In this document: positions 1 to 64,000 of the stretch, piece after piece | Position numbering within the stretch: position 1 is the first letter of the stretch | How the letters are laid out: every line of letters starts with the position of its first letter | Source: Rhodosorus marinus CCMP1338 | Lineage: Eukaryota; Plantae; Rhodophyta | Assembly: GCA_029953675.1 (NCBI GenBank) | Contig: JAMWBK010000010.1 | Coordinates: forward strand, 1-64,000 | Direction of reading: 5' to 3' | DNA: 64,000 bases | The notes under the pieces: generated by a model | What the model was told of the DNA's origin: nothing | Databases searched by the model: none | The model's input: only the letters and a program-made list of their open reading frames with translations | Position numbers and translations under genes: made by a program

Positions 1-480
1 GGTTACGTTAGTCTGGGGTTACGTTAGTCTGGGGTTACGTTAGTCTGGGGTTACGTTAGTCTGGGGTTACGTTAGTCTGGGGTTACGTTAGTCTGGGGTT
101 ACGTTAGTCTGGGGTTACGTTAGTCTGGGGTTACGTTAGTCTGGGGTTACGTTAGTCTGGGGTTACGTTAGTCTGGGGTTACGTTAGTCTGGGGTTACGT
201 TAGTTTGGGGTTACGTTAGTCTGGGGTTACGTTAGTCTGGGGTTACGTTAGTCTGGGGTTACGTTAGTCTGGGGTTACGTTAGTCTGGGGTTACGTTAGT
301 CTGGGGTTACGTTAGTCTGGGGTTACGTTAGTCTGGGGTTACGTTAGTCTGGGGTTACGTTAGTCTGGGGTTACGTTAGTCTGGGGTTACGGGTTACGTT
401 AGTCTGGGGTTACGGGGTTACGTTAGTCTGGGGGTTACGTTAGTCTGGGGTTACGTTGAGTCCTGGGAGTTACGTTAGTC
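1..480 (+). repeat. Telomere-like tandem repeat (GGGGTTACGTTAGTCT)n, G-rich on +
   Basis: Near-perfect 16-nt units from 1 to ~390 (one C>T variant near 205), degenerate 390-480. G4 run and strand asymmetry at the sequence terminus. Confidence 0.9.
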
Positions 481-840
481 TACCCCAGACTAACGTAACC
501 CCAGACTAACATAGCCCCAGACTAACGTAACACCAGACTGCATGGCCCCAGACTAACGCGCCCCAGACTAGCATGACCCCAGCGCGGCCTGACTGCTAAT
601 GACTTGGTGGCATAACCCCAGACTAACGTAACCCCAGACTAACGTAACCCCAGACTAACGTAACCCCAGACTAACGTAACCCCAGACTAACGTAACCCCA
701 GACTAACGTAACCCCAGACTAACGTAACCCCAGACTAACGTAACCCCAGACTAACGTAACCCCAGACTAACGTAACCCCAGACTAACGTAACCCCAGACT
801 AACGTAACCCCAGACTAACGTAACCCCAGACTAACGTAAC
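481..840 (-). repeat. Same telomere repeat in the opposite orientation, (CCCCAGACTAACGTAA)n; expected polarity for a left chromosome end
   Basis: Degenerate 510-612, perfect units ~613-840, directly abutting the 3' end of a family T element. Confidence 0.9.
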
Positions 841-1110
841 CGTGAGCTTTATTGGGCAGTCGCCTAATGCGACGTAACACTAAGCCGATTGCTATCTAGG
901 GAATCACTCACAACAACCCCGCTACCGGGGTCTCATGCTACGTTCAAAAGAAAAAACAGGAACCAGTGGGTTCTCCAACTGGTCCGCACGTAGAGCGCCA
1001 AGCGCAATCGCCGCGTTCCCCTGCCATAGGATCCTGTTTAACTGGGATCGTGCATCCCTCAGCTCCTCATCTCGATGCAACAAGTGTTTACAACTGTCCC
1101 GCAAAAAGTC
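841..1110 (-). mobile_element. Family T non-LTR retrotransposon, short 5'-truncated copy (C-terminus of ORF2 plus 3' UTR) inserted in telomere repeats
   Basis: Encodes DFLRDSCKHLLHR...FERSMRPR*, matching the end of ORF 48848-51040. 3' UTR ends ...CCCAATAAAGCTCACG|GGTTACGTTAG. Telomere repeats on both sides. Confidence 0.9.
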
Positions 1111-1133
1111 ACCCCAGACTAACGTAACCCCAG
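1111..1133 (-). repeat. Interstitial telomere seed (about 1.4 units)
   Basis: accccagactaacgtaaccccag, a perfect match to the terminal repeat, lying between two T fragments. Confidence 0.9.
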
Positions 1134-3295
1134 TGGCCTGTAGGCTCCGAGCTGCATCTGAAAGGCGGCCAAGGTGTGCTAGTTTCAGCGCTCGCTTGTG
1201 GCGCCCGAGATGTTTGCGTCGAACCGCTTCAGCTCCTTGCGGTGCGGTAGTACGCGACAGCATAGACGCCTTGTCCTCTAGAGCGCTCCAGACCGTAGAG
1301 AATTCTCCTTCAAGCACATGCGATACCTGAATGCCAACATCAAGTGCAGAGTGTCCGAGGACAAGGCCTGGAAGTCCGACAAGAAGCAGACTGGCGTTTG
1401 CTGGTGCGGTGCTGTCCATAGAGAGCTCTAATGCAGCACGGAAGAGGCAGCTCCATGTGTGAACCTGGGCGCGTGGCACAAATCGCCGTGTGGGAACCGG
1501 GCAGTGTGTAAGGCGCGTCCACTGCCTGCCTCCTTGCGTGACGTCGTCGACGAAGACGCTCCACCGCCTGATCCAGTCTTGGCGATCCGAGAAGAAAAGA
1601 GGCTCTTCGCGGCGTCGTTTGATTCCCCTACGTCTGCTCGGCATTATTGCGCTGGGTTTTCCTGGCTCTCCTGCGTGTCCATCGCGTGATGGTTGCCGTC
1701 AACGGCAACCTGTGTCCCAGTGGTATCCTGTGGAGTCTCCACGGCTGCCGGAGTCATCTCAGTATCCGGTCCGGTGCCATCGGCGGCCACTCGCGAGCGC
1801 TTCTGTTGAGGTGGCTCCGGAAGGTTGCAGAGGAGCTCCGCATGGGGATTGTCTTCGTGTGCTGCGTTCTCAGGTACTTGGGAAGTCGCACTGGTCTCAA
1901 CCGAGGCGTCAACTCTCCCACGGTCTGCCTGTACATCCCCTGGAAGGGACGAGGCTTCAGGGTCTGCGTTCGTGGCGGCTGCAGGCGCTGGGGGTTCCGC
2001 GCTCTCCCCGGGTACCGTTGGAGTACGTTGTGTGGCTTGTAGGGATCCGAGTCTGCTCTCCAGGTACTCGTGTATCGCTGCGAGTGTGTTGAACGAGAGT
2101 TGCCTTCTGCGGAGTCTCGCGCGGATCCGGATAGTCTGTTCAATCGCCCGTTTCAGGGTCTGAGCCCCGATATTCGCTGGGGCAATGAGCTGACGTTCAT
2201 TGTAGCCCAACAGGTTGTCTGTATCCAGTGCCTGGCCCGTGTAGAGAGTCACTTGCCGATCAGGGGTGTCTCTGGGTGAACGAACCGAAGATGCCCGTCC
2301 TGAAAACGCCCCGAGAGATGGCGCTTTGTAGAATCGGAATCGCGTCCGGATGGCAGAGTAAGCACGCATGGGAAGCGATGAAGTCCACGTGCGCCACATA
2401 AGAGCTCGGAATCCCCAAGGCTCTGCAAAGGACCGTGGTGAAATCCGATGGGGCTACCTCGTCCATCCGTGGCGGTCTTACATTCCTCAGGGTCGCCAGT
2501 ACCGGCTTGGTCTCAGGTCCCCAGGAGGACCCTCCCACAGTGGCGTGCAACTGTCGTAGCGCTGCCTGCTGGCTCTGTGGGCCCGGGCGCCCGGCTGGTC
2601 GGAGTTGAGCCTCTGATTCTCGAGCTGGAGTACTTTGGGCAGTCCTCTGAGCGTACGTTGGCCGTGTGCTGCTGATACCGGCAACCGGGAAGGCCGTGGC
2701 ATAGTCCAGTGGGGCAAGGACACCTGTCCCCTCCGCAAGTTGATTGATGATGGGTTCTGCCGCATGTTGATTGACCGCCGCCGTCCGCGGGTGCTGCTGC
2801 GGGGGTTGAGGCGGGGTCGTAGTGGCTCGTCCGTCTTGCCACATATGCGGTTTTGGCGAGCTCATTCAGACGTCCTGTCACTGATTGAAGTTCTTTTGAG
2901 CAGTTGATGCGGGAATAGAGGTTGAAGGCGGCCTGGTAGAAGTCGGCGATGTCCGACTGGCCGATTCCCAGGGCGGTATAGCAGTGGTCGTAGCTCTGCA
3001 GTTGGTGGAGAAAGGCGACAGCTGGGTCTGCTGTGGCCTGCTCCGCGGCACCCTGTTCTGCATTCCTCTCTGCCTCCTGTTCTGCTCCCCTATACTGGTG
3101 CTGTTGCTGCTGCTGCTGCTGCTGCTCTTGTAGCAGCTCTTTCGCCCTCTCCATTTCGCGGGTACCCGAGGTGTGTGGGCCCGCGATCACAAGAGGCTCG
3201 GGGTACGGCCCGCGTACCTCCTTCACAATCATACTTGTAACTTTTTATCACCTTTTTCCGTCGTTTTCCACAAACAAAGCCGTCCAAACCAGAGA
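1134..3295 (-). mobile_element. Family T element, 5' half (5' UTR, ORF1, start of ORF2), broken and capped by telomere repeats
   Basis: 1134-1700 is nearly identical to 51470-52058. The 5' end abuts degenerate telomere units at 3296-3327. Confidence 0.85.
1644..3232 (-). pseudogene. Family T ORF1 (polyQ/helical N-terminus, conserved NVRP domain, low-complexity C-terminus), split by two frameshifts
   Basis: Overlapping ORFs 2513-3232, 2260-2865 and 1644-2399. The RNVRPP...SDF...LG...VDF segment aligns by eye with the ORF1s of families A and C and with T2. Confidence 0.7.
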
Positions 3296-3327
3296 GTAAC
3301 CCCCAGACTCAAGTAACCCCAGACTAA
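3296..3327 (-). repeat. Degenerate interstitial telomere repeats at the 5' junction of the T element
   Basis: gtaacccccagactcaagtaaccccagactaa. Confidence 0.8.
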
Positions 3328-3336
3328 GTTGAAAGA

Positions 3337-6300
3337 GTGGTGGTGGTGGTTCTACTGGTTTTATTGGTTTTATTAGCAGAGCCTAAAGCGCTACGCAAAC
3401 CGTGAAAGGGATCTAAGAACTAGGTAGGGAAGCGTCCAAACCAGGCACCGATGGCGCGCCTCGGCAAGCATGCTCCTCGAATATCGCCACAGAGAGAGAC
3501 TTAAACGCCGCAAAAGTTCCAAGTATTCAACAGGATGCTAGGTGAAACATTTCCGCAACCACTCCAAACCCGCCTTCTCCACGTGACCAAAGCTTTCCAC
3601 AATGAAGGGCTGGAATCGCCGCGAAAAAAAGAGCCCTACGTTGTCAAGTAAGGGAGGCTCCCCCCTCCGTAAATACCGGATAGGAACGGCCACGCCTCCG
3701 GGAATACCCTTCGAATCACCTCCAAATCAAGCGTCCGCGAGACGCTGTTGAACGCGTTCCTAAGTCAACCACCAAAACACCACAGTCCGGCCTCCTGGCT
3801 CGCTCGAGCTCGATCGCATGAGTGATCAGCTCGCACCCCCCGGAAAATCCCACCCCTACCCGTCAAGGCGCCATAAAAGCGGTGCCACCTCCCGGCGAGC
3901 TTCCGTAGACTCTCGACCATGCCGATCGGCCGGAGACGCGGGTGTGCCGGCTCGTGGTCGGGTTTCGTTAGCAAGCAAAGTTGTGCCCGTCGCAGATGGT
4001 CCCAAGGGGCAGACGCACCCCCTGCACCCTGGAACACCGTATTCAGAATTTTCATCAGTGCGCTCTGGTCAGGCTTGCTCAAGGCCTGCAGTAATCCCAT
4101 TCGTAGCCCAGAGGGTCCAGGGCAGCGTCCACGCCGGGAGGCCCGGAGCAAATCCTCCAGATCAGATTCACGAAGCGTCAGGTCGATGCGGAACCTGGCC
4201 AACTCTGGAAGGTCTAAAAATGTCTCGAATTTAGGGAGCAAGTCCACGTCGGACGAGGGGAACAACGCCGACACAGTCTGGTCGAGGCTCTCGTCGTAGG
4301 GGGTAAAGGCACCTGGCCCTCCAAGACCCGTACCGCTCGGCTCAGGTCGCCAACCGCCATCAATTTCTGCACTCGAGTCGTCCTAAGCGAGGCTGTCCCA
4401 GCACGAGTCCTCCGGCCGGATGCCTCGGATGACGCCAAGTAGCTCTGCTGCAACACCTCAAATTCCCCCTTCAGGACTTTGGCCAGCCGTTCTCGGACGC
4501 GCCATCTGCGCTCCGATGTGTGAGTGGGTGCCAGAATCGGGCGCGGCATGACCCCCAAAAATTCTCACATAGCAACGTCCCGTTGATTACGCGCCAGACT
4601 CTCGAAAATAAAATCCAGGATTGTCCCAGCTATGGAGAGCTCTCCTAGAGGGGAGGAGGGGCGGAATCCTTCCTCGGAGGGGTAGGGAGCCTCCTTCCAA
4701 ATAAATCCATCGCCGGAGCCAACTCCGCAGGCGCGTGCGCCAGATGCCCCAGTCTCCGCCTTCCTTGAGGACATAAGACTGCAGGTCCATTGACTGCGAC
4801 CTCGCAGCCGTGCCCGGGGAGCTAATCGTGCTTCTCCCCCTTACACCCGGGGGAGTCGGTCCTGGCGCGCTTGCCTCTTCACCTCGCCAAACTGGTCAAC
4901 CGGCCACTCCGCGAGGCTCGCGGGATGGCTCTCCCGGGATTCAACAAAGTAATAGGGGGGTTCTCGACCGACATGCCCTCCGACTCCCCTTCCTCGCCAC
5001 TCGCACTGGAAGTGGTGCTTGGAGCGAAGCCCTCTAATAATCCCAAACGCCGTAGCTCTTCCTTGTGACTTGAAGTCAGCACAAGGTGGTCAAAAAAGGT
5101 AGAGGAGGCTGCGCGCAGATGGCGTGGACTCCACGCAAACGCTCCAAAAGTATCCGCTCCATGTGGTGAATGCGAAACCAATGGATGGCTGCAGCTTTCA
5201 CACTGGTCTCGCGCTCAGATAGCCCTGCTGTTTCTCCGGGAGAGAGGAAAGTGCCGGAAAAACGGTCGAACCCGAAATGCAATACAACCTGGGGTTGAAA
5301 ACGCAACCAGCGGGCGCTCTCAGGCCACTGCTCGGTACGCTTCTCAAGCAGGGCCTGCAGGTACGTGGCCGGGGTTGCATAGACCACAAAGAGGACATCG
5401 CGACCCTCATAATTGCGAAGATGAAGTCTTCGCGGCTACACCCCAAAGACTCCGCAAAAGTATCCCGAAAACCTCGCATGGACGGGACCTGGCCCAGTGT
5501 AGTCTGGGGCCGGACGTTGCGCACCCAGAGGAATTGCAAAATAGTCGCCGCAGGTCCGCCCTGCTGCTGGCGAGAGGGCAAAAATCTTAGCATAGTCGCC
5601 GTCCGTGCGGCCGTGGTACCCTTTAGCGAAACTGAGACGTAAGACGGGGCCCGTTTGGGACCACCGCGTGCCCCCGCTCGAGCTGTCGCCCACCCGAGGG
5701 CTGGCCCAGGACGGGAAATTCCGCTTCAGCTGAGGGAACATTCGGCTAAGCATGCTGCTAGAATATCGCCACAGGGCGGCGATATTACTCAAACGGCGTA
5801 AAAGCGCCAAGTACTCAGTAGGATGCTCAGCGAAACATTTCCGCAACCCCTCGAAGCACGATTTATCCACATGACCAAAGCTTTCCACAATGAAAGGCTG
5901 AACCGGTGGGAGCGACCCTCGGCGTAGGGCAGACTGGCCATGCTCTCAGCATACCGTCGTTCCTTCACTCGTCGAAGAGCCGAAGCGGCTGCCCCTCGGC
6001 GGTGGGCGGCAGCCGTGAGGTGGGCGCTCGCCACAGGGCATGTAATCGCGAGGTCAACATATGCTGGGCGTTAGGCGGCAGGGTCTGAGACAAGAAGATC
6101 TGCGATACAGCGGCCGGCGCCGTGTCCGAGACCGATCCAGGTAGTTCCGATTCCTCGTCAACCGTATGCCCTACCCGAGTTAAACATTCGCTTAGGATGT
6201 ACTTGAGGCGAGTGTGGCGCCTCGTGCGGAGACCTCGCAACAGTCCGCATGAACCCAAGAAGTGGTAGCCACAAGCGTCAATCCGGCTCTCACATCTCTG

Positions 6301-7147
6301 ACAGATCGACGGCCGATTAGAGTGCACGGGGCTTGTGGCAAACCTAAGTAGACCCGTGCGGCGTGGAAAGGAACTAAAAACTAGGTAGGGAAGCGTCCAA
6401 ACCCAGGCGCCGATGGCGCGCCTCGACAAGCATGATGCTCGAATATCGCCACAGAGAGACACTTAAACGCCGCAAAAGTCCCAAGTATTCAACAGGATGC
6501 CCAGTGAAACATTTCCGCAACCACTCCAAACCCGACTTCTCCACGTGACCAAAGCTTTCCACAATGGAAGGCTGGAACCGGTGGGAGCGACCCTCAGCGC
6601 GAGGCAGACTGGCCATACTCTCAGCATACCGTCGTTCCTTCACTCGGCGAAGGGCCGAAGCAGCTGCTCCACGGCGGCGGGCGGCAGCCGTGAGATGAGC
6701 GTTTGCCACAGGGCATGTAATCGCGAGGTCAACATATGCTGAGCGTCTGGCGGCAGCATCGGAGACGAGGAGATCTGCGATACAGCGGGGCGGTGCCCTA
6801 TTCGAGACCGATCTGGGTAGTTCCGATTCCACCTCAACCGTATGCCCTACCCGAGTCAAACATTCGCTGAGAATGTACTTGAAGCGAGTGTGACGCCTCG
6901 TACGAAGACCTCTCAACAGTCCGCATGAACCTAAGAAATGGTAACCACAAGCATCGATCCGACTCTCACATCCCTGACAGAAAGACGGTCGATTAGAGTG
7001 CCACGGAGCTTGTGGCAAATCCAGATAGATCCGTGCAGCAGAGCGGATCCTAAAGGCATCGAGACGGTGACCCAGTGACGAAGTCAGTGTGGTTAGCCAC
7101 AAGTGCGACAGGTTGCCTCCCATGCCTCGGAGGTGAGCGGCGGTGGT
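3337..7147 (-). mobile_element. Stack of family A non-LTR fragments (3' end with tail, RT/ORF1 segment, two RLE segments)
   Basis: Tail AATAAAACC at 3345-3375. RT-region peptides (LRPIGMVESLRKLAGR). ORF1 peptide (WVRNVRPQTT). RLE ORF 6374-7123 (CQGC...H...C, RTRRH, ADLLVSD, YVDL, KERRY, VESFG). Confidence 0.85.
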
Positions 7148-7157
7148 AGGCTGTACT

Positions 7158-7211
7158 GGACTTTACTAGCATAGCCTGAAGCGCTACGCAACGCGTGAAG
7201 ATGAACTAATA
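7158..7211 (-). mobile_element. 54-bp family A mini-insertion (3' UTR plus tail only)
   Basis: Flanked by the 10-bp direct repeat aggctgtact (7148-7157, 7212-7221). Confidence 0.75.
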
Positions 7212-7214
7212 AGG

Positions 7215-8330
7215 CTGTACTAGTCTCCCCGAAACGGTTCAACCCCGTCTTCCTGACTGGCGAGCTGTATTTGACCGCTCTCGAGGCTCCGCCCCGGGGA
7301 TTCGTCCTGCGCCTGAACCTGTTCTAGGGGAGATTGACCCAGTGGTTGCCGCAGAAGAAGAAGTTCCAGTTGATCCTCCTGATGATTCCCAGCGCGCTGG
7401 GAGCCGAGCTCAAGCACGCACGGATGCGCTGCAAAATATCCTTTCTTGGGAATTACACCGTGTTGCATATGGCCGACTCCTGGCGCAGATGGTCTCATCT
7501 TCTCGCGCTCGCGCCCGCCTACGTAGTCTTGGAGGGGTTATTAGCTCTCAGTGGCTCATGACCGTACCAGCCTTTCCGCCACTCACACTGTCGGATTTCG
7601 AAGTGCGTACTTCACTGCGCTTATACCTCGGCTTACATCAGCCCCCTTGGCCGTACGAGATGGGTTCGTCGTGCCCTCTCTGCTCTCAGACCGAAGACAA
7701 CGCAGATTTTGGCGCCCACCTGCTCGCTAGTTGCCCGGCGGTGAAAGGTGCTCGAACCCGCCGCCATACACGGATCTTGAACCTGTTATACCGGGAACTT
7801 CGGCCTATAGTCCGGCAAGCCGGTCTGGAAATCGAACGTGAGAAACCTTTACCCGTCGCGGACTTTCAAAATGATGAACGCCGTGTAGCCGACCTGGTGA
7901 TCACCTGTGACGACAGCCGCCGTACCACATACGTTGATCTTGCTGTTCCTAACCCTCAAGCTAGTCGTTATCTCCCGGCTGCGGGGGAGCGCCGTGGATC
8001 TGCCGCCGCCAGCATGAGACGCCGCAAAGAGATCAAATACGCGGGGGCTTTGTCTTCCCCTGGTGTTCGTGCTTCGGCACTAGCACATCGCTTGGTACCC
8101 CTGATCATTGAGTGCTTTGGGTTCATGGACTCTGTTGGTTCTCGCTGGCTTCGGGAGTTGTTCCGCGAACGCCCTGACCGTCTTCAATCGTTGTTTACCC
8201 GCTTAAGTTTCCTGCTGTGGCGCATGAATGCCGCTTTGATGTTGGAGGCGCGAGTACTTCGCCGCGCTTAGTCTTTTTTTCCCCTCGGGGTTTTTTTTTT
8301 TTCAGCCTCCGATTAAACCATTCGTTCGTT
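7215..8330 (+). mobile_element. Family C non-LTR retrotransposon, 5'-truncated (CCHC, RLE and 3' UTR)
   Basis: ORF 7342-8271: CPLC...HLLASC, RTRRH, RVADL..YVDL..KEIKY..LIIECFG. Colinear with 27824-29230. Ends ccgattaaaccattcgttcg. Confidence 0.9.
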
Positions 8331-8462
8331 CTCGATGCGTACTTTTGTTAGATATTCCTTCTTTGATTGTTCAATCAATTCGGTGCTTTGTTTGTTCAGA
8401 CGAATGATAGATTTGTTTTTATTTTTCCCCCTGTTTGTCTACCCATGGGATTGCTTTGTGCA

Positions 8463-9650
8463 TCAAAGCAGGCGCTGGACAATAGGACAATTGATGATTA
8501 TTCCTACCGATCCATACTCATCTCCATTCGGACCCGTGATGAAACCATCCAAGACAAGTCCAAGGATCTGGAACTCCTCCAAGACCCTCGTTCTGATTCC
8601 CAACTTGATTGCCTTCTTAGTCCACTCTCCAAGGTTCATATCCCACAGAGGGCTGTAGTCGGTAGCGATGGTTGGGATTCCACCGAGCACATTGAGTGGT
8701 CCACCTTCTCCACGTAGAGCAGATTCGATTCCTTGTCTCTGTGGGTGATCGAAGTTAGAGCTTCTGGGTAGCTGTGCGTTGCTTGGCCCGTTTATGGTAA
8801 CGAAGATTCTCTCGACAGCTGAGAACGCGCTATCATCGCCACCCACGACAACAGCATCTAGACCTGGAGCGAAGGTGGAAGCCTCCAGTGCGGCTACGGT
8901 CATGTCGTTTGCATCGGTGCTGATGTAGAAAACCGGTCTAGCGAAGGAAAATCCAGAGGCCAAGTTCAACGTCACAGTCTGCTCTTCAGGGCAAATTGCG
9001 ATAACCGTATCATGAATATATTTGTAGGCCTTTTTCGCCTGTCTCCCTGAGATTCCGTTGCAGTAGTCATTCAAGAAGTTTACCCCATCCGCAACAATTG
9101 GAGCGTTGTACAGGGAGCGGTCGGTATTGACAAGCCGGATCAGCGGCGTGTAGTTTTTGTCTCCAATCGCTCCAGGCCTCGCCCTTTTTGGTGGAAACGG
9201 ATTAGGCTCATCACCAGGGACAACAGAACGTGCGGGCCGGAAGTCCACCTTTCCAGTCCTGTTTCGAATCTTGAACCCATCCAAGTATACATCGTCCACC
9301 GCCCTTCCGTGTGCATAAGACAGTTTAGGAGCGACGTTGAGGCCAAGTGCTTCACCATTTCCCCGATCAGTAGTATCAGTGAGAATGTAGTAGTGCTTGG
9401 AACCATCTTCATAGTATCCTTCATATAGAGGGAGAGTGACGGTACCAGCATCGAGGTCTACAGTTCCAGACCTCAGCAATTGATGAGGTCCAATCAGCTC
9501 CTTTTGAACAGAAGACGGTGGTGGCCCAAAGTAGGTCAGCGGAACATCGGCTCCAATTGACGGTGGAGCGGGCTGCACGTCATCATCAGCTTTGGCAAAA
9601 TTCAGGCTTGCAGCGAATAGCAGTACGACCAACGATACGAGTTTCGCCAT
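8463..9650 (-). CDS. Intronless secreted protein (~395 aa) of unknown function with an internal two-fold repeat
   Basis: Signal peptide MAKLVSLVVLLFAASLNFAKA, uninterrupted ORF, C-terminal GGPLNVLGGIPT..DYSPLW motif. TATAAG ~105 nt upstream (9755-9760). Confidence 0.85.
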   Translation of the reverse strand: MAKLVSLVVLLFAASLNFAKADDDVQPAPPSIGADVPLTYFGPPPSSVQKELIGPHQLLRSGTVDLDAGTVTLPLYEGYYEDGSKHYYILTDTTDRGNGEALGLNVAPKLSYAHGRAVDDVYLDGFKIRNRTGKVDFRPARSVVPGDEPNPFPPKRARPGAIGDKNYTPLIRLVNTDRSLYNAPIVADGVNFLNDYCNGISGRQAKKAYKYIHDTVIAICPEEQTVTLNLASGFSFARPVFYISTDANDMTVAALEASTFAPGLDAVVVGGDDSAFSAVERIFVTINGPSNAQLPRSSNFDHPQRQGIESALRGEGGPLNVLGGIPTIATDYSPLWDMNLGEWTKKAIKLGIRTRVLEEFQILGLVLDGFITGPNGDEYGSVGIIINCPIVQRLL

Positions 9651-10799
9651 GGTATCGGATTCAATTGGTTCCAGGGCAAACAGGCTTCGAGCTCCCACCT
9701 TATGATCTGGGGTGAGCTAGCAGTTTTCCAGCAGATGGGTGCTGCCTGCCTCTACTTATAGAGTTTGATGCGCCCCAAGGCTTGTGCATTATCCCAGTGT
9801 AGGTGGCAGGGCACGCTATCTTTCGCGACGTCGAGGAGAAAATCGCTTGTACGTCAACTACCAGAAGAATTATTGTTTGAAAGAGACACCGGAACAAGCT
9901 GTTTCATTCTGTTTCAACGAGGTCGTATCTCCCCCTCAGGAGTGAGATCTTGGTCGAGAGCTAAAACCGCTGTATGTGAATCTCAAGTAGAAACCGACCT
10001 AGTTTCTTTCCGCAAATTCTTGTACGTTTTCACGTTATTGCGGGCAGCTTTGGGAAACAAAACAAATCTAATTTTTATTTGAACGTTTTCGCCGGAGGAA
10101 ACTGGATCATTTTTGAAGAGTCGAATACCAAGACCCTGGTGTGCCGGCGAGGATTGAGACCTCTGGACCGGGGGTTTCGGTATGTTTAGAGCTTACTAAC
10201 AGTGTTGTTAGTGATACGCAGCGGTAGGTAGCTGCCGAAAAAAGGCTATGGGATTTCAGTCGAATCAAAGCAGCGGAAAAATGGATACGTCTCGGTTGTA
10301 GCTCCAACCTCACCCATACCCATGCGGGATGAAGTACAGAGGCAGACCATACCCTTGAGAAGCTAGTTGAGTCTTCTGCACCAATGGACCAAAGCAACTA
10401 TGCTAAAAGACCGTTCCTTTCCACCGCAACAACCCGCCGGAACTGCTTGAGGTAGTGGAGGTTTGCTCACCAAATTTAGTCTGACTGACTTAATTTTGAT
10501 GCCTTTTATTAACTTTTGATTGAATGATTGACTGAATTTGATGGCAGTCGTTCGTCCACGTCAGAATCACTTGACTGGTTGGGACCTTTGCTGTGTTTTT
10601 TGCACGGCTCACGGTGGGAGGGAGGGGCTTCTGGGGTTGATTGGTTTACAGACGTTCTCCGCTAACAGACGAATGAAGACAGTGTTGTACAGAGCGGAAG
10701 GGGCTAAACCATGGACTGATGATTCCGCTAACGCCGCTATTCGGGATCCTCATGTTTCTTCCATTTTCGAAGCGCATCAGTTGAATAGCGCTCACTAAA

Positions 10800-11110
10800 T
10801 AAATGCATTTGTTTAATCGGAGGCTGAAAGAAAAGAAGCCCGAGGGAAAAAAAGACTAAGCGTGGAGAAGGTCGCGCTCCCACATCAAAGCAGCGTTCAT
10901 ACGCGACAGCAAGAAACTTAAACGGGTAAACAGCGAGGACAGACGGTCAGGGTTTCGCGGAACAATTCCCGAAGCCAACGAGAACCAACGGAATCCATAA
11001 ACCTAAAGCACTCAATGACCCGAGGTACCAGGCGATGAGCTAGAGCCGAAGCACGAATAACTGGGTGAGTCAAGGCCCCCGCATATTTCAACTATTTGCG
11101 ACGCTCATAT
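10800..11110 (-). mobile_element. Diverged family C (C2) 3' remnant
   Basis: Degenerate match to the C 3' region (gtttaatcggaggctgaaa...gactaagcg...catcaaagcagcgttcat). Confidence 0.75.
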
Positions 11111-11470
11111 TGGCAGCGGCAAATCCGCGGCACTCTCCCGCTAAATAGAGCTCGATGTTCGTATTATTCCATAGAACGCACCAATTTCAAATTGTGAAGC
11201 ATCTAGGCAAACACCCATATTCTTTTCCTCCTTTTTTGTGTGACCTATTTCTCCGGAGTTTTCTACGCCCAGAAAAGCAATCTGTCAAGACTTCATGTTC
11301 ATAGGAGGGGATCACTGCTCAGTTAGACGCATGGAAGTCCACTAGAGCAATATATCTCCCTTGCCTTGAAGAGGGCACCAACCCGATAGTCGAGATCCTG
11401 ACCGCTCTTGCAGCTGGTGCATCTACCGACCCTGTAGGTTCGGAGAATATGATCCAGCACTGCTATATGA

Positions 11471-11619
11471 TGACCGTCTTCAATCGTTGTTTACCCGCTT
11501 AAGTTTCCTGCTGTGGCGCATGAATGCCGCATTGATGTTGGAGGCGCGAGTACTTCGCCGCGCTTAGTCTTTTTTTCCCCTCGGGGTTTTTTTTCAGCCT
11601 CCGATAAAACCATTCGTTC
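11471..11619 (+). mobile_element. Short 5'-truncated family C copy with 9-bp TSD
   Basis: gctatatga at 11462-11470 and 11620-11628 flanks the C ORF end plus UTR. Confidence 0.85.
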
Positions 11620-11799
11620 GCTATATGAGATTATGAGATCTGGGCAGAGCCCTCCTAAGTTCTGCGATTCTCATTGGGAGGCTCGGCCTGACTCAAAAGT
11701 CAGGGTGAGTGACGAGTACAGCGTAAGTGGGCTAAACGAGACCCGCGAGGTCTAAATCCTGGCCAGCTTCAGTGCTTGAATTATGATTTCTCGGTCTAG

Positions 11800-11890
11800 T
11801 ACACGGCGATATTCTACAGGCATACTCGCCGAAGCGCGGCACAGCCGCCTGGGCTTTTCTCCAGTTCCTAGTTTCCTTTTTCGGTCGGGC
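11800..11890 (+). mobile_element. Old degenerate family A 3' remnant
   Basis: cggcgatattctacaggcatactcgccgaagcgcggcacagccgcctggg resembles the A ORF2 C-terminus. Confidence 0.5.
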
Positions 11891-12182
11891 GTTGTCTTCA
11901 CGACGCTGTACATTGGAAAAAATCAAGGTAAACCCAGAAAACGGAGAGAGATGTTTATGGGGTGAAACCCTTCTGTTTCCTCGCAAAAACCTTTCGTTTC
12001 AATTATTTCCAAAACCTGTCTGGAACTGCTCAATCGGATGCAAGTTTCTCATTGAATGAAAAATCTCCTTAGTGGAAAAGTCAGTCAAAAAAATGCGTGG
12101 TCCAATCTGGCTGCTAGGATTGTATGACTGACTATGTTAGTCTTCGAAGGTTGGGAGGAGAAATGAATTCGGCTCGGGGAAC

Positions 12183-12197
12183 GAACGAATGGTTTAA
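12183..12197 (-). mobile_element. 15-nt family C micro-insertion
   Basis: gaacgaatggtttaa (C 3' terminus) between two copies of tcggggaac (12174-12182, 12198-12206). Confidence 0.7.
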
Positions 12198-12876
12198 TCG
12201 GGGAACAGGGCCTGCTGTGGGATATTTCACAAAAGTTTTCCTAAAAGTCAGGCAATACAAAAGGGTCTGGTTTTCGTGGGTTTCAGTGGGATAGCTGGCA
12301 AATAAGGGCTAATGGGCGATTCCAGCTCTTTGGATGAATATGTGGAGAGATGGCCGGTTAATTTTTTAATTTTTATAGCTAAACCGGTTTCTTAGCGGGG
12401 AATACGAAAATGCGAGTGTTTTCCAGAGTTCAGGAGGGGAGGGAAAGTGGGGAAGGCTTTTGTTTCTTGCTTGCCTCGAAAATAGTCTGTTTTCGAGGTT
12501 CCTGAATTTCAATATTGCCACTTTGGTTCTGGTTGGAGTGCGGGAAGGCCCCAACACGAGAGGGGAGCTGGGGCGATTGGTTAGCTGTCCGTTGAGAGGA
12601 TAGAGAATAAGTTCTTCCGAGGAGGTGAAACAGAGGGCAAGGGTTCCGGAGCATCGGTAAAAGAGTTGCTTCAGCTTGACTCGGCCGTGGGAGAATTCCA
12701 GAGTTTGTAGATGATTAAAGTTTTTGCAGGAAGTGGACTGATCGCTTTTCTCACAAGAGCATTGCAAGGGGGTCGACGGAGAGTGCGAAAATAGAAGCGG
12801 ATGCTGCCGCCATTTGTTCTAGCTGCCCTGGTGGTAGCTTTTACAATAACAAGTCCACTTGGAAGACATCTAGTCA

Positions 12877-15800
12877 GCTACAAGACAGAGCTGCAGCGGG
12901 TGGGGATTTTGGAGGGCTCTGCTTCCAGCACTACTTCCAGCGAGAGTGGTGAGGCAGGGGAGCAGACTGAGGGCATGGCGGTGGAGGACGCCCAGGTTAC
13001 TTTGCTGAAGCCCGCGGGATCCGTTCCGCGAGCCTCGCGGAGTGGGAGGCTCACGACTTTGGTGCGGATAGGAGGTAAGAGAGCGAGGACCGACTCCCCC
13101 CGGGTCTAAGGGGGAGAAGCACGATTAGCGCTCCAGGCACGGCTGCGAGGTCGCAGCCTATGGATCTACAGTCTTATGTCCTGAAGGAGGGCGGAGACTG
13201 GGGCATTTGGCGTACGCGTTTTCGGAGTTGGCTCCGGCGGTGGATTTCTTTGGAAGGAGGCTCGCTTCCCCTCCGTGGGGGCATTCCCCCAGTCGTCCTT
13301 CCTCGTGGAGACCTTCTGGTAGCAACCATTCTCGATTTCATCTTCACGAGCCTGGCTCGCAACATTCGGGACACAGTCATTTGGGTTTTTCTGGGGGTCA
13401 TGCCGCGCCTGATTCTGGCCCCCATTCACACATCGGAGCGCAGATGGCGAGTACGAGACCGACTGGCCCTGTTCTTGAAGGGAGACTTCGAAGTACTACA
13501 GCGCAGCTATTTGGCGTCGTCAGCACCATCCGCCCGTCGGACTCGGCATGGCACAGTGTCGCCCGTGCCAGCTCGAGTACAGAAATTGGTAGCAGTGGGC
13601 GATTTAAGTCGAGCGGCGCGGGTTTTGGAGGGCCAGGCGCCTGTCCTCCCCTACGATGATAGTCTCGCCCAGACGGTGTCGTCTTTGTTCCCTGAGTCCG
13701 ACGTGGATTTGTCCCCTGAATTCGAGGTATTCTTGGACCGTCCGGAGTTGGCCAGGTTTCGCATCGATCTGACCCTCAGTGAGTCTGACCTGGAGGATTT
13801 GCTTCGTACCTCGCGTCGGGGACGCTGTCCTGGACCCTCCGGACTAAGAACAGAGCTATTGCAGGCCCTGAGCCAGCCTGGCCAGAGCGCGCTTCTGAGG
13901 ATCCTTAACAAGTTGTTCCAGGGCGTATCGGGTGCGTCCGCGCCATGGGAACATCTCCGGCAGGCACAGCTTTGCTTGCTCACGAAACCTGACCACCAGC
14001 CGGCCCACCCGCGTCTCCGGCCGATCGGGATGGTGGAGAGCCTACGGAAGTTAGCCGGGAGGTGGCTATGCCAGCGCCTTCGCCAGCGCGTCACAGCTTT
14101 TATGGCGCCCTTGCAAGTAGGGGTGGAATTTTCTGGGGGTTGCGAACTGATCACCCATGGGATCGAGCTAGAACGCGCCAGTAGGCCGGAGTGGGGAGTC
14201 TTGGTGGTTGATTTCCGGAACGCATTCAACAGCGTGTCGCGGACGCATGCGCTAGAGGTGCTCCGACGTGTGTTTCCGGAGGCGTGGCCGTTTCTATCGG
14301 GTATTTACGGAGGGGAGAGCCTCCCTACTTGACAACGGAGGGCACTGTTTTTCAAGCACATACTGGCGTCCAACAAGGCGACCCTTGCGGACCTCTTCTT
14401 CATGCCTGCGCCCTACAGCTCGTACTTTTACGTCTTTCGACTGAGGTCTCGGATCTTCGAATCTGCGCGTACCACGATGACGTAACATTGCTGGGCACCC
14501 CTGACACCCTGGCTAGGGGACTGACCGCGATCGAAGCGATTGCACGTCGCGTCGGTTTGACTGTGGAAACAGAGAAATGTCGCTTTCTCCCCGCGAGGGA
14601 CGTGTCGCTGAACTCTCTGCCACCCACTCTGCGACTAATCAGCGAACGTGAAGGGTTCGAACACCACGGCGTCGGATTGGGGACTGACAACTTTGTCCAA
14701 GCATCCTGCGAGCGAGTTTTGGCACGGCACAAGCAACTCACCGACGCCATTGAGCACCTACCCGACAGCATGCTGCAATCGGCCTGCTTGCTTTCCCGCT
14801 TTTGTGCCGGTCCCAGACTCAACTACTGGTTGCGCAGCCTGCCTCCAGCTTGGGGCTCGTGGATCGCGGCTAAAGCCGACGAAATGACCCTGCAACACTG
14901 GGGAACACTCTTGGATGAGCCCCTCGATCTTGAAGCTGCTCCCGACAGGGACTTTATTCGTGCACAGATCGCTCTACCGTTGCGATTAGGGGGATTCGGC
15001 GTCGCAGACCGTGGGCTGGTATGCTCGCCAGCGGCGGTTGCCTCCTGGGCTACCGCGCTGCGAACGTTGGTGACCTTCCGGATGCGAAGTGCCTGCCTCT
15101 TGGCTTGAGCTTTGACCAACGAGGATCCAGTGACCCTGCAGCCCCCGCTTTTGACAATTTATGATGGTCTTCAACACGCGTTCAGGAGGTGCAACGCCGT
15201 GCCGGACGCAAATCGGTCCCGCTTTCGTTCCTGGAGGGAGCTGTTATGGGGACGAGCTGAAGCGATTGAGGATTGTCCCCTCGACCGAGTTCTTGCCGAT
15301 GACGGAGAGGCTAGCCCCGGGTCCCCTGTTGCAGACTACCCGGGTTTGAGCCGATTGTGGAGCTCCCGCACTGATGTGATTCAACATAGCCTCACCTGGG
15401 GCCAACACAGTGCCGCTCACACAGTCATGCTCAATTCTCCTCTCACGCCGCCTACCACTGGCGCTCGTCTCCGCGGCATGGGAGGCCACCTCTCGCACTT
15501 GTGGTTAACCACTCTACCGTCGTCATTGAGTCATCGTCTCGATGCTTTCCAGTTCCGTTCTGCCGCACGGATCTATCTCGGTTTGCCACAGGCTCCGTGG
15601 CACTCTAATCGGCCGTCTTTCTGTCAGGGATGTGAGAGCCGGATTGACGCTTGTGGCTACCACTTCCTGGGTTCCTGCGGACTGTTGCGAGGTCTCCGTA
15701 CGAGGCGTCACACTCGCCTCAAGTACATCCTCAGCGAATCTTTGACTCGGCTAGGGCATACGGTTGAGGTTGAGTCGGAACTGCCCAGATCCATCTCGGA

Positions 15801-16335
15801 CTCTGCACCGCCCCGTTGTATAGCCGATCTCCTCGTCTCCGACGCTGCTGCCAGACGCTCAACATATGTGGACCTTGCGATTATCTGCCCCGTGGCCAGC
15901 CCCCACCTCACCGCAGCCGCCCGCCGCCGGGGGGCCGCGGCTTCAGCCCTTCGAAGAGTTAAGGAACGACGGTATGCTGAGAGCATGGCCAGTCTGCCTT
16001 GCGCTGAGGGTCGCTCTCACCGGTTCCAGCCATTCATTGTGGAAAGCTTTGGTCACGTCGATAAGTCGGGTTTAGAGTGGTTGCGGAAATGTTTTGCTGA
16101 GCATCCTACTGAATATTTGGCGCTCTTGAGGCGTTTAAGTGTCTCCCTTTGGCGATATTCCAGCGACATGCTTTCCGAGGCGCGCCATCAGCGCCTGGGG
16201 TTGCATGCTTCCCTCCCTAGTTATTAGTTCATCTTCACGCCTTGCGTAGCGCTTCAGGCTATGTTAGTAAAGTCCAGTCCAGTCCAGTAAAGTCCAGTAA
16301 AGTCCAGTCCAGTCCAGTAGAGTCCAGTAAAGCCC
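12877..16335 (+). mobile_element. Family A (A1 subfamily) element, truncated within ORF1, with the full ORF2 span
   Basis: ORF1 end, then ORF2 13160-16227, 3' UTR, tail of AGTAAAGTCC/AGTCC units. Candidate TSD agtca at 12872-12876 and 16336-16340. Confidence 0.9.
13160..16227 (+). pseudogene. Family A ORF2: RT plus CCHC plus restriction-like endonuclease (one frameshift ~14320, in-frame TGA 15106-15108)
   Basis: VDFRNAFNSVSR, GVQQGDPCGP, AYHDD, FCAGPRLNYWLR, LPLRLGGFG, CQGC..H..C, ADLLVSD, YVDL, FIVESFG; CRE-clade-like motif set. Confidence 0.88.
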
Positions 16336-16619
16336 AGTCAAGGTCAACTCATACAGCGTTCCGATTCGTGTACAACTGTTGATATAATATTCTATAATAA
16401 ATACAAAATTAAATCGTCAGTCAAAATAACTGCGTATACCAATCATGTTCACGATACACTTCACTGGGGATTGAAGTCTCAGTCATTTTCTGTGGTTAGT
16501 TGGGGTCTCAGCAAATTTTTACCCCAGACTAATGATGGGTTTTGATCTGGGACGGAGGGCCTTTTTTAGTTAAAGACTTGTGACGTCTGCGATTCTACGA
16601 ATTCGATATTTTCAGACCA

Positions 16620-17260
16620 ACTTCATACCGCACTGTCGACGCGGTATGGGAGGTCACCTATCTCACCTGTGGTTAACCACTCTGCCCTCGTCACCGGACC
16701 AACGTCTGGACGCATTCCAGTTTCCTGACTACCGCAAGGATCTACTAGCCGGGTTTGCCACAGGCCCGTTGGCACTCTAGTCGTCCTTCCTTATGCCAAG
16801 CTTCGAGCGTCGTATTGACGGTTGTAGATACCATTCCTGGGCTCGTGTGGACTATTGAGAGGTCATCGTACGAAACGTCACACCCGTCTGAAGTACACCC
16901 TGAGCGAGTATTTGACTAAGGTTGGTCGTACGGTTGCGGTTGAATCTCAACTGCCCCGATCAGCCCTCGGCCACCACGCCCCCCCGTTGCATCGCAGATC
17001 TCCTCGTATCGGACCCCACCGCCAGAAGCTCAGCTTATGTGGACCTCGCTGTCACCTGCCCTGTGTCAAGTACCTATCTACCCTCAGCCGTCCTTCCCCG
17101 GGGGGCAGCAGCTTCTGTACTTCGCGAACTGAAGGAACGACGGTATGCTGAGAGCATGGCCAGTCTCCCCTGCGCAGAGGGCGGTTCTCACAGGTTCCAG
17201 CCTTTCCTTGTGGAAGGCTTTGGGCATCTGGAAAAATCCGGCTTGGAGTGGCTGCGGAGC
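16620..17260 (+). mobile_element. Degenerate family A RLE fragment joined to copia gag
   Basis: ORF 16922-17362 begins with RLE motifs (CIADLLVSD, YVDL, FLVEGFG) and then runs into unrelated sequence. Confidence 0.75.
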
Positions 17261-17269
17261 GGACGGGCC

Positions 17270-19395
17270 AGCACTGGACAGTGCCTTCGCCTCTTCCAGA
17301 GAGGCTGCTCCGGAAGAGGTGTGGGCTGCTCCGGAAGAGGTGTGGGCGACACTACGGGCTAGGTATGAGCCCTCATCACACAAGGCGGTTGAAAAGATAT
17401 GGAGCAGAGTGTACAGGCGGAAACTACACTCGGCTGAAGCCCCTCGGTCCCTGGTTAACTGGTTAGAAAACCAGTTTGCGGAGATACGAGAGATTTCGGG
17501 TGTGCCCACCCATAGAGGATGAGAAAAGACGCGTTCTCATCAAGATACTGGAGGAACGGCGTGAGTACTCAGAGTTCCTGTACCAAGCATGTAAGGATCC
17601 CGATTCGAATTGGATCAGCCTGTGCAAAGACTTCGAAGAATTACACAGGCTGCGAGGATCTAATGTGGATAGGCCTGACAGGTCTACAAAGCCAAAGCCC
17701 ATCGTTAAGAACGAGCCCGAAGAGCATCGTGTTTCGAGGATGACAGCGAAAAAGAAGAAGAAGAACCCCAAACGAATCGTGTGTTTCGGGTGTAAGAACT
17801 TCGGCCACATACGAGCCAACTGCCCTGAGCAGGACAAGGAGGAAAACAGGCCGGAAACGCGAAGATTTCACGCAGGAATGACTGCGGTCAGAGCTCCAGC
17901 GAGGTTCGTGCTGGAATCTGGAGTAACGGACCACATATGCACCTCGGAGATTGCATTCTCGGGCCCCACAAGGATGGTTGACGCTGACGTCACATTCGGG
18001 GACTTGACAACGAAGACCCTCGGCAAGATGGGTACGGTCGAGCTGAAGACGCGAAAAGGAGATACGTTGTCGCTGAAGGACACTATCTACCTTCCAGGCG
18101 GCTCATTGAATGTAGTCAGTCTTAGTAGATTAATGGAAAACGGTTTCTCCATTAGATCTTTAGATGGAAAAACAGTAGTCATAGAAAAGGACGATATCCA
18201 AGTTTTTAAAGCTACCGCCAAGTCTGGTCTTCTTTATACTGATTTGAAAATGAACCGGGACAGCAGCCCAAAAACAGCAGGTCTGTCGTTCCGCAGCAAC
18301 GGAAACACGGATGCCATGGGTTGGCATAGGAGGCTAGGACATCCAGGCGTTGGAGCAATGAAACAACTGCAGAAGGATGGAATTATCAGGGTGAGCGAAA
18401 AGATACCCAACAAGCTCGAGTGTCCCAGTTGTGAAAAGGCAAAAATGATCGCGATGAGTGGAAGGGAAATCACTGAGGAAGGCGGAGACACACGGCGAGT
18501 GTCTACACAGTGATATTGCCGACCCTTTTCCCACGGGAAAAGGGGGAATTAAGTACGTTGGGGTGTTCGTGGACGAAGCGACGGGGTTGCTGAGGCGTAC
18601 GTCCTGGAGCATAGAAGTTTAATCGACGAGGCGCTGCGAGAACACCTGATGAAAATGCGTACCCGATATGGGACTAGTACAAAGAGACTCAAGAGTGATA
18701 ATGCACTTGAGTACAAAAGCATCAAGCCACTGCTGCGCGACTTGGGCATCATCTGGGACCCAAGTGCACCGTACACTCCCTCGAGCAATGGGATCGCTGA
18801 GAGGATGGTGAGAACGGTCTCCGAAAGATTACGAGCCACTATGATCGGTAGCGGGCTACCAGACGATATATGGCCGGAGGCGTTGCCGGTGGTGGTTCAA
18901 AACATTAACCGGACGCCGCGGAAATTTCTAGGCGGAAAGAGTCCACAAGAATCAGTCACCAAGGAGAAACTCAAGATGGAACAGGTGTACCCATTCGGAA
19001 GCGAAACAACTTACAAGGTAACTGGCCCGGGAAAATTGGGGAAGCTGCAAGATAGATCTTCGACGGGAATACTCATGACGATACGAGATTCCCACGTGGC
19101 GAGGATCTATGACCCGTCGACTGATAAATTTGTGGAGGCACGAAGCTGGCGCGTGTCGGAGGACGTTTTCCCTGGCACAAAAATGAACGGGTCTAAGTCA
19201 ACGACGAACGAATGGTGTAATCGGAGGCTGAAACGGCGCAGCCCGACGGGAGGGAGATCTCAATCAATTTGATGCGCAGAGGAGATTCCATGTACGACGT
19301 ACCTGATCCGGAATCTTGGAACGTGGCCATCAACTGGCCCTATGCCAAGGAGTGGAAACGAGCAGCTGCAGAGGAGCTTGGCTCACTGCGTTCCC
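17270..19395 (+). mobile_element. Ty1/copia LTR retrotransposon fragment (gag, protease, integrase; truncated before RT)
   Basis: Zinc knuckle CFGCKNFGHIRANC, degenerate protease LESGVTDH (catalytic D>E), pre-integrase WHRRLGH, integrase RLKSDNALEY and SNGIAERMVRT, WKRAAAEEL. Confidence 0.88.
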
Positions 19396-22330
19396 CAGTG
19401 CTTCAGCATCGCCGCGTCCGTCTTGGCTGCCATCCACGAGCCCCAGTGCGGTGGAAGGCTTCGCAGCCAGTAATTCAGTCGGGACCGGCACAAAAACGGG
19501 AGAGCAGGCATGCCGATTGGAGCATTCTGTCCGGTAGGCGCTCAATGGCGTCGGTGAGCTGCTTATGGCGTGCTAAAACTCGTTCGCAAGAGTCTTGGAC
19601 GAAGTTGTCACTCCCCAAACCGACGCCATGGTGCTCGAGCCCCTCACGTTCACCAAAGACTCGGAGACTAGATGGCAGGGAGCCCCTCGAAACTTCACGC
19701 GGGCCGAGAAAACGGTATTTTTCGGGTTCCACGATTAGACCTACTCCACGTGCGATTGCTTTGATCTGGGTCAATCTCCGAACCAAGGTCACAGGGGTGC
19801 CCAGCAACGTCACGTCGTCATGGTAGGCGCAGATTCGAAGATCCGGCACCTCAGCGGCCAGTCGCAGGAGCACAAGCTGCAGGCACAGGCGTGAAGTACA
19901 GGACCACAACGATCACCCTGTTGAACGCCAGTACGTGCTGCAAAAACAGAACCCTTCGTTGTCAAGTAAGGGAGGTTCCTCCCTCCGTAAATACCGGATA
20001 GGAACGGCAGTGCCTCCGGGAATACCCTTCGAATCACTTCCAAAGCATCATGTGTCTGGGTTACGCTATTGAACGAGATACGGAAATCAACCACCAAAAT
20101 GCCCCAATCCGGCTACTGGTTCGCTCCAGCTCGATCGCATGGGTGATCAGTTTGCAGCCCTCGGAAAATCCCACCCCTACCTGCGAAGGCGCCATAAAAG
20201 CGGTGACTCGCTGGCGTAGGCGCTGGCAAAGGCACCTCCCTGCTAGCTTCCGTAGACTCTCTACCATGCCGATCGGCCGGAGACGCGGGTGTGCCGGCTC
20301 GTGGTCGGGTATCGTCAGCAAGCAAAGTGTGCCCGTCGCAGATGGTCCCAAGATGCAGACGCACCCCCTGCACCCTGGAACAGCGTATTCAGGATCTTCA
20401 CCGGTGCGCTCTGGCCAGGCTTGCTCAGGGCCTGCAGTAACTCCGTTCGTAGCCCGGAGGGTCCAGAGCAGCGTCCAAGACGGGAGGTCCGAAGCAAATC
20501 CTCCAGACCAGACTCACGGAGCGTCAGGTCGGTGCGTAACCTGGCCAATTTTGGACCGTGCAAAAATGCCTCGAATTCGGGGAGCAAATCCACGTCGGAC
20601 GAAGGGAACAAAGACGACATGGTCTGGGAGAGACTTTCATCGTAGGGGAGGACAGGCGCCTGTCCCTCCAAAACTCGCGCCGCTCGACTCAGGTCGAGCC
20701 CGGCGGACAGAGGGCTCCGATGACGCCAAATAGCTTTGCTGCAACACCTCAAATTCCCCCTTCAGGAACATGGCCAGTCGTTCTCGGACGCACCATCTAC
20801 GCTGCGATGTGTGAGTGGGTGCCAGAATCAGGCGCGGCATGACCCCCAGAAATTCCCACATGACGGTTTCACGAAGGTTACGCGCCAGGCTCTTGAAGAT
20901 GAAGTCCAGGATGGTCCCAGCCACTAAGAGCTCTCCGCGAGGTAGGACGACAGGCGGAATCCGGCCGCGGAGGGGAAGCGAGCCGCGTTCGGAAGAAATC
21001 CATCGCCGGAGCCAACTCCGCAGGCGCGTACTTCAGATGCTCCAGTCCCCGCCCTCATTCAGGACATAAGACTGCAGGTCCATGGGCTGCGAGCTCGCAG
21101 CCGTGCCCGGGGAGCTAATCGTGCTTCTCCCTCCCAGATCCGGGGGAGTCGGTCCTCACGCGTTTGCCTCCTAACCTCACCAAACTGGTCAACCGGACAC
21201 TCCGCGAGGCTCGCGGAGTGTCTCCCCCGGGCTTCAACAAAGAAATAGGGGCGTTCTCGACCGGCATGCCCTCAGGCTCCCCTTCCCCGCCACTCGCACA
21301 ATGGACAGCTGCGGGTATCACACTGGTCTCGCGCTCAAAGAGCCCTGCTGTTTCTCCGGGAGAGAGTAAAGTGCCCAAAAAACGGTCGAACCCGAAATGC
21401 AGTACGACCTGGGTTGAGAACGCAACCAGCGGGCGCTCTCAGGCCACTGCTCGGTAGGCTTCTCCAGCAGGGCCTGCAGGTACGTGGCCGCGGTTGCATA
21501 GACCACAAAGAGGACATCGCGACCCTCAGAATTTTCGAAGATGAAATCCTCGCGGCTACACCCCAAAGACTCCGGAAAAATATCCCGAACATCTCGCATG
21601 GACGGGACCTGGCCCAGTGTAGTCTGGGGCCGGACGTTGCGCACCCAGAGAAATTGAAAAGTAGTCGCCGCAGGTCCGCCCTGCTGCTCGCGAGAGGGCA
21701 AAAATCTTAGCATGGCCGCCGTCCGTGCGGCTGTGGTACCCTTCCGCAAAACCGAGACGCAAAACGCCCCCCCTTGGGACCACCGCACCCCCCCTGACCT
21801 GGAGCTGTCGCCCACCTGAGGGATGGCCCAGGACCGGAAAGTCCGCTCCCGCTGAGGGAACATTCGAAGGATTAGGCAACTCTGCACACCTCTCCGAAGA
21901 GGCGCCAGCCGCGGAACCACCTTTGTCACCTCCAGATCTCGGAGCTGCCCTCGCCTGTCCCGGGACAGGTTGTTGATTGACCTGGGGAAGTTGACTGTCT
22001 TCCGCCAACTTGGCCACTCCGCTGGAATTCAAATTCTCACCCGAATTTGAATTTTCCCTGGCCAGGAGACCCGATTCCAACCCCCCTAGCTTCCGGGTGA
22101 GTAGAGGAATGACACCTCGATCGCCCGCGACCGTAACCAGGCTTGTTACAAGAGAGAGCAGGGCACGTACTTGCGTACCAGAGGCGCCCTGTAACTCCAC
22201 CTGCGTGGAGAAAGGGCCCGCGCTAAGATACACTCTGTGTCCACCCCCAGTAGAGATCTCTGCCCGCGGGATCTCCGGACCCTCAGGAGAAGCCCCGGCA
22301 ACCTACCACGAAACCCGAAAAACGGGTGGA
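19396..22330 (-). mobile_element. Degenerate family A copy (ORF1 plus RT region, 3' part missing)
   Basis: ORF1 motifs (LQFLWVRNVRPQTT) and RT motifs (AYHDD, GVQQGD) across several broken frames. Confidence 0.82.
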
Positions 22331-22714
22331 AAGGCAGCGAGAGGATGCGCTTGAAACGAGGAACACTCTCGGACCCGAACACGACTCCATTCTCAACCGA
22401 AAACCGACGGACAGCAAAAGCCTGATAGATATAGAGTTTAGTCTCCTCTCAGAGGAAGCAAAAATCCAGCCGACAGTCAACTTTCGATGTAGATATGAAA
22501 AACATCCATCCTATGAAACCTCGAGCAGATAAGAAGTTCTCAGTCTTTCGTGGTGCTAAGCTCAATTAACTGATAGAACGGAGAGAATCCTCAATTGAAG
22601 TTTCTAAGACGGCTGCGTCACAGCCGCCATGTTGCAACCCCTTTTCCACCTCTGGCTGTGGATTGAGTGAAAAGGTCGGAGAATCAGCCAAACGCTTCGA
22701 CCCGATCCTAACTG

Positions 22715-24780
22715 GCTTTAATAGCATAGCTTAAAGCGCTACGCAAAGCGTGAAAAGGAACTAAGGACTACGTAGGGAAGCGTCCAAACCCAGGCGCCTA
22801 TGGCGCGCCTCGGCAAGCATGCTGCTCGAATATCGCCACAGAGAGACACTTAAACGCCGCAAAAGTTTCAAGTATTCAACAGGATGCTCAGTGAAACATT
22901 TCCGCAACCACTCCAAAACCCGACTTCTCCACGTGACCAAAGCTTTCCACAATGAAAGGCTGGAACCGGTGGGAGCGACCCTCAGCGCGAGGCAGACTGG
23001 CCATACTCTCTGCATATCGTCGTTCCTTCACTCGGCGAAGGGCCGAAGCAGCTGCTCCCCGGCGGCCGGCGGCAGCCGTGAGATGGGCACTTGCCACAGG
23101 GCATGTAATCGCGAGGTCAACATATGCTGAGCGTCTGGCGGCAGCATCGGAGACGAGGAGATCTGCGATACAGCGGGGCGGTGCCCTATCCGAGACCGAT
23201 CTTGGTAGTTCCGATTCGACCTCAACCGTATGCCCTACCCGAGTCAAACATTCGCTGAGAATGTACTTGAAGCGAGTGTGACGCCTCGTACGAAGACCTC
23301 TCAACAGTCCGCGTGAACCTAAGAAAGCATCAATCCGACTCTCACATCCCTGACAGAAAGACAGCCGATTAGAGTGCCACGGAGCTTGTGGCAAATCCAG
23401 ATAGATCCGTGCGGCAGAGCGAAACTGGAAGGCATCGAGACGGTGACCCAGTGATGACGGCAGGGTCGTTAACCACAAATGTGAAAGATGGCCTCCCATG
23501 CAGCGGAGGCGAGCGGCGGTGGTAGGCGGTGTGAGGGGAGAGTTGAGCAAGACTGCAAGAGCGGCACTGTGTTGGCCCCAGGTGAGGCTATGTTGAATCA
23601 CATCAGTGCGCGAGCTCCACAATCGGTTCAGACCCGGGTAATCTGCAACCGTTGACCCGGGGCTAGCTTCCCCCTCGTCGGTGAGTACTCTGTCGATGGG
23701 AGAGTCCTCGAGTGCCTCAGTTGTTCCCCATAACAGCTCCTTCCAGGAGCGAAATCTGGATCGGCTCTCGTCCGGTACGGCGTTGCACTTAGTGAACGCC
23801 TGTTGCAGAGCATCGTAGATACTCAAAAGCGGTGGCGGAAGGGTCACGAGGTCTTCGCTAGTCAGTGCTCTAGCCAAAATGCAAGCACTTCGCATCCGAA
23901 AACTCACCAAGGTGCGAAGTGCGGTAGCCCAGGAGGCGACCGCAGAAGCCGAGCGCACGAGTCCACGGTCGGCCACTCCAAATCCGCCTAATCGTAAAAG
24001 TCGAACGAATGGTTTAATCGGAGGCTGAAAAAAAAAACCCCGAGGGGAAAAAAAGACTAAGCGCGGCGAAGTACTCGCGCCTCCAACATCAAAGCGGCAT
24101 TCATGCGAAAAAGTAGGGCAATCTGGTCATGAATTAGGTCCCTGTCAGGAGCCGCTTCCACATTCAGGGGTTCATCCAAGAGCGTTCCCCAGTGCGGTGG
24201 AAGGCTTCGCAGCCAGTAATTCAGTCGGGGGCCGGCACAAAAGCGGGAGAGCAGGCAAATCGATTGGAGCATGCTGTCCGGTAGACGCTCAATGGCGTCG
24301 GTGAGCCGCTTATGGCGTGCTAAAACTCGTTCGCAAGAGTCTTGGACAAAGTTGTCAGGGCCTAAAAGCGAGCCATGGTGCTCGAACCCCTCACGTTCAC
24401 CAAAGGCTCGGACACTAGGTGGCAGGGAGCCCCTCGAAACTACAAAAAACGGCATTTTTCGGGTTCCACGGTTAGACCTACTCCACCTGCGATTGCTTCG
24501 ATCTGGGTCAATCCCCGAGCCAAGTGCTCAGGGGTGCCAAGCAACGTCACTTCGTCATGGTAGGCACAGATGCGAAGCTCCGGCACCTCAGGGGCCAGTC
24601 GCTGGAGCACGAGCTGCAAGGCACAGGCGTGGAGTACAGGCTCACAAGGATCACCCTGTTGAACACCAATACGTGCTGCAAAAACAGAGTCCGGCATTGT
24701 CAAGTAAGGGAGGCTCCCCCCTCCGTAAATACCAGATAGGAACGGCCACGCCTCCGGAAATATCCTTCGCAGCCTTCAGA
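22715..24780 (-). mobile_element. Family A 5'-truncated copy with a nested C mini-insertion
   Basis: ORF 22888-23976 (RLE region), RT motifs 24440-24703, 3' UTR and tail near 22715-22760. Confidence 0.85.
24002..24107 (-). mobile_element. 106-bp family C insertion inside family A
   Basis: C 3' UTR plus ORF end flanked by aaaagt (23996-24001, 24108-24113). Confidence 0.8.
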
Positions 24781-24879
24781 TCAGGTTTTTGCAACGCTGA
24801 TCGAAGGCATATGCCGAAGAAGCTGGGAATGTGCGGACTTGAATACCTGTACCTGGATTAGGTAATCTTAGGAACGACG

Positions 24880-25185
24880 TTATGTTGAGAGTATGGCCAG
24901 TCTGCCACGGGCTGTGATAGTCACTACCACCAGCCACCCCTTCCATTGTGGAAAGTTTTGGTCACGCGGAGAGGTCGCGTTTGGAGTGTTTGCGAAACTG
25001 TTTTACTAAGGATGCTGTTGAATATTTGGAATTTTTGCAGCATTTAAGTATTTTTCTGTGGCGATATTTGAGCAGCATGTTTGCCGAGACGAGTCAGCGA
25101 GGTTTGGATTTGCATGCTAATTGTCCTAGTAGTTACTTTCATCTCACATTTTCCGTGGCATTTTAGGCCATGGTAATAAAACCAC
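24880..25185 (+). mobile_element. Old AT-shifted family A 3' remnant
   Basis: Degenerate ESFGH..SRLECLR..IFLWRY peptide and an aataaaacc tail. Confidence 0.65.
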
Positions 25186-25379
25186 GATGAAAAGATACAT
25201 TCTCCTACAAACTTGACCTTGACGAAAGGATGCGACAAATAACTATGAGTTTAAATTACCAAGTTTCTTCAGGTAAAAGCTCTACACCAACAGAGGCCGT
25301 CTCGATCTCGCGCTGGTTTCTAGAGGGAAAAATGGACAGAAACAGTTACGCTGTCAGAAACTCGTTTGTGTGACAGGAG

Positions 25380-26687
25380 ATTAGTTTGAATCGCTTTCCG
25401 TCATACATAGCTAGCGGTGCACCGTTCTCCATATATTGAAAGTTCTACGCAAGCTTGAGCTTCGATACATTGAGAACCGGAACTGGAGCACCTAATGGCC
25501 CTGCAACCACAGCCTACCCCGGGGATCCCATACCCTTCCTGATAGGCACGTGGGCACACGGCGGTTTGAGACTCAGGAACAGATCGGAGTGTTAGGCATA
25601 GGTTGAGCGGTCCGCCAGAGCGGAGGCAAGAGGGCGGCTGTGGACAAACCTGATTTGGCCGGCAGTTGGACGAGGGGCAAGTATTGCATTCACAGATACC
25701 ATCAGGCCCTGCAATTGCGAGCTTCAGGGAAACATAGACAGAAAAAGTTAAAAACTCGTTTGTGCGACTGGAGGTTAAGACCTGTCACCCCTTTGGTGGG
25801 GATTGCTTGGTGATGATCTTTCCCTCATACCATGTTATCGGAACATTGTGTTTCTTGAAATACTGAAAGCTCTTGGCAGACATGTGAGTCGATGCACTGA
25901 AATCCGGAGCATTGAATGTCCCTGCAACCACAGCCTTCCCCGTGGCTTGCATAACCTTCCTGAAAGGCACGTTGGCACACGGAGGTTTGAGACTCTGAAA
26001 GAGATCGGCGTGTTGGGCGTAGGTATGCGGTCCGCAAGAGCGGAGGCAAGAGAGCGGCTGTGGACAAACCTGATTCGGCTCGCAGTTGGACGAACTGCAA
26101 GTGAGGCAGAGAGTTTCTATAGAGCAGACCTGCCGGAACGGTTTCTTAGGGTTCGGCACTCTGCATGAAGTACCAGTACTGGAAGGCGCTAGATACACCC
26201 GCACTTCCTCTGGACCTTCCTCTCCCAATACGCGGACCTGGGCGAATGCGTAAAAATCAAGCTGGGCTCCACAACAGCTAACGCCGGGCGTGATGACCAT
26301 GATATCCTCAGGCTTCATAATAATTGAGGCTTCGCTTATCCATGTGGATTCGTCGTCGAGCTTAGAAAGTTTCCTCCTCCTCGTATATCTCTGCTTGCCC
26401 ATGACAAATGACCCTCCAGATGCGAAGAGGCCCGCTCTGATCTTCAGCAGACCGATATGTGGGAAAACACTAAATTCCATTTTGAAAAAGTTTGCGACTT
26501 CACCCTCGCTCACAGTCATATTGAGCACCCCGAACCGCTTGTTCGAATCATCGATCAGATCAAACCTGCTACTACCAGCAGTAAATCGCAAGAACGCCGG
26601 CTCTTCAGAACACGTGAGGGGACTCGCCGTACCCAGCAATGCCAGCAATGCCAGGCTGAACAAAAACAATATGGCCACTCTCGCCAT
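25380..26687 (-). CDS. Secreted protein with tandem Cys-rich repeats; probably spliced and frameshifted (possible pseudogene)
   Basis: Signal peptide MARVAILFLFSLALLALLGTA. DNA repeat 25920-26100 vs 25490-25680. The second copy reads SSNCRPNQVCPQPPSC...VCPRAYQEGYGIPGVGCGCR, while the first copy has a 1-nt deletion. Candidate GTATGA donors. TATAAAT at 26847-26853. Confidence 0.6.
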
Positions 26688-27597
26688 CTCGTCCGTAGCG
26701 CTCCAACGACGTCAGCTCACTGGTTCCCAACTCCCCGTTTGCTCCGCGTCCAGCTTTGAAAAGACCCCAAAGCATTGCCAAACCCGAGCAACTTGCCTTC
26801 TAGCCACACCAGCGCTCCCTGTTGCCCACAAATCCATACATGCAGTATTTATAGCTAACTCAGTCTCCTCTCAAACACGTAACAAACGGTTGGTGAAGAT
26901 ATCAGCGCAAAGCAGCCATAATCATCGTTTCGATAACAGCGAAACCTTCCCTTTCCTCCCCCCGGGTGGATTTCTGAAAAGGGGTAACGAAGATATGAAT
27001 CCCTTTCAACCTCCAGTAGATTTCACTTGTTTTCCTGAGACCGATTCACTTAGTCACCCGTTTCGCCGATGGAGGGAGGTTGTTTTTCGATCTCCGAATG
27101 AACACATGCATTCAATGGAGGGACCGAACAAGCTCATAAAGTCTTGTTGCCACGCATCTCCCGTGGAGGAAGGGTTGAACTATCGTCAGGCATTTCCCCG
27201 CAACTCTATTCAGCGACCCAACACGAGAAACGCGAGAAGGGGGGGAGAGGAGTAAACATACAACATTCAAGGGGGTGGACCAGATTTCTCTCAATCTAAT
27301 TTTCTAGAATAGGCTATAAAAAAACTAACACTGAACCGGAGTGGGGGGGCATATGGCAAGAAATCTACACTCCGCGGTTTGCGAGCTACTCCAATCTTGA
27401 TTTTTCAAAGTTTCCTTTAGTACTTGTTTTTCCTTTTGGTTGTCGAAGACCCTCGGAATTGGAGGTTTTTAGTGACTACACAAAGCGTCAACGACACATT
27501 CAGTCTTACTCAAGTTGGATAAGAAAGAGTCAGTTCAGCGAGCTTCTCAGCCTGGAAATCGAGAGTCTTGGTACACAAAATTTTGCATCGAACATTT

Positions 27598-27755
27598 CTG
27601 ATGGAAAGCTTTTCAGATAGAAAACTTTGCGGATGGAAAGTTGTTCGGATAGAAAGTTGTTCGGATAGAAAGTTTTTCGGATAGAAAGTTTTTCGGATAG
27701 AAAGTTTTTCGGATAGAAAGTTTCTCAGATAGAAGATTTCATATGGGAAGTTCCA
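27598..27755. repeat. 16-bp minisatellite (GGATAGAAAGTTTTTC)n
   Basis: About 9-10 units, near-perfect in the centre and degenerate at the edges. Confidence 0.85.
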
Positions 27756-27823
27756 GGGAGAAGGATAAACAGCCAATGGACCAAAAATACAGCTGACCTC
27801 CGACGGCTGCCGAGTGTATACCC

Positions 27824-30800
27824 GAACGAATGGTTTAATCGGAGGCTGAAAAAAAAAACCCGAGGGGAAAAAAAGACTAAGCGCGGCGAAGTACTCGCGC
27901 CTCCAACATCGAATGAATGGTTTAATCGGAGGCTGAAAAAAAAAACCCCCCGAGGGGAAAAAAAGACTAAGCGCGGCGAAGTACTCGCGCCTCCAACATC
28001 AAAGCGGCATTCATGCGCCACAGCAGGAAACTTAAGCGGGTAAACAACGATTGAAGACGGTCAGGGCGTTCGCGGAACAACTCCCGAAGCCAGCGAGAAC
28101 CAACAGAGTCCATGAACCCAAAGCACTCAATGATCAGGGGTACCAAGCGATGTGCTAGTGCCGAAGCACGAACACCAGGGGAAGACAAAGCCCCTCCAAC
28201 ATCAAAGCGGCATTCATGCGCCACAGCAGGAAACTTAAGCGGGTAAACAACGATTGAAGACGGTCAGGGCGTTCGCGGAACAACTCCCGAAGCCAGCGAG
28301 AACCAACAGAGTCCATGAACCCAAAGCACTCAATGATCAGGGGTACCAAACGATGTGCTAGTGCCGAAGCACGAACACCAGGGGAAGACAAAGCCCCCGC
28401 GTATTTGATCTCTTTGCGGCGTCTCATGCTGGCGGCGGCAGATCCACGGCGCTCCCCCGCAGCCGGGAGATAACGACTAGCTTGAGGGTTAGGAACAGCA
28501 AGATCAACGTATGTGGTACGGCGGCTGTCGTCACAGGTGATCACCAGGTCGGCTACACGGCGTTCATCATTTTGAAAGTCCGCGACGGGTAAAGGTTTCT
28601 CACGTTCGATTTCCAGACCGGCTTGCCGGACTATAGGCCGAAGTTCCCGGTATAACAGGTTCAAGATCCGTGTATGGCGGCGGATTCGAGCACCTTTCAC
28701 CGCCGGGCAACTAGCGAGCAGGTGGGCGCCAAAATCTGCGTTGTCTTCAGTCTGAGAGCAGAGAGGGCACGACGAACCCATCTCGTACGGCCAAGGGGGC
28801 TGATGTAAGCCGAGGTATAAGCGCAGTGAAGTACGCACTTCGAAATCCGACAGTGTGAGTGGCGGAAAGGCTGGTACGGTCATGAGCCACTGAGAGCTAA
28901 TAACCCCTCCAAGACTACGTAGGCGGGCGCGAGCGCGAGAAGATGAGACCATCTGTGCGAGGAGTCGGCCATATGCAGCACGGTGCAAGTCCCAAGAAAG
29001 GATATTTTGCAGCGCATCCGTGCGTGCTTGAGCTCGGCTCCCAGCGCGCTGGGAATCATCAGGAGGATCACCTGGAACTTCTTCTTCTGCGGCAACCACT
29101 GGGTCAATCTCCCCTAGAACAGGTTCAGGCGCAGGACGAATCCCCGGGGCGGAGCCTCGAGAGCGGTCAAATACAGCTCGCCAGTCAGGAAGACGGGGTT
29201 GAACCGTTTCGGGGAGACTAGTACAGGAATTCAGGGCGGTTTGGAGCTCCAGAAACAAGTCTTGGGCGCTTTCCGGTACGCTGGGAAGCAAGACACCCCG
29301 CGAGAGGCTCGCCATCAAATTGCGGAACTTCGAGATACCCAAGCTGCTCAAAGTGGGAAGTGCGGTACCCCAGGCCCCTACTGCGGCTGCAGGTTGGACC
29401 ACAACACGATTGCAGAGGCCCAGTCCCCCCAATCGCAATGGGAGGCCTACCTGGGCGCGCACAACATCACAGGTGGGTCGCGGCAGAGCGCTCAGCTCTT
29501 CATCGAGAAAATACCCCAGGTCACGGAAACTTTCAGCATCCGCACGAGTGGCCAACCACCGGCCCCAATGAGTTGGAAGTGAGCGAAGCCAATAGGTTAA
29601 CCGCTGACTGCAACAATACCGAAACAGCAACAACGAGCACTGGAGAAACCCCGGAGGTAGCCGTCGAAGCTCTGCAACCAGCTGTCTGTGCTTACCGAGG
29701 AGCTGCAGCAACTCGCCTTCAACGAAGGACGGCGACCCGTAGGGGATGCCTAAGTGGACAAAACCATCCGGTCTCCAAATATCCTGGAACGACGCAGGTA
29801 CCTGCTGCTCTTGTGCAGCTACACCTCCCCAGTAGAACGATTTGTGATGATTAACCTCCAGGTCAACCCGCGAAGCCCAGGAGCGGAGACGATCATAAGC
29901 GAGTGCTAGAGTATCAGGGGGCCCCAGGAGGCACACGTCGTCGTGGTATGCAACCGTACGAACCTGCGGGAATTCGGAGCGAAGACAAAGCAAGACGAGT
30001 TGTAGTCCACAGGCATGTAGGAAAGGGGACAAGGGATCACCCTGTTGTACCCCTGTGCGCGCCGCAAACGTGTGTGAGGAAGCGCCAAGGGTGTCATAGG
30101 TAGCCCCACGACCAAGCGGAGAATAAAGTCTACTAACAAAGGGAAAGCCTACAGGGAAGACTTCGCGCACCACGTGCATGAGGGCAGGACGAGAGACGCG
30201 GTTGAACGCATTGGTAAAATCTACAGAGAGGAGCCCAGAATCTGGGGAGTACGCCATTTCCGAACGGAGTAAAACAGACAACAACTCACAGCCACCACGA
30301 TAGCCCACGCCTAACTGCACGTGCCCAAAGAAACGGCGGGATTCGGGAACCAGGATTTTCACTAACCATCGCGCCGCCAATTTGCGGACCACCTCAACCA
30401 GGCCAATAGGGCGAATAGCAGGGCTCGAGGCCGTGTGGCCGGGCTTCGAAAGCAGACACAACTACGAACGCCCGACCAAGAACCACGCTCACTCACACAC
30501 AGGGGATCACCATTCACAAGCGCTTCGACCACCCACGCCAACGCCTTCAAACCTTCATCACTTAAGAAACGGAGATATTCCACCCGCAGCCCCGAGGGCC
30601 CTGGGGAACGGCCCTTCGGTGCATCATGAACCAACTCACGCAGCGCCTCCATATTGACCACTAACCGCGCACTGGGATGTGGCGCGGCGCGGTACTCTTC
30701 CAACACTGATTCAAACGAGGAGTCCCAAGGGGAGCCTTCCGAGGGAAAGAGCAAACGGAGCGGTGAAGAAAGATCATCGGAGTATGGAACCACAGGTTGC

Positions 30801-32519
30801 CGCTGCTGGAGGATCCCGGCTGCCCGCCGCAGATCACCGCCTGCCACCGCGTGACGCGCCCGATTCTGTCGAGAAGACCTAAAAGCTGAGGGAGCACTAG
30901 GAGAAAAGGAAGAGAGAGAAGCGAAATAAAGACGTTCGAGGTCCTCAAAGTCGCCGGAAAGGAACATTTGCAGTTTTCGGCGAGGGTGGACCCGGCGAGG
31001 ATGTGGGTTGAGGGGGACGGTAGAGGAGGTGAGCACGAGGCGGGGAAAAAAGAACAAGAGTTCCCAGCGAAGAGAGCAGTGAGGGTTCGCGGCGACCTGC
31101 TGCCAGAGAAAATCCAACACCAATCCTAGGGGCTTATGAAGTCGACGAGGGAGCCGTACGGCCGTGCTCTGACGACAAAGGGGAAGGGAACCGTCCGGGT
31201 AGGAGGCGACAAGGTGCGAAAACCACGAGAGAACACGCTCATGCCAGGCTGAGCGGTCACTGGTAAACAAGGGTAACCGGGACGACACGCACGCGGAGGA
31301 GGAAGACTCAGACATCGGGCCTCCCCTCAGTCGGGAAGGCAGATCGAATATCCGGAGGAGGTGCCTCGGAGGGAGGCTCAGGAGCCGCACGACGCTTACT
31401 TGGACGGCGCACGAAGGAACTAAAAGACCTGAAGAAAGTAGACACAGGGTTTTCAGCAGCGGAGTCTTGACTGAGGGTGTCCAGAGCCAGCGGATTCGGA
31501 GAGGCCGATGGTGCTTCTGCCATGTCGGTGTCACGAGCCTCGGAGACAGGGCGAGGGGAGGAAGGGTGCTCAAGAGTCGGCGGCAGAAGGTCAAACGCAG
31601 GGTGAGCTTCCAGCAGGGTGGCCTCAGTGGAGAGGAAGGCCTCTAGCGCGGTGCGGAGGACCCCGCGAGGAGGAAAACGCGCGAAGAGGCTCGCCTGTAT
31701 GCGCGAGAGCCGCGCCGCATGAGTGTGTAGCGCGACAACCGAAGCCTGCGAGGCATCCAGGTTTTGCAAGGCCGACGGAGGAACCCAGCCGGCGTCAAAA
31801 CGATCGAACTCGACAAACAAAGAGACATGAGGACGAGTCAGTATCATGTTGGCCAGAGCAGAGCGCTGGGGCGCGGGGGTGGTTACAAGCGATTGAAGGA
31901 ACTGGTGAGCCGAGTCAGTAACAAGAAAACAGGCATGAGGGCCCGTGAAGTCCACATATAGGAATTCAGACGGGGCGACCCCAAGGGAGGAAGCCATGGT
32001 GTCGCGAAAATCGCGGTAGTGGACGGGCGCGCGGCCCCGACCACGAGAGGGGGTCTGGGGACGCACGTTCGTCATCCAAGCAAAGTGGAACGGAGATAGT
32101 TGGCGAGAAGAGTCAATAGGGATGTGTTGTGGCATCATACGCACCATTGCCGTCGTGCGTTGTTCAGAAGAGCCCCTGCGTAGGACCTGCGAATAGGTCG
32201 CACGTGGGGCACTGGAGGGAGCAGGATTCGGGCCCGACGCGGGCCCAGGAGGAGTCTGTCCTTGAATAGGGGTAGGCCAGTCGGAATCAGGAATGACCGG
32301 AGCGGAGCGCTCGGGTCGGGTGGAGGCAGGCCCCGCTGTACCGTGCGGATCCGCGGGGACGGGCACCGGGGGGTATGGGGCAGGCGCGGAGGCGGAGAAG
32401 CGCTCCAAATAGGCGATCAGCAGGGGCAGGCGGTGTTCCTGGGAAGCAGTCACAAGAAGACTCGTCAGTTTCGAGCAGATCCCATGGGCTAACTCGTCAG
32501 CGCAGTCATAACCCTGGGG
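27824..32519 (-). mobile_element. Near-full-length family C element with reiterated 3' end and 10-bp TSD
   Basis: TSD gtgtataccc at 27814-27823 and 32520-32529. ORF1 31308-~32510. ORF2 31315-28155 (VDFTNAFNRVSR, GVQQGDPLSP, AYHDD, CCHC, RLE) with a stop and frameshift near 30430-30480. Confidence 0.9.
31308..32510 (-). CDS. Family C ORF1 (probably N-terminally truncated)
   Basis: Open frame of ~400 codons with TYSQVLR followed by WMTNVRPQT...RDFRDTMASSLG...YVDF. Its stop overlaps the ORF2 ATG (ATGTCTGA). Confidence 0.75.
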   Translation of the reverse strand, partial: YDCADELAHGICSKLTSLLVTASQEHRLPLLIAYLERFSASAPAPYPPVPVPADPHGTAGPASTRPERSAPVIPDSDWPTPIQGQTPPGPASGPNPAPSSAPRATYSQVLRRGSSEQRTTAMVRMMPQHIPIDSSRQLSPFHFAWMTNVRPQTPSRGRGRAPVHYRDFRDTMASSLGVAPSEFLYVDFTGPHACFLVTDSAHQFLQSLVTTPAPQRSALANMILTRPHVSLFVEFDRFDAGWVPPSALQNLDASQASVVALHTHAARLSRIQASLFARFPPRGVLRTALEAFLSTEATLLEAHPAFDLLPPTLEHPSSPRPVSEARDTDMAEAPSASPNPLALDTLSQDSAAENPVSTFFRSFSSFVRRPSKRRAAPEPPSEAPPPDIRSAFPTEGRPDV

Positions 32520-32529
32520 GTGTATACCC

Positions 32530-32547
32530 AGGGTTACGTTAGTCTGG
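32530..32547 (+). repeat. Interstitial telomere seed, G-rich on + (inverted relative to the chromosome end)
   Basis: gggttacgttagtctgg, a 17-nt perfect match. Confidence 0.8.
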
Positions 32548-32586
32548 CGCCAGCCCCGGGGCCGGCAGGCCGCGATACCCAATCAT

Positions 32587-34950
32587 ATGTTTGGTCATCT
32601 CCACACCTTGACATCTAACTTGGGACAGTCCCACGCGGAACAGTCACCTATGGGACAACCCGACTTGGGACAATCGAACTCGGGGACAGCAGTGGGACAG
32701 CCTGTGGGACAGGAGAACCCAGAATTCCCACCACTCGGACAGACACAGCTGCCACCTAGGGGTACATATGCACAACGGGCAGCTAAAGCCGCAGGTATGC
32801 GCCAGCAGACGACTCTCCGACAACACACTGCGCTGCGCCAACTGCATGCGACGGTAGGAGGCAGTAGATGGGGCCCGGAAACCCATCCGGTATTGGCACC
32901 CTGCGGAATGTTAGGCCGCCTCGCACGGAGCAGGTGGCGCTGTCAGACTACAAGAAGGTCCTCTGCACGGCGGAATATTAGGCCGCCTCGCACGGAGCAA
33001 GTGGCGCTATCAGACTACAAGAAGGTCCTCTGCACGACCTGGGACTCCTGGTACACTTGATCGCGCATATTGATTTTGTGGCCACACACGCGCTGCTCAT
33101 CTGCCACCCGGATGTCATCCCACTCCTCAGTAGTGCACTCGCGAGGGGAGTCTGAGTCTTCCGCACCGGAGTTTTGGCATCGTTCGCACAGCGGCGTCAC
33201 GACCACCAAGTGACGCTGCAGATGAGTCTCAAGCCCGAACCCCACAACCTGCTCGGGTACAACGAGAGACTCGGCCTGCGCCCGGAAGCAGTCGCATCAC
33301 GGGCTCTCGCCCGCGCTATTGAGCAGGTGGAACGAATCAAGCGCACGATGAATATGCGGGCTCTTCCGTTCACAACATCTGCCTCGATACATGCGTGTCT
33401 GGACGCACGACTGGAATATCTTAGCGCGGTACCCGTGGAGAGCGCGGAACCCCCAGTGCCTGCAGCCGCCACGAACGCAGACCCTGAAGCCTCGTCCCTT
33501 ACAGGGGACGCACAGGCAGGCCGTGGGACAGTCGATGCTCCGGGTAATCCCCTAGCGACTTCACAAGTACCTGAAGAATTCCCACCCGAGGATAACTCTC
33601 ACCCAGAGCTCCCCGTGCAAGCTCCCCGAGCCTCCTCAACACAAGCGGTCGGGAGTATCCATTGATGGCACAGGTCAGGATACCGAGATGGCTCTGGCAG
33701 TCGTAGAGACTCCACAGGGCAACACTGCACCACAGGCCGACCACACCGCCACCCATCACGCGATGGACACGCAGGACGGCCAGGAACGCGAACAGATATG
33801 AGTACAGGTGACTCCCGGAAGAGACTGCGCATTACACCGTTGACCACATTCGACCCAGGGACATTGCAGCACAAATTGATAGAGTTCCTGGAGACGCACA
33901 CCGATGGGGGACAAGGTTGGTGGAAAGTTACCCACAGTCCAGTACGGACCCGGGAACATGCGTCGAATGCCCAGGTCAAGAAATGGAACACGCTTCTATA
34001 CCAAACCTTCGGACTTGCCCTCGACACTGATGCTGATCCACTTCTTCGCGCTTTCATCATGGTATGACCAGGTCTCGCCCTCGGAAAGTGCGATCTCCAG
34101 CCAGGAGTGCAAGTTGAACATCTCATGGAAGGGGAATTTTCACAAGTATGGACGACACTCAACGTGAAGGCAGCGTGCCGACCTACGGCACGATCGCGAC
34201 GCTCTGATTGCCAGGGGGTAAAACGTCGCAATGCGCAAGTAATTCGGTTGGCCAACATTGGGAGACTTTCCGCCGCAGCCCAGAGACTTGAGGAAACGGA
34301 TCTCGCCCCTCTGAAAACATCTACCAGGCAGGCTCTCCGAGAGCTTTTCCCCGCTGAGCCAACCGCACGGCTACACGAGGAAGTGGAATTGGAGCTCCGA
34401 CGTATCCGCGAACAAGCCACCACACAACCTCCACGATGTGGAACCCCGCAGCAGCGAGCGACGAGTCCCTTCTCTCTGTGATCAACCGACTTCCAGCCAA
34501 AACGAGCCCCGGGCCCAGCGGACTGCGAGCAGAGCATCTCCACGCCGTTACACCTGCGAATAAGCCCAGATTGGTTGAATTCCTGCGACTCCTAGCGAGG
34601 AACCCTGAGTCGTTCCCGTCCATACTTCGGAAGGCCCTTCGCAGCAACGGTTGCTTCCGTTTATTAAACCACAAGCAGAAGGAGTGGCCGCTGAGAGACG
34701 CCTCCGACTGAGACCGATTGCCGTTCCAGAAGTTCTGGGGTTAGTTGGCTGCCCAGTGGGTACTTGGCGCAACCCCGGTCGACTGAGCGACCTCCTCTGA
34801 CCGGAACAGCTGGGGATCGCCGTTCGAAGCGGATGCGAACAACCCTTACACGCGGTACACGGCCATCTCTATTACGAACCACAACACGCCTTGCTAAAAC
34901 TGGACCTGGAGAATGAATTCAATAGGATTGACAGACGTCTGTCGGCGCAA
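32587..34950 (+). mobile_element. Diverged family T member (T2): ORF1 and 5' half of ORF2, degenerate and 3'-truncated
   Basis: LRQLHATVGGSRWGPETHPVL and HHAMDTQ match T ORF1. WKVTHSPVRTR..AQVKKW, RLANIGRLSAAA, PGPSGLRAEHL and LKLDLENEFNRIDRR match T ORF2. ATGA stop-start at 33798-33801. Confidence 0.82.
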
Positions 34951-34974
34951 GTCACCGCGGCTTCGTTTCCAGAA

Positions 34975-37900
34975 AGCAGAGTGGTTAACCACAGGTGCGA
35001 GAGATGGCCTCCCATGCCGCGAATCCGAGCGGCGGTGATAGGCGGTGCGAGGGGAGAGTTGAGCAAGATTGCGTGAGCGGCACTGTGTTGGCCCCAGGTG
35101 AAGAAGCTCCACAATCGGCTCAGACCTGGGTAATCTGCAACAGGTAATCTGGGGCAAGCTTCTCCCTCATCGGCAAGAACTATGTCAATGGGTGAGCCCT
35201 CAATCGCCTCAGTTCGTCTCTATAGCAGTTCCTGCCAGGAGCGAAAACGGGATCGATTCTCGTCCGGCACGGCGTTGCACTTCCCGAACGCCTGTTGTAG
35301 ACCATCATAGATCGTCAAAAGCTGGAGCGAAAGGGTCACTGGGTCCTCGCTAGTCAGTGCTGGAGCCAAAAGGGAGGCAAATTGTATCCGGAAAGTCACC
35401 AGGGTACGGAGCGCGGTTGCCCAGGAGGCGACCGCCGTGAGCGAGCAGACGAGGCCCCGATCTGCGACACCAAATCCCCCTAAGCGCAACGGTAGAGCGA
35501 GCTGGCACGAACTAAGTCCCTGTCGGGAGCCGCTTCAAGATCGAGGGGTTCATCCACGAGCGTGCCCCAGTGGTTCAGCGTCATCTCGTGGGCCTTGGCG
35601 GCGATCCACGAACCCCATTCGGGTGGTAGGCTACGCAACAAGTAGTTCAGTGGGGGACCGGGCACAAAAGCGGGAAAGCAAGCAGGCCGATTGCAGCATG
35701 CTGTCTGGAAGGCGCCTAGTGGCGTCAGCGAGCTGCTTGTGGCGAGTCAAAACTTGTTCGCGAGAGGCTTGGACGAAGTTATTGCCTCCCGAAACCGACG
35801 CCGTGGTGCTCCAACCCTTCCCGTTCACCAATGGTTCGTAGATTAGATGACAGAGAGGCCATCGAAACTTCGAAACTTCACTTGGAGCGAGAAAACGACA
35901 CTTTTCGGGTTCCACGTCAGACCTACTCCACGTGCAATCGCTTCGATCTGGGTCAACCCCCGAGCCAGGGTTTCAGGGGCGCCCAGTAAGGTCACGTCGT
36001 CGTGATAGGCGTAGATACGAAGAGCCGGCACCTCAGTCGCGAGACGCAGGAGAACGAGCTGCAAGGCATGAAGTAAAGACCCACAAGGATTGCCTTGTTT
36101 GACTCCAGTATGTGCTTGGAAAACAGTGCCCTCCCTGGTGCAGTAGGGGAGGCTCCCCTTTCCGGAAAGACCAGAGAGGAAGGGCCACGCCTCCGGAAAA
36201 ACCCGTTCGGATCACCTCCAACGCATGCGTCCGCGAGACGCTGTTGAATGCGTTTCGAAAATCAACCACCAAAACTCCCCACTCCGGCCTACAGGCACGC
36301 TCCAGCTCGATCCCATGGGTGATCATTTCGCAACCCCCCGAAAATCCCACCCCCACTTGCAAGGGCGCCATAAAAGCTGTGACCCGCTGGCGAAGGCGCT
36401 GGCATAGCCACCTTCCAGCTAGCTCCGTAGGCTCTCGACCATACCGATCGGCCGGAGACGCGGGTGGGCCGGCTGATGGCCAGTCTTCGTGAGCAAGCAA
36501 AGTTGTGCCCTTCGGAGATGTTCCAATGGGGCAGACGCACCCGATGTGCCCTGGAACAGTTTGCCCAGGATCTTGAGCAGCGCGCTCCGGCCAGGCTTGC
36601 CCAAGGCCTGCAAAAATTCGGCTCGAAGCCCTGAGGGTCCAGGAAAGCGTCCACGACGCGAAGTACGAAGCAAATCCTCCAGATCAGACTCGTCGAGACT
36701 CAGGTCGATTGAAACCGGGACAACTCCGGACGACCCAAGAATGCCTCGAATTCGGGTAGCAAGTCCACGTCGGACGAGGGGAGCAAAGCTGACACGGTCT
36801 GGGCGAGACTTTGTTTGTAGGGAAGGACAGGCGCCTGGCCCTCCAGAACTCGCGCCGCTCGACTCAAGTCGCCCACCGCCACCAATTTCTGTACTCGAGC
36901 CGTCAGGGGCGAGACGCTTCCAACCCCCGTCCGACGAACGGATGGTTCCAACGACGGCAAGTAGCTTTGTTGAAACACCTCGAGTTCCCCCTTCAGGAAT
37001 ATGGCAAGCCAATCTCGGACACGCCATCTGCGCTCCGGCGTGTGAGTTGGGGCCAGAGTCAGGCGCGGCATGACCCCCAGAAATTCCCACATGACGGTGT
37101 CCCGAAGGTTACTCGCCAGACTCGTGAAGATGAAGTCCAGGATGGTCCCAGCCACTAAGAGCTCGCCGCGAGGTAGGTCGACAGGCGGAATTCTGCCACG
37201 GAGGGGAAGCAAGCCTCCTTCCAAAGATATCCAACGCCGGAGCCATCTTCGTAGACGCGTACGCCAAATGCCCTAGTCTCCGCCCTCCTTCACGACGTAA
37301 GACTGCAAATCCATCGGCTGCGACCTTGCAGCCGTACCCGGGCAGCTAATCGTGCTTCTCCCCCTTAGACCCGGGGGAGTAGGTCCTCGCACGTTTTCCG
37401 TTAACCTCACCAGAGTGGTCAGCCGCTCACTCCGCGAGGCTCGCGGATAGCTCCCTCGGGCTTCAAAAAAGTAATAGGGGCGTTCTCCACCGACATGCCC
37501 TCATTCTGCTCCCCGTCCTCACCACTCTCACTGGAAGCGTTGTTGGTTGCAAAGCCCTCTAATAACCCCCAGCCTCTGTAACTCCGCCGTGTGACTCGAG
37601 CTCAGCACAAGGCGCCTCTCCCGGTCGAAAAGGGTGGAGACGGCTGCACGCAGGTGGCGTGGCCCCGACGCGAAACGCTCCAAAAGTATACGCTCAATGC
37701 GGTGAATGCGTAGCCAATGGATGGCTGCGGCTTTCACGCTGGTCTCGTGCTGAGAGAGTCCTGCCGTTTCTCCGGGAGACAGGAAGGTGCCCGAGAAACG
37801 GTCAAAGTCAAAGTGCAGAACGACCTGGGGATGAGACCGCAACCAGCCGGGCACTCTCAGGACATTGCTCGGTAGACTTGGCCAGTAGAGCCTGCAGGTA

Positions 37901-38920
37901 CGTGGCCGTTGTTGCAGTGACCACGAAAAGAAGAACATCCCGGCCCTCGTAGTTCGCAAAAAGGAAGTCGTCTCGGACACGGCCCCAAGGACTCCGCGAA
38001 AGTATTCCGGAAATCACGCATGGATGGGACCTGGCCCCGTGTAGTCTAAAGCCGAACGTTTCGCACCCGAAGGAATTGCAAAGTAGTCGCATCAGGTCCG
38101 CCCTGCTGCTCGCGAGAGGGCAAAACTTTTTGCATAGCCGCCGTACGGGCGGCTGTGGTACCCTTCCGTAAAACCGAGGCGTACGACACGCCCCCCTTAG
38201 GGCCACCACGTGTCCCCGCCTTGTCCTGGAGCTGTCCCCCACCTGAGGGCTGGCCCAGCATAGGAAAGTCCGCTCCCGTTGAGGGGACGTGCAAAGGAGT
38301 AGAGCTAGCTGCACCCCTCCCCGAAGAGGCGCCACTCGAGGGACCACCAACAGCGGGCTCAGCAGCCCGCCCCTGTTCGGGGACAGTCGCAGAGTGACTG
38401 ACCCCTTGATTTTGACTGCCTCGCGGCCGCGTAGCCACCGTGGCCACCGTGTCAGATTTTAGAGCAAGCGCCAGGAGGCTGGATTCCAGCAAACCAAGGC
38501 GTTGGGTCAGCTGCGGCAGGACGCCCTTATCCCCCGCGGCGGTGGTTAGACTGGTGACGGCTGGCATTAGGGCTCGCATCTCCATACCAGTGGCGCCCTG
38601 CAGCTCCACCTGCGTAGAGAAAAGGCCCGAACTTAGACACACCCGGTGCCCAACCCCCAAGGACGCCTCGTTGCCAAGGAGCTCCGCTCCCGAGGGAGCA
38701 GGGCGCGAGGGTACCCCTACCATCATGAGAGAATTTAGTGACGATACTTTAACCACCAATTCCCCCGCCGAAAAAGCACACCACCCAACTCCACAGGAGA
38801 AAAATCCCCGTCGCGACCCAACACCAGAAGGTGAATGACCCGACTACCAACCACAAAACCCGAAAAAACGGGGGGAAAGCCGGCAGAGAGAAGCGACTTG
38901 ACACGCAAAACTACCAAAAA
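34975..38920 (-). mobile_element. Degenerate family A copy with 5' UTR, ORF1 and broken ORF2
   Basis: ORF1 N-terminus 38046-38759, RT motifs 35600-37300, A-poor 5' leader 38730-38915. Confidence 0.82.
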
Positions 38921-38974
38921 ATTGGTTTTTACTAGCTTAGGGCAATGTTAGTAAACCAGTTCCAGCTTTTCATT

Positions 38975-39900
38975 GGCCTTATTAGCATAGCCTAAAGCGC
39001 TACGCAAAGCGTGAAAAGGAACTAAGAACTAGGTAGGGAAGCGTCCAAACCCAGGCGCCGATGGCGCACCTCGACAAGCACGCTGCTCGAATATCGCCAC
39101 AGAGAGACACGTAAACGCCGCAAAAGTTCCAAGTATTCAACAGGATGCTCAGTGAAACATTTCCGCAACCACTCCAAACCCGACTTCTCCACGTGACCAA
39201 AAGTTTCCACACTGAAAGGCTGGAACCGGTGGGAGCGACCCTCAGCGCGAGGCAGATTGGCCATACTCTCAGCATACCGTCGTTCCTTCACTCGGCGAAG
39301 GGCCGAAGCAGCTGCTCCCCGGCGGCGTGCGGCAGCCGGGAGATGGGCGCTTGCCACAGGGCATGTAATCGCGAGGTCAACATATGCTGAGCGCCTGGCG
39401 GCAGCATCGGAGACGAGGAGATCTGCGATATAGCGGGGCGGTGCCCTATTCGAGACCGATCTGGGCAGTTCCGAATCCACCTCAACCGTATGCCCTACCC
39501 GAGTCAAACATTTGCTGAGAATGTACTTATAGCGAGTGTGACGCCTCGTAAGAAGACCTCTCAACAGTCCGCAGGAACCTAAGAAATAATAACCACAAGC
39601 ATCGATCCGAATCTCACATCCCTGACAGAAAGGCGGTCCATTAGAGTGCCGCGGAGCTTGTGGCAAACACAGGTAAATCCGTGCGGCAGAGCGAAACTGG
39701 CAGGCATCGAGACGGTGACCCAGTGAGGACGGCAGGGTCGTTCAACCACAAATGTGATAGATGGTCTCCCATGCCGCGGAGGCGAGCGGCGGTGGTAGGC
39801 GGTGTGAGGGGAGAGTTGAGCAAGATTGCGTGAGCAATCTTGCTGCACTGTGTTGGCCCCCAGGTGAGGCTACGTTGAACCACATCAGTGCGCGAGGCAG
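38975..39900 (-). mobile_element. Family A 3' fragment (RLE plus UTR)
   Basis: ORF 39022-39666 with RLE motifs. Confidence 0.85.
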
Positions 39901-39904
39901 CTCC

Positions 39905-42900
39905 ACAGTTTTTACTGGCTTTATTGGACTTTACTAGCATAGCCTGAAGCGCTACGCAAGGCGTGAAGATGAACTAATAACTAGGGAGGGAAGCATGCAA
40001 CCCCAGGCGCCGATGGCGCGCCTCGGAAAGCATGTCGCTGGAATATCGCCAAAGGGAGACACTTAAACGCCTCAAGAGCGCCAAATATTCAGTAGGATGC
40101 TCAGCAAAACATTTCCGCAACCACTCTAAACCCGACTTATCCACGTGACCAAAGCTTTCCACAATGAATGGCTGGAACCGGTGATAGCGACCCTCAGCGC
40201 AAGGCAGACTGGCCATGTTCTCAGCATACCGTCGTTCCTTAACTCTTCGAAGGGCTGAAGCCGCGGCCCCCCGGCGGCGGGCGGCTGCGGTGAGGTGGGG
40301 GCTGGCCACGGGGCAGGTAATCGCAGGGTCCACATATGTTGAGCGTCTGGCAGCAGCGTCGGAGACGAGGAGATCGGCTATACAACGGGGCGGTGCAGAG
40401 TCCGAGATTGATCTGGGCAGTTCCGACTCAACCTCAACCGTATGCCCTATCCGAGTCAAAAATTCGCTGAGGATGTACTTGAGGCGAGTGTGACGCCTCG
40501 TACGGAGACCTCTCAACAGTCCGCAGGAACCCAGGAAATGGTAGCCACAAGCGTCAATCCGGCTCTCACATCCCTGACAGAAAGACGGCCGATTAGAGTG
40601 CCACGGAGCCTGTGGCAAACCGAGATAGATCCGTGCGGCAGAACGGAACTGGAAAGCATCGAGACGATGACTCAATGACGACGGTAGAGTGGTTAACCAC
40701 AAGTGCGAGAGGTGGCCTCCCATGCCGCGGAGACGAGCGGCAGTGGTAGGCGGCGTGAGAGGAGAATTGAGCATGACTGTGTGAGCGGCACTGTGTTGGC
40801 CCCAGGTGAGGCTATGTTGAATCACATCAGTGCGGGAGCTCCACAATCGGCTCAAACCCGGGTAGTCTGCGATAGGTGACCCGGGGCTGGCCTCTCCGTC
40901 ATCGGCAAGAACTCGGTCGAGGGGAGAATCCTCAATCGATTCAGCTCGTCCCCATAACAGCTCCTTCCAGGAACGAAAGCGGGACCGATTTGCGTCCGGC
41001 AAGGCGTTGCACCTCCTGAACGCGTGTTGAAGACCATCATAAATTGTCAAAAGCGGGGTGGCAGGGTCACTGGATCCTCGTTGGTCAAAGCTCAAGCCAA
41101 GAGGCTTGCACTTCGCATCTGGAAGGTCACCAACGTTCGCAGCGCGGTAGCCCAGGAGGCAACCGCCGCTGGCGAGCATACCAGCCCACGGTCTGCGACG
41201 CCGAATCCCCCTAATCGCAACGGTAGAGCGATCTGTGCACGAATCAAGTCCCTGTCGGGAGCAGCTTCAAGATCGAGGGGCTCATCCAAGAGCGTTCCCC
41301 AGTGTTGCAGGGTCATCTCGTCGGCTTTAGCCGCGAACCACGAGCCCCAAGCTGGAGGCAGGCTGCGCAACCAGTAGTTGAGTCTGGGACCGGCACAAAA
41401 GCGGGAAAGCAAACAGGCCGATTGCAGCATTCTGTCGGGTAGGTGCTCAATGGCGTCGGTGAGTTGCTTGTGCCGTGCCAAAACTCGCTCGCAGGATGCT
41501 TGGACAAACTTGTCAGTCCCCAATCCGACGCCGTAGTGTTCGAACCCTTCACGTTCGCTGATTAGTCGCAGAGTGGGTGGCAGAGAGGCCAGCGACACGT
41601 CCCTCGGGGGGAGAAAGCGACATTTTTCCGTCTCCACAGTCAAACCGACGCGACGTGCAATCGCTTCGATCTCGGTCAGCCCCCTAGCCAGGGTGTCAGG
41701 GGTGCCCAGCAATGTTACGTCATCGTGGTACGCGCAGATTCGAAGATCCGAGACCTCAGTCGAAAGACGTAAAAGTACGAGCTGTAGGGCACAGGCATGA
41801 AGAAGAGGTCCGCAAGGGTCGCCTTGTTGGACGCCAGTATGTGCTTGAAAAACAGTGCCCTCCGTTGTCAAGTAGGGGAGGCTCTCCCCTCCGTAAACAC
41901 CCGATAGAAACGGCCACGCCTCCGGAAACACCCGTCGGAGCACCTCTAGCGCATGCGTCCGCGACACGCTGTTGAATGCGTTCCGGAAATCAACCACCAA
42001 GACTCCCCACTCCGGCCTACTGGCGCGTTCTAGCTCGATCCCATGGGTGATCAGTTCGCAAACCCCCGAAAATCCCACCCCTACTTGCAAGGGCGCCATA
42101 AAAGCTGTGACTCGCTGGCGAAGGCGCTGGCATAGCCACCTCCCGGCTAACTTCCGTAGGCTCTCCACCATCCCGATCGGCCGAGACGCGGGTGGGCCGG
42201 CTGGTCGTCAGGTTTCGTGAGCAAGCAAAGCTGTGCCTGCCGGAGATGTTCCCATGGCGCAGACGCACCCGATACGCCCTGGAACAACTTGCTAAGGATC
42301 CTCAGAAGCGCGCTCTGGCCAGGCTGGCTCAGGGCCTGCAATAGCTCTGTTCTTAGTCCGGAGGGTCCGGGACAGCGTCCCCGACGCGAGGTACGAAGCA
42401 AATCCTCCAGGTCAGACTCACTGAGCGTCAGATCGATGCGAAACCTGGCCAACTCCGGACGGTCCAAGAATACCTCGAATTCAGGGGACAAGTCCACGTC
42501 GGACTCGGGGAAAGCTGCGCTGTAGTACTTCGAAGTCTCCCTTCAAGAACAGGGCCAGTCGGTCTCGTACTCGCCATCTGCGCTCCGATGTGTGAATGGG
42601 GGCCAGAATCAGGCGCGGCATGACCCCCAGAAAAACCCAAATGACTGTGTCCCGAATGTTGCGAGCCAGGCTCGTGAAGATGAAATCGAGAATGGTTCCA
42701 GCTACTAGAAGGTCTCCACGAGGGAGGACGACTGGGGGAATGCCCCCACGGAGGGGAAGCGAGCCTCCTTCCAAAGAAATCCACCGCCGGAGCCAACTCC
42801 GAAAACGCGTACGCCAAATGCCCCAGTCTCCGCCCTCCTTCAGGACATAGCACTGTAGATCCATAGGATGCGACCTCGCAGCCGTGCCTGGAGCGCTAAT

Positions 42901-44560
42901 CGTGCTTCTCCCCCTTAGACCCGGGGGAGTCGGTCCTCGCTCTCTTACCTCCTATCCGCACCAAAGTCGTGAGCCGCCCACTCCGCGAGGCTCGCGGAAC
43001 GGATCCCGCGGGCTTCAGCAAAGTAACCTGGGCGTCCTCCACCGCCATGCCCTCAGTCTGCTTCCCTGCCTCACCACTCTCGCTGGAAGTGGTGCTGGAA
43101 GCAGAGCCCTCCAAAATCCCCAACCGCTGCAGCTCTGTCTTGTAGCGCGAAGTCAGCACAAGTCGCCTCTCCAGATCGAAGAAGCTGGACACCGCCATGC
43201 GCAGGTGACGAGGGCCCGACCGGAACCGCTCCAACAAGATCCTCTCAAGGCGCTGAATCCGTAGCCAATGGATCGCTGCCGCCTTCACGCTGCTCTCATG
43301 CTCAGAGAGCCCTGCCGTTTCTCCCGGAGACAGGAAATTGCCCGAGAAACGGTCAAAATCCAAGTGCAAAACCACCTGCGGGTTGCAGCGCAGCCACCGG
43401 GCGCTCTCAGGCCACTGCTCGGTAGGCTTCGCCAGCAAGGCCTCCAGGTACTTGGCGGCGGTTGCGGAGACCAAAAACAGCACATCGCGGCCCTCATAGT
43501 TTGCGAAGAAGAAATCACCCCGGCTGCACCCTAACGATTCCGCAAAAGTGTCCCGGAAGTCTCGCATAGACGGAACCTGGCCTCGTGTAGTCTGGGGCCG
43601 GACATTTCGCCCCCACAGAAATTGGAGAGTGGTCTCCACAGGTCCATCCTGAGGCTCGCGAGATGGTAGGAAACGGAGCATAGCCGCCGGACGTGTGGCA
43701 GTGGTGCCCTTCCGCAAGACTGAGGCGTACGAAGCCCCCCCCTTGCGGCCACCACGTGCCCCCGCAGTAGCCCGGAGCTGGTGACCACCTGAGGGCTGGT
43801 CGAAGAGAGGGAAGTCCACAGCTGCAGTCTCCTCCACACCGGTTGCCGCACAGTCACCACCACCATTGCCTCGAGTCCCCGAGCGCTGAAGCGCGTTTTG
43901 GCCCGGCCTGCCGCTCCCCAACGTCGTGCTGTCCCGCGCAGAAGCAACCGCCCTCGCCTGTCCCGGGACAGGTTCATGTTGATTGACCTGATGTTGACTG
44001 CCTTCAGCCAACGCTGCCACTCTGGGGCAATTCAAATTCTCGTCCGAATTTGAATTTGACCTGGCCAGCAATCCCGATTCCAGCCCACCTAGCTTCTGGG
44101 TGAGCTGAGGGAGCACTCCACGATCACTCGCAGCCGTGATCAGGCTGGCGACAGCGGAGATAAGTGCACGCGCCTGGGTGCCAGAAGCGCCTTCCAAGTC
44201 AACCTCGGAAGAAAACGTGCCGCAGCTGAGGCGAACACGGAGTCCCCCACCTGGCAGTGCCTCCTTGGGAGGAGGCTCCGTCGAGCGCGGAGATATCCCT
44301 ACCATCCTGAGGGAATGCGCAAAGGAAACGTTGCACCACCAATGTGAAACCGCACCGAGACAATAATCGACCAAACCCAACCCAAATAGGAAAGGCCCCG
44401 CAACACACCCACCCGGAAGACAGAAGTAGTTGCAAATGCAAACGACGCACCGCGGAAAATCGAGGGGAAGGCGTACCAGAGGAAGCGCTTCCCGTAAACG
44501 AACACGCTCGCGACCGAAAAAGAAACAAAACCCCAATCCTCAGCCAGACCACAATACTCT
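39905..44560 (-). mobile_element. Longest family A (A1) copy: 5' UTR, intact ORF1, ORF2 with an internal deletion near 42510 and a TGA at 41092
   Basis: Nearly identical by eye to 12877-16335 over the shared length. Tail AGTAAAGTCC-AATAAAGCC-AGTAAAAA at 39910-39937. Confidence 0.9.
42896..44305 (-). CDS. Family A ORF1 (469 aa), candidate RNA-binding/chaperone protein
   Basis: First ATG (MVGISPRSTEP) at 44305. SYASVLRKG then FLWGRNVRPQTT..RDFRDTFAESLG. The basic C-terminus ends 31 nt before the ORF2 ATG. Confidence 0.8.
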   Translation of the reverse strand: MVGISPRSTEPPPKEALPGGGLRVRLSCGTFSSEVDLEGASGTQARALISAVASLITAASDRGVLPQLTQKLGGLESGLLARSNSNSDENLNCPRVAALAEGSQHQVNQHEPVPGQARAVASARDSTTLGSGRPGQNALQRSGTRGNGGGDCAATGVEETAAVDFPLFDQPSGGHQLRATAGARGGRKGGASYASVLRKGTTATRPAAMLRFLPSREPQDGPVETTLQFLWGRNVRPQTTRGQVPSMRDFRDTFAESLGCSRGDFFFANYEGRDVLFLVSATAAKYLEALLAKPTEQWPESARWLRCNPQVVLHLDFDRFSGNFLSPGETAGLSEHESSVKAAAIHWLRIQRLERILLERFRSGPRHLRMAVSSFFDLERRLVLTSRYKTELQRLGILEGSASSTTSSESGEAGKQTEGMAVEDAQVTLLKPAGSVPRASRSGRLTTLVRIGGKRARTDSPGSKGEKHD

Positions 44561-45020
44561 AGCGCTGAAAGTAAAACTGAAGTGCTAGGATGGCATTTGT
44601 ATCAGCAACTCTGACAAAGTCCTCCTGGTGAGGGAGTCGCTTCGATTGTACACGTTTGCTAACACTCCTCAAAGTGACGCCCTTTGTTTAGGATTCTCAG
44701 CTTGGCTCGGTCTGTTGAATTTCGTCGTTTCTAGCGCCTTCTTGAGTATATCCGTGACTTGCTCCTGGGTTGGGATGAATAGGAACTCGTGGCTTCTAGG
44801 TCGTGTCGCTGTCGTGAAAATTGGTACTGAAATTCAATATGCTTAGGCAGCGGCTTTTCCAGGTCTATGCTCCAGGTGAGAGGCAGTGTTGTCTGAGAAG
44901 ACCACATCGATCTCCGCCAGTAAGTTCTTCACCCACTGTACTTTCTGAAGTCCGTACGTCAGGGCAATATATTCTGCTTGGCTTGATGAAGTCGCGATGA
45001 TTTTCTGCTTCTTGCTAATG

Positions 45021-46718
45021 TACGTGAAGTTTCGATGGGCTCTCTGCCACATAGTCTCCGAGTCTTTGGTGAACGCGAGGGGCTCGAGCACCATGGCATC
45101 GGTTTGGCGAGTGACAACTTCGTCCAAGACTCTTGCGAACGAGTTGTAGCACGCCACAAGCAGCTCACCGACGCCATTGAGCGCCTACCGGACAGCTTGC
45201 AACAATCGGCATGCCTGCTTTCCCGCTTTTGGCCGGCCCCCGCCTGAATTACCGGCTGCGAAGCCTTCCACCATATTGGGGCTCGTGGATGGCAGCAAAG
45301 GCGGACGAGGCGATGCTGAAGCACTGGGGAACGCTCTTGGATGAACCCCTGGATGTGGAAGCAGCTCCTGACAGGGATCTAATTCGTGCCCAGATTTCCC
45401 TACCGTTGCGATTAGGTGGATTTGGAGTGGCCGACCGTGGACTCGTTTGCTCGCCCGCGGCGGTCGCCTCCTGGGCTACCGCGCTTCACACCTTGGTGAG
45501 TTTTCGGATGCGAAGTACCTGCCTTTTGGCTAGAGCACTGACTGGCGAAGATCTCGTGGCCCTTACGCCACCGCTTTTGAGTATCTATGATGCTCTGCAA
45601 CAGGCGTTCAGTAAGTGCAACGCCGTGCCAGACGAGAGCCGATCCCGATTTCGCTCCTGGAAGGAGCTATTATGGGGACGAACTGAGGCGCTCGCGGACT
45701 CTCCCATCGACAGAGTACTCGCGACGAGGGGGAAGCTAGCCCCGGGTCACCGGTTGCCGACTGCCCGGGTCTTAACCGATTGTGGAGCTCGCGCACTGAT
45801 ATGGTTCAACATAGCCTCACCTGGGGCCAACACTGTGCCGCTCACCCAATCTTGCTCAACTCTCCCCTCACACCACCTACCACCGCCGCTCGCCTCCGAG
45901 GCATGGGAGGCAGCCAGTCGCACTTGTGGTTAACCACGCTGCCTTCGTCACTGGGTCACCGTCTCGATGCCTTTCAGTTCCGCTGTTCGGCACGGGTCTA
46001 CCTGGGTTTGCCACAAGCTCCGTGGCACTCTAGTTGGCCGTCTTTCTGTCACGGATGTGAGAGTCGGATCGATGCTTGTGGTTACCACTTCTTAGGTTTA
46101 TGTGGACTGATGAAAAGTCTTCGTACGAGGCGTCACACTCCTTCAAGTACATTCTCAGCGAATGTTTGACTCAGGTAGGGCACACGGTTGGGGTGGAATC
46201 GGAACTGCCCAGATCGGTACGGCACCGCCCCGCTGTATCGCAGATCTCCTTGTCTCCGATGCTGCCGCCAAACGCTCAGCACATGTTGACCTCGCGATTA
46301 CATGCCCTGTGGCAAGCGCCCATCTCACGGCTGCCGCCCGCCGCCTGGGAGCAGCTGCTTCGGCCCTTCGCCGAGTGAAGGAACGATGGTATGCTGAGAG
46401 TATGGCCAGTCTACCTCGCGCTGAGGGTCGCTCCCACCGGTTCCAGCCTTTCATTGTGGAAAGCTCTGGTCACGTGGAGAAGTCGGGTTTGGAGTGGTTG
46501 CGGAAATATTTTACTGAGTATCCTGTTGAATACCTGGAACTTTCGCGGCGTTTAAGTGTCTCTCTGTGGCGATATTCGAGCAGCATGCTTGCCGAGGCGC
46601 GCCATCGGCGCCTGGGTTTGCACACTTCCCTACCTAGTTCTTAGTTCCTTTTCACGCTTTGCGTAGCGCTTTAGGCTATGCTAATAAAACCACTCTAGTA
46701 AAGCCCAATAAAACCACC
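45021..46718 (+). mobile_element. Family A (A2) 5'-truncated copy inserted in copia RNase H
   Basis: Splits GNPISF|ISKKQKII. TSD aatg (45017-45020, 46719-46722). Tail AATAAAACC. Confidence 0.88.
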
Positions 46719-48767
46719 AATGAAGGAGATCGGGTTTCCGTACAGGTATGCGTCAGCGCCGGTTACGGATTTTCGGTCCTTTGGTAAAACCCATGACGCG
46801 TCTACGTAGCGTGTGATCTCCTCGTGTTCTTGACAAGGAGAGAAAACTAGTGATGCGTTGATTGTGCCGCGTAAGCACACCTTAGTATTCGCTTACCGGC
46901 TGACCAGTCGTCATTATTGAAACGTTACGCCTTTGTGGCTAGTAGTCTAACCGCGTACGTTATGTCTGGTCTGGTTCTTGTGGAGATGTATAGTAGGGCC
47001 CCGATGAGTTCACGGTAAAGGTACTCTTCTTGTCTTCCGGACTTATCCGTTGGTATGTAATCCTTGGTCATCGGCGTTGGCACCGGTTTGCTCTCGTGCA
47101 TTCTGAATTCCTTGAGTATTTTCTAGATGTGCTTCTTCTGCCCCAAGGAGATGGTTGATGCGTTTGGGTCTCTCCCGATTTCTATGCAGAGGTATTCTCT
47201 CGCTGCGCCGAGGTCTTTCAGATCGTACATAGTGTGTAGCTGCTTCTTAACTTTTGCCACCCGCTGCCTGCTTCCGATGATTAGGAAGTCGTCGACATAT
47301 GCGAGTAGGTAGACGCCTTCCTTTACGAACACACACGGGTCTGCAGTTGTTGCCTTAAAGCTATGACCTTGTAGGTCTTTCCTTAGCTTCTCGTACCATA
47401 TTTTTCCTGATTGCTTTACAACATAGAGACCCCTGTTTAGCTTGCAGAGCTTACCCTTGTCTTGTGGGCCCGGGGGTCTCTCCATGTATATCTCCTCATC
47501 GAGTTCACCATTGAGGTAGGCCGTCGATACGCTGAACGTCGAGTTACGTTGCGCTGCCAATGATAGCAGCACTCTGATGCTGTCGAAACTGACCGTCGGT
47601 GAGTAGACTTCTGTAAAATCTTGCCGCTGGAAACCTCTTGCGACCACTCGAGCTTTGAATTTCAGCGGCTCCCCGCCTTGGTTCCGTTTCAGTTTGAAGA
47701 ACGAATTTGTTGCTTAACAATTGCTTGTCCTTTGGTCTCTCCACCAGTGAACAGGTCTCGTACTTGCTCATACTTTCGAGCTCGTCCGCGATTGCTTCCT
47801 CCCAATACTTCGCGTGGGGTCCGGCGAGCTTCCTCGATGGTTTGAGGTTCCTCGATTATCGTTAAGCTGCTCAACTTGGGTTTCGCTATCGCGCCTGACC
47901 TTGTTTGTCGCGGTAAGTTTGTGACTTCTTTGACTTCTTTCGCTGTTAGCTCGTTATTTTCACGTTCTTCGGTGTTGTTGTCAGGTTTCACGTCTTCATT
48001 GTCAGGTCTGTGGTGGGTTTTGTGAACTGGTGTTTCTAGTTTGTCTTCGAGGCTCGATGGCTCCTGATTCCGACTGATGTAGTCTTTAGCTTTGACGTAG
48101 TCGATGGCTTCTTGAATGTCTGGTGTAAGTGCGGCTTGGGGTCTCTTCAGAGTGAAGGGTTCCTCCTGCACTACGATGTCTTTCGTCCATCGTTTGCGAC
48201 CATCTCCGACTTGGATGAGGTGCTTGCCGCTTCGCTCACAGCGGAGTACAATCCCACACATCGTTGGTACGTCGAGCTTGTCGCGTCATATGGTACCATC
48301 TTCTTTTGGTGCGTGCGCGATCGCTAGGCAGCCGAACGGGTACATATTTTTGAAGTCGTCTTGCTTGCCGGTGAGTATTTCCCAGGGGCTTTTGTTGTTC
48401 TTTCGTCTTGGTCTTCCGTTCAGTATCCTTTCGATAATTTGTAGGGTCTCCGTCCAGGAGCTTTTCTCTATGCCTGGCTGGTACAAGAATACCCGCATGA
48501 GCATTAGGCTGCTCGGATTGGCTCGCTCCGAGATCCCGTTCGTTTCCGCGCTGTGTGGCGGGTCGTGTCCAGCGTGACCCCTGGCTTCTTGAGTTTTTCT
48601 TGCATGCCAGTGTATTCGCCTCCCGGTCGGAGTGGACGGTAATTATTCTTTGACCCGATAAACGCGAAGGACGGGTAAAAACTCGAAAGACGCCATATAT
48701 TCATCGAATGCCTAAGAGACGTCGGGTATGTTTTGTACATCTCGATACTTCGTCCGTAAAGGTAACC

Positions 48768-51700
48768 GTAAGCTTTACTGGGCAGCTGCCTACTGCAGCG
48801 CAACACTACGTCTAATCCTATCTAGGGAGAAACTTACTGGAACCCCGCTACCGGGGTCTCATGCTACGTTCAAAAGAAAAAACAGGCACCAGCGGATTCT
48901 CCAGCTGGTCCACGCGCAAAGCGCCTAATGCTATCTCCGCGTTACCTCGCCATAGTTGCCGGTTTATCTGGGATCTCACGTCTCTCAGCTCCTCACTCCT
49001 GTGCAGTAGGTGTTTGCAGCTGTCGCGGAGGAACTCTTGTGCCATTTGCCCCGTACGCCCAAATGTCTCTATCGCTATCGGGATGAACTTATCATCCGGT
49101 TTCTCGATCACCATCGCTTCTTTGTAGTGAGCGATTTTCCACTTCTCCGCAGCTCTCGCCGCGTATCCGCTATCATCTTGGCTCCTCCGCAAATATTTTC
49201 CCTGTAATGGTGACACCACCGTCACATCCAGCGCATACCTTTGTTTGGTCCTCGGATGCCTAGCAACGATATCAGGTCGCAGTCCGTAGTTCTCGAAGTA
49301 CCCCTCAGGTTCTTGCTCTACGTCCATGAAGTTCCATCGCCTTAGCCATCGTGCCAGCTCTCTGCAGATTTCGTCATGCCTACGTTGCCACAGTCCAGTT
49401 GATGTTGGGCAGTGATGAAACCGTTGTACCCCAGTCCTTCCGTGTTTACTCCGGCAACTAGTGCACTTCTCGGTGGTCCGCAATCCCGGAATTGGCAGAC
49501 CCAGCAGTTGTCGAACGTTTACCTGCATCTCAACCGCACTCAATTTTTTCGGTGTCAGCGTTGGTATTTCATGTAGCCAGACTCCCGACCCGGATCCCGC
49601 GGCAGACCGTATTCGAGCTCGGTTTTCAGGGGAGATTCGTGGGTTGGTGACCAGCTTTTGGAATGCACAATGGTGTGCCTCTCGAGAGAAGGTTTGTTGT
49701 ATTGAACCATTATTACAAGCTGCAGTCTCGCCCGGGGCGCTTCGAAGAGGTGTTTCGCGTGGTTGTTGCAGGGTAGTCAGTGCCAAGATCCGCGGCGGGG
49801 TTTCTGGTCCGAGCCTCCGTTGTATTGCTCGCGACGATGCACAGATCTGGTCCGCCAGCTGTGCAGTCGACCATCGTTGATCCATCGGCTCGTATGTGTC
49901 TGGTGAGCGTTCTGCCGTAACCTCCCGCTCTAGTTCAGTCAGGTATGGCCATTCATCTTCATTGTTCCGGAAGGTGTTTCTCCATGACGAGTAAAACGCG
50001 ATGGGTTGGACGCGCTTTCGAGTAGCGAAACCCAAACCTCCCCAGCGGCAGGGCAGAGCGATTTGGTCCGAGATCAGCTCTGCGTACTCATCGTCCTCTA
50101 CAGCTGTCGTAGCGAGGCCTCCGAATAGAATTTCCAGGTGATATCTGGTCATCACGTCGGCCTCGCGTGCCAGATTTCTTCCAAACTCGTATGCGAGGCA
50201 TCGTAGCACATAGTCTAGTCGCGTTTCTGCACAGAACCTGAAGAGGGCAATTTGCGTCGTAAGCTCCGGTTGCGGGAGCTTGGCAATTTCCTCAAAGAGT
50301 TTCTCATGCTTATTTTGCAACCCCCGGCACTCCTGTTCGATATATTCTCGGCTGCCTATCGGTATCGAGTGGATGGTGACTCCGTCTCTGGTCACTTGCA
50401 CTCCAGGAATCTCATGGTTGACCACTCGCGTGGTAGTCAGTGTTCGCCCGTACACAGTGCACTTGCCGAGTTGCAGGCGTGCTCCAAGAGAGGGGAGCAC
50501 AGTTTTTGCCCATGCCAGGGACGCCTTCACGGCTTGTAGCGACCCGACAATCGTGATATCGTCGTGGATAGCAACAATCGTTTCGTTGGGGAACTTGGCT
50601 CGCAACGCTCTTAGAAAGGGCGCCAGGGATAGTGCATGTAGCACCGGCCCCAGTGGATCTCCCTGTTGGACTCCTGTAGTTGCTTGGAGAGTCAGGCGGG
50701 AGGTGTCGGTTTCGTTCTGTCCAGGGGAAGATCGCCAGCCACAGAGCGTCGGTGAGTCCGCGTTGTCGCTTCCATAGCCAAGTCTATACACTGGTGCAAG
50801 TTCCGGCAAGTGTTCGTCCACCAGTTGCTTGGCAAGGCGTCGGTCGATGCGATTAAAGGCATTCTCAAGGTCTAAGCGAAGGACCACCGAATCGGGTTCG
50901 CATGACAAATGGGCCTGGATCGCGTGAAGCGAGCGTTCGCACCCGCCACTTACTCCGATACCCAGTTGTAAGGGCACCAGGAGCTCACGCACCCTGTCCA
51001 TAACCGCGTGAAGAGTCCATTGCGTTGCTACCTTGCGCAAAACTTCTGGTACTCCGATAGGCGAACTCCGGGATGCTCCTGCGGCACTGAACCCTTGTTA
51101 GGCTTCGTGAACGGCAGGAGTCGACTACTGCGAAGGGCGCGGGTCAGAGCCGGGGAAAATTTCTCAGGAGCGGTCGCCAGTTGTCGCAATACACGAATCA
51201 ACGCCACTTGCGTCTGTTGGGTTGCACCTTGGAGGTGTTCCGCTCGGAGACCGCTAGGACCTGGGCTCTTGCCCTGAGGAAGACGTGCCACGATCGACAT
51301 GAGGCCCTCGTCGGCCGCTTTTTTTGAATCCCACCCCCGCTTTAGTGTTTCGGTATTCAGAGCGAGCAAAGATTGCAGTGCGTGTGCAATCTCGTCTGGT
51401 AAGTCACCTTCCGCCGGGTTGGGAAAGAGCGTAGTTGTCTCCACGTAGCCGCGGTAAAAGGTGCCATTTCGGTGGCCTGTAGGCTCCGAGCTGCATCTGA
51501 AAGGCGGCCAAGGTGTGCTAGTTTCAGCGCTCGCTTGTGGCGCCCGAGATGTTTGCGTCGAGCCGCTTAAGCTCCTTGCGGTGCGGTAGTATACCATTCA
51601 TTCAGTATGCGACAGCATAGACGCCTTGTCCTCTAGAGCGCTCCAGACCGTAGAGAATTCTCCTTCAAGCACATGCGATACCTGAATGCCAACATCAAGT

Positions 51701-52058
51701 GCAGAGTGTCCAAGGACAAGGCCTGGAAGTCCGACAAAGAGCAGGTTGGCGTTTGCTGGTGCGGTGCTGTCCATAGAGAGCTCTATGGCAGCACGGAAGA
51801 GGCAGCTCCATGTGTGAACCTGGGCGCGTGGCACAAATCGCCGTGTGGGAACCGGGCAGTGTGTAAGGCGCGTCCACTGCCTGCCTCCTTCCGTGACGTC
51901 GTCGACGAAGACGCTCCACCGCCTGATCCAGTCTTGACGATCCGAGAAGAATAGAGGCTCTTCGCGGCGTCGTTTGATTCCCCTACGTCTGCTCGGCATT
52001 ATTGCGCTGGGTGTTCCTGGCTCTCCTGCGTGTCCATCGCGTGATGGTTGCCGTCAAC
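48768..52058 (-). mobile_element. Family T element (5'-truncated in ORF1, complete ORF2 span) inserted in copia integrase at a telomere-like site
   Basis: Splits AEYWVT|FTDEVSR. TSD ggtaacc (48761-48767, 52059-52065). Confidence 0.92.
48848..51040 (-). CDS. Family T ORF2 core: RT, zinc finger and restriction-like endonuclease (upstream part frameshifted)
   Basis: LRLDLENAFNRIDR, GVQQGDPLGP, AIHDD, LPCRWGGLG, CTSC...HC, RRHDEI, RPDI..LDV..KIAHY..PIAIETFG. Confidence 0.88.
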   Translation of the reverse strand: MRKVATQWTLHAVMDRVRELLVPLQLGIGVSGGCERSLHAIQAHLSCEPDSVVLRLDLENAFNRIDRRLAKQLVDEHLPELAPVYRLGYGSDNADSPTLCGWRSSPGQNETDTSRLTLQATTGVQQGDPLGPVLHALSLAPFLRALRAKFPNETIVAIHDDITIVGSLQAVKASLAWAKTVLPSLGARLQLGKCTVYGRTLTTTRVVNHEIPGVQVTRDGVTIHSIPIGSREYIEQECRGLQNKHEKLFEEIAKLPQPELTTQIALFRFCAETRLDYVLRCLAYEFGRNLAREADVMTRYHLEILFGGLATTAVEDDEYAELISDQIALPCRWGGLGFATRKRVQPIAFYSSWRNTFRNNEDEWPYLTELEREVTAERSPDTYEPMDQRWSTAQLADQICASSRAIQRRLGPETPPRILALTTLQQPRETPLRSAPGETAACNNGSIQQTFSREAHHCAFQKLVTNPRISPENRARIRSAAGSGSGVWLHEIPTLTPKKLSAVEMQVNVRQLLGLPIPGLRTTEKCTSCRSKHGRTGVQRFHHCPTSTGLWQRRHDEICRELARWLRRWNFMDVEQEPEGYFENYGLRPDIVARHPRTKQRYALDVTVVSPLQGKYLRRSQDDSGYAARAAEKWKIAHYKEAMVIEKPDDKFIPIAIETFGRTGQMAQEFLRDSCKHLLHRSEELRDVRSQINRQLWRGNAEIALGALRVDQLENPLVPVFSFERSMRPR

Positions 52059-53134
52059 GGTAACCCAGTATTCTGCTCCTTTCGATTTGGACAGCTTTCC
52101 GCAGACGTCCGTGTGAATCGTCTCTCCAGGGCGACTCGCGTGTGCCAGTGTTCCTGCCCGGATTCCTCGTCTTAGTTTTGCTACCGTACATGTTTCACAG
52201 TCCGGGGTTGACGATGCCGGTTGGATCTGTTTCACTTTCTGCCAGTCCGTGTGACCTAGCTTTCGGTGTAGTTTGCTTAGGTCACGCATTGAGTTTAGTT
52301 GCTGACTTTTCGTTGTCCACGACGCCAGTATCTACGTGCTGTTTATCAGCTTTGCGCTTGCAACCACTGCCCCTCCTTTTTCGTAGAATTTACAACCTTT
52401 CCTATCGAAATTGACATTGTATCCTTTCTTCACAATGGCAGGCACAGGCACAGATAGGTAGTTTCCCTCGAGGCCAGGTAGGTATAAATCGTCCTCGATC
52501 GTTATTGGTTGTCGCTTATCGCCAACTGTCGTTGCGATGACCACTGTTCCTTTTTCATTTCCGCTGATCGTTCGTTGGTCTGGGAGAGTTACAGTATTGA
52601 TCTTAGATTCCTTGATTGTCGCGAACAAAATTCGTTGACCGAGCATGTGGGACGTTGCTCCGGAGTCGATGACTATGTCGTTTGGATTTGCGCTGAAGCC
52701 TAGTGCAAATAGGGTTTCTTTGTCCGGTTCCTTGTTGCGGCGTTGGAAATTCTTGCTCCGGCACTCCTTTTGGAAATGTCCATATCGGTTGCACTTCTGG
52801 TATTTGATGTGTGCCTTGCATTGTGCTGTTCTGTGGTTGTGCCTTCCACATTTTTCGCGCTTTCGACTTTTGCTTTTGAACTGCATGCGCATGATCGCGT
52901 GCTCGTTGGGTTTTGATGTTTGCGTTGGCCCTTGAACACCTCCCAGGCGGGCTCTCATGGTTTCCCAGTCGATTTTGGTCCTTCGAAATGTTCGTCAGGC
53001 CTTCGATGGTTGCATCGAGGACGCTTTCATCCTTCAGGATCAGGCATATGTGACCCAAACGGTGTATGGCTTTGTACTCTGTTGTATCGAGTTTAAATAC
53101 TTTAGAGTAGTATTCTTCGAGCCATGTGAGTAGC

Positions 53135-53884
53135 TTTCCAGTTCCGTTCTGCCGCACGGATCTATCTCGGTTTGCCACAGGCTCCGTGGCACTCTAATCG
53201 GCCGTCTTTCTGTCAGGGATGTGAGAGTCGGATTGACGCTTGTGGCTACCACTTCCTGGGTTCCTGCGGACTGTTGAGAGGTCTCCGTACGAGGCGTCAC
53301 ACTCGCCTCAAGTACATCCTCAGCGAATTTTTGACTCGGAAAGGGCATACGGTTGAGGTTGAGTCGGAACTGCCCAGATCAATCTCGGACTCTGCACCGC
53401 CCCGTTGTATAGCCGATCTCCTCGTCTCCGACGCTGCTGCCAGACGCTCAACATATGTGGACCCTGCGATTACCTGCCCCGTGGCCAGCCCCCACCTCAC
53501 CGCAGCCGCCCGCCGCCGGGGGGCCGCGGCTTCAGCCCTTCGAAGAGTTAAGGAACGACGGTATGCTGAGAACATGGCCAGTCTGCCTTGCGCTGAGGGT
53601 CGCTATCACCGGTTCCAGCCATTCATTGTGGAAAGCTTTGGTCACGTGGATAAGTCGGGTTTAGAGTGGTTGCGGAAATGTTTTGCTGAGCATCCTACTG
53701 AATATTTGGCGCTCTTGAGGCGTTTAAGTGTCTCCCTTTGGCGATATTCCAGCGACATGCTTTCCGAGGCGCGCCATCGGCGCCTGGGGTTGCGTGCTTC
53801 CCTCCCTAGTTATTAGTTCATCTTCACGCCTTGCGTAGCGCTTTAGGCTATGCTAGTAAAGTCTAGTAAAGTCCAGTAAAGTCC
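53135..53884 (+). mobile_element. Family A (A1) 5'-truncated copy inserted in copia gag
   Basis: Splits TTLGLL|TWLEEYY. TSD agtagc (53129-53134, 53885-53890). Tail (AGTAAAGTCC)3. Confidence 0.9.
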
Positions 53885-54625
53885 AGTAGCCCTAGCGTCG
53901 TCTCATCCGGTTTCAGTCTCCTTGTGGGCGATTCCACTTGCCTCTTGATTTGTGCCGCTATTGTTTTCGTGACATATTTCTTTTGCAGTTTGTTCATAAG
54001 TTCTGTTGCATCGGTTGTCTGTTCCGCTATCAACATCGCTTCGTTGAGTTTTACAAGCGACGTAGCTTGGAGTCTTTTGCCGATGTTTTCCTCTTGCCCA
54101 AAAACGGCGTCGTGTAGTCCAGCCAGCTTGAGTCTTTCGATAATGCTGGATTTCCAGTAGTTATAGTCGTCAGGACCTTCCAACTTCGGGCATCTAAGGA
54201 AACATCCCACGGCGTCCATCCTTTTGCACCAAATCAAACCACCTTTCTCCTTGTCCTTTCTCTTTTTCTTTTTTTTAACGTAAAACTGGCTCATACGCTG
54301 TTGACAAAGTAGGCGTTTTGTGTTGGGTGAAGGGGGGGTGTTGATTTCATGAATCGCACATTGAGGGGAGCGCGGCAGACCACGAATAACAGTGAGGGAA
54401 GCTTGGACGATTAGAAACCGGTGGGGAAGCAGTTCTGCGGAGGTGGTGAAGCAGATGACAAGGGATCCACAGGGTAGAAGAGCTACTTGAGCTCGACTCG
54501 AACTTGGGAGCATTCCCCAGGTTGCGGGATAATTAAGTTTCTTGAAGGAAGTGGGATGATGGTTCCTTTCGCAAGAGCATTGGAAGGGAGGAAGGAGAGT
54601 CATGAAATGGAAGCGGGGGCAGTAA

Positions 54626-54659
54626 GGGGTTACGTTACCCCAGACTAACGTAACCCCAG
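54626..54659. repeat. Interstitial inverted telomere junction
   Basis: ggggttacgtta-ccccagac-taacgtaaccccag. Confidence 0.8.
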
Positions 54660-55499
54660 GTTGCGAACATCAAATCTTTGTCGGCCCTTTTTCCATGGAC
54701 AAGTTTGTGAGGGTTCGTTTCTCTGGCTGGAAGGTATTTATCATCAGTTTATTCAGGGTATTCAATAGAGGAGTAACTCCTCAGCTTTTGTGTTTAAAGT
54801 TGCACGGGCTTCGGATGCCTTTCGAGGAAGTATCTGAAATAAAGAGTTCAGCAACGTCTTCATTTGTCCGAAGAAGCTTTCCGGTCCTTTCTCCTCGCCA
54901 TCTGTATCTTAGTAGCTCCGCTAGACTCTGTGAACGGAGCGCCCAGTCTACTCTTTAAACTCGTGCATGGTAGCAGTAGAACATGTCAAACCATAGCCAT
55001 CCGTCTGCGCTCCCATTTGCAAGCATTGTATCGACTCCAGTCACTCCAGATATATTGAAATACAAAAGCAAAAACTATTCCATCTGTATGACCAATAGGA
55101 GAGGTATCCGGTTCATTTTCACCATTCATAATCCCTTAACAACTGTAAGTACTCATCATTGGTAGTCATTATTCTAATTAAAGAATAAAAATAGAATATA
55201 CTTAAAAATACTAACATATACAATTTAATATTTATGTCTTTATCCAATGCATTGCCGTAAGTATGCGGATTAGCCAATCATTGAATTGTCCACTAATTCA
55301 AAACTGGTCCTGCCCAACTTGGGCTTTGTTTGGCAGGACATAGTCGATCCCGTGCAAGGAACAGTGGAAGGTAACGCTTTTTTTAGGGGGTGGCAGTACC
55401 CCCGGTTGGAGGAAAGTTTTGTGTCCTGCCGAGTGAGGACAAATGTGAAATATTGCCCACCAATATTCCCCGCCCCGGAGTCGGCAATTCGTTTCCTGC

Positions 55500-56150
55500 A
55501 ACCCGGGAATTGTTCCGCGAACCCCCTGCCCGCGTGTCCCCGTTGTTTACCCAGTTAAGTTTCTTGGCTGTGGCGTATGATGAACGGTGCTTTGATGTTG
55601 GAGGCGCGCGATCTTCTCCGTGCTTAGCCTTTTGGTTCCTCTCGGGGTTTTTTTTCTTCAGCCTCCGATTAAACAAATTCATCCAGTGTGTTGACCTGTA
55701 TTTCATTCAACGAAGATGACTATGTTTATTCAGGGACTGGGGAAAAAACGTGAGAGGAACAAGGGATCTACTGAAGGCGAAGATTGAACGAATTTGTTTA
55801 ATCGGAGACTGAAAGAAAAAAAAACCGAGGGGAAAAAAAAGACTAAGCGCGGCGAAGATCGCGCCCCTCCAACATCAAAGCGGCGTTCATACGCCACAGC
55901 AAGAAACTTAACCGGGTAAACGACGAGGACAGCGGTCAGGGTGTTCGCGGAACACTTTCCAAAGAAAACGAGAACCAACGGAATCCACAAACCCAGCGCT
56001 CAATCACCAGAGGTACCAGGCGATGAGCTAGTGCCGAAGCACGAATCCCTGCTGAAGACAAAGCCCCCCGCATACTTCAACTATTTGCGACGTCTCATAC
56101 TCCAGCGACGAACATTAGCACCTCCAACATAAAAGCAGCGTTCATACGCC
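55500..56150. mobile_element. Two diverged family C2 3' fragments arranged tail-to-tail (55500-55685 +, 55790-56150 -)
   Basis: Both carry the C ORF end and the T-rich UTR ending cagcctccgattaaacaaattc. Confidence 0.75.
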
Positions 56151-58698
56151 ACAACAGGACACTCACACTGCTTACCAATGAGGAAATGTCGGTCGGGGCG
56201 CTCGAGGGACAATTCGCGACGACAGCGGGAACCACAAATTTCAGTGGCGTTCAATTTTCGCCTGCCCGAGTATCGGCAAATCCCGGAATCAGACTATAGA
56301 TGCCCTGCTGCCGCGGACCCGACTCGGGCCCGATCTTCCGGGAAATTCTCCGTGTTGAGGGGATCAACTTGATCTCTGGACGCGTTTCCAATGACTGATT
56401 AGCCTAGCCTTGTGGCGTTGTTCAGCCAACCGTATCCTTGGGGCTCGTTCCTTGCGTGGAGTGCCGTTCTTCCTTCTCGCAGTTGTTAGCCCTCAAATAA
56501 AGGTCTTCATGCGTGACCCAAGGGGTACCCGTCCACGGTTGTTAGTTTCACAGTAAAACCCAAGGGGGCGGCACCCCCACCTGGAGGGGTACCACATAAA
56601 AAAAATACGAGTGCAAAAAAGTGCGATAGGGCCTGAAAAAGGGTAAGCAGCGGTAAAAACTGTAAAAAGTGTAGAAGGTGTAAAACGCTATAAACTGAGC
56701 AAAATGCTTTAAGAAAAGCTTAGAAACCACTGGATGTGGTGGGTTCAGAATTTGAGTTTGAGGACAATGACCTCTCACAAACTATTGAAGTTCCCGCGCT
56801 TTTGAGCACCCGTGAATGTCTTATCTATTCTAGGGTTGGGCCAAGTGGGTCGGCCCCCTCTTAAACCCCCCGGTTTTCGCGGGTTCAACCACTTTCGGGT
56901 CGTAAACAACGAAAAACCGGACCCACCAGAACAGGCTTTTGGAGTTTTTTTGGATAACGCTATACATAAATGCATAATTCTAGGGTCAGTCGACCTTAGA
57001 TGCAGTGATAAAAAGTGTAACAAATTAATAAAATTGATAAAAAGTGTATAAAGTGTAAACTTTGTTGGAATTTTCGAGGATTCCCAACCTTGACCAAAGT
57101 CCTGTCAGCCAAACTTCGATGGTTTCTTTATTGTTTCCCTGACCAGTGAGGTCGATATCTCGCACTTAAGTACCTGCTATACTGTGATGATAGTCGATGC
57201 ATTGTACCGTTCTAACTATTTCAAACGTTTGAACCTCTATAAGGTTTTTCTACCGTATACCGTTCGCACATCGGTTCTACCGTATGCATGACGATGTGCG
57301 AATCATCCTTCTACATGCTGAGAGCGTATAGTCACCGCTGACCGCGTGACCTTCCAACAAAATTCTCAAGACGGTAGCACACAAAATTGGAGTCCCCCAC
57401 TCCCTTGGCGTAGACAGGGAGTTGGAATGTCTGGTATGCCTCTAGTTTGACAGGGTTTGTTGTGGTGAACCATTGTTCCAAGCTGGGAGTGAGTTTCTTC
57501 GACTGCTGCGGAGGTCACGAGGTGAGTCGCCGTTGTGAGGCGTCGGACTCTGGCTGAGGTCTCAGGTCTCATTCGGCGTTGGGTAGAAGCGGCAGATATG
57601 AGTAAATGCGTTTGTAGTTTTTCGGAGGAGAGGCTATTCTGTGCAGGTTGTGGGTGCCAGGGGAGCCAGTGTCGAAGACGTCGCTCCTGCATTGCACTAC
57701 TTCGATCACGTCCATATCATCGCGTACTGGACTACCCAAAACCTGGTCCGCGACGCTGTGAACGCTGGAACTATCCAACCTACTCGAGGTACCCCGCTTT
57801 GAAATAACGAATCCAGGCGGTCAAACTCTCCCGACAGACGCCCGACTCCAGCATCCCAGTCGAGTAGGGAAACAGAACTTTACGATAGTCGTCGTTTATT
57901 CAGCGACCACAACCCTAGGAGGAAGAAGCCTAAGCTAGATGAAGAGAACGGGCCTCTTCAGGCTAGGGGTTACCAGGTCGCCCCTGAGCTCCCGATGAAT
58001 TCAAAGACCTGAATAGCAGGGGGAACGAACCGGATTAGCCGGTTTACACTGTACAGATCACACACCCGGCCTTCTGAGGCAGAAGCATCTCGCAATGAGA
58101 ATCGTGCGATCAAGGAGTGTTCCGCCCTTATCTCGTTTGAGACTAATACAGTATAAGAGCCCGAATCCGCATCGTAGGTAGATACTCCAGCTGACGTAGC
58201 GGGCTGGATCTCTAGTATCCGATTCGTGCCCTCTTGCGAGACAACCGGATGTGTCGCAAAAAATCTAGTTTGCGCGGTCCATCCCGGGTACTCTACTTAT
58301 CAACACGCGACTAATCGGACTCTGCTCGTCTCTCAAACGGATGTGCTCGCGGATCCGCGAATATGATCGTGCGTCAACCACGGTCTCTGTTACCTAGGTT
58401 CTCTGGATATGAATTGAGGCGAGTTTCGCCGGTGGCTACTCAAGCCTTTCGCCAACCATGTATCATCGAGCTAAAGCCTGCCCAACTCCTGGAGAATCAC
58501 AAATCGGTTCCCCTGACGAAATCCAACAAACCAGTTGGTCACGAGCGTCAGACACACTTCTCCAGAACATGCGTTGGGCACAAGTCTACCCATCTTGCAC
58601 ACGCTTCCACCATTGCAGCTCAGCAGAGCTGACCGTAATCCAAACACTGCTCCTCCTCGAGAGCTATGTCGTTCAATTCCATCCACCATCCATCCGTT

Positions 58699-61600
58699 CT
58701 AGCGCGATTTTCTGCGACTTCCGCTCCTGTCCTCGAGGCTGTGGCCATTCGATTCTGTCAATGCCTCCCTGGCGGAGTCAATTGCTATCTCCGTGGCTCT
58801 CTCCTTCGTAGGGGCGCTCGAGAGAGATATGACTTCCCCTCCCAACAGAATCGAGCACATTACTTTGGGTCCCTGAAGCGAACTTCTCTCTTCGTACTTG
58901 AACTTGAGACGGAGGTTCAATTCGCCCGCTTTCAAAGTGAGGAAAGCATGTTTCTGTGCTGTACTACTTTGCGCCAATTTCGGAGCCTTTCTTATGAACC
59001 TCAGGAAATGTGGTCTCATCACTTTCCACATTTCTTCAAGTCTACCTCCGGAGTCTAAAAATATTGCGGCAGCAATTGACTCCAAGACGTCCCCCAACAC
59101 CTTCCAGGTTTACGAGACAAACAAAAACAGGTCCACAGGTTAACTGGAAGCTCTGACAACTTGAGACCAGGAAAAAGTCTCAACTCTACACCAATCTTTG
59201 ATGCACACCTTGGGAGCTGCCATCTTCGCGTCGTGCGATTGATTATCAAGGCACTTAACATAGGCCTGCAAACTCTGTGACACGCATTCGGAGTGGTACC
59301 ACAAACATTCGTGCAAACGCAGAGAAACGGATATCACTGCGAAGAAGTCATTGCTCTTGGCGACCGCCGCTAGTTCTGTCAGAGTGCCGGGGGACGCGTC
59401 CGTAAACTTCTCATAAATATAATTCGTTATCATGAAGTTGAGTAGCGAGTCTCCTAAAAACTCAAGCTTCTGCGGGGACACAGGCAAGCAGGAGCTTGAG
59501 CAACTCGTTGTCGTTCTTGAAAGCGCACCCTTCTGGCAACTAGAGCAGATTTGCGTTCTCACGTCCCACCTCGTATGGCGTAGAGGAATCTATGCTCCTA
59601 TGTGTTACAGCTTGCATGAAAAGCGCAGGATTCCTAAACTTGTATTTCAACGCCTTCTCCGCAATAGAAAGCCGCCTCTCCTGATCCGCGCAGAGAGCGC
59701 TGTTCGAGTCCAGAAGACGCTCCACTCGAAACTGACCATAAAAGTCTAGGCAAATAGCGTGGACGATGAGCGATAAAAATGATCATTCAGGATCCTGGAA
59801 TCCTCAGCACCCAATGGCGAGGGCTTGAGGTAATGCTCTCCCTCAGGGCCATGGAAACCTCGAGAAGTGTTGATTAAAAATTCCGGTTGTATAGCTTCCG
59901 AGAATACGCACCAGTTTGAATGCCGATTCGGTTGAGGAAACTTTCGACCGCAGGGATTTTCCCTAAAGTAAAAAACAAACCTGTGATTGCTTCCATACAG
60001 TCCGCTAGTAGCTTGACAGCCAACTTTGTCATGCTTTGGTTCTCCAAGACTGACCCAAAGCGAGTTGGCCAGAGTCGAAGCTTGTTGGACTTCGTGGTGT
60101 ACTGAAGCGCCTTCTCCACATGAAAGGCTCTTGCCATCTGATAGGGAAGACACAGAGCTCAGATTTATTGTCCGCTTCAAAGTGTTGGCGGAATTACCGA
60201 AGCACCACGGGTAGGTAGCTCACCTTGCAGAGGTTCTGGTTTGATACTTGCTCTTTCCGGTAGAACGTGAAGCCTGCTTGCGAAAAGTTTGGATTGTTCT
60301 TAAAAATAGAAGTAGACGATACCATATTCAGAACTGAGTCCCCAATAAACTCATGTCGTTCGTAGCAGTGCCGGGGGTCCATATTGTTAATGAAGGGAAA
60401 CAGCGCGTAGCTGAAATGCACAATGTCCAGTTGAGAATCCGGGTCTAATCGAGATTGGGCTTCATTCACGCCCATAAACCTATCCATGAAACAGTTAGGT
60501 CGTTGCAGTAACATAACGAGCAACCTTAATTTTTTGAAGTACACGAAGTACCGCAAGTGCTTACCTTTCCAAATGGACCAACTGCTTAACACAGTGAATC
60601 GAATAAGCATCGATAGGTACGCGCACACATAGCTCATCTCTAAGATATAATAGTCTGTCGTTCTTGCCAGAAAACTCAAACGGGCTGGGCCTTCGTACTT
60701 CCAACAAAAGGCTCTCGTCCCCTTCCCTCAAGAGCGTCTTCGCAACGCTGTCCCTTAGCTTTCTGAAGTGCTCGTCAGATTCCCCTCGCGGTCGTACAAC
60801 TTCTCCCGTGACCATGGGTTGCATCATCTCGTCCGCACGGTAAAGCACAACTGATTTGCGAAGCGAGCTTACCAGTCGGTCACGACAGCTGAGCAAAACA
60901 TTGACACGGTGAGTTAGCTAAGGATTTTGGGACTTCATCAGCAGTACTTTGGCGAAACTCACCCCGGGGCTGTCTTTGTGGGCCCGTGTTCCAGGGAAAA
61001 CTTGAAGCGGTTGAGATCTGCCACAACATCCCAGAGTACAGAACCATCCTTCTCGACCGGCAGAAGCAGGTATTCCGGTGTTGCCCAGTTCACATCCCGA
61101 AGAACCAGAGATTGAAGCACTGTGTTAGACGCTAGGGCGAAAATCCTGCGCGAGTACTCTCGCGCCCGACTAATCTGCAGCAAGTCGAGATCAATCGTTC
61201 CTCGCGGTTCCAAGTTAACGATCCGTTCCCCCGTCGGGAGCTGGTAACAGAAAGGAAGAACAGACTTTCATTACCAACTGCTCCAATTCAAACGGCAAGG
61301 TACATGGCCCTTTCGTTCTGAACTACAACCGAACGGGGTGTAGGCGTCCAAGTGCAGTCCAGGATCTTGGGCCATACCTTCACGATCACCAGTTGCGAGT
61401 TTTCGAGCGGTTGACGTGTCAAAAGAGCGTTGGAATACCACAAGTAGTCCTTTGTCTCCCCCTCCTGCATTGCAGTTGATAGCAGGTTAAACATGTAAAC
61501 ATGAAGTCTCCAAGACCGACAGCGGAGGAGCGCAAGATCATCGTGGTAAGGATCTTCGATCCACTTCAGAACTGATGGGCTCGATATGTAAACGTCTTCC

Positions 61601-63651
61601 TCGTGATCCGCGTTTGTTTGTGAAGGTTGTGAAGCCTTGCTCATAAGCCCACTTGGAAGCTGAGTCTTAAACTGCGCGCTGCGTCCAAGGTATCCCAACT
61701 GCGTCAAAAGTTTGTACATGCGTATTGACACCGAGAGCTTCGCCACTCGCTTCGATATGGAAACTGGACTAGCCAAGCTCTTCAAAGCAAACACGTCCGG
61801 CATCGACAACGTGCACCGGACTCTGTTGTTCCGCGTTACCTCAAACTCGTAACTGCAACGGTGGCTATAGCTCAGCATAAAACGGACACCACTATTTAAC
61901 AGACAGCAATCGTATGCCTTCACAACTTACCGCGGGGCCTCTGAGCTGGTATAGGCAAAGCAAAAGTTTTGCAGAATCTTGACGCTCTCGGAGGGAGTCA
62001 TCGGTCCGTCTCGCCAATCAACATCGACGAAATACCTCTCTGCTTTCAATGACTCCTCGCGAAGTGTTGTTCTCGAGACAAATGCAAGCTTAGCATGTGG
62101 GTCCTCAGGTTCTTCCTCGATTTCCTTCGTCATACAGCGCGCCGTGGTTAGGGTCCTTCGCCGAAGGCATTGAAGCCAAAAAAAAAGAAGCAAAATGGGG
62201 TGGAGTCAGATCGGCTTACAGAGTCTTCATCCATGGTTGTTTGAGATCTATTCCAATCATCCACAGCGTCCAGTTCCATTGTCGAAACTTCCGGCTCAAG
62301 TGAAGTTTCCATTCCATGGTTCGACTCGCCATTGGTCCCCCCGTCGGTTGTCACTTCCCCTCCTTTTTCTTCTGCAAGCACAATAACCTCTTCACTTTCG
62401 TCATCTAAGTTGACTACAGGTTCAAGATAGTTGGCTGTCGGGGAAGTCTCGTTGTCGGAAATTTCCAAAACATCCAGCACTCTATTCAGGCTAGAACCCT
62501 TCCGTTCTGAGGAGGGTCTGGCGGCAAAGGCCGGAGAGCAAGAAGACGCTGTTAATGGTCGTGGGCAACATCGTAATACTCGTCAACAGTTTTCTACCTA
62601 GTGCAGTATTACATGACGAGCATTGACGACCAAGCTGCGCGTTTCACCTCCAGTAGCCGCTCAAGTATAGCCCAAACGATGGTGCCTGTTTGCTAAGAAG
62701 CAGGGTATTTCGGCAGTTTCCTAGAAATACTCTCCCACTTAACATACTGGTGCCTTCACTGCAACATTATCATGTGCGTTGGTTTGTCGAGGACTTGGAA
62801 GCCTGGCATAGAAACGCTCGTGCAACTACGGGCTAACCTAAAGCAGAAATTTTCTACTAAAAACAAAAGGAAAAGCCAAGAGGCATGCTGGAATTATCTA
62901 ACCTCGATTCTACGCCAGTTTCTGCATTGCCACCAACCGCCCGTTGCTGCGGCAAAGGAGTGAACTCCGTTTTCCAGGTCTCCTGCAGTCGGTGATCGTG
63001 CTCATTCTGCGAAGCAGCAGATCGCAGCCCTTGGGGTTCCCGCGGACAGCTCTTATCCGGTGCAACCTCCTCCGCCCTTCCTATATCCTGACATAAGACG
63101 AAGTTGCCGTGAGCGCTCCGGCGCTCGAACCTAACCCCAGTGCTTCATCACCGCTCCACTACCTACCTGAGCTGTACGCTTTCGAGACTGGATTGGAGGC
63201 TTAGGACCAGCCGTAGACTTCAAATCTACGAAACCATCCGATACCAAACGCTGAACAACCCCAAAAGCTGCGATCTCTTTAGCCATTTTCTTCGACGCCG
63301 AGCTTCCTGCGCCCGTACATATTACTGGGCTAGCCTTTGGCATAGTAACCTGGCAAACATAGTCTCCATCCCCTCCAGAACGAAAAGTGTAGCTTGAGTT
63401 ACAGAGAAATCGATCAGGTTATTAGCAATGAAAATTTTCTAGATATGGGTGGGCGTGCACTGCAATCACCTTGGTGGCCTACCAGCACAATGCCTGAGGC
63501 AGTAGTCCATCAGCACACGCGTACACTGCTCAACACCGGCGACGTCAGTATCCATCGTTGAAACCAGCGCTCGTGCGGAATTCCCATCTAAGGAATAGCA
63601 AGTAGACCAAATCAAAATCAAAATCCCGCTGCGATACCTACCCAGCAACAA
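58699..63651 (-). CDS. DCL: Dicer-like RNase III protein, multi-exon; 5' end not resolved and may continue past the window
   Basis: RNase IIIa YERHEFIGDS...LLADCMEA. RNase IIIb LKYKFRNPALFMQAVTHRS, QKLEFLGDS, PK|VLGDVLESIAAAIFLDSG. C-terminal dsRBD. Dimerisation-domain-like SKKMAKEIAAF..L..GFVD. GT-AG introns (e.g. 59101-59208). Confidence 0.9.
59101..59208 (-). other. 108-nt GT-AG intron in the Dicer-like gene
   Basis: Removing it restores the conserved PKVLGDVLES motif (ccc aag|gtg ttg). Confidence 0.8.
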
Positions 63652-64000
63652 CTCATCCGATTCGCATCAGCTTGATGACGTCGGAATCAAACTACGGTGA
63701 ACATGGCAAGTCATAACTTAGTTCCCTACCACGAACGCTTCAGCTCACCTAAACATATCTCAGCAAATCGCAGGCCCCAATACAGGTCTTGAACCTCCCC
63801 AAAATCGAAATATATTTCTCTAGATTAAATAGACAGCAGATTAGGCCAGTTTCCAAGGCTTACAGTGTTTAGCGGTTTCGCCCTTTTTCTTCGATTAATC
63901 AGCACGAGCTCAAATTCCCGGTGACTCCTACTCGGAGCTCAGAGCTCGCATTTTGCTCCGTTTTACCACCTTAAATGGCTTATGAAGAGTTTTGACTTTT

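Follow-up and report, generated by a model that had tools for sequence, protein, structure and literature searches.

Long telomere units are classically a feature of budding yeasts, in which the repeat measures 16 nt in Candida glabrata, 23 nt in Candida albicans, and 25 nt in Kluyveromyces lactis. The known red algae also depart from TTAGGG and TTTAGGG, and their terminal repeats have been found from long-read assemblies. Cyanidioschyzon and Cyanidiococcus carry AATGGGGGG (AATG6), Cyanidium carries AATGGGGGGG (AATG7), and the Galdieria unit is given as the 10-mer T2AG3T3A in a supplementary note and as the 11-mer TTAGGGTTTAA in an oligonucleotide table (PMC9812998). A broad survey of 2013 described rhodophyte telomeres as "recalcitrant to standard analysis", with telomerase assays that were negative or ambiguous with the primers then available. 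A literature search found no published telomere motif for the class Stylonematophyceae.

Rhodosorus marinus, a red alga of that class, is represented here by a 64-kb stretch of DNA from strain CCMP1338 (the window, analysed as a whole). It opens with tandem copies of a 16-nt unit, GGGGTTACGTTAGTCT, whose G-rich strand has G or T at 12 of its 16 positions and includes a GGGG block. We consider it likely that this unit is the native telomere repeat of R. marinus, most probably made by telomerase, and that the true tract is the inner of two opposed arms. Like the budding-yeast repeats, the unit exceeds 10 nt, is perfectly reiterated, has a G/T-rich strand with a G cluster, and implies a long telomerase RNA template; it differs from them in belonging to another supergroup (Archaeplastida, Rhodophyta) and in its unrelated sequence. 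The known red-algal units, in contrast, measure 9-11 nt and have only GGG(G)TTA-like fragments in common with it. Presumably there is also a partial resemblance to the fission-yeast-type GGTTAC and to the Yarrowia repeat GGGTTAGTCA. A fungal origin of the DNA, suggested by the likeness of TTAGTC to the Yarrowia repeat, was dismissed when its source became clear.

Base 1 of the window is base 1 of contig JAMWBK010000010.1 (1,690,454 bp; assembly GCA_029953675.1, 17 contigs), which also encodes a protein 100% identical to the ORF at 8463-9698 (minus strand). A locus record (L002; record positions 1-19650 of its source contig) is identical to window positions 1-19650 read as the reverse complement, so that the window starts at contig base 1 and the array is terminal on the contig. 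What is observed is thus the end of a contig, which does not in itself prove the end of a chromosome molecule. For this assembly, NextDenovo 2.5.0 was run on ONT GridION reads, followed by three rounds of Pilon polishing, and the genome paper reports telomeres on 12 contigs and does not give the sequence of their unit. The 16-nt unit is printed neither in the text of that paper nor in those of its supplements that were searched, and the paper is also the only publication returned for "Rhodosorus" together with "telomer". Literature searches with the unit, in all rotations and on both strands, returned primer coincidences with no telomere context, and metagenome scans with two units (a 32-mer) and with a 20-mer gave 0 matches. 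The case for a telomere therefore starts from one contig end and from the authors' unspecified statement about 12 contigs.

With up to two mismatches allowed, the unit matches 48 times in the window, where dinucleotide-preserving shuffles lead one to expect 0.01. Tandem Repeats Finder divides the terminal array into two blocks of period 16, one at 1-481 (29.9 copies, G-rich on the plus strand) and one at 482-841 (22.2 copies, C-rich on the plus strand, 83% matches), and lists no telomere-like or canonical-motif array elsewhere in the window. On the plus strand, G-rich units therefore give way to C-rich units at 481/482, and the G-rich strand runs 5′ to 3′ toward the contig end in 482-841 and away from it in 1-481. 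What the preliminary description took for one long homogeneous array at 1-840 is accordingly a pair of opposed arrays, degenerate near the flip (Table 1). Its count of 6/8 self-complementary positions for the core TTACGTTA is arithmetically correct; the hairpin propensity of either single strand does not differ from that of shuffles.

Table 1. Telomere-repeat tracts, retroelements, and Dicer-like gene segments in the R. marinus window (RT, reverse transcriptase; RLE, restriction-like endonuclease).
Feature	Positions	Strand	Description
Outer arm	1-481	+	G-strand units GGGGTTACGTTAGTCT 5′ to 3′ on +; wrong polarity for a left chromosome end
Degenerate C-strand zone by the flip	482-619	-	138 nt; doubtful sequence accuracy
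Inner perfect tract	620-841	-	14 perfect units; C-strand on +, G-strand toward contig end
Short B-like insert	842-1110	-	5′-truncated 3′ end of an RT/RLE retroelement
Exact tract	1111-1133	-	23 nt, ACCCCAGACTAACGTAACCCCAG on + (C-strand); directly adjoins the broken 3′ side of X
Element X	1134-3295	-	B-family copy without any sequence 3′ of family position 51472
Decayed units	3296-3330	-	About 2.2 units, C-strand on +, between X 5′ end and C-family 3′ tail
C-family 3′ end	3331-3618	-	A-rich 10-nt-repeat tail
Family C reference	12877-16342	+	RT and C-terminal endonuclease region, frameshifted; (AGTAAAGTCC)n tail 16266-16342
Family A	about 27823-32529	-	RT 28155-30461; CCHC and restriction-like endonuclease motifs C-terminal; 5′ side adjoins the unit at 32530
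Single unit	32530-32547	+	AGGGTTACGTTAGTCTGG, 17/18 match, G-strand on +, upstream of + oriented X2
Element X2, B-family copy	32548-34975	+	Homology detectable 32821-34974
Family B reference	48768-53132	-	RT/RLE ORF 48848-51040; N-terminal region to about 51954
Mini head-to-head junction	54626-54660	.	GGGGTTACGTTA (12 nt, G-strand), then directly CCCCAGACTAACGTAACCCCAG (23 nt, C-strand)
Dicer dimerisation domain	61288-61923	-	Part of Dicer-like gene
RNase IIIa	60194-60679	-	Part of Dicer-like gene
RNase IIIb	59140-59562 and 58699-59100	-	Part of Dicer-like gene

The two arms differ in composition. The outer arm holds 23 perfect units, one unit with a single-nucleotide difference (191-206), and indel variants at 367-481, and an exact palindrome is ruled out because the arms differ in length and in variants. 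The degenerate zone of the inner arm contains a 30-nt non-telomeric insert (about 577-611), and its substitutions concentrate in TTACGT, the core of the unit and the location of its single CpG. Such TTACGT variants could be methylation-linked Nanopore base-calling errors rather than real variants. Perfect units are proximal here and degenerate ones distal, the opposite order to the usual telomere gradient, and the zone at the flip may simply be poor consensus.

These features bear on whether the outer arm exists in the genome. We infer that its 481 nt are probably a fold-back (template-then-complement) Nanopore read artefact at the end of a NextDenovo contig, because the arm is about one telomere length long, reaches no unique DNA, and has its errors gathered around the axis and in the part of the unit that contains the CpG, and because short-read polishing cannot fix a terminal repeat. 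A simple single-molecule fold-back read is not a full explanation, since the arms are not mirror copies and no Nanopore adapter aligns above chance at the 481/482 flip. For users of the assembly, the first 481 bases of the contig (perhaps the first 619) are not to be trusted. The genuine tract at the left end would then be the inner arm, comprising at least 620-841 and perhaps reaching out to 481/482.

A real head-to-head arrangement is unlikely. It would be an inverted telomere palindrome, formed when two telomeres or sister chromatids fused or when the G-overhang folded back and primed through its ACGT core, and the unit would still be the telomere repeat. The non-mirrored arms and the axis without an adapter speak for it, and an assembler would be expected to halt shortly past the axis of a true palindrome. 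The human 2q13 fusion, fusions of critically short telomeres, and fold-back chimeric long reads all pass, as here, from G-strand to C-strand repeats on one strand with degeneracy at the switch. However, a 2q13-type fusion has both arms running into unique DNA, whereas at 481/482 one side is a contig end with no second subtelomere, the G-strand arm stopping with the contig after 481 nt. The noisy-read ONT assembly, with terminal repeats beyond the reach of Illumina polishing, also counts against a real palindrome, as does degeneracy centred on the axis, which a strand switch would give. Furthermore, a palindromic end would be prone to form dicentrics.

A miniature junction of the same G-to-C polarity is fixed 54.6 kb inside the contig, where it separates the repeat-rich 54 kb from a lower-GC inner region, and it hints that flips can be real in this genome. 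It resembles what a fusion between two very short telomeres, or a fold-back, would leave; compared with known head-to-head junctions, its tracts are only 12 and 23 nt long. Its left flank (54431-54616) is similar to 12610-12800. One interior copy, at 32530, is also inverted relative to the inner arm, which speaks for a real palindrome, but this is more simply due to the plus orientation of X2. It is similarly improbable that the flips are biology in a wider sense, with ends carrying a 16-nt telomerase repeat being recurrently remodelled by head-to-head fusion or fold-back, breakage, and healing, while an endonuclease-bearing retrotransposon family homes to the C-strand. Under such a reading, the terminal palindrome and the junction at 54.6 kb would be two stages of one process.

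Four features point to a telomerase-made repeat: the periodicity is perfect, the G/T-rich strand includes a GGGG block, the perfect tract is correctly oriented for a telomere, and the repeat caps a broken end. The last of these is seen at element X. Positions 1133-1710 of X are 95% identical to B-family positions 51472-52065, and the homology ends exactly where the telomere unit starts. The coding region of B crosses position 51472 (residues 66-357 of protein P0001 match 51954-51070 by tblastn), and X2 is colinear with B across the break point of X (34227-34340 matches 51542-51429). Since both B and X2 continue past 51472 and X does not, X is truncated on its 3′ side. Target-primed reverse transcription gives 5′ truncations and not 3′ truncations, so this end is better explained by a terminal break that was healed by de novo repeat addition. 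At X, 23 nt of exact repeat directly follow the broken, non-telomeric family position 51472.

De novo addition at a break also counts against the alternative of a subtelomeric or interstitial satellite at which the contig ends by chance, the true telomere being another sequence lost from the assembly. This is very unlikely. It gains something from the fact that one end of one contig is seen, from a unit that fits no canonical TxAyGz motif, and from the occurrence of internal copies. Those copies, however, are relics of 18-35 nt at element junctions rather than arrays, and a satellite would not account for the strand asymmetry, the GGGG block, or the right inward polarity of the perfect tract. 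In addition, the authors scored telomeres at most contig ends, and the window has no array of a canonical motif that could take this role.

The perfect tract adjoins subtelomeric DNA at 841/842. There, positions 842-1098 are the last approximately 257 nt of a B-like element, 79% identical to 48768-49024. The junction between the C-strand tract and the 3′ terminus of this short insert reads ...ACGTAACC|GTGAGC, and beyond the insert the repeat resumes with ACCCCAGACTAACGTAACCCCAG, so that the insert lies between ...ACGTAACC and ACCCCAG.... Its flanks are in telomere phase with 0-3 nt duplicated, and units in phase on both sides imply that the tract is older than the insertion.

This phase relationship bears on a further possibility, namely that the array is a retrotransposon product, with the B-family reverse transcriptase reiterating a 3′-terminal motif and chromosome ends kept by retrotransposition. 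The array does adjoin a B-like 3′ end, GTAACC is common to the unit and to both B 3′ junctions, the sister family C ends in tandem 10-nt repeats, and the subtelomere is nearly all retroelements. Nevertheless, we give this origin the least credence of those considered. The tract predates the short insertion, and at 1111-1133 the exact repeat lies at an internal break in X to which no B 3′ end is joined. Element tails are heterogeneous and no longer than about 80 nt, in contrast to the 14 and 23 perfect units in the two arms of the array, and the internal copy of B carries just 6-7 nt of the unit at its 3′ junction. The likely telomere reading retains much of the preliminary description, which had proposed an unusual long-unit telomere: the contig end, the polarity of the inner arm, the G/T-rich strand with GGGG, the capping of a 3′-truncated retroelement, and the authors' 12 telomeric contigs agree with it, while the single array, the polarity of the outer 481 nt, and the reuse of interior copies as seeds do not.

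Between 842 and about 54.6 kb, retroelements are piled one upon another; some 60% of this part is blastn-similar to three reference copies, with many direct and inverted repeats at 97-99% identity. Each of the families A, B, and C encodes a reverse transcriptase, and the best database relative, used as a tblastn query, aligns to all three. RVT_1 is found in A (3.4e-12) and B (1.3e-07) and is the only Pfam match in the elements, which show no AP endonuclease. The solved structures nearest to the reverse transcriptases are R2 retrotransposon proteins (E 1.8e-10), and the CCHC/RRH segment aligns to residues 944-983 of the R2 structure 9nl2. Homology between A and B extends from end to end at 29% identity and includes PD..D..K-like endonuclease motifs, the catalytic residues having been read by eye. 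By these sequence criteria, the families are assigned to R2-like non-LTR retrotransposons with a CCHC knuckle and a predicted restriction-like endonuclease. The reverse transcriptase has four homologues among 5.8 billion proteins, the best 35% identical and none from the R. marinus genome, which points to a poorly sampled branch of the R2-like group. The closest relative (L001; 35% identity, 1155 aa) is encoded with an upstream ORF of 389 aa on a metagenome contig of 4676 bp (ENA ERZ1740070, NODE_10134), and no telomere-like units are visible at either end of that contig.

The families differ in their ends. Family C was considered as telomere-specific and rejected, as five of the six 3′ junctions examined are non-telomeric, and family A was rejected because its 3′ ends are non-telomeric. 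The tails of family C consist of 10-nt repeats, either AGTAAAGTCC or AATAAAACCA variants, with no poly(A) (16266-16342, 53855-53888, and 3331-3365). Just past the 3′ end of A lies a second 16-nt tandem repeat, TTTCGGATAGAAAGTT (8.8 copies, 27595-27734), which is unrelated to the telomere unit. The A 3′ UTR (27823-28397) contains tandem duplications of 90 nt and 203 nt, each present twice, and fragments of this UTR alone occur at 10811-11141, 11471-11620, and 55504-56098, the last within the low-repeat region; they may be SINE-like riders on the A machinery.

Family B is the one associated with the telomere units. X2 is colinear over 32821-34974 with X (2571 to 1264) and with B (52053 to 50801). 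At 841/842 and 1110/1111, on either side of the short insert, and at 3295/3296 and 32547/32548, the G-rich strand of the telomere units coincides with the B-family sense strand. In this small sample, three of the four B-family copies touch telomere units, always with the G-rich strand on the sense strand. The 3′ junction of the fourth, internal copy (48768) is preceded by GGTAACC, and the hexamer GTAACC is also found at the telomeric junction at 841. Members of the family may therefore enter the telomere tract in a fixed orientation, with the sense strand continuing into the G-strand. The B endonuclease would nick the C-strand at or near GTAAC^C, a site suggested by four copies, and then prime on the nick. 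Such nick-and-prime integration in telomeric duplex is consistent with the endonuclease of the family.

Several described telomere-targeted non-LTR retrotransposons behave in a similar way. Bombyx TRAS1/SART1, Magnaporthe MoTeR1/2, and Giardia GilM/GilT lie in a fixed orientation between short telomere tracts and form subtelomeres from 5′-truncated copies, as B appears to do. The restriction-like endonuclease of B is of the kind found in the MoTeR and Gil elements, unlike the AP-type endonuclease of TRAS/SART. The B sense strand leads into the G-strand in the direction of the chromosome end, which is the opposite of end-primed addition of the HeT-A/TART type. Despite this similar behaviour, B is too distant and too thinly sampled to be grouped with any of these elements, with four copies available and one of them outside the telomere tract.

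The preliminary description listed interior copies of the unit at 1111, 3296, 32530, and 54626, and all four are present. It took them for reused seeds; they are instead remnants of earlier telomere tracts, which telomere-associated retrotransposons split or buried or which healing left behind. On the proximal side of X, the decayed units at 3296-3330 adjoin the 5′ end of the element and also the C-family tail, which joins the relic at 3330/3331. A possible fifth decayed relic, TACCCCAGACTAAT, is marginally above chance and lies at 16519-16533, 180 nt past a C-family tail.

Taken in order along the contig, these observations can be accommodated in a model of the chromosome end. Telomerase would copy an RNA template slightly longer than one 16-nt unit; a search of the 64-kb window against Rfam returned no matches and so no telomerase RNA, as expected for a sample of this size. 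The subtelomere from 842 to about 54.6 kb would have been built by repeated insertion of R2-like retrotransposons. The tract at 1111-1133 would have been added de novo at the break inside X, and those at 3296-3330 and 32530-32547 would have been left at B-family 5′ junctions, while 54626-54660 may be a tiny head-to-head relic that borders the unique region. Successive insertion and healing would push older tracts inward, where they decay to 18-35 nt.

GC content falls past 54.7 kb, and A-type 3′ UTR fragments extend to about 56.1 kb, followed by gene-bearing DNA. A Dicer-like gene with several exons occupies 58699-62480 on the minus strand (Table 1), its best solved relative being Arabidopsis DCL1. 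No database protein is identical to its joined exons, so that the deposited genome may lack an annotation of the gene or model it wrongly. Closer to the end, a DUF7482 gene (8463-9650, minus strand) lies amid retroelements 8 kb from the end, and no other gene is called within the first 19.6 kb. Its relatives, at 54-65% identity, are an MMETSP transcript, proteins from Chloroflexota and cyanobacterial MAGs, and proteins of the red algae Gracilaria and Agarophyton, which suggests a gene of bacterial affinity that is common to red algae.

A 16-nt telomere unit in R. marinus, if true, would explain why red-algal telomerase assays have failed, and would supply a probe or primer for TRAP, TRF, and FISH. 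It would also provide a template string with which to search for a red-algal telomerase RNA, for example the C-strand permutation within CCCCAGACTAACGTAACCCCAGAC. The unit would rank among the longest telomere units outside fungi, and the B-family elements would add a new case, phylogenetically distant, in which an R2-like endonuclease directs integration to telomeres.

Follow-up and report, generated by a model that had tools for sequence, protein, structure and literature searches.

Telomere-specific retrotransposons are rare, having been described from insects, a few fungi, Giardia, Chlorella, rotifers and a lizard (PMC10088271), and they provide models both for the gain of target specificity and for the interplay of such elements with telomerase. 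In the silkworm Bombyx mori, insertion of SART1Bm follows a nick in the C-rich (bottom) strand; the element takes a fixed position in the telomere repeat, and its sense strand continues the G-rich one (PMC7265360). The two ORFs of SART1 are coupled by a stop-start overlap, UAAUG, according to Kojima et al. 2005 as cited in PMC2881922. In fungi, MoTeR and FoTeR elements have their 5' ends toward the terminus (PMC12857005, PMC7367193), and MoTeR1 and FoTeR consist of a single ORF (PMC12857005). The element family considered here, T, belongs to Rhodosorus marinus and adds a new eukaryotic lineage, the red algae, to elements known from silkworm and fungi. Neither T itself nor any telomere-targeting element of red algae was found in the searchable literature, and T is apparently undescribed, as the original prediction had supposed.

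The genome sequence covered comprises two chromosome ends with about nine copies of the T lineage. The window, that is, the whole stretch of DNA analysed, is the first 64 kb at the left end of contig JAMWBK010000010.1. The second end is a 22.6-kb locus on contig 7 (L003), which was reached via P0068, a cluster mate of P0044; for P0044 itself, the search found no gene position. The window terminates in an array of a 16-nt unit, (CCCCAGACTAACGTAA)n, also written (GGGGTTACGTTAGTCT)n, which is matched 48 times with at most two mismatches against 0.02 matches expected, bearing out the 16-nt telomere that had been proposed. CCCCAGACUAACGUAA is a permutation of this unit. The C-rich strand of the array, identified by TRF and repeat matches, reads inward at 482-841 on the plus strand, and its last bases, GTAACC (836-841), form the target half-site adjoining the 3' end of T. 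Positions 1-481 (plus strand; TRF, 29.9 copies) hold an inverted, G-strand copy that forms a palindrome with 482-841. The quality of the repeat drops near the palindrome centre (440-615), and a degraded centre of this kind is typical of a fold-back long read. This inverted repeat is probably an assembly artefact at the contig end and not a telomere as it exists in the cell.

The 16-nt repeat is apparently unreported. Searches of the literature with six rotations of the unit, and with Rhodosorus and telomere, found nothing relevant; the R. marinus genome paper mentions telomeres with neither a repeat sequence nor a T element, and a metagenome scan with 30 nt of the repeat gave no hits. An Rfam scan of the 64-kb window gave no match, either to a known telomerase RNA or to any other RNA family. 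One candidate for a telomerase RNA template, CCCCAGACTAACGTAACCCCAG (54638-54659), was set aside because it pairs with an inverted piece next to it, because it lies amid transposon debris, and because a similar G-to-C strand switch occurs at one T junction in L003. The repeat should make the telomerase RNA of R. marinus easier to find. A 16-nt unit also allows the register of an insertion to be read unambiguously, which is hard with repeats of 5-7 nt.

The interval 841-3327 holds two fragments, A and B, of T, which is a LINE family. All T reading frames in the interval lie on the minus strand, the G-rich strand, which is therefore the sense strand of both fragments, and their 3' ends face the terminus. 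Fragment B (842-1110, minus strand) is 5'-truncated to the last 269 nt of the element and shares 78% nucleotide and 87% amino acid identity with the 3' end of a copy at 48.8 kb. It retains the last 62 codons of ORF2 (1110 to 925), the stop codon (924-922) and an 80-nt 3' UTR with a 5-bp stem-loop (873-859) that ends in TGCCCAATAAAGCTCAC (858-842); the terminus ...AAAGCTCAC at 842 is followed by GGTTACGTTAGTCTGGGG... A 22-nt interstitial telomere tract, TGGGGTTACGTTAGTCTGGGGT (1111-1132, minus strand), separates B from fragment A (1133-3295, minus strand), which runs from a 5' UTR through ORF1 into ORF2, of which it keeps the first 171 codons. The 5' UTR, with what appears to be the full-length 5' end (TCTCTGGTTTGG...), lies at 3233-3295, and TAC at 3298-3296 possibly precedes TCTCTGGTTTGG as part of that end. 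In L003, a T'-like copy likewise begins right behind telomere repeats, 52 nt before the ATG of its ORF1. ORF1 (1644-3232) has about 529 codons and is broken by two frameshifts into the pieces 2513-3232, 2260-2865 and 1644-2399. ORF2 (1133-1644, ATG at 1644-1642) is 79% identical in amino acids to the N-terminus of the transcript protein P0025, and 95% identical in nucleotides to 51472-52065; it is cut off at ...CAGGCCAC and joined directly to the telomere repeat. Two degenerate telomere units at 3296-3327 (minus strand; repeat matches and TRF), in the sense direction CTTAGTCTGGGGTTAC TTGAGTCTGGGGGTTAC, are presumably what is left of the telomere that received A. Beyond them lies the 3' tail of an S-family LINE (..AATAAAACCAATAAAACCAGTAGAACCACCACCACCAC.., 3328-3369, minus strand), which is not part of T and which abutted the older telomere. 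The junctions at 841, 1110 and 3296 can be placed within 1-2 nt, and the original prediction was right that they lie in telomere repeats and that the sense strand is G-rich with its 3' end outward.

The prediction had also described an ORF2 with reverse transcriptase (RT) and endonuclease motifs and a separate ORF1. Both motifs exist, but in a third copy, INT (48768-52059, minus strand), where profile, motif and model evidence identifies an RT and a C-terminal restriction-like endonuclease (RLE); neither domain is present in 841-3327. INT is 5'-truncated within ORF1 and has a 730-aa open stretch (48848-51040) with frameshifts upstream of it. A divergent T-like copy, T' (32533-34974, plus strand), lies in the opposite orientation with a G-strand telomere unit (32533-32549) upstream, contains part of ORF1 and the N-terminus of ORF2, and stops at 34974, where an S element cuts it. 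A further T-like element, T'', which is 46% identical to T, is found on a transcript-like contig (L002), and related transcripts about 80% identical to T occur in an MMETSP transcriptome, among them P0025, which stops before the endonuclease domain. Reconstructed from overlapping copies, T would be about 4.9 kb long. All of the copies examined are truncated or frameshifted, so that its current activity can only be inferred.

ORF1 is separate, as had been claimed, and conserved: it is 85-92% identical in amino acids in the L003 T copy and 40-60% in T' (32.6-33.8 kb), and it is also present in T''. It matches no Pfam family, has no homologue outside R. marinus and gives a poor AlphaFold model (pLDDT 45); by sequence comparison it appears to be a lineage-specific protein. 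The stop codon of ORF1 overlaps the start of ORF2 as TAATG in T (UAAUG in the RNA) and as ATGA in T', which suggests that ORF2 may be translated by termination-reinitiation.

ORF2 consists of an N-terminal extension, an RT, a variant zinc knuckle and a PD-(D/E)XK RLE. The RT matches Pfam RVT_1 (E = 1.3e-7 and 2.5e-9) and PDB profiles of R2 and L1 ORF2p; from the RT through the RLE, the profile match to R2 (E = 1.7e-49) exceeds that to L1 ORF2p (2.7e-28). The RLE of INT has the spacing RHD-x20-E-x10-RPD-x14-D, followed by K..K..Y, which conforms to the motif RHD/N-x19-33-E-x9-21-R/KPD-x12-14-D/E given for such endonucleases (PMC12857005), and T'' has RHN...E...RPD...D. The zinc knuckle of T and T'' reads C-x2-C-x3-H-x10-C with HC at its end, compared with the expected C-x1-3-C-x7-8-H-x3-4-C; the cysteines are kept and the usual histidine column holds Q. 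The AlphaFold model of ORF2 (pLDDT 81, pTM 0.80) has a predicted overall fold that is R2-like, consistent with the top seven Foldseek matches, all of them R2 (E = 6.6e-16 to 2.9e-11, TM 0.48-0.55), of which the best (E = 6.6e-16, TM 0.55) covers about 750 columns. Pfam scans found no Exo_endo_phos (APE) match in T and no zinc finger in ORF1 or the N-terminus of ORF2. Two copies of ORF2 differ by 14.5% at first, 13.9% at second and 41.1% at third codon positions, which points to selection. At the 3' end, a stretch of 25 nt is identical in T and T'', and just upstream of it is a stem-loop with two compensatory pairs. T lacks poly(A), and its 3' end ...GCTCAC joins the target directly. The 3' motif of T is GGCRRCTGCCCARTAAAGCTYAC.

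The junctions carry the case for target specificity. The intact 3' terminus, ...GCT(C/T)AC, is the same in three T copies and is joined each time to (G/A)GTTAC, in agreement with the predicted resumption at GGTTAC: ...AAAGCTCAC to GGTTACGTTAGTC in B, ...AAAGGATAC to AGTTACGTTAGTC in L003 and ...AAAGCTTAC to GGTTACCTTTACGG in INT, the first two being telomeric. At five telomeric 5' junctions the flank stops in one and the same phase, ...CTGGGGT (A and B in the window; 8738, 20935 and 21440 in L003); under random phase, the probability that four more 5' junctions match the first is about (1/16)^4. The third 3' junction lies outside the telomere, as INT sits in a Ty1/copia integrase gene between the flanks ...CTGGGTTAC and GGTTAC CTTTACGG, the 5' flank ending in CTGGGT(TAC). 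Rejoining these flanks gives an empty site, GAATACTGGGTTACCTTTACGG, which restores the host reading frame and reads EYWVTFTDEVSR, directly following a weak GAG-pre-integrase match (Pfam, E = 0.13). The rejoined flanks have no Pfam rve match, and frame continuity and a DxCG...YxVTFxDExSR motif point to the putative identity of the host gene as a copia integrase. As the rejoined flanks read in frame, the site that T took in this non-telomeric DNA is telomere-like over 7-8 nt; a GGTTAC match at this insertion would arise by chance about once in 4096. The 3' flank of T'' in L002, AGTCTCCCCC, is neither GGTTAC nor telomeric, so telomere specificity may not be lineage-wide, or the L002 contig may be chimeric.

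Telomere repeats also adjoin elements that are cut internally, and this leaves an improbable alternative, in which T is an ordinary, non-specific subtelomeric LINE and the border repeats stem only from telomerase healing of breaks in T arrays. Healing does happen here: in A, repeats follow directly on a break in ORF2, and L003 has an S-like element and a T' copy that were likewise cut and capped. S elements, moreover, are just as abundant in the subtelomere. At the joints between truncated elements and repeats, however, the phase varies (the repeat resuming at TGGGG, TTAGTC, CTGGGG or CTTAGTC), a pattern that would be expected of telomerase-type healing and is unlike the fixed phase at T ends. 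Healing should give random internal positions and a variable phase, whereas the same 3' terminus is seen three times and GGGGT flanks five times; fixed-phase junctions at most T ends would speak against this alternative, and they are what this small sample already shows. Nor does it account for the copia insertion, which has both flanks and a telomere-like target, while S-family 3' ends have unrelated flanks.

At both ends, the T and T' copies of the terminal arrays, six in all, point outward with their 3' ends; the internal T' relic at 32.6 kb lies the other way round with respect to the chromosome end, together with its own telomere unit. Only short interstitial tracts occur (about 19-66 nt), which is not predicted by a simple model of insertion anywhere in the telomere. 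Short tracts would fit the survival of stable arrays if recombination or break-induced replication, copying blocks of T and short telomere tracts from one end to another, was the main source of the arrays; repeated transposition would then be unnecessary. This is how MoTeR arrays grow, in which interstitial tracts of at least three repeats break often (PMC7367193). This origin is slightly less probable still: the copies at the two ends differ in their truncation points and are only 78-95% identical, and are thus separate insertions, and the copia insertion is left unexplained.

The association of T with telomeres, together with P0025 stopping before the endonuclease domain, might recall endonuclease-free addition primed by a terminal 3' overhang, as in Drosophila HeT-A/TART or Athena. 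This is very unlikely for T, because such addition would put the 5' end toward the terminus and at both chromosome ends it is the 3' end that faces it, because the catalytic motifs of the endonuclease are kept in T and T'', and because there is an internal insertion with a target duplication. An error in the assembly of a repetitive chromosome end is hardly credible as the source of the structure: the inverted telomere copy at 1-481 has a degraded centre, but sequence quality is good at the T junctions, which fall inside the boundary of the palindrome. Junctions of the same types are found again on another contig, and one of them is spanned by an annotated gene model in GenBank.

T is thus very probably a real, telomere-repeat-specific RLE non-LTR retrotransposon of R. 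marinus that inserts by target-primed reverse transcription (TPRT), a prediction upheld by the constant phase at two ends, the copia site and the R2-like ORF2. It has the hallmarks of TPRT, namely the absence of LTRs, intact 3' ends and variable 5' truncation, with B, INT and the L003 copies at 8739 and 21441 truncated at different points. From the observed sequences, junctions, polarity, domain content and fold, we infer nick positions and an order of events as follows. The endonuclease of ORF2 would nick the C-rich strand at 5'-GTAACC^CCAGAC-3', a position deduced from the junctions, and the freed 3'-OH would prime reverse transcription at the conserved 3' end of the RNA (...stem-loop-UGCCCAAUAAAGCUCAC), perhaps aided by pairing of read-through GGUUAC... 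with the target. Synthesis would proceed toward the centromere and often stop early, leaving 5'-truncated copies, and this direction, given the C-strand nick, would explain why the 3' end of T always faces the terminus. The G-rich strand would be cut 3 nt away, at GGGGT^TAC, producing a 3-bp GGT duplication that keeps the register of the repeat. An internal nick would be needed, and the chromosome end itself would not serve as primer. In the interval 841-3327, a full-length A may first have inserted close to the telomere base, about two repeats out; a break inside its ORF2 would then have been followed by the addition of new telomere repeats to the broken end, and the 5'-truncated B would last have inserted 22 nt into this new telomere.

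A broader reading joins these observations, and it is put forward tentatively, as a possibility that is less likely than not. The T lineage could be a regular part of every R. marinus chromosome end that co-evolved with an exceptionally long 16-nt telomerase repeat, was independently derived from ordinary LINEs of the same genome and helps telomerase to rebuild broken ends; no telomere-specific retrotransposon would have been known from red algae before its members, nor one of RLE type that nicks the C-rich strand. With a repeat of that length, the template in the telomerase RNA should be at least 17 nt long.

T is most closely related to S and U, two non-telomeric LINE families of its own genome, with which it shares a homologous ORF1 core (NVRP...DF...HAC) and an RT-RLE ORF2. 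S differs from T in its (AGTAAAGTCC/AGTCC)n tails and its unrelated, non-telomeric flanks. In a tree of 93 RTs, which includes the CCCTAA-flanked, single-ORF environmental look-alikes L013 and L063 and no named CRE, NeSL, R4, Hero or Genie references, T groups with S and U (S, U and T together in 95 of 100 bootstraps) and not with the two look-alikes. This is evidence that T may have arisen independently from non-telomeric sister families of its own genome. Elements of the CRE clade (CRE1/2, SLACS, CZAR, MoTeR1, FoTeR and Cnl1) usually carry one or more N-terminal zinc fingers, and N-terminal C2H2 fingers are found here only in L013 and L063. R2 provides the nearest solved structure and, over RT, linker, zinc knuckle and RLE, the best profile match; its TPRT is site-specific, the second cut is staggered, and its 3' UTR is structured. 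Unlike T, to which it is about 14% identical, R2 has a single ORF, N-terminal zinc-finger and Myb domains and a target in the 28S rDNA.

Terminal arrays of opposite polarity, or insertion into each other's tails, are features of GilM/GilT and Zepp. These telomere-associated protist and algal LINEs of Giardia and Chlorella, respectively (PMC10088271), are set beside T by description only. The CRE-clade elements MoTeR1, FoTeR and Cnl1 resemble T in combining an RT with a C-terminal REL endonuclease (CCHC-RHD-E-R(P/A)D-D/E) and in forming arrays in telomere repeats with short tracts between copies and truncated relics (PMC12857005, PMC7367193). The analogy with MoTeR that was originally drawn stands in function and fails in structure, as the polarity of T is opposite to that of MoTeR and FoTeR and T has two ORFs in place of one. 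MoTeRs also carry variant repeats at their 5' end and target TTAGGG. In polarity T is the same as SART1, with which it shares a fixed position in the telomere repeat, a sense strand continuous with the G-rich strand, a predicted nick in the C-rich strand and the UAAUG overlap of two ORFs. In SART1, the 3' UTR is recognised by the RT, and some repeats are required upstream of the nick. The RT lineages are nevertheless unrelated, the target of SART1 is a 5-nt repeat compared with the 16-nt repeat of T, and the N-terminal APE endonuclease and poly(A) of SART1, traits of SART/TRAS elements of the R1 clade, are absent from T, which has a C-terminal RLE and no poly(A). T thus brings together, in a new combination, an RLE, SART-like polarity, two ORFs and UAAUG coupling.

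The genome of Rhodosorus marinus, a red alga of the Stylonematophyceae, was published in Nat Commun in 2023 (GCA_029953675.1) with twelve contigs carrying telomeres, in a paper that gives neither the telomere repeat sequence nor a transposon analysis (PMC10250338). The 16-nt telomere unit CCCCAGACTAACGTAA matches the window 48 times at two or fewer mismatches, against 0.02 matches expected, and a literature search found no publication giving this repeat. An inward-reading C-strand array at 482-841 has the orientation expected of a left chromosome end; the host gene at 8463-9650 occurs in GCA_029953675.1 alone, at identical coordinates of contig JAMWBK010000010.1. Positions 1-481 hold an inverted array of about 30 G-strand units that then switches to the C-strand array. 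The resulting palindrome spans 360-480 nt, with an error-rich, degraded centre at 440-615; the inverted array is probably a fold-back artefact of long reads, a real hairpin or snap-back chromosome end being a possible reading of the same palindrome. At L003, a locus 2-24 kb from the right end of contig JAMWBK010000007.1, the units lie on the plus strand as G-strand, which is the polarity due at a right chromosome end. In both regions broken elements are capped with the repeat in varying phase, the pattern expected of telomerase-type healing.

All coding in 841-3327 lies on the minus (G-rich) strand and belongs to two fragments of the non-LTR retrotransposon T. Fragment B (842-1110, minus) consists of the last 62 codons of ORF2, the stop and an 80-nt 3' UTR ending in TGCCCAATAAAGCTCAC. 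A 22-nt telomere repeat tract (1111-1132) is followed by fragment A (1133-3295, minus), comprising a 63-nt 5' UTR, ORF1 with two frameshifts (3232 to 1644, minus) and ORF2 codons 1-171, where it is cut at ...CAGGCCAC. Two degenerate telomere repeats occupy 3296-3327, and the 3' tail of an unrelated LINE (family S) starts at 3328. The junctions at 841, 1110 and 3296 in the original prediction thus match the fragment limits, and its separate ORF1 is present in A with a stop that overlaps the ORF2 start. The reverse transcriptase (RT) and endonuclease that it placed within 841-3327 are absent there and are supplied by a third copy, INT (48768-52059, minus), which shares an overlap of 594 nt with A (95% identity) and one of 269 nt with B (78%). 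INT ORF2 contains the RT (Pfam RVT_1), a C-terminal zinc knuckle and the endonuclease motif RHD-x20-E-x10-RPD-x14-D, whose spacing falls within the restriction-like endonuclease definition quoted in PMC12857005. Joined through these overlaps, A, INT and B give a composite T of ~4.87 kb.

The ORF2 start is placed at 1644 because P0025, an uninterrupted MMETSP transcript protein of 840 aa that is ~80% identical to T ORF2, begins with the same MP(S/N)RRRG... The overlap of ORF1 stop and ORF2 start is TAATG in A, INT and the L003 copy, and ATGA in the divergent relatives T' and T''. Two ORF2 copies differ by 14.5%, 13.9% and 41.1% at codon positions 1, 2 and 3, and this excess at position 3 indicates that ORF2 evolved as coding sequence; the corresponding ORF1 values (5.7%, 9.2% and 13.0%) suggest the same trend more weakly. 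Each T copy examined at the two chromosome ends is truncated or frameshifted. P0025 and two further T-like transcript proteins, P0001 and P0024, have an ORF2 that is free of interruptions but terminates immediately ahead of the zinc knuckle and endonuclease (...LGLPIPRIVNAA, then stop), indicating that an endonuclease-less form is expressed in some strain. GenBank lists T ORF1 and ORF2 fragments at L003 8379-12565 as "hypothetical proteins" (NDN08_004843 and NDN08_004844), and the N-terminus of P0069, the ORF1 model of this pair, spans the 3' terminus of a T copy plus one telomere unit, yielding the peptide VTLVWG.

INT is the key copy for target specificity because it lies outside the telomere, where it interrupts a Ty1/copia integrase gene. 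It is preceded by ...GAATACTGGGTTAC, ends in ...AAAGCTTAC and is followed by GGTTACCTTTACGG. Removing INT and one GGT (or one GGTTAC) yields the empty site GAATACTGGGTTACCTTTACGG, which translates in frame to EYWVTFTDEVSR, downstream of a weak GAG-pre-integrase match. T therefore inserted at CTGGGTTAC, which is the telomeric CTGGGGTTAC less one G. At telomeric 3' junctions, the T terminus is followed by GGTTACGTTAGTC (B) and AGTTACGTTAGTC (L003). Five telomeric 5' flanks end in ...CTGGGGT (B, A, and L003 8738, 20935 and 21440), A being counted only if TAC is assigned to the element. T'', located with an S-family fragment of 90-93% identity on a transcript-like contig, is 46% identical to T and has a non-telomeric 3' flank; the two share 25 identical nt up to ...GCTCAC and then diverge, so that GCTCAC is the element boundary and GGTTAC is target sequence. 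A 5-bp stem-loop lies just 5' of this boundary, its pairing kept through two double changes among only four sequences. In combination, the junctions imply that the C-strand would be nicked at GTAACC^CCAGAC and the G-strand cut at GGGGT^TAC, the two offset cuts producing a 3-bp GGT duplication. Degenerate repeats (TTGAGTCTGGGGGTTAC, window 3296-3327; GTTTGTCTGGGGTTATCTGGGGTTAT, L003 20899-20935) immediately precede the two 5' ends that appear full-length, and perfect repeats precede the 5'-truncated copies; this degeneracy may be a by-product of full-length cDNA joining.

The arrangement at the window end suggests that an older telomere adjoining the S element received A close to its base, that the chromosome end was later lost to ORF2 codon 171 of A and recapped with telomere repeats, and that B would then have integrated into the recapped tract at a depth of 22 nt. 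L003 repeats the same grammar twice: a T 3' end is followed by 19 nt of repeat and a 5'-truncated T, and a truncated S-like element is followed by ~4 repeat units and a T' 5' end, this T' copy being cut after 480 nt, then 28 nt of repeat and a 5'-truncated T'. The interstitial tracts between elements are all short at both chromosome ends. Perhaps only about one unit is needed upstream of the nick, or longer, breakage-prone tracts may have been lost; longer interstitial tracts break readily in Magnaporthe (PMC7367193).

Family S, with ORF1 and an RT-RLE ORF2, is very abundant and occupies most of the first 54 kb as nested and tandem fragments (3350-7154, 12880-16300, 19388-25180, 34972-46712 and 53133-53888); tails of the (AGTAAAGTCC/AGTCC)n type mark its 3' ends, and the flanking sequence is non-telomeric. 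A third LINE, U (28155-32582, minus; 7215-8328, plus), has an open 768-aa RT-RLE frame, and the 99% identity of its second fragment suggests recent activity. Its 5' region adjoins a telomere unit (32533-32549), head-to-head with T'. Tandem repeats adjoin its 3' end (27595-27734 and 27823-28397), comprising 8.8 copies of an unrelated 16-nt unit, TTTCGGATAGAAAGTT, and 90-bp and 203-bp duplications. The degenerate Ty1/copia element (about 47100-54620, minus; gag, protease, integrase and RT pieces) is split by INT and the S fragment at 53133-53888. Short head-to-head telomere pieces lie beside its 5' end (GGGGTTACGTTA abutting CCCCAGACTAACGTAACCCCAG, 54627-54660; no Rfam match) and at a T' 5' junction in L003 (GTCTGGGGT-A-ACCCCAGAC, 21432-21450). 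At 22 nt, the C-strand piece matches a telomerase RNA template in size, although it more closely resembles a snap-back footprint.

A profile built from 20 sequences aligns with R2 proteins without a break from RT through RLE (E = 1.7e-49), and with L1 ORF2p in the RT only (E = 2.7e-28). An AlphaFold model of a 730-aa T ORF (pLDDT 81, pTM 0.80) is likewise nearest to R2 structures (E = 6.6e-16, TM 0.55), with L1 ORF2p behind at 8e-8. Neighbour-joining analysis of 93 RT domains over 290 columns, with 100 bootstraps, recovers the T lineage as monophyletic (100), joins S to U (96) and unites all three in a small clade (95). Two environmental RT-RLE elements, L013 (Ga0007791_10006164) and L063 (Ga0208048_1008538), each encode an N-terminal C2H2 finger in their single ORF; L013 has a (CCCTAA)3-5 flank on the sense strand, with the ORF start within the repeats, and L063 ends in (AACCCT)n. 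These are MoTeR-like telomeric elements. Both fall outside the T/S/U clade, and just 3/100 replicates brought T nearer to L013 than to the S and U families. With T grouped with S and U, apart from the CCCTAA-flanked elements, its telomere targeting looks like an independent acquisition.

In every T and T' copy within the terminal arrays of the two chromosome ends, the 3' end points toward the terminus, upholding the predicted G-rich sense strand and its orientation. Given such a polarity, cDNA synthesis cannot be primed by the 3' end of the chromosome itself, and an internal nick is therefore needed, which fits the conserved endonuclease of T. MoTeR1 and FoTeR have the reverse polarity (PMC12857005, PMC7367193). 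SART1Bm, in contrast, is oriented as T is, with TTAGG continuing its sense strand and the nick placed in the bottom strand (PMC7265360), and an entry in the reference list of PMC2881922 ascribes to SART1 a UAAUG coupling like the stop-start overlap of T.

Follow-up and report, generated by a model that had tools for sequence, protein, structure and literature searches.

The span 42896-44305 of the 64,000-nucleotide stretch of DNA analyzed here (the window; Rhodosorus marinus CCMP1338, contig JAMWBK010000010.1) corresponds exactly to the first open reading frame of a family A retrotransposon, from its first ATG through its stop codon (Table 1). In an HMM search of the six-frame translated window, the profile of the ORF1 family described below matched this frame over the entire module. 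All families have a separate ORF1, which lies directly upstream of an R2-like ORF2 with RT, CCHC and RLE segments. The two frames meet at TAATG, ATGA, ATGCCCAGTGA or ATGTCTGA, or are separated by a 31-nt spacer, a spacing that recurs in the related contig L003 and at 13100-13160. Sequences following the stop/start junctions showed no excess of RNA structure, in contrast to SART1.

Table 1. ORF1 and ORF2 features of the retrotransposon families in the window. Folds and motif roles are predictions.
Feature	Position	Strand	Remarks
Family A ORF1 (copy A1), intact	42896..44305	-	469 aa; ATG 44305 to stop 42896-42898; no internal stop
A1, N-terminal module, residues 22-83	44057..44242	-	predicted beta-hairpin and two helices; AF2 pLDDT ~60-67
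A1, [ST][YF]Ax[VR] motif, SYASVLRK	43709..43732	-	modeled at low confidence
A1, RRM-like core, residues 227-315	43361..43627	-	predicted b1-a1-b2-b3-a2-(a)-b4; from AF2, Foldseek, dN/dS and alignment
A1, helical hairpin after core, residues 335-384	43154..43303	-	AF2 pLDDT ~81-91
A1, NLS-like basic motif, KRAR	42935..42946	-	disordered C-terminal tail
Family A spacer, 31 nt	42865..42895	-	ORF1 stop to ORF2 ATG (42862-42864)
Family A ORF2	39974..42864	-	RT, CCHC knuckle, RLE; frameshifted in this copy
Family C ORF1, 5'-truncated	31308..32582	-	module ~31578-32219
Family C ORF2	28155..31315	-	one frameshift near 30362-30461; ATG overlaps ORF1 stop (ATGTCTGA, 31308-31315)
Family T ORF1, copy T1	1644..2865	-	frameshift near 2263; module ~2034-2670; TAATG stop/start 1642-1646
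Family T ORF1, copy T2, decayed	32587..33801	+	internal 66-nt duplication; ATGA stop/start 33798-33801
Family T element X	48848..52064	-	ORF1 tail end; TAATG 51997-52001; ORF2 to 48848
A-type ORF1, copy A2	4825..5733	-	frameshifts
A-type ORF1, copy A3	21118..22302	-	frameshifts
A-type ORF1, copy A4	37349..38789	-	frameshifts and stops
A-type ORF1 tail	12879..13100	+	97% identical to A1; followed by ORF2 of a 5'-truncated element (13160-16227)

Frameshifts or stops interrupt most of the window copies; open, full-length ORF1s include A1 and P0011 (503 aa), a divergent T-like ORF1 on another contig. Copies sit inside one another and inside a Copia element, and their 3' flanks vary, in a small sample of copies. 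We saw no common target among the window insertions and found none of the elements here in spliced-leader genes. Copies share 97-98% identity at the protein level, and peptides of the family are present in the EukProt Rhodosorus marinus entry coded CAMPEP/MMETSP0315, which we take to be a transcriptome. Both observations point to a likely recent activity of the elements.

The identity of ORF2 is based on several searches. Pfam RVT_1 matched ORF2 of family A (2e-14), family C (3.4e-12) and the T element X (1.3e-7). Using phmmer with the C-family ORF2, the nearest relatives in the PDB, where R2 is the only RLE clade represented, were R2 proteins (RT, E 1.8e-10), and residues 568-608 aligned to the start of the R2 CCHC/RLE segment. 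Direct reading identified the motifs CX2CX9-11HX4C and R(R/H)..D..D. By sequence homology to its C-family counterpart, the family A ORF2 is also classed as R2-like. The ORF2 N-termini had no endonuclease/exonuclease/phosphatase Pfam match that would indicate an APE domain. An earlier reading of the DNA (the sequence-only reading) had remarked that no zinc fingers were visible, and this is borne out by Pfam, which recognized neither a zinc finger (ZF) nor a Myb domain in the ~280-345 aa ahead of the RT in four lineages.

The same reading had proposed that a single unrecognized ORF1 domain of ~90 aa is common to three RLE families. All of the peptide strings that it quoted are present in the six-frame translation, at 43469-43732 (-) in A, 31920-32198 (-) in C and 2356-2490 (-) in T, with a second T copy at 32901 (+). 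The shared module held up, and its size had to be revised: BLASTP aligned the A and C ORF1s with an E-value of 3e-33 and 36% identity, and because this match extends over ~200 aa, we define a module of that length, comprising an RRM-like core and a helical hairpin. In pairwise alignment, T yields a weak signal (E 8e-7 over 44 aa with C; E 0.003 with A). When the whole six-frame window was searched with HMMs, the T module came out as a collinear reciprocal best match, and comparison of the A/C and T profiles with hhalign gave a probability of 88.9% and an E-value of 2.4e-6 over 151 aligned columns. A further claimed similarity, between helical patches at the N-termini of A (44102-44158) and C (32418-32474), proved to be at chance level (3.2 bits, E ~7 against an A-type N-terminal profile). 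The A-type patch matches P0011 (tblastn against the window, E 6e-4); the two ORF1s have the N-terminal module in common, and P0011 joins this A-like N-terminus to a T-like core (E 1e-11). The ORF1 of another lineage, L006, scored 40.8 bits against the family profile. The architecture is found in at least three window families (A, C and T) and in two lineages outside it (P0011/L004 and L006), and between families homology remains at the protein level where DNA similarity is gone. The helical hairpin aligns across A, C and T, and the [ST][YF]Ax[VR] motif was found in A, C, T, P0011 and L006. Near the ORF1 C-terminus, every lineage has K[KR]x[RA] in its intact copies (KRAR, KRRA, KRSR, KKAR, KKPR or KRVR), and the decayed T2 copy has KRSG at this position.

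We found no described ORF1 family that matches the module in Pfam, among PDB sequences or, by profile search, among 1.84 billion proteins, in keeping with the view that it was unrecognized. In Pfam, no ORF1 matched RRM_1 (20 members), Transposase_22 or a DUF even at E 10, and a single xRRM match (20 members) had an E-value of 0.24. No ORF1 matched a PDB sequence. The profile search, in a library whose sources include NCBI nr and UniRef, returned 11 relatives. None bears a trypanosomatid (CRE-type) name: the two that carry a species name are from Rhodosorus marinus, and the others are Logan/JGI contigs. The module defines a protein family that is new and taxonomically narrow. Its members in Rhodosorus marinus are annotated only as 'hypothetical protein'.

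Two AlphaFold2 (AF2) runs, built on shallow alignments of 7-12 sequences, agree on a predicted b-a-b-b-a-(a)-b topology followed by a helical hairpin, as assigned by DSSP. The domain had a pLDDT of ~80-95 when modeled on its own from 7 sequences and ~78-91 when modeled within the full-length protein from 12, with lower values at strand b1 and the loop behind it. Foldseek matches in the PDB were mostly RRMs, with probabilities of 0.8-0.96, E-values of 0.04-0.5 and target-normalized TM-scores of ~0.4-0.6. These neighbors include RBM30 RRM1/2 (probability 0.82-0.93), the RRM-like domains of DbpA and YxiN (up to 0.96), ACF, Mex67, the C-terminal domain of Pof8, and qRRMs. The same lists hold other ferredoxin-like folds, namely NIPSNAP, the IA-2 ectodomain and IS200 TnpA, and no Foldseek match reached E <= 0.001 (best 0.04-0.1). 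In the core, a hydrophobic b1 ends in N-[VIL]-R-P, helix a1 ends in LG, and b3 reads R/H-x-[VA]-x-[FL]-[LV]; the N-x-R-P directly after b1 is invariant in the alignment. We liken b1 and N-[VIL]-R-P to RNP2 (..GNLP), and presume that b3 is a degenerate version of the RNP1 consensus in which the aromatic positions are not conserved. The guess of an RRM-like domain is therefore supported in part, by the predicted topology and the RRM-rich Foldseek lists, and weakened by the lack of a Foldseek match at E <= 0.001 and by the degenerate RNP1.

The sequence-only reading had also suggested computing dN/dS among copies, and this analysis revealed strong purifying selection on the core. In four pairwise comparisons, dN/dS was 0.04-0.14 in the core at dS 0.8-2, 0.11-0.30 in the helical hairpin, 0.19-0.27 in the N-terminal module and 0.3-0.7 in the linkers and tail. 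The domain is basic in all six lineages (pI 9.9-11.1).

We favor the interpretation that the region encodes an ORF1p-type RNA-binding protein belonging to a bicistronic non-LTR retrotransposon of the RLE type in a Rhodosorus-like red alga, and consider it probable. From N- to C-terminus, the predicted protein would consist of a beta-hairpin/two-helix module, a long disordered linker with [ST][YF]AxV, a basic domain with a non-canonical RRM-like fold of the ferredoxin-like b-a-b-b-a-b type, the helical hairpin, and a disordered acidic and proline-rich tail with an NLS-like K[KR]xR. In this model, the bicistronic RNA of the element would be translated into ORF1p, and ORF2 would follow by termination-reinitiation at the stop/start site (UAAUG, AUGA, AUGNNNUGA or the 31-nt spacer). 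The RRM-like domain would bind the element's own RNA, so that, within an RNP, ORF1p could package this RNA and serve as its chaperone alongside the RT/RLE protein. The tail motif may aid nuclear import, and we infer that ORF1p oligomerizes.

A different role for the ferredoxin-like domain would be that of a DNA-binding or target-recognition subunit, with ORF1p replacing in trans the ZF/Myb function of single-ORF elements. RLE-type LINEs usually consist of a single ORF whose N-terminal ZF/Myb motifs are described as needed for DNA binding (PMC5678591), and a substitute would fit the ORF2 N-terminal regions of four lineages that lack a ZF/Myb Pfam match, the strongly basic domain and the IS200-type ssDNA transposases low in the Foldseek lists. 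However, the probabilities of the IS200 matches were 0.14-0.25 and the best structural neighbors are RNA-binding RRMs. Furthermore, the window insertions, which lie within one another and within a Copia element, showed no common target, so there would be no sequence-specific targeting to explain. We regard this alternative as unlikely. Alternatively, ORF1p could be mainly a scaffold or oligomerization protein for ORF2p or host factors, its core being a protein-protein module (a UHM-type or occluded RRM) that makes no direct contact with nucleic acid. The degenerate RNP1, the N-terminal helices under selection and the conserved hairpin, which could pack on the sheet, are consistent with this idea, but a pI of 10-11 and the invariant arginine of N-x-R-P favor nucleic-acid contact, and every characterized RRM-bearing LINE ORF1 protein binds RNA (PMC4120745, PMC3894237). 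A mainly scaffolding role is a rather improbable reading. Finally, the notion that the similarity marks no functional domain, but decaying shared non-coding 5' sequence or chance, draws on the frameshifts and stops of most window copies and on a T-A pairwise E-value of only 0.003, and we reject it as next to impossible, since the selection analysis (dN/dS 0.04-0.14 at dS 0.8-2) rules it out and the open A1 and P0011 frames, the protein homology that outlasts DNA similarity and the confident AF2 fold all contradict it.

The RNA-binding ORF1p that we favor bears on the history of LINEs. According to reviews, RLE-type LINEs are single-ORF and site-specific, and it was the later APE-type LINEs that acquired ORF1 (PMC3894237, PMC5678591). 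In the present case, an ORF1 that is under selection, bicistronically coupled and predicted to contain an RRM-like core occurs in at least five related RLE lineages. It is conceivable, although we advance this tentatively, that these are the first RLE-type LINEs ('ancient' and normally single-ORF) shown with an RRM-type ORF1p and stop/start translational coupling. If so, either RRM-type, RNA-binding ORF1 proteins are older than the change of endonuclease from RLE to APE, or originated separately from it, or else ORF1 modules were swapped between deep LINE lineages. Either way, red algae would contradict the textbook view that ties the arrival of ORF1 to APE. The elements would combine an L1-like lifestyle with an R2-like enzymatic chassis, having no ZF/Myb in ORF2 and dispersed, nested insertions in the window. 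Should the RRM assignment and RNA binding hold, they would offer a test case for whether ORF1p function evolved once or repeatedly and for its mechanistic part in target-primed reverse transcription. Because the family is taxonomically narrow and its function is predicted, we regard the significance as moderate, with an appeal chiefly to transposon specialists.

Among known systems, the ORF1p of APE-type LINEs is an RNA binder that contains an RRM (PMC3894237, PMC4120745). Like the L1-type protein, the one described here is basic, is encoded by the first ORF of a bicistronic LINE, is predicted to have N-terminal helices, one RRM-like domain of non-canonical type and an additional C-terminal module, and has a presumed role in RNP formation. 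Foldseek ranked human L1 ORF1p (2ykq) 12th (E 0.24, rmsd 15.9). In contrast, there is no sequence or Pfam match to the L1-type protein (Transposase_22, PF02994; PDB 2ykq/2yko). L1-type ORF1p comprises a coiled coil, an RRM and a CTD, whereas here two short helices (pLDDT ~60-67) and no long coiled coil are predicted, with a helical hairpin where L1 has its CTD; the element has a C-terminal RLE, and L1 an N-terminal APE endonuclease. Type I ORF1p, of the I, Jockey, R1, Tad1 and plant L1 clades, has one or more RRMs followed by CCHC knuckles (classification of Khazina and Weichenrieder, per PMC4120745), and in the R1-clade LINE SART1 a UAAUG overlap joins ORF1 to ORF2 (PMC3894237). An RRM-type fold in a LINE ORF1, predicted for the proteins here, is common to both, and the SART1 overlap matches family T. 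Unlike type I, the proteins here have only one RRM-like domain, belong to an RLE-type element and lack the CCHC knuckle (CX2CX4HX4C) in every ORF1 sequence read.

SLACS and CZAR, trypanosome RLE LINEs of the CRE clade, have a separate ORF1, and the elements here resemble them as RLE-type non-LTR elements with two ORFs. They differ in that SLACS and CZAR insert site-specifically in spliced-leader genes (PMC5814959), an insertion not found here, and probably in their ORF1, as judged indirectly from the lack of a named trypanosomatid protein among the 11 relatives from the profile search. R2 consists of one ORF, with ZF/Myb motifs at its N-terminus, and inserts site-specifically into rDNA (PMC5678591). 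In the elements here, ORF1 is a frame of its own, ZF/Myb motifs are absent, and the insertions are dispersed or nested; what R2 (PDB 9nl3, 9dou) and ORF2 share is the RT with its C-terminal CCHC/RLE segment.

Families A and C encode ORF1 proteins that share a module with 36% identity over ~200 aa (E 3e-33, ORF1 against ORF1), about twice the ~90 aa assigned by the sequence-only reading to a domain common to families A, C and T. All peptides quoted in that reading were recovered at the expected places in a six-frame translation. Family T is far more divergent, with E 8e-7 over 44 aa against C and E 0.003 against A. When the whole window was searched in six-frame translation with HMMs, the top non-self match of an A/C profile was T, and that of a T profile was C, at corresponding positions. 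Membership of T was borne out by profile-profile alignment of the A/C and T groups, enlarged with relatives from public data (88.9% probability, E 2.4e-6); the 151 aligned columns span the entire core and the helices after it. Frameshifted copies were aligned as frameshift-joined conceptual sequences. P0011, an ORF1 of 503 aa from another contig, has a T-like core (E 1e-11) and an A-like N-terminal module (E 6e-4), and thus ties the A and T architectures together. The N-terminal patch proposed to be common to A and C was not significant (E ~7), and with this exception the earlier observation is confirmed. The decayed family T copy T2 carries a short tandem duplication within the RRM-like region (see table).

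None of 20 module members had a significant Pfam match, with noise only even at E <= 10, and a PDB profile search returned nothing at E <= 10. For the 209-aa module, AlphaFold2 used an alignment of 7 sequences and reached pLDDT ~80-95 across most of residues 40-209, with lower values in the loop after b1. The predicted topology, b1-a1-b2-b3-a2-(short a)-b4 (b, strand; a, helix) with a two-helix hairpin after it, was reproduced in an independent full-length run. The full-length model also has an N-terminal beta-hairpin and two helices, predicted with moderate confidence, and shows the tail and the long linkers as disordered. RRMs head both Foldseek lists against the PDB (RBM30 RRM1/2, ACF, Mex67, the Pof8 C-terminal domain and qRRMs), together with RRM-like domains from DbpA, YxiN and CsdA; probabilities reach 0.96, and target-normalised TM is about 0.4-0.6. 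Between these matches come other ferredoxin-like folds, and human L1 ORF1p is listed at E 0.24. An HUH/IS200-like transposase was rejected because Foldseek gave it low probabilities and the lineages share no conserved H-hydrophobic-H motif.

In the alignment, an invariant N-[VIL]-R-P closes the hydrophobic b1, L-G stands at the end of helix a1, b3 reads [RH]-x-[VA]-x-[FL]-[LV], and the a2 after it is Ala/Leu-rich. The RRM consensus has RNP2 ('..GNLP'), an a1 ending in 'FG' and RNP1 on b3, a layout that the motif order of the module appears to mirror. The module is basic in 6/6 lineages (pI 9.9-11.1). The RRM-like interpretation put forward earlier is plausible and partly supported: the predicted topology and the RRM-led lists favor it, whereas RNP1 is degenerate and Foldseek found nothing in the PDB at E <= 0.001. 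Among the assignments considered, an RRM-like ferredoxin fold has the best support, short of statistical proof. Against predicted viral structures, the module model gave nothing significant. Several baculovirus FP25K ('few polyhedra') proteins were among the top matches (best probability 0.97, E 0.067, 87 columns); at this non-significant level they might hint at an RRM-like module in common, and no link between FP25K and LINE ORF1 was found in the literature.

Outside the core, five lineages have a [ST][YF]Ax[VR] motif at a distance of 40-110 residues N-terminal to it. The C-terminal tail, otherwise acidic and proline-rich, contains K[KR]x[RA] in every lineage (KRAR, KRRA, KRSR, KKAR, KKPR, KRVR), which fits a putative monopartite nuclear localisation signal. 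We compared the intact family A copy with three diverged window copies and with one related contig, region by region, by the Nei-Gojobori method. In this check dN/dS was 0.04-0.14 in the RRM-like core, at dS about 0.8-2, and rose through 0.11-0.30 in the helical hairpin and 0.19-0.27 in the N-terminal module to 0.3-0.7 in the linkers and tail. These values indicate that the module was under constraint at the protein level while the families diversified. Most ORF1 copies in the window are now dead.

Family A ORF1 is followed, across its spacer, by an ORF2 that opens with ATG (42864 downwards) and is interrupted by frameshifts in this copy. Family A ORF2 contains a Pfam RVT_1 domain. The closest PDB proteins to its homologue, family C ORF2, are R2 retrotransposon proteins (RT E 1.8e-10), and the likeness extends to the C-terminal Cys-His/endonuclease segment. 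Pfam detected no APE, zinc-finger or Myb domain in the ORF2 N-termini, in agreement with the earlier remark that N-terminal zinc fingers are not visible. Because of this combination of features, we assign the elements, as judged from sequence, to two-ORF non-LTR retrotransposons of the RLE type. ORF1 and ORF2 meet at tight junctions, and RNA structure 3' of the stop/start junctions was no stabler than in shuffles (z +0.3 to +1.4). In the LINE SART1, ORF1 and ORF2 are joined by a UAAUG overlap (PMC3894237).

The window is a nest of these elements and Copia-like fragments, and Rfam and tRNA scans of all of it gave no match. One T/X (family T) element has inserted into the reading frame of a Copia-like integrase (..HTDVCGKLSKSKGAEY|WVTVDG..), and more Copia-like fragments lie elsewhere. 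At their 3' ends the LINEs have short tandem-repeat tails, not poly(A). The tail of family A is (AGTAAAGTCC/AGTCC)n, preceded by a conserved ~50-nt 3' UTR, and the T/X copy that ends at 922 has more than 15 copies of GGGGTTACGTTAGTCT after it. A family C copy with a partial duplication has an ORF2 C-terminus unlike that of a 98%-identical copy.

Positions of features in the window, and ORF1/ORF2 junctions in window copies and related contigs (L001, L004, L006)
Feature	Position	Strand	Detail
Family A ORF1	42896-44305	-	Unbroken 469-codon frame, first ATG to stop
Module model compared with viral structures	43127-43753
Duplication in T2	32901-33033	+	~66-nt tandem duplication of segment coding NVRPPRTEQVALSDYKKVLC
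T/X element	51997-52070	-	5'-truncated within ORF1 tail
Copia-like RT fragments	44843-48261	-
Family C copy	27979-28197	-	Last ~70 ORF2 codons and 3' UTR partially duplicated
98%-identical family C copy	7216-8271
LINE 3' end	16228-16400	+
LINE 3' end	53817-53900	+
LINE 3' end	39880-39973	-
LINE 3' end	about 560-820	-
Junction TAATG			T1 (family T ORF1 copy), T/X copy, L006
Junction ATGA			T2, L001
Junction ATGCCCAGTGA			L004
Junction ATGTCTGA			Family C
Junction, conserved 31-nt spacer			Family A

The ORF1 family is rare in public data. A word-indexed homology search with full-length family A ORF1 found no match, and among 1.84 billion representative proteins an exhaustive HMMER profile search returned just 11 members. 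Two of the 11 are named Rhodosorus marinus, namely KAJ8903743.1, annotated as a hypothetical protein, and a EukProt entry with MMETSP codes; the others come from short Logan or JGI contigs. On the strength of the two named members, the window is Rhodosorus-like. The order ORF1 then ORF2 recurs in retrieved contigs L001, L003 and L004. With ORF2 as query we retrieved L006, an ENA metagenome contig (ERZ1740070, NODE_10134) with a complete ORF2 of 1155 aa at 1170-4637, 35% identical to family C ORF2. Upstream of it, at 1-1170, is a divergent ORF1-family member (40.8 bits) with SFAAV and DNIRP motifs. In two more distant RLE elements (L007, L008), no ORF1-family member was detectable in the available sequence. 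Contigs L001 and L002 (JGI 3300016967; 3.3-4.2 kb) have identical ORF1 and different downstream sequence, with several frameshifts and a T-like ORF1 linked to ORF2 through ATGA; these contigs may be transcripts. Protein identity between some copies is 97-98%, and family peptides occur in the MMETSP-coded entry, which we take to be a transcriptome. Together these data suggest recent activity and expression of the elements.

Our evidence consists of anatomy, homology, selection and predicted fold; we infer all functional steps by analogy with APE-type LINE ORF1 proteins (PMC4120745, PMC3894237). A bicistronic transcript would yield ORF1p, and ribosomes terminating at the ORF1 stop would reinitiate at the ORF2 AUG, which overlaps that stop or lies close to it; ORF2p would thereby stay scarce. 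The basic RRM-like domain would bind element RNA, the N-terminal module and helical hairpin could mediate self-association or contact with ORF2p, and the tail motif may aid entry of the RNP into the nucleus. The R2-like RT/RLE protein would then perform target-primed reverse transcription. ORF1p may also act as an RNA chaperone, as the sequence-only reading proposed. Alternatively, ORF1p could be a trans-acting DNA-targeting subunit, in place of the missing ZF/Myb motifs, or a pure protein scaffold. The idea that the module is not a functional domain is ruled out by the dN/dS data.

Two-ORF RLE elements exist in trypanosomes (SLACS/CZAR), and no named trypanosomatid protein is among the 11 matches of the exhaustive profile search. 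On sequence grounds the module appears to be a new protein family; for SLACS/CZAR ORF1 the comparison is through the names of those matches. The published genome paper on Rhodosorus marinus makes no mention of retrotransposons. Reviews describe RLE ('ancient') LINEs as having one ORF, N-terminal ZF/Myb motifs and site-specific insertion, and treat ORF1 as a feature of APE-type LINEs (PMC5678591, PMC3894237). ORF1 types I (RRM and CCHC), II (coiled coil, RRM and CTD), III (PHD) and IV (esterase) have all been described from APE clades (PMC4120745). The window ORF1 fits none of them, since it lacks the CCHC knuckle of type I, the Transposase_22 match of L1-type (II) proteins, and the PHD and esterase domains of types III and IV. 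It presents the LINE ORF1p theme in a new form, combined with an RLE-type chassis in a lineage of red algae that has been little studied.

Follow-up and report, generated by a model that had tools for sequence, protein, structure and literature searches.

A telomere-associated R2-like retrotransposon family of the red alga Rhodosorus and its copy inside a copia integrase

Telomere-targeted LINEs and family T

MoTeR1/2 of Magnaporthe oryzae, FoTeR of Fusarium oxysporum and Cnl1 of Cryptococcus are telomere-targeted non-LTR retrotransposons of the CRE-like group that carry a restriction-like endonuclease (RLE). Family T, which we describe here from a 64,000-nucleotide stretch of Rhodosorus DNA (the window), likewise combines a reverse transcriptase (RT) with an RLE, a likeness that is one of features rather than of comparison with CRE-clade sequences. 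As is the case for T, these elements lie in or between telomere repeats, form head-to-tail arrays with short interstitial telomere tracts, carry variant telomere-like repeats at the 5' end, and include truncated copies capped by new telomere repeats (PMC7367193, PMC12857005). Their telomere is TTAGGG, in contrast to the 16-bp unit of the red alga, and it is the 5' end of MoTeR that lies nearest the chromosome end (PMC7367193), whereas in T it is the 3' end. Furthermore, target-site duplications (TSDs) of FoTeR could not be defined (PMC12857005), in contrast to the T copy in a copia element, which yields one.

With R2, T shares a profile alignment that runs end to end, including the CCHC motif and the PD-(D/E)XK endonuclease, as well as the absence of poly(A), a precise 3' and a variable 5' junction, and a conserved 3' UTR terminus. 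Unlike T, R2 targets 28S rDNA rather than a telomere unit; the two ORFs of T overlap at a TAATG stop/start, and the N-terminal zinc finger/Myb domains of R2 have no Pfam match in ORF1 or the ORF2 N-terminus of the frameshifted T copies. TRAS1 and SART1 of Bombyx mori are functionally similar to T in that they insert at one nucleotide of the telomere repeat via sequence-specific cleavage, but they belong to the R1 clade and possess an APE-type endonuclease and poly(A) tails, in contrast to the RLE and poly(A)-free end of T. The minimal target of SART1 has been studied experimentally, and at least three TTAGG units are needed (PMC7265360). GilM/GilT (Genie) of Giardia are, as cited in PMC12857005, RLE-type LINEs tied to telomeres in a protist; they have a different telomere unit, and are likened to T by description, not by sequence.

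Domains and telomeric copies of family T

Domain content classifies family T as an R2-like RLE non-LTR retrotransposon of Rhodosorus. Pfam RVT_1 matched the 730-aa ORF (E=1.3e-7), and a profile built from T, Y and six homologues matched R2 proteins over the whole stretch between RT and CCHC/RLE, both included (9nl3, E=6.5e-41), as well as L1 RTs. The alignment spans R2 residues ~985-1142 (C..C, H..C, RH, PD, DVTV, K), with C526, C544, R554, H555, D605 and K635 invariant across the T-family profile, and places a C-terminal CCHC motif and a predicted PD-(D/E)XK endonuclease downstream of the RT. Pfam searches with N-terminal pieces of ORF2 detected nothing but RVT_1, with no APE endonuclease, and self-comparison around T revealed no terminal direct repeats that would represent LTRs. 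The 3' end contains no A-run and joins the target directly, and the terminal ~27 nt of the 3' UTR remain conserved between families that share as little as 46% protein identity, which would be expected of an RT that recognizes its own 3' end. Relatives of T are transcribed (an MMETSP ORF of 840 aa, 66-81% identical). Exact look-up of P0003 and of the 730-aa ORF from the window returned no contig, and one was found for the longer isoform, P0027. A metagenome-wide scan for the conserved 3' terminus (CTGCCCARTAAAGCTYAC) yielded 39 loci, none with T homology or a downstream GGTTAC, which we rejected as chance matches.

T is embedded in telomere repeats, in arrays with interstitial tracts, in the window (842-3329) and in L041 (8624-8745 and 20869-21445), and the 16-bp unit GGGGTTACGTTAGTCT, together with T relatives, occurs at an R. 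marinus chromosome end. The sense strand of T is continuous with the telomeric G-strand, so that the 3' end faces the chromosome end, at the left end of the window (minus strand) and at the right end of L041 (plus strand). The longer telomeric copy in the window matches the internal copy at 95% identity across 588 nt, is capped by 1.5 telomere units (1108-1133), and reads GGTTGCC·GTTGACGG at 1710-1697 (here and below, dots mark junctions). Variant telomere-like repeats at the 5' terminus are also found in L041 (20900-20940). The window start itself is a probable fold-back artefact, with positions 1-481 inverted relative to 482-841. A literature search with the 16-mer in all rotations and on both strands returned chance primer matches only, and the R. 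marinus genome paper mentions telomeres, without a repeat sequence and without retrotransposons.

Table 1. Features of the window and 3' junctions of the T family
Feature	Position	Strand	Description
Telomere array	482..841	-	Unit GGGGTTACGTTAGTCT; G-strand on the minus strand, running to the window start
Terminal T, 3' fragment	842..1107	-	Divergent (79% nt), 5'-truncated, joined to the telomere array, ...AAAGCTCAC·GGTTACGTTAGTCT
T, 5' part	1134..3294	-	ORF1 and start of ORF2; broken at 1134
Two variant telomere-like units	3295..3329	-	TTAGTCTGGGGTTAC TTGAGTCTGGGGGTTAC, abutting the full-length T 5' end on the upstream side
Degenerate Ty1/copia host	46700..54603	-	Outer limits approximate
Copia RVT_2	47123-47647		
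TSD copy by T 3' end	48761..48767	-	GGTTACC on the element strand (GGTAACC on the plus strand)
Internal T copy	48768..52058	-	Last 59 nt of ORF1, complete ORF2, 3' UTR
TSD copy by T 5' end	52059..52065	-	GGTTACC on the element strand
Copia integrase			Split at 48767/52059
Copia Pol_BBD	52332-52958		
Family-X fragment	53133-53888		Within the copia host
Copia gag-like ORF	53863-54603		
In-register 3' junction	window 842		Telomere
In-register 3' junction	window 48768		Copia
In-register 3' junction	L041 8720		Interstitial telomere unit
In-register 3' junction	L042 5756		GGTTGC

A T copy within a copia integrase

The internal T copy, located ~48-52 kb from the telomere, is a 5'-truncated insert of 3,291 bp on the minus strand, with an ORF2 that encompasses RT, CCHC and RLE, contains at least three frame changes within its first third, and is followed by a 3' UTR terminating in ...CCCAGTAAAGCTTAC, without poly(A). 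Judging by its predicted domains (RVT_2, an rve domain that precedes the RT, and a Pol beta-barrel/protease region), the host is a Ty1/copia element, with the T site between Pol_BBD and RVT_2. Pfam did not match the 110-aa integrase fragment alone, but the restored segment shares 64% identity with an R. marinus protein in which Pfam detects rve; the protein closest to the host, R. marinus NDN08_005937 (P0028), has Pfam rve and contains AEYWVTFTDEV. Family X was rejected as a further telomere-specific family on account of its insertion in this copia element, which lies at CTAGGGC·TACTCAC and has a (AGTAAAGTCC)n tail.

According to the sequence-only reading of this locus, T landed inside the integrase, and excision with one TSD copy restores AEYWVTFTDEV, which is confirmed by the joined flanks and by an empty site. 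With one TSD copy, the flanks join to ...GGAGCAGAATACTGGGTTACCTTTACGGACGAAG..., translated as ...IHTDVCGKLSKSKGAEYWVTFTDEVSR..., and removal of the insert makes the integrase frame whole again (…HTDVCGKLSKSKGAEYWVTFTDEV…). The predicted empty site, GAATACTGGGTTACCTTTAC, is present in an uninterrupted homologous copia element of R. marinus (L042, 92-94% nt identity), where the sequence GGAGCAGAATACTGGGTTACCTTTACAGACGAAG equals the reconstruction except for one downstream SNP. The absence of CTGGGTTAC from this position in uninterrupted copies had been named beforehand as a refutation, and L042 carries it. Thus, the internal copy is supported as a real retrotransposon insertion with a TSD inside the copia integrase. 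The TSD copy on the 5' side overlaps a 6/7 microhomology with the GGTTGCC that precedes the matching point in the longer terminal copy, so that the true target duplication may be 5-7 bp.

Target sequence and proposed mechanism

The 3' junction of the internal copy, AAAGCTTAC·GGTTACCTTTACGG, and that of the terminal copy (842/841), AAAGCTCAC·GGTTACGTTAGTCTGG, both read AAAGCT(T/C)AC·GGTTAC. They mirror each other even more closely than was originally stated, given that the terminal junction had been read with one G too many (AAAGCTCACG·GGTTACG). Overall, (G/A)GTT(A/G)C follows the T 3' end at the four T-family junctions available, which come from two genomes. The junction at L042 5756 (T 3' end·GGTTGC...) was not counted as an independent second internal insertion; a 5'-truncated T-like element lies downstream, and most likely, this is a junction within an array that retains 2-4 nt of telomere. 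L040, a 46%-identical relative, has the same 3' terminus followed by AGTCTCCCCC instead of GGTTAC and, representing a different family, was counted as neither support for nor refutation of GGTTAC targeting.

The copia target matches the telomere unit exactly where the telomeric copies join (G·GGTTAC, then N, then TT), and the spot in copia copies ~7-10 bases of the 16-base repeat. GGTTAC starts at 1.6e-4 of the positions in the non-telomeric window, which is the chance of an in-register match, so that sequence-directed insertion is well supported. A random T insertion, or an assembly-chimera junction, with GGTTAC matched by coincidence is hardly credible given this chance and given that the precise TSD and the exact empty site in another genome are unlike a chimera, even if the event is single, the sequence is assembly-level, and a probable fold-back artefact is present at the window start. 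Together with the R2-type RLE that T encodes, the in-register match makes direction by sequence, rather than by chromosome-end position, the best reading of the comparisons, and to this extent the original claim of sequence-encoded specificity stands; as to the cause, the data do not separate protein recognition, primer/RNA annealing and microhomology-mediated capture.

The extent of the target is a different matter. The ungapped core common to the copia site and the telomere unit is only GGGTTAC-N-TT, and upstream of the nick, the match is poor unless a 1-nt gap is allowed (CTG-GG versus CTGGGG), as required by the originally suggested motif CTGG(G)GTTAC, which we do not retain. A mimic that is equal or better (GTCTGGGTTACG, at 20058) is empty; also unoccupied are the mimic at 57967, several more in L042 and, in R. 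marinus, the orthologous copia site; the empty sites at 20058 and in R. marinus copia indicate that a mimic is permissive but not sufficient. Because there is only one unambiguous internal insertion, it does not amount to a natural experiment defining a minimal target, as had been suggested.

On the 5' side, the 95%-identical terminal copy reads ...ACACAGGTTGCC·GTTGACGGCAACC (1704/1703) and the internal copy ...ACTGGGTTACC·GTTGACGGCAACC, so that the truncation indeed falls, as proposed, where T reads GGTTGCC, a near match to the target. About 7 of the 4,875 T positions (six listed and the real junction) are preceded by a 7-mer with at most one mismatch to the TSD, which puts the chance of this microhomology at ~1.4e-3. 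An 8-bp hairpin is located at the truncation point. RT stalling at the hairpin was rejected as the cause of truncation: the internal copy extends through the 3' arm and the loop and includes a single base of the 5' arm, the hairpin is missing in the R. marinus copy, and microhomology better explains the exact breakpoint. The 5' flanks of other copies end in GGTTAC or GGTTACG(T) (window 3295; L041 8634) or in GGGGT (window 1108; L041 8744), which fits a second nick 3-7 nt downstream.

The reading that we favor, with a probability of about 0.7, is that T is a telomere-unit-targeted, R2-like RLE element that inserts into the 16-bp unit by target-primed reverse transcription (TPRT), and that its insertion in copia was a rare off-target event, at a site that partly mimics the telomere unit. 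The T 3' end (...AAAGCTYAC) meets the telomere unit at a constant position, immediately ahead of GGTTAC, and the copia insertion lies at ACTG·GGTTACC·TTT, with the 7-bp duplication on either side; the heterogeneity of the T 5' junctions counts against this reading, as do the single internal insertion, the poor match upstream of the nick, the empty mimics and the failure of Pfam to detect an N-terminal DNA-binding domain. The T ribonucleoprotein would recognize a short core within the telomere unit, ~GGGTTAC and perhaps also the N-TT that comes after it, and nick the C-strand at 5'-GTAACC^C(C), and the freed 3'-OH would prime cDNA synthesis at the final base of the T RNA. The G-strand would then be cut 3-7 nt downstream, at the copia site after GGTTACC, which would make both nicks symmetrical on the pseudo-palindrome GGT(T/A)ACC. 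The cut top-strand 3' end (...GGTTACC) could anneal to the cDNA at the GGTTGCC of T and prime second-strand synthesis, resulting in the 5' truncation ~1.59 kb from the full-length 5' end. A bolder and rather doubtful extension is that the RLE cleaves like a genuine restriction enzyme at a core that is pseudo-palindromic (copia, GGT(T/A)ACC; telomere, GGTTACG), nicking each strand just 3' of the same half-site to leave 7-nt 3' overhangs, with ~7-10 bp of the 16-bp unit being enough for integration genome-wide. If so, T would be the first telomere-targeted RLE retrotransposon with a cleavage geometry and a minimal site readable from a natural insertion.

Sequence dependence could also arise from nucleic acid annealing rather than from a protein: telomeric read-through T RNA (...GGUUACG...) would pair with the 3' end of a nick or break complementary to GGUUAC (bottom strand ...GGTAACC-3'), priming exactly at the last base of T, with the endonuclease perhaps weakly specific or uninvolved. 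The copia site and the telomere have six bases in common, and it is precisely with these six that the primer 3' end would pair; L040, an apparent transcript contig, runs 69 nt beyond the conserved 3' terminus, making read-through RNAs of relatives plausible. Accurate initiation by R2 and SART1 relies on RNA sequence that is downstream or terminal, which also speaks for annealing. The 3' tail has an effect on the start position of SART1 reverse transcription (PMC7265360), a further point in favor. We nonetheless consider this unlikely because the clean 5-7 bp duplication, with its nicks symmetrical on GGT(T/A)ACC, indicates that an enzyme made a staggered cut, the catalytic residues of the RLE are conserved family-wide, and telomeric copies have 5' flanks that end close to this same GGTTAC(G).

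Still less probable, to the point of being quite improbable, is that no retrotransposition occurred and that microhomology-mediated, synthesis-dependent repair filled a break in copia with sequence copied either from T at a telomere or from free T cDNA. The microhomologies would be GGTTAC, where T meets the telomere, at one end and the internal GGTTGCC of T at the other. There is microhomology to the telomeric copy at both junctions (6 nt on the 3' side, 6/7 on the 5' side), and the surrounding subtelomeric DNA is a nest of rearrangements, in which breaks have healed and telomere tracts lie inverted. However, such repair normally loses target bases rather than duplicating them, whereas GGTTACC is present here on both sides; the insert ends exactly at the conserved 3' terminus of the family, and 5' truncation at microhomology is a standard outcome of TPRT.

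Family T thus joins the known class of telomere-targeted, endonuclease-bearing LINEs (MoTeR, FoTeR, Cnl1, GilT and, functionally, TRAS/SART). Sequence-encoded telomere targeting is already established for TRAS1/SART1, so that the same inference for T is expected rather than new, and the general picture is unchanged. What T usefully adds is a resolvable TSD, obtained through an off-target copy and an empty site in a second genome; insertions in a telomere array hide their own TSD, which is why the FoTeR study could not define one (PMC12857005). As read from the alignments, the copia copy would reveal, for a telomere-targeted RLE element, the place of the first nick (C-strand, GTAACC^C), the rough distance to the second (5-7 nt here), and the microhomology apparently used in 5' truncation. 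Within the searchable literature, T is apparently the first telomere-specific LINE family documented in a red alga, and this is apparently also the first record of a 16-bp telomere unit common to two Rhodosorus sequences.

Insertion of T within a copia integrase

The internal T insert comprises 3,291 bp (48768-52058, element on the minus strand) and is flanked on either side by GGTAACC on the + strand (48761-48767 and 52059-52065); the outer limits of this pair agree with the start and end of the copy (48761-52065) proposed in the sequence-only reading. Across the insertion, the + strand reads ...CGTCCGTAAA GGTAACC/GTAAGCTTTACTGGGCAGCTGCC ... GGTTGCCGTCAAC/GGTAACC CAGTATTCTGC..., with slashes marking the junctions; on the minus strand, the 5' side of T is GAATACTG GGTTACC/GTTGACGGCAACC... 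and the 3' side is ...CCCAGTAAAGCTTAC/GGTTACC TTTACGGACG. T has landed in a degenerate Ty1/copia element, between the Pol_BBD and RVT_2 domains, the position of the copia integrase. If the insert is taken out and the 7-mer is kept once, the flanks form the reconstructed empty site, an open frame ...LHRKLGHTDWQKVKQIQPASSTPDCETCTVAKLRRGIRAGTLAHASRPGETIHTDVCGKLSKSKGAEYWVTFTDEVSR....

With the restored segment as the query, one protein was retrieved, R. marinus NDN08_005937, which is 64% identical, contains GKLPKSKGAEYWVTFTDEVSR and combines the Pfam domains rve and Pol_BBD. The DNA encoding it (locus L042, on contig 8 of GCA_029953675.1) is 92-94% identical to the window copia and, at the T site, reads GGAGCAGAATACTGGGTTACCTTTACAGACGAAG, with GGTTACC present once, matching the reconstructed empty site but for one SNP. 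Whether uninterrupted copia carries CTGGGTTAC at this position had been set beforehand as a refutation test, and the copy in L042 does carry it. Overall, the observation of a T copy with a TSD inside a copia integrase is confirmed, and the interpretation attached to it is supported in part only.

Features of the window and of related R. marinus (L041, L042) and 46%-identical (L040) loci
Feature	Position	Strand	Detail
Family-X 3' end		minus	1st in order toward chromosome end
Two variant telomere-like units	3329-3295	minus	2nd
T copy, 5' 2.16 kb	3294-1134	minus	3rd
1.5 telomere units	1133-1108	minus	4th
Divergent T 3' fragment, 266 bp	1107-842	minus	5th
Telomere		minus	last
T ORF, 730 aa	48848-51040	minus	RVT_1 domain
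Pol_BBD, host copia	52332-52958
RVT_2, host copia	47123-47647
Family X	3350-7150, 12880-16300, 19388-24000, 34972-46712, 53133-53888	both
Family Y	28155-32582 (-), 7215-8328 (+)		third related RLE LINE
Divergent T-like element	32531-34974	+	40-63% aa
Conserved 3' UTR end	window 842-870, 48768-48796; L040 4090-4118; L041 8692-8720; L042 5728-5756
T 3' junction	window 842		CAC/GGTTACGTTAGTCT; telomere
T 3' junction	window 48768		TAC/GGTTACCTTTACGG; copia
T 3' junction	L041 8720		TAC/AGTTACGTTAGTCTGGGGT; interstitial telomere unit, next T after it
T 3' junction	L042 5756		TAC/GGTTGCAGCC; 5'-truncated T-like element after it
T 3' junction	L040		CAC/AGTCTCCCCC; 46% family, transcript-like contig

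Target match and rival explanations

Junctions were collected by a fuzzy search for the conserved T 3' terminus; that at L042 5756 is most likely an array junction. In the T family proper (L040 apart), the 3' flank opens with (G/A)GTT(A/G)C in every junction found, and the window junctions at 842 and 48768 are identical in form; the terminal one, previously given as AAAGCTCACG/GGTTACG, had been written with one G in excess. Aligned at the nick, telomere (...AGTCTGG/GGTTACGTTAG) and copia (...AATACTG/GGTTACCTTTA) share, without gaps, the core G/GGTTAC, N, TT. The motif suggested earlier, CTGG(G)GTTAC, fits only with a 1-nt gap.

Against the background of the non-telomeric window (both strands, 114,606 positions), GGTTAC starts at 1.6e-4 of the positions and GGGTTAC at 5.2e-5; random insertion would almost never give an in-register GGTTAC match. 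The same six bases, common to the copia site and the telomere, are exactly those through which a nicked primer would pair with read-through T RNA, and in the relative L040 the sequence runs on past the 3' terminus, so that recognition by the protein is confounded with annealing. Capture of T during break repair at copia is likewise allowed, given the microhomology at both junctions, although the duplication speaks against it.

Across T, a 7-mer with at most one mismatch from GGTTACC precedes ~7 of 4,875 T positions (six computed, plus the real junction), and GGTTGCC beside the truncation point is unlikely to be an accident. Because GGTTGCC/G and GGTTACC/G are one base apart, the two C residues that close the upstream 7-mer may come from T itself, which puts the real duplication at 5-7 bp. 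A perfect 8-bp hairpin, GGTTGCCG-TTGA-CGGCAACC (window 1697-1716, minus strand; local fold z = -2.85), which is missing from the R. marinus T copy, lies exactly at the truncation point of the internal copy.

Only one internal T insertion is unambiguous, and a metagenome scan for further T copies returned chance matches only. Equal or better mimics stand empty at 20058 (GTCTGGGTTACG), at 57967, at three places in L042 and, in R. marinus, at the copia position orthologous to the occupied one; a telomere mimic permits T insertion and does not compel it. The mimic at 20058 (window 20047-20070, + strand) is inside a family-X copy and is closer to the telomere unit than the occupied copia site.

Coding capacity of T and a possible route of insertion

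T, the related family Y and six homologues from the database were combined into a profile, which matches R2 retrotransposon proteins in the order RT, C-terminal CCHC, PD-(D/E)XK RLE (9nl3, E=6.5e-41), with the cysteines, RH, D605 and K635 invariant in this set. T has no APE domain, LTR or poly(A), and no DNA-binding domain that would account for target recognition was found in it. ORF2 of the internal copy starts with MPSRRRG... at 51999; in the longer T copy, the ORF2 start and the ORF1 stop overlap as TAATG. Relative to an expressed 840-aa MMETSP relative (66-81% identity), the internal copy has at least 3 frame changes in its first third and, judged from the sequence as assembled, is dead. 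The nearest genomic relatives are in R. marinus (protein identity 71-79%), which places the window in Rhodosorus or a very near relative. The 3' UTR closes with ~27 conserved nt, TAGGC(A/G)(G/A)CTGCCCA(G/A)TAAAGCTYAC, shared even by T-like families whose proteins are only 46% identical; this stretch is probably the recognition element of the RT, its conservation fitting an RT that recognises the RNA 3' end. T also carries GGTTACG in the RT-RLE linker region (window 49916-49922, minus strand), a potential self-target.

The 3' end of T points toward the chromosome end in both the window and L041. It follows that the sense strand of T runs on into the telomeric G-strand, and that first-strand synthesis must start from a C-strand nick. 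Observed directly are the domains, the orientation of T, its exact 3' junction, a target duplication and microhomology at the 5' junction. By inference, the nick would fall at 5'-GTAACC^C(C), with priming at the final base of the T RNA. The G-strand would then be nicked a few bases downstream, and ...GGTTACC may anneal to the cDNA at GGTTGCC and prime the second strand. The 5' flanks of other T copies end in GGTTAC (3295), GGTTACG(T) (L041 8634) or GGGGT (1108; L041 8744), which points to a nick stagger of 3-7 nt. At the copia site, each nick would be just 3' of GGT(T/A)ACC on its own strand, a symmetry that, as far as a single case goes, suits a restriction-like enzyme.

T and its relatives at chromosome ends

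The telomere repeat at the window start has an unusually long unit of 16 bp, GGGGTTACGTTAGTCT, of which the searchable literature gave no record; it is identical in window 482-841 and at the R. marinus GCA_029953675.1 contig end (L041 20869-20924). The array at 482-841 has the C-strand on the + strand, as expected of a left chromosome end. The whole of 1-841 is palindromic: at 1-481 it is the G-strand that lies on the + strand, and the units near 482-620 are degenerate. The inversion is either a long-read assembly fold-back artefact or a real inverted terminal duplication.

The T copy at 3294-1134 is broken at 1134, within ORF2, capped with 1.5 telomere units and followed by the next T fragment; the cap (1108-1133) has the appearance of an eroded end that was healed by telomere addition, with a new T insertion afterwards. 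The same pattern of break and cap is seen in X at L041 20871. In R. marinus, L041 covers the stretch 2-24 kb inside the right end of contig 7. There, a 3' fragment of T is followed by a single telomere unit and a 5'-truncated T on the + strand, the latter interrupted further on by a full-length X (~11550). Farther out come a broken X healed by telomere units, then variant units and a further T-like element. Self-reversing 1.5-unit interstitial telomere tracts, at window 54627-54659 (...GTCTGGGGTAACGTAACCCC..., upstream of copia gag) and L041 21409-21445 (...GTCTGGGGTAACCCCAGAC...), resemble scars left by ends that had formed hairpins or folded back.

The divergent T-like element at 32531-34974 is oriented opposite to the chromosome end, is cut off by X at 34976 and has a single + strand telomere unit ahead of it (32531-32548, GGGTTACGTTAGTCTGG), which implies that a once telomeric array was inverted or otherwise rearranged. 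Family X is an RLE LINE present in abundance and akin to T (~32% aa in RT), with 96% aa identity to its R. marinus copies; it has a (AGTAAAGTCC)n 3' tail and is not telomere-specific. Its 5'-truncated copy at 53133-53888 is in the same copia as T, the empty site in L042 being CTAGGGC/TACTCACATGG. Family Y (ORF of 768 aa, RT+RLE) shows 29% aa identity to T and 36-44% to X, and its partial copy at 7215-8251 is inverted and 99% identical.

Telomere-targeted RLE LINEs are known from fungi (MoTeR, FoTeR, Cnl1) and Giardia (PMC7367193, PMC12857005), and for the APE-type SART1/TRAS1, earlier work has established that telomeres are cleaved sequence-specifically and has mapped the minimal target (PMC7265360, PMC2868851). 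T resembles MoTeRs in its array structure, interstitial telomere tracts, 5' variant repeats and healed truncations, but differs in its opposite orientation (PMC7367193), host lineage and telomere unit. The authors of the FoTeR study noted that TSDs are not definable inside telomeres (PMC12857005); for T, the copia copy provides one.
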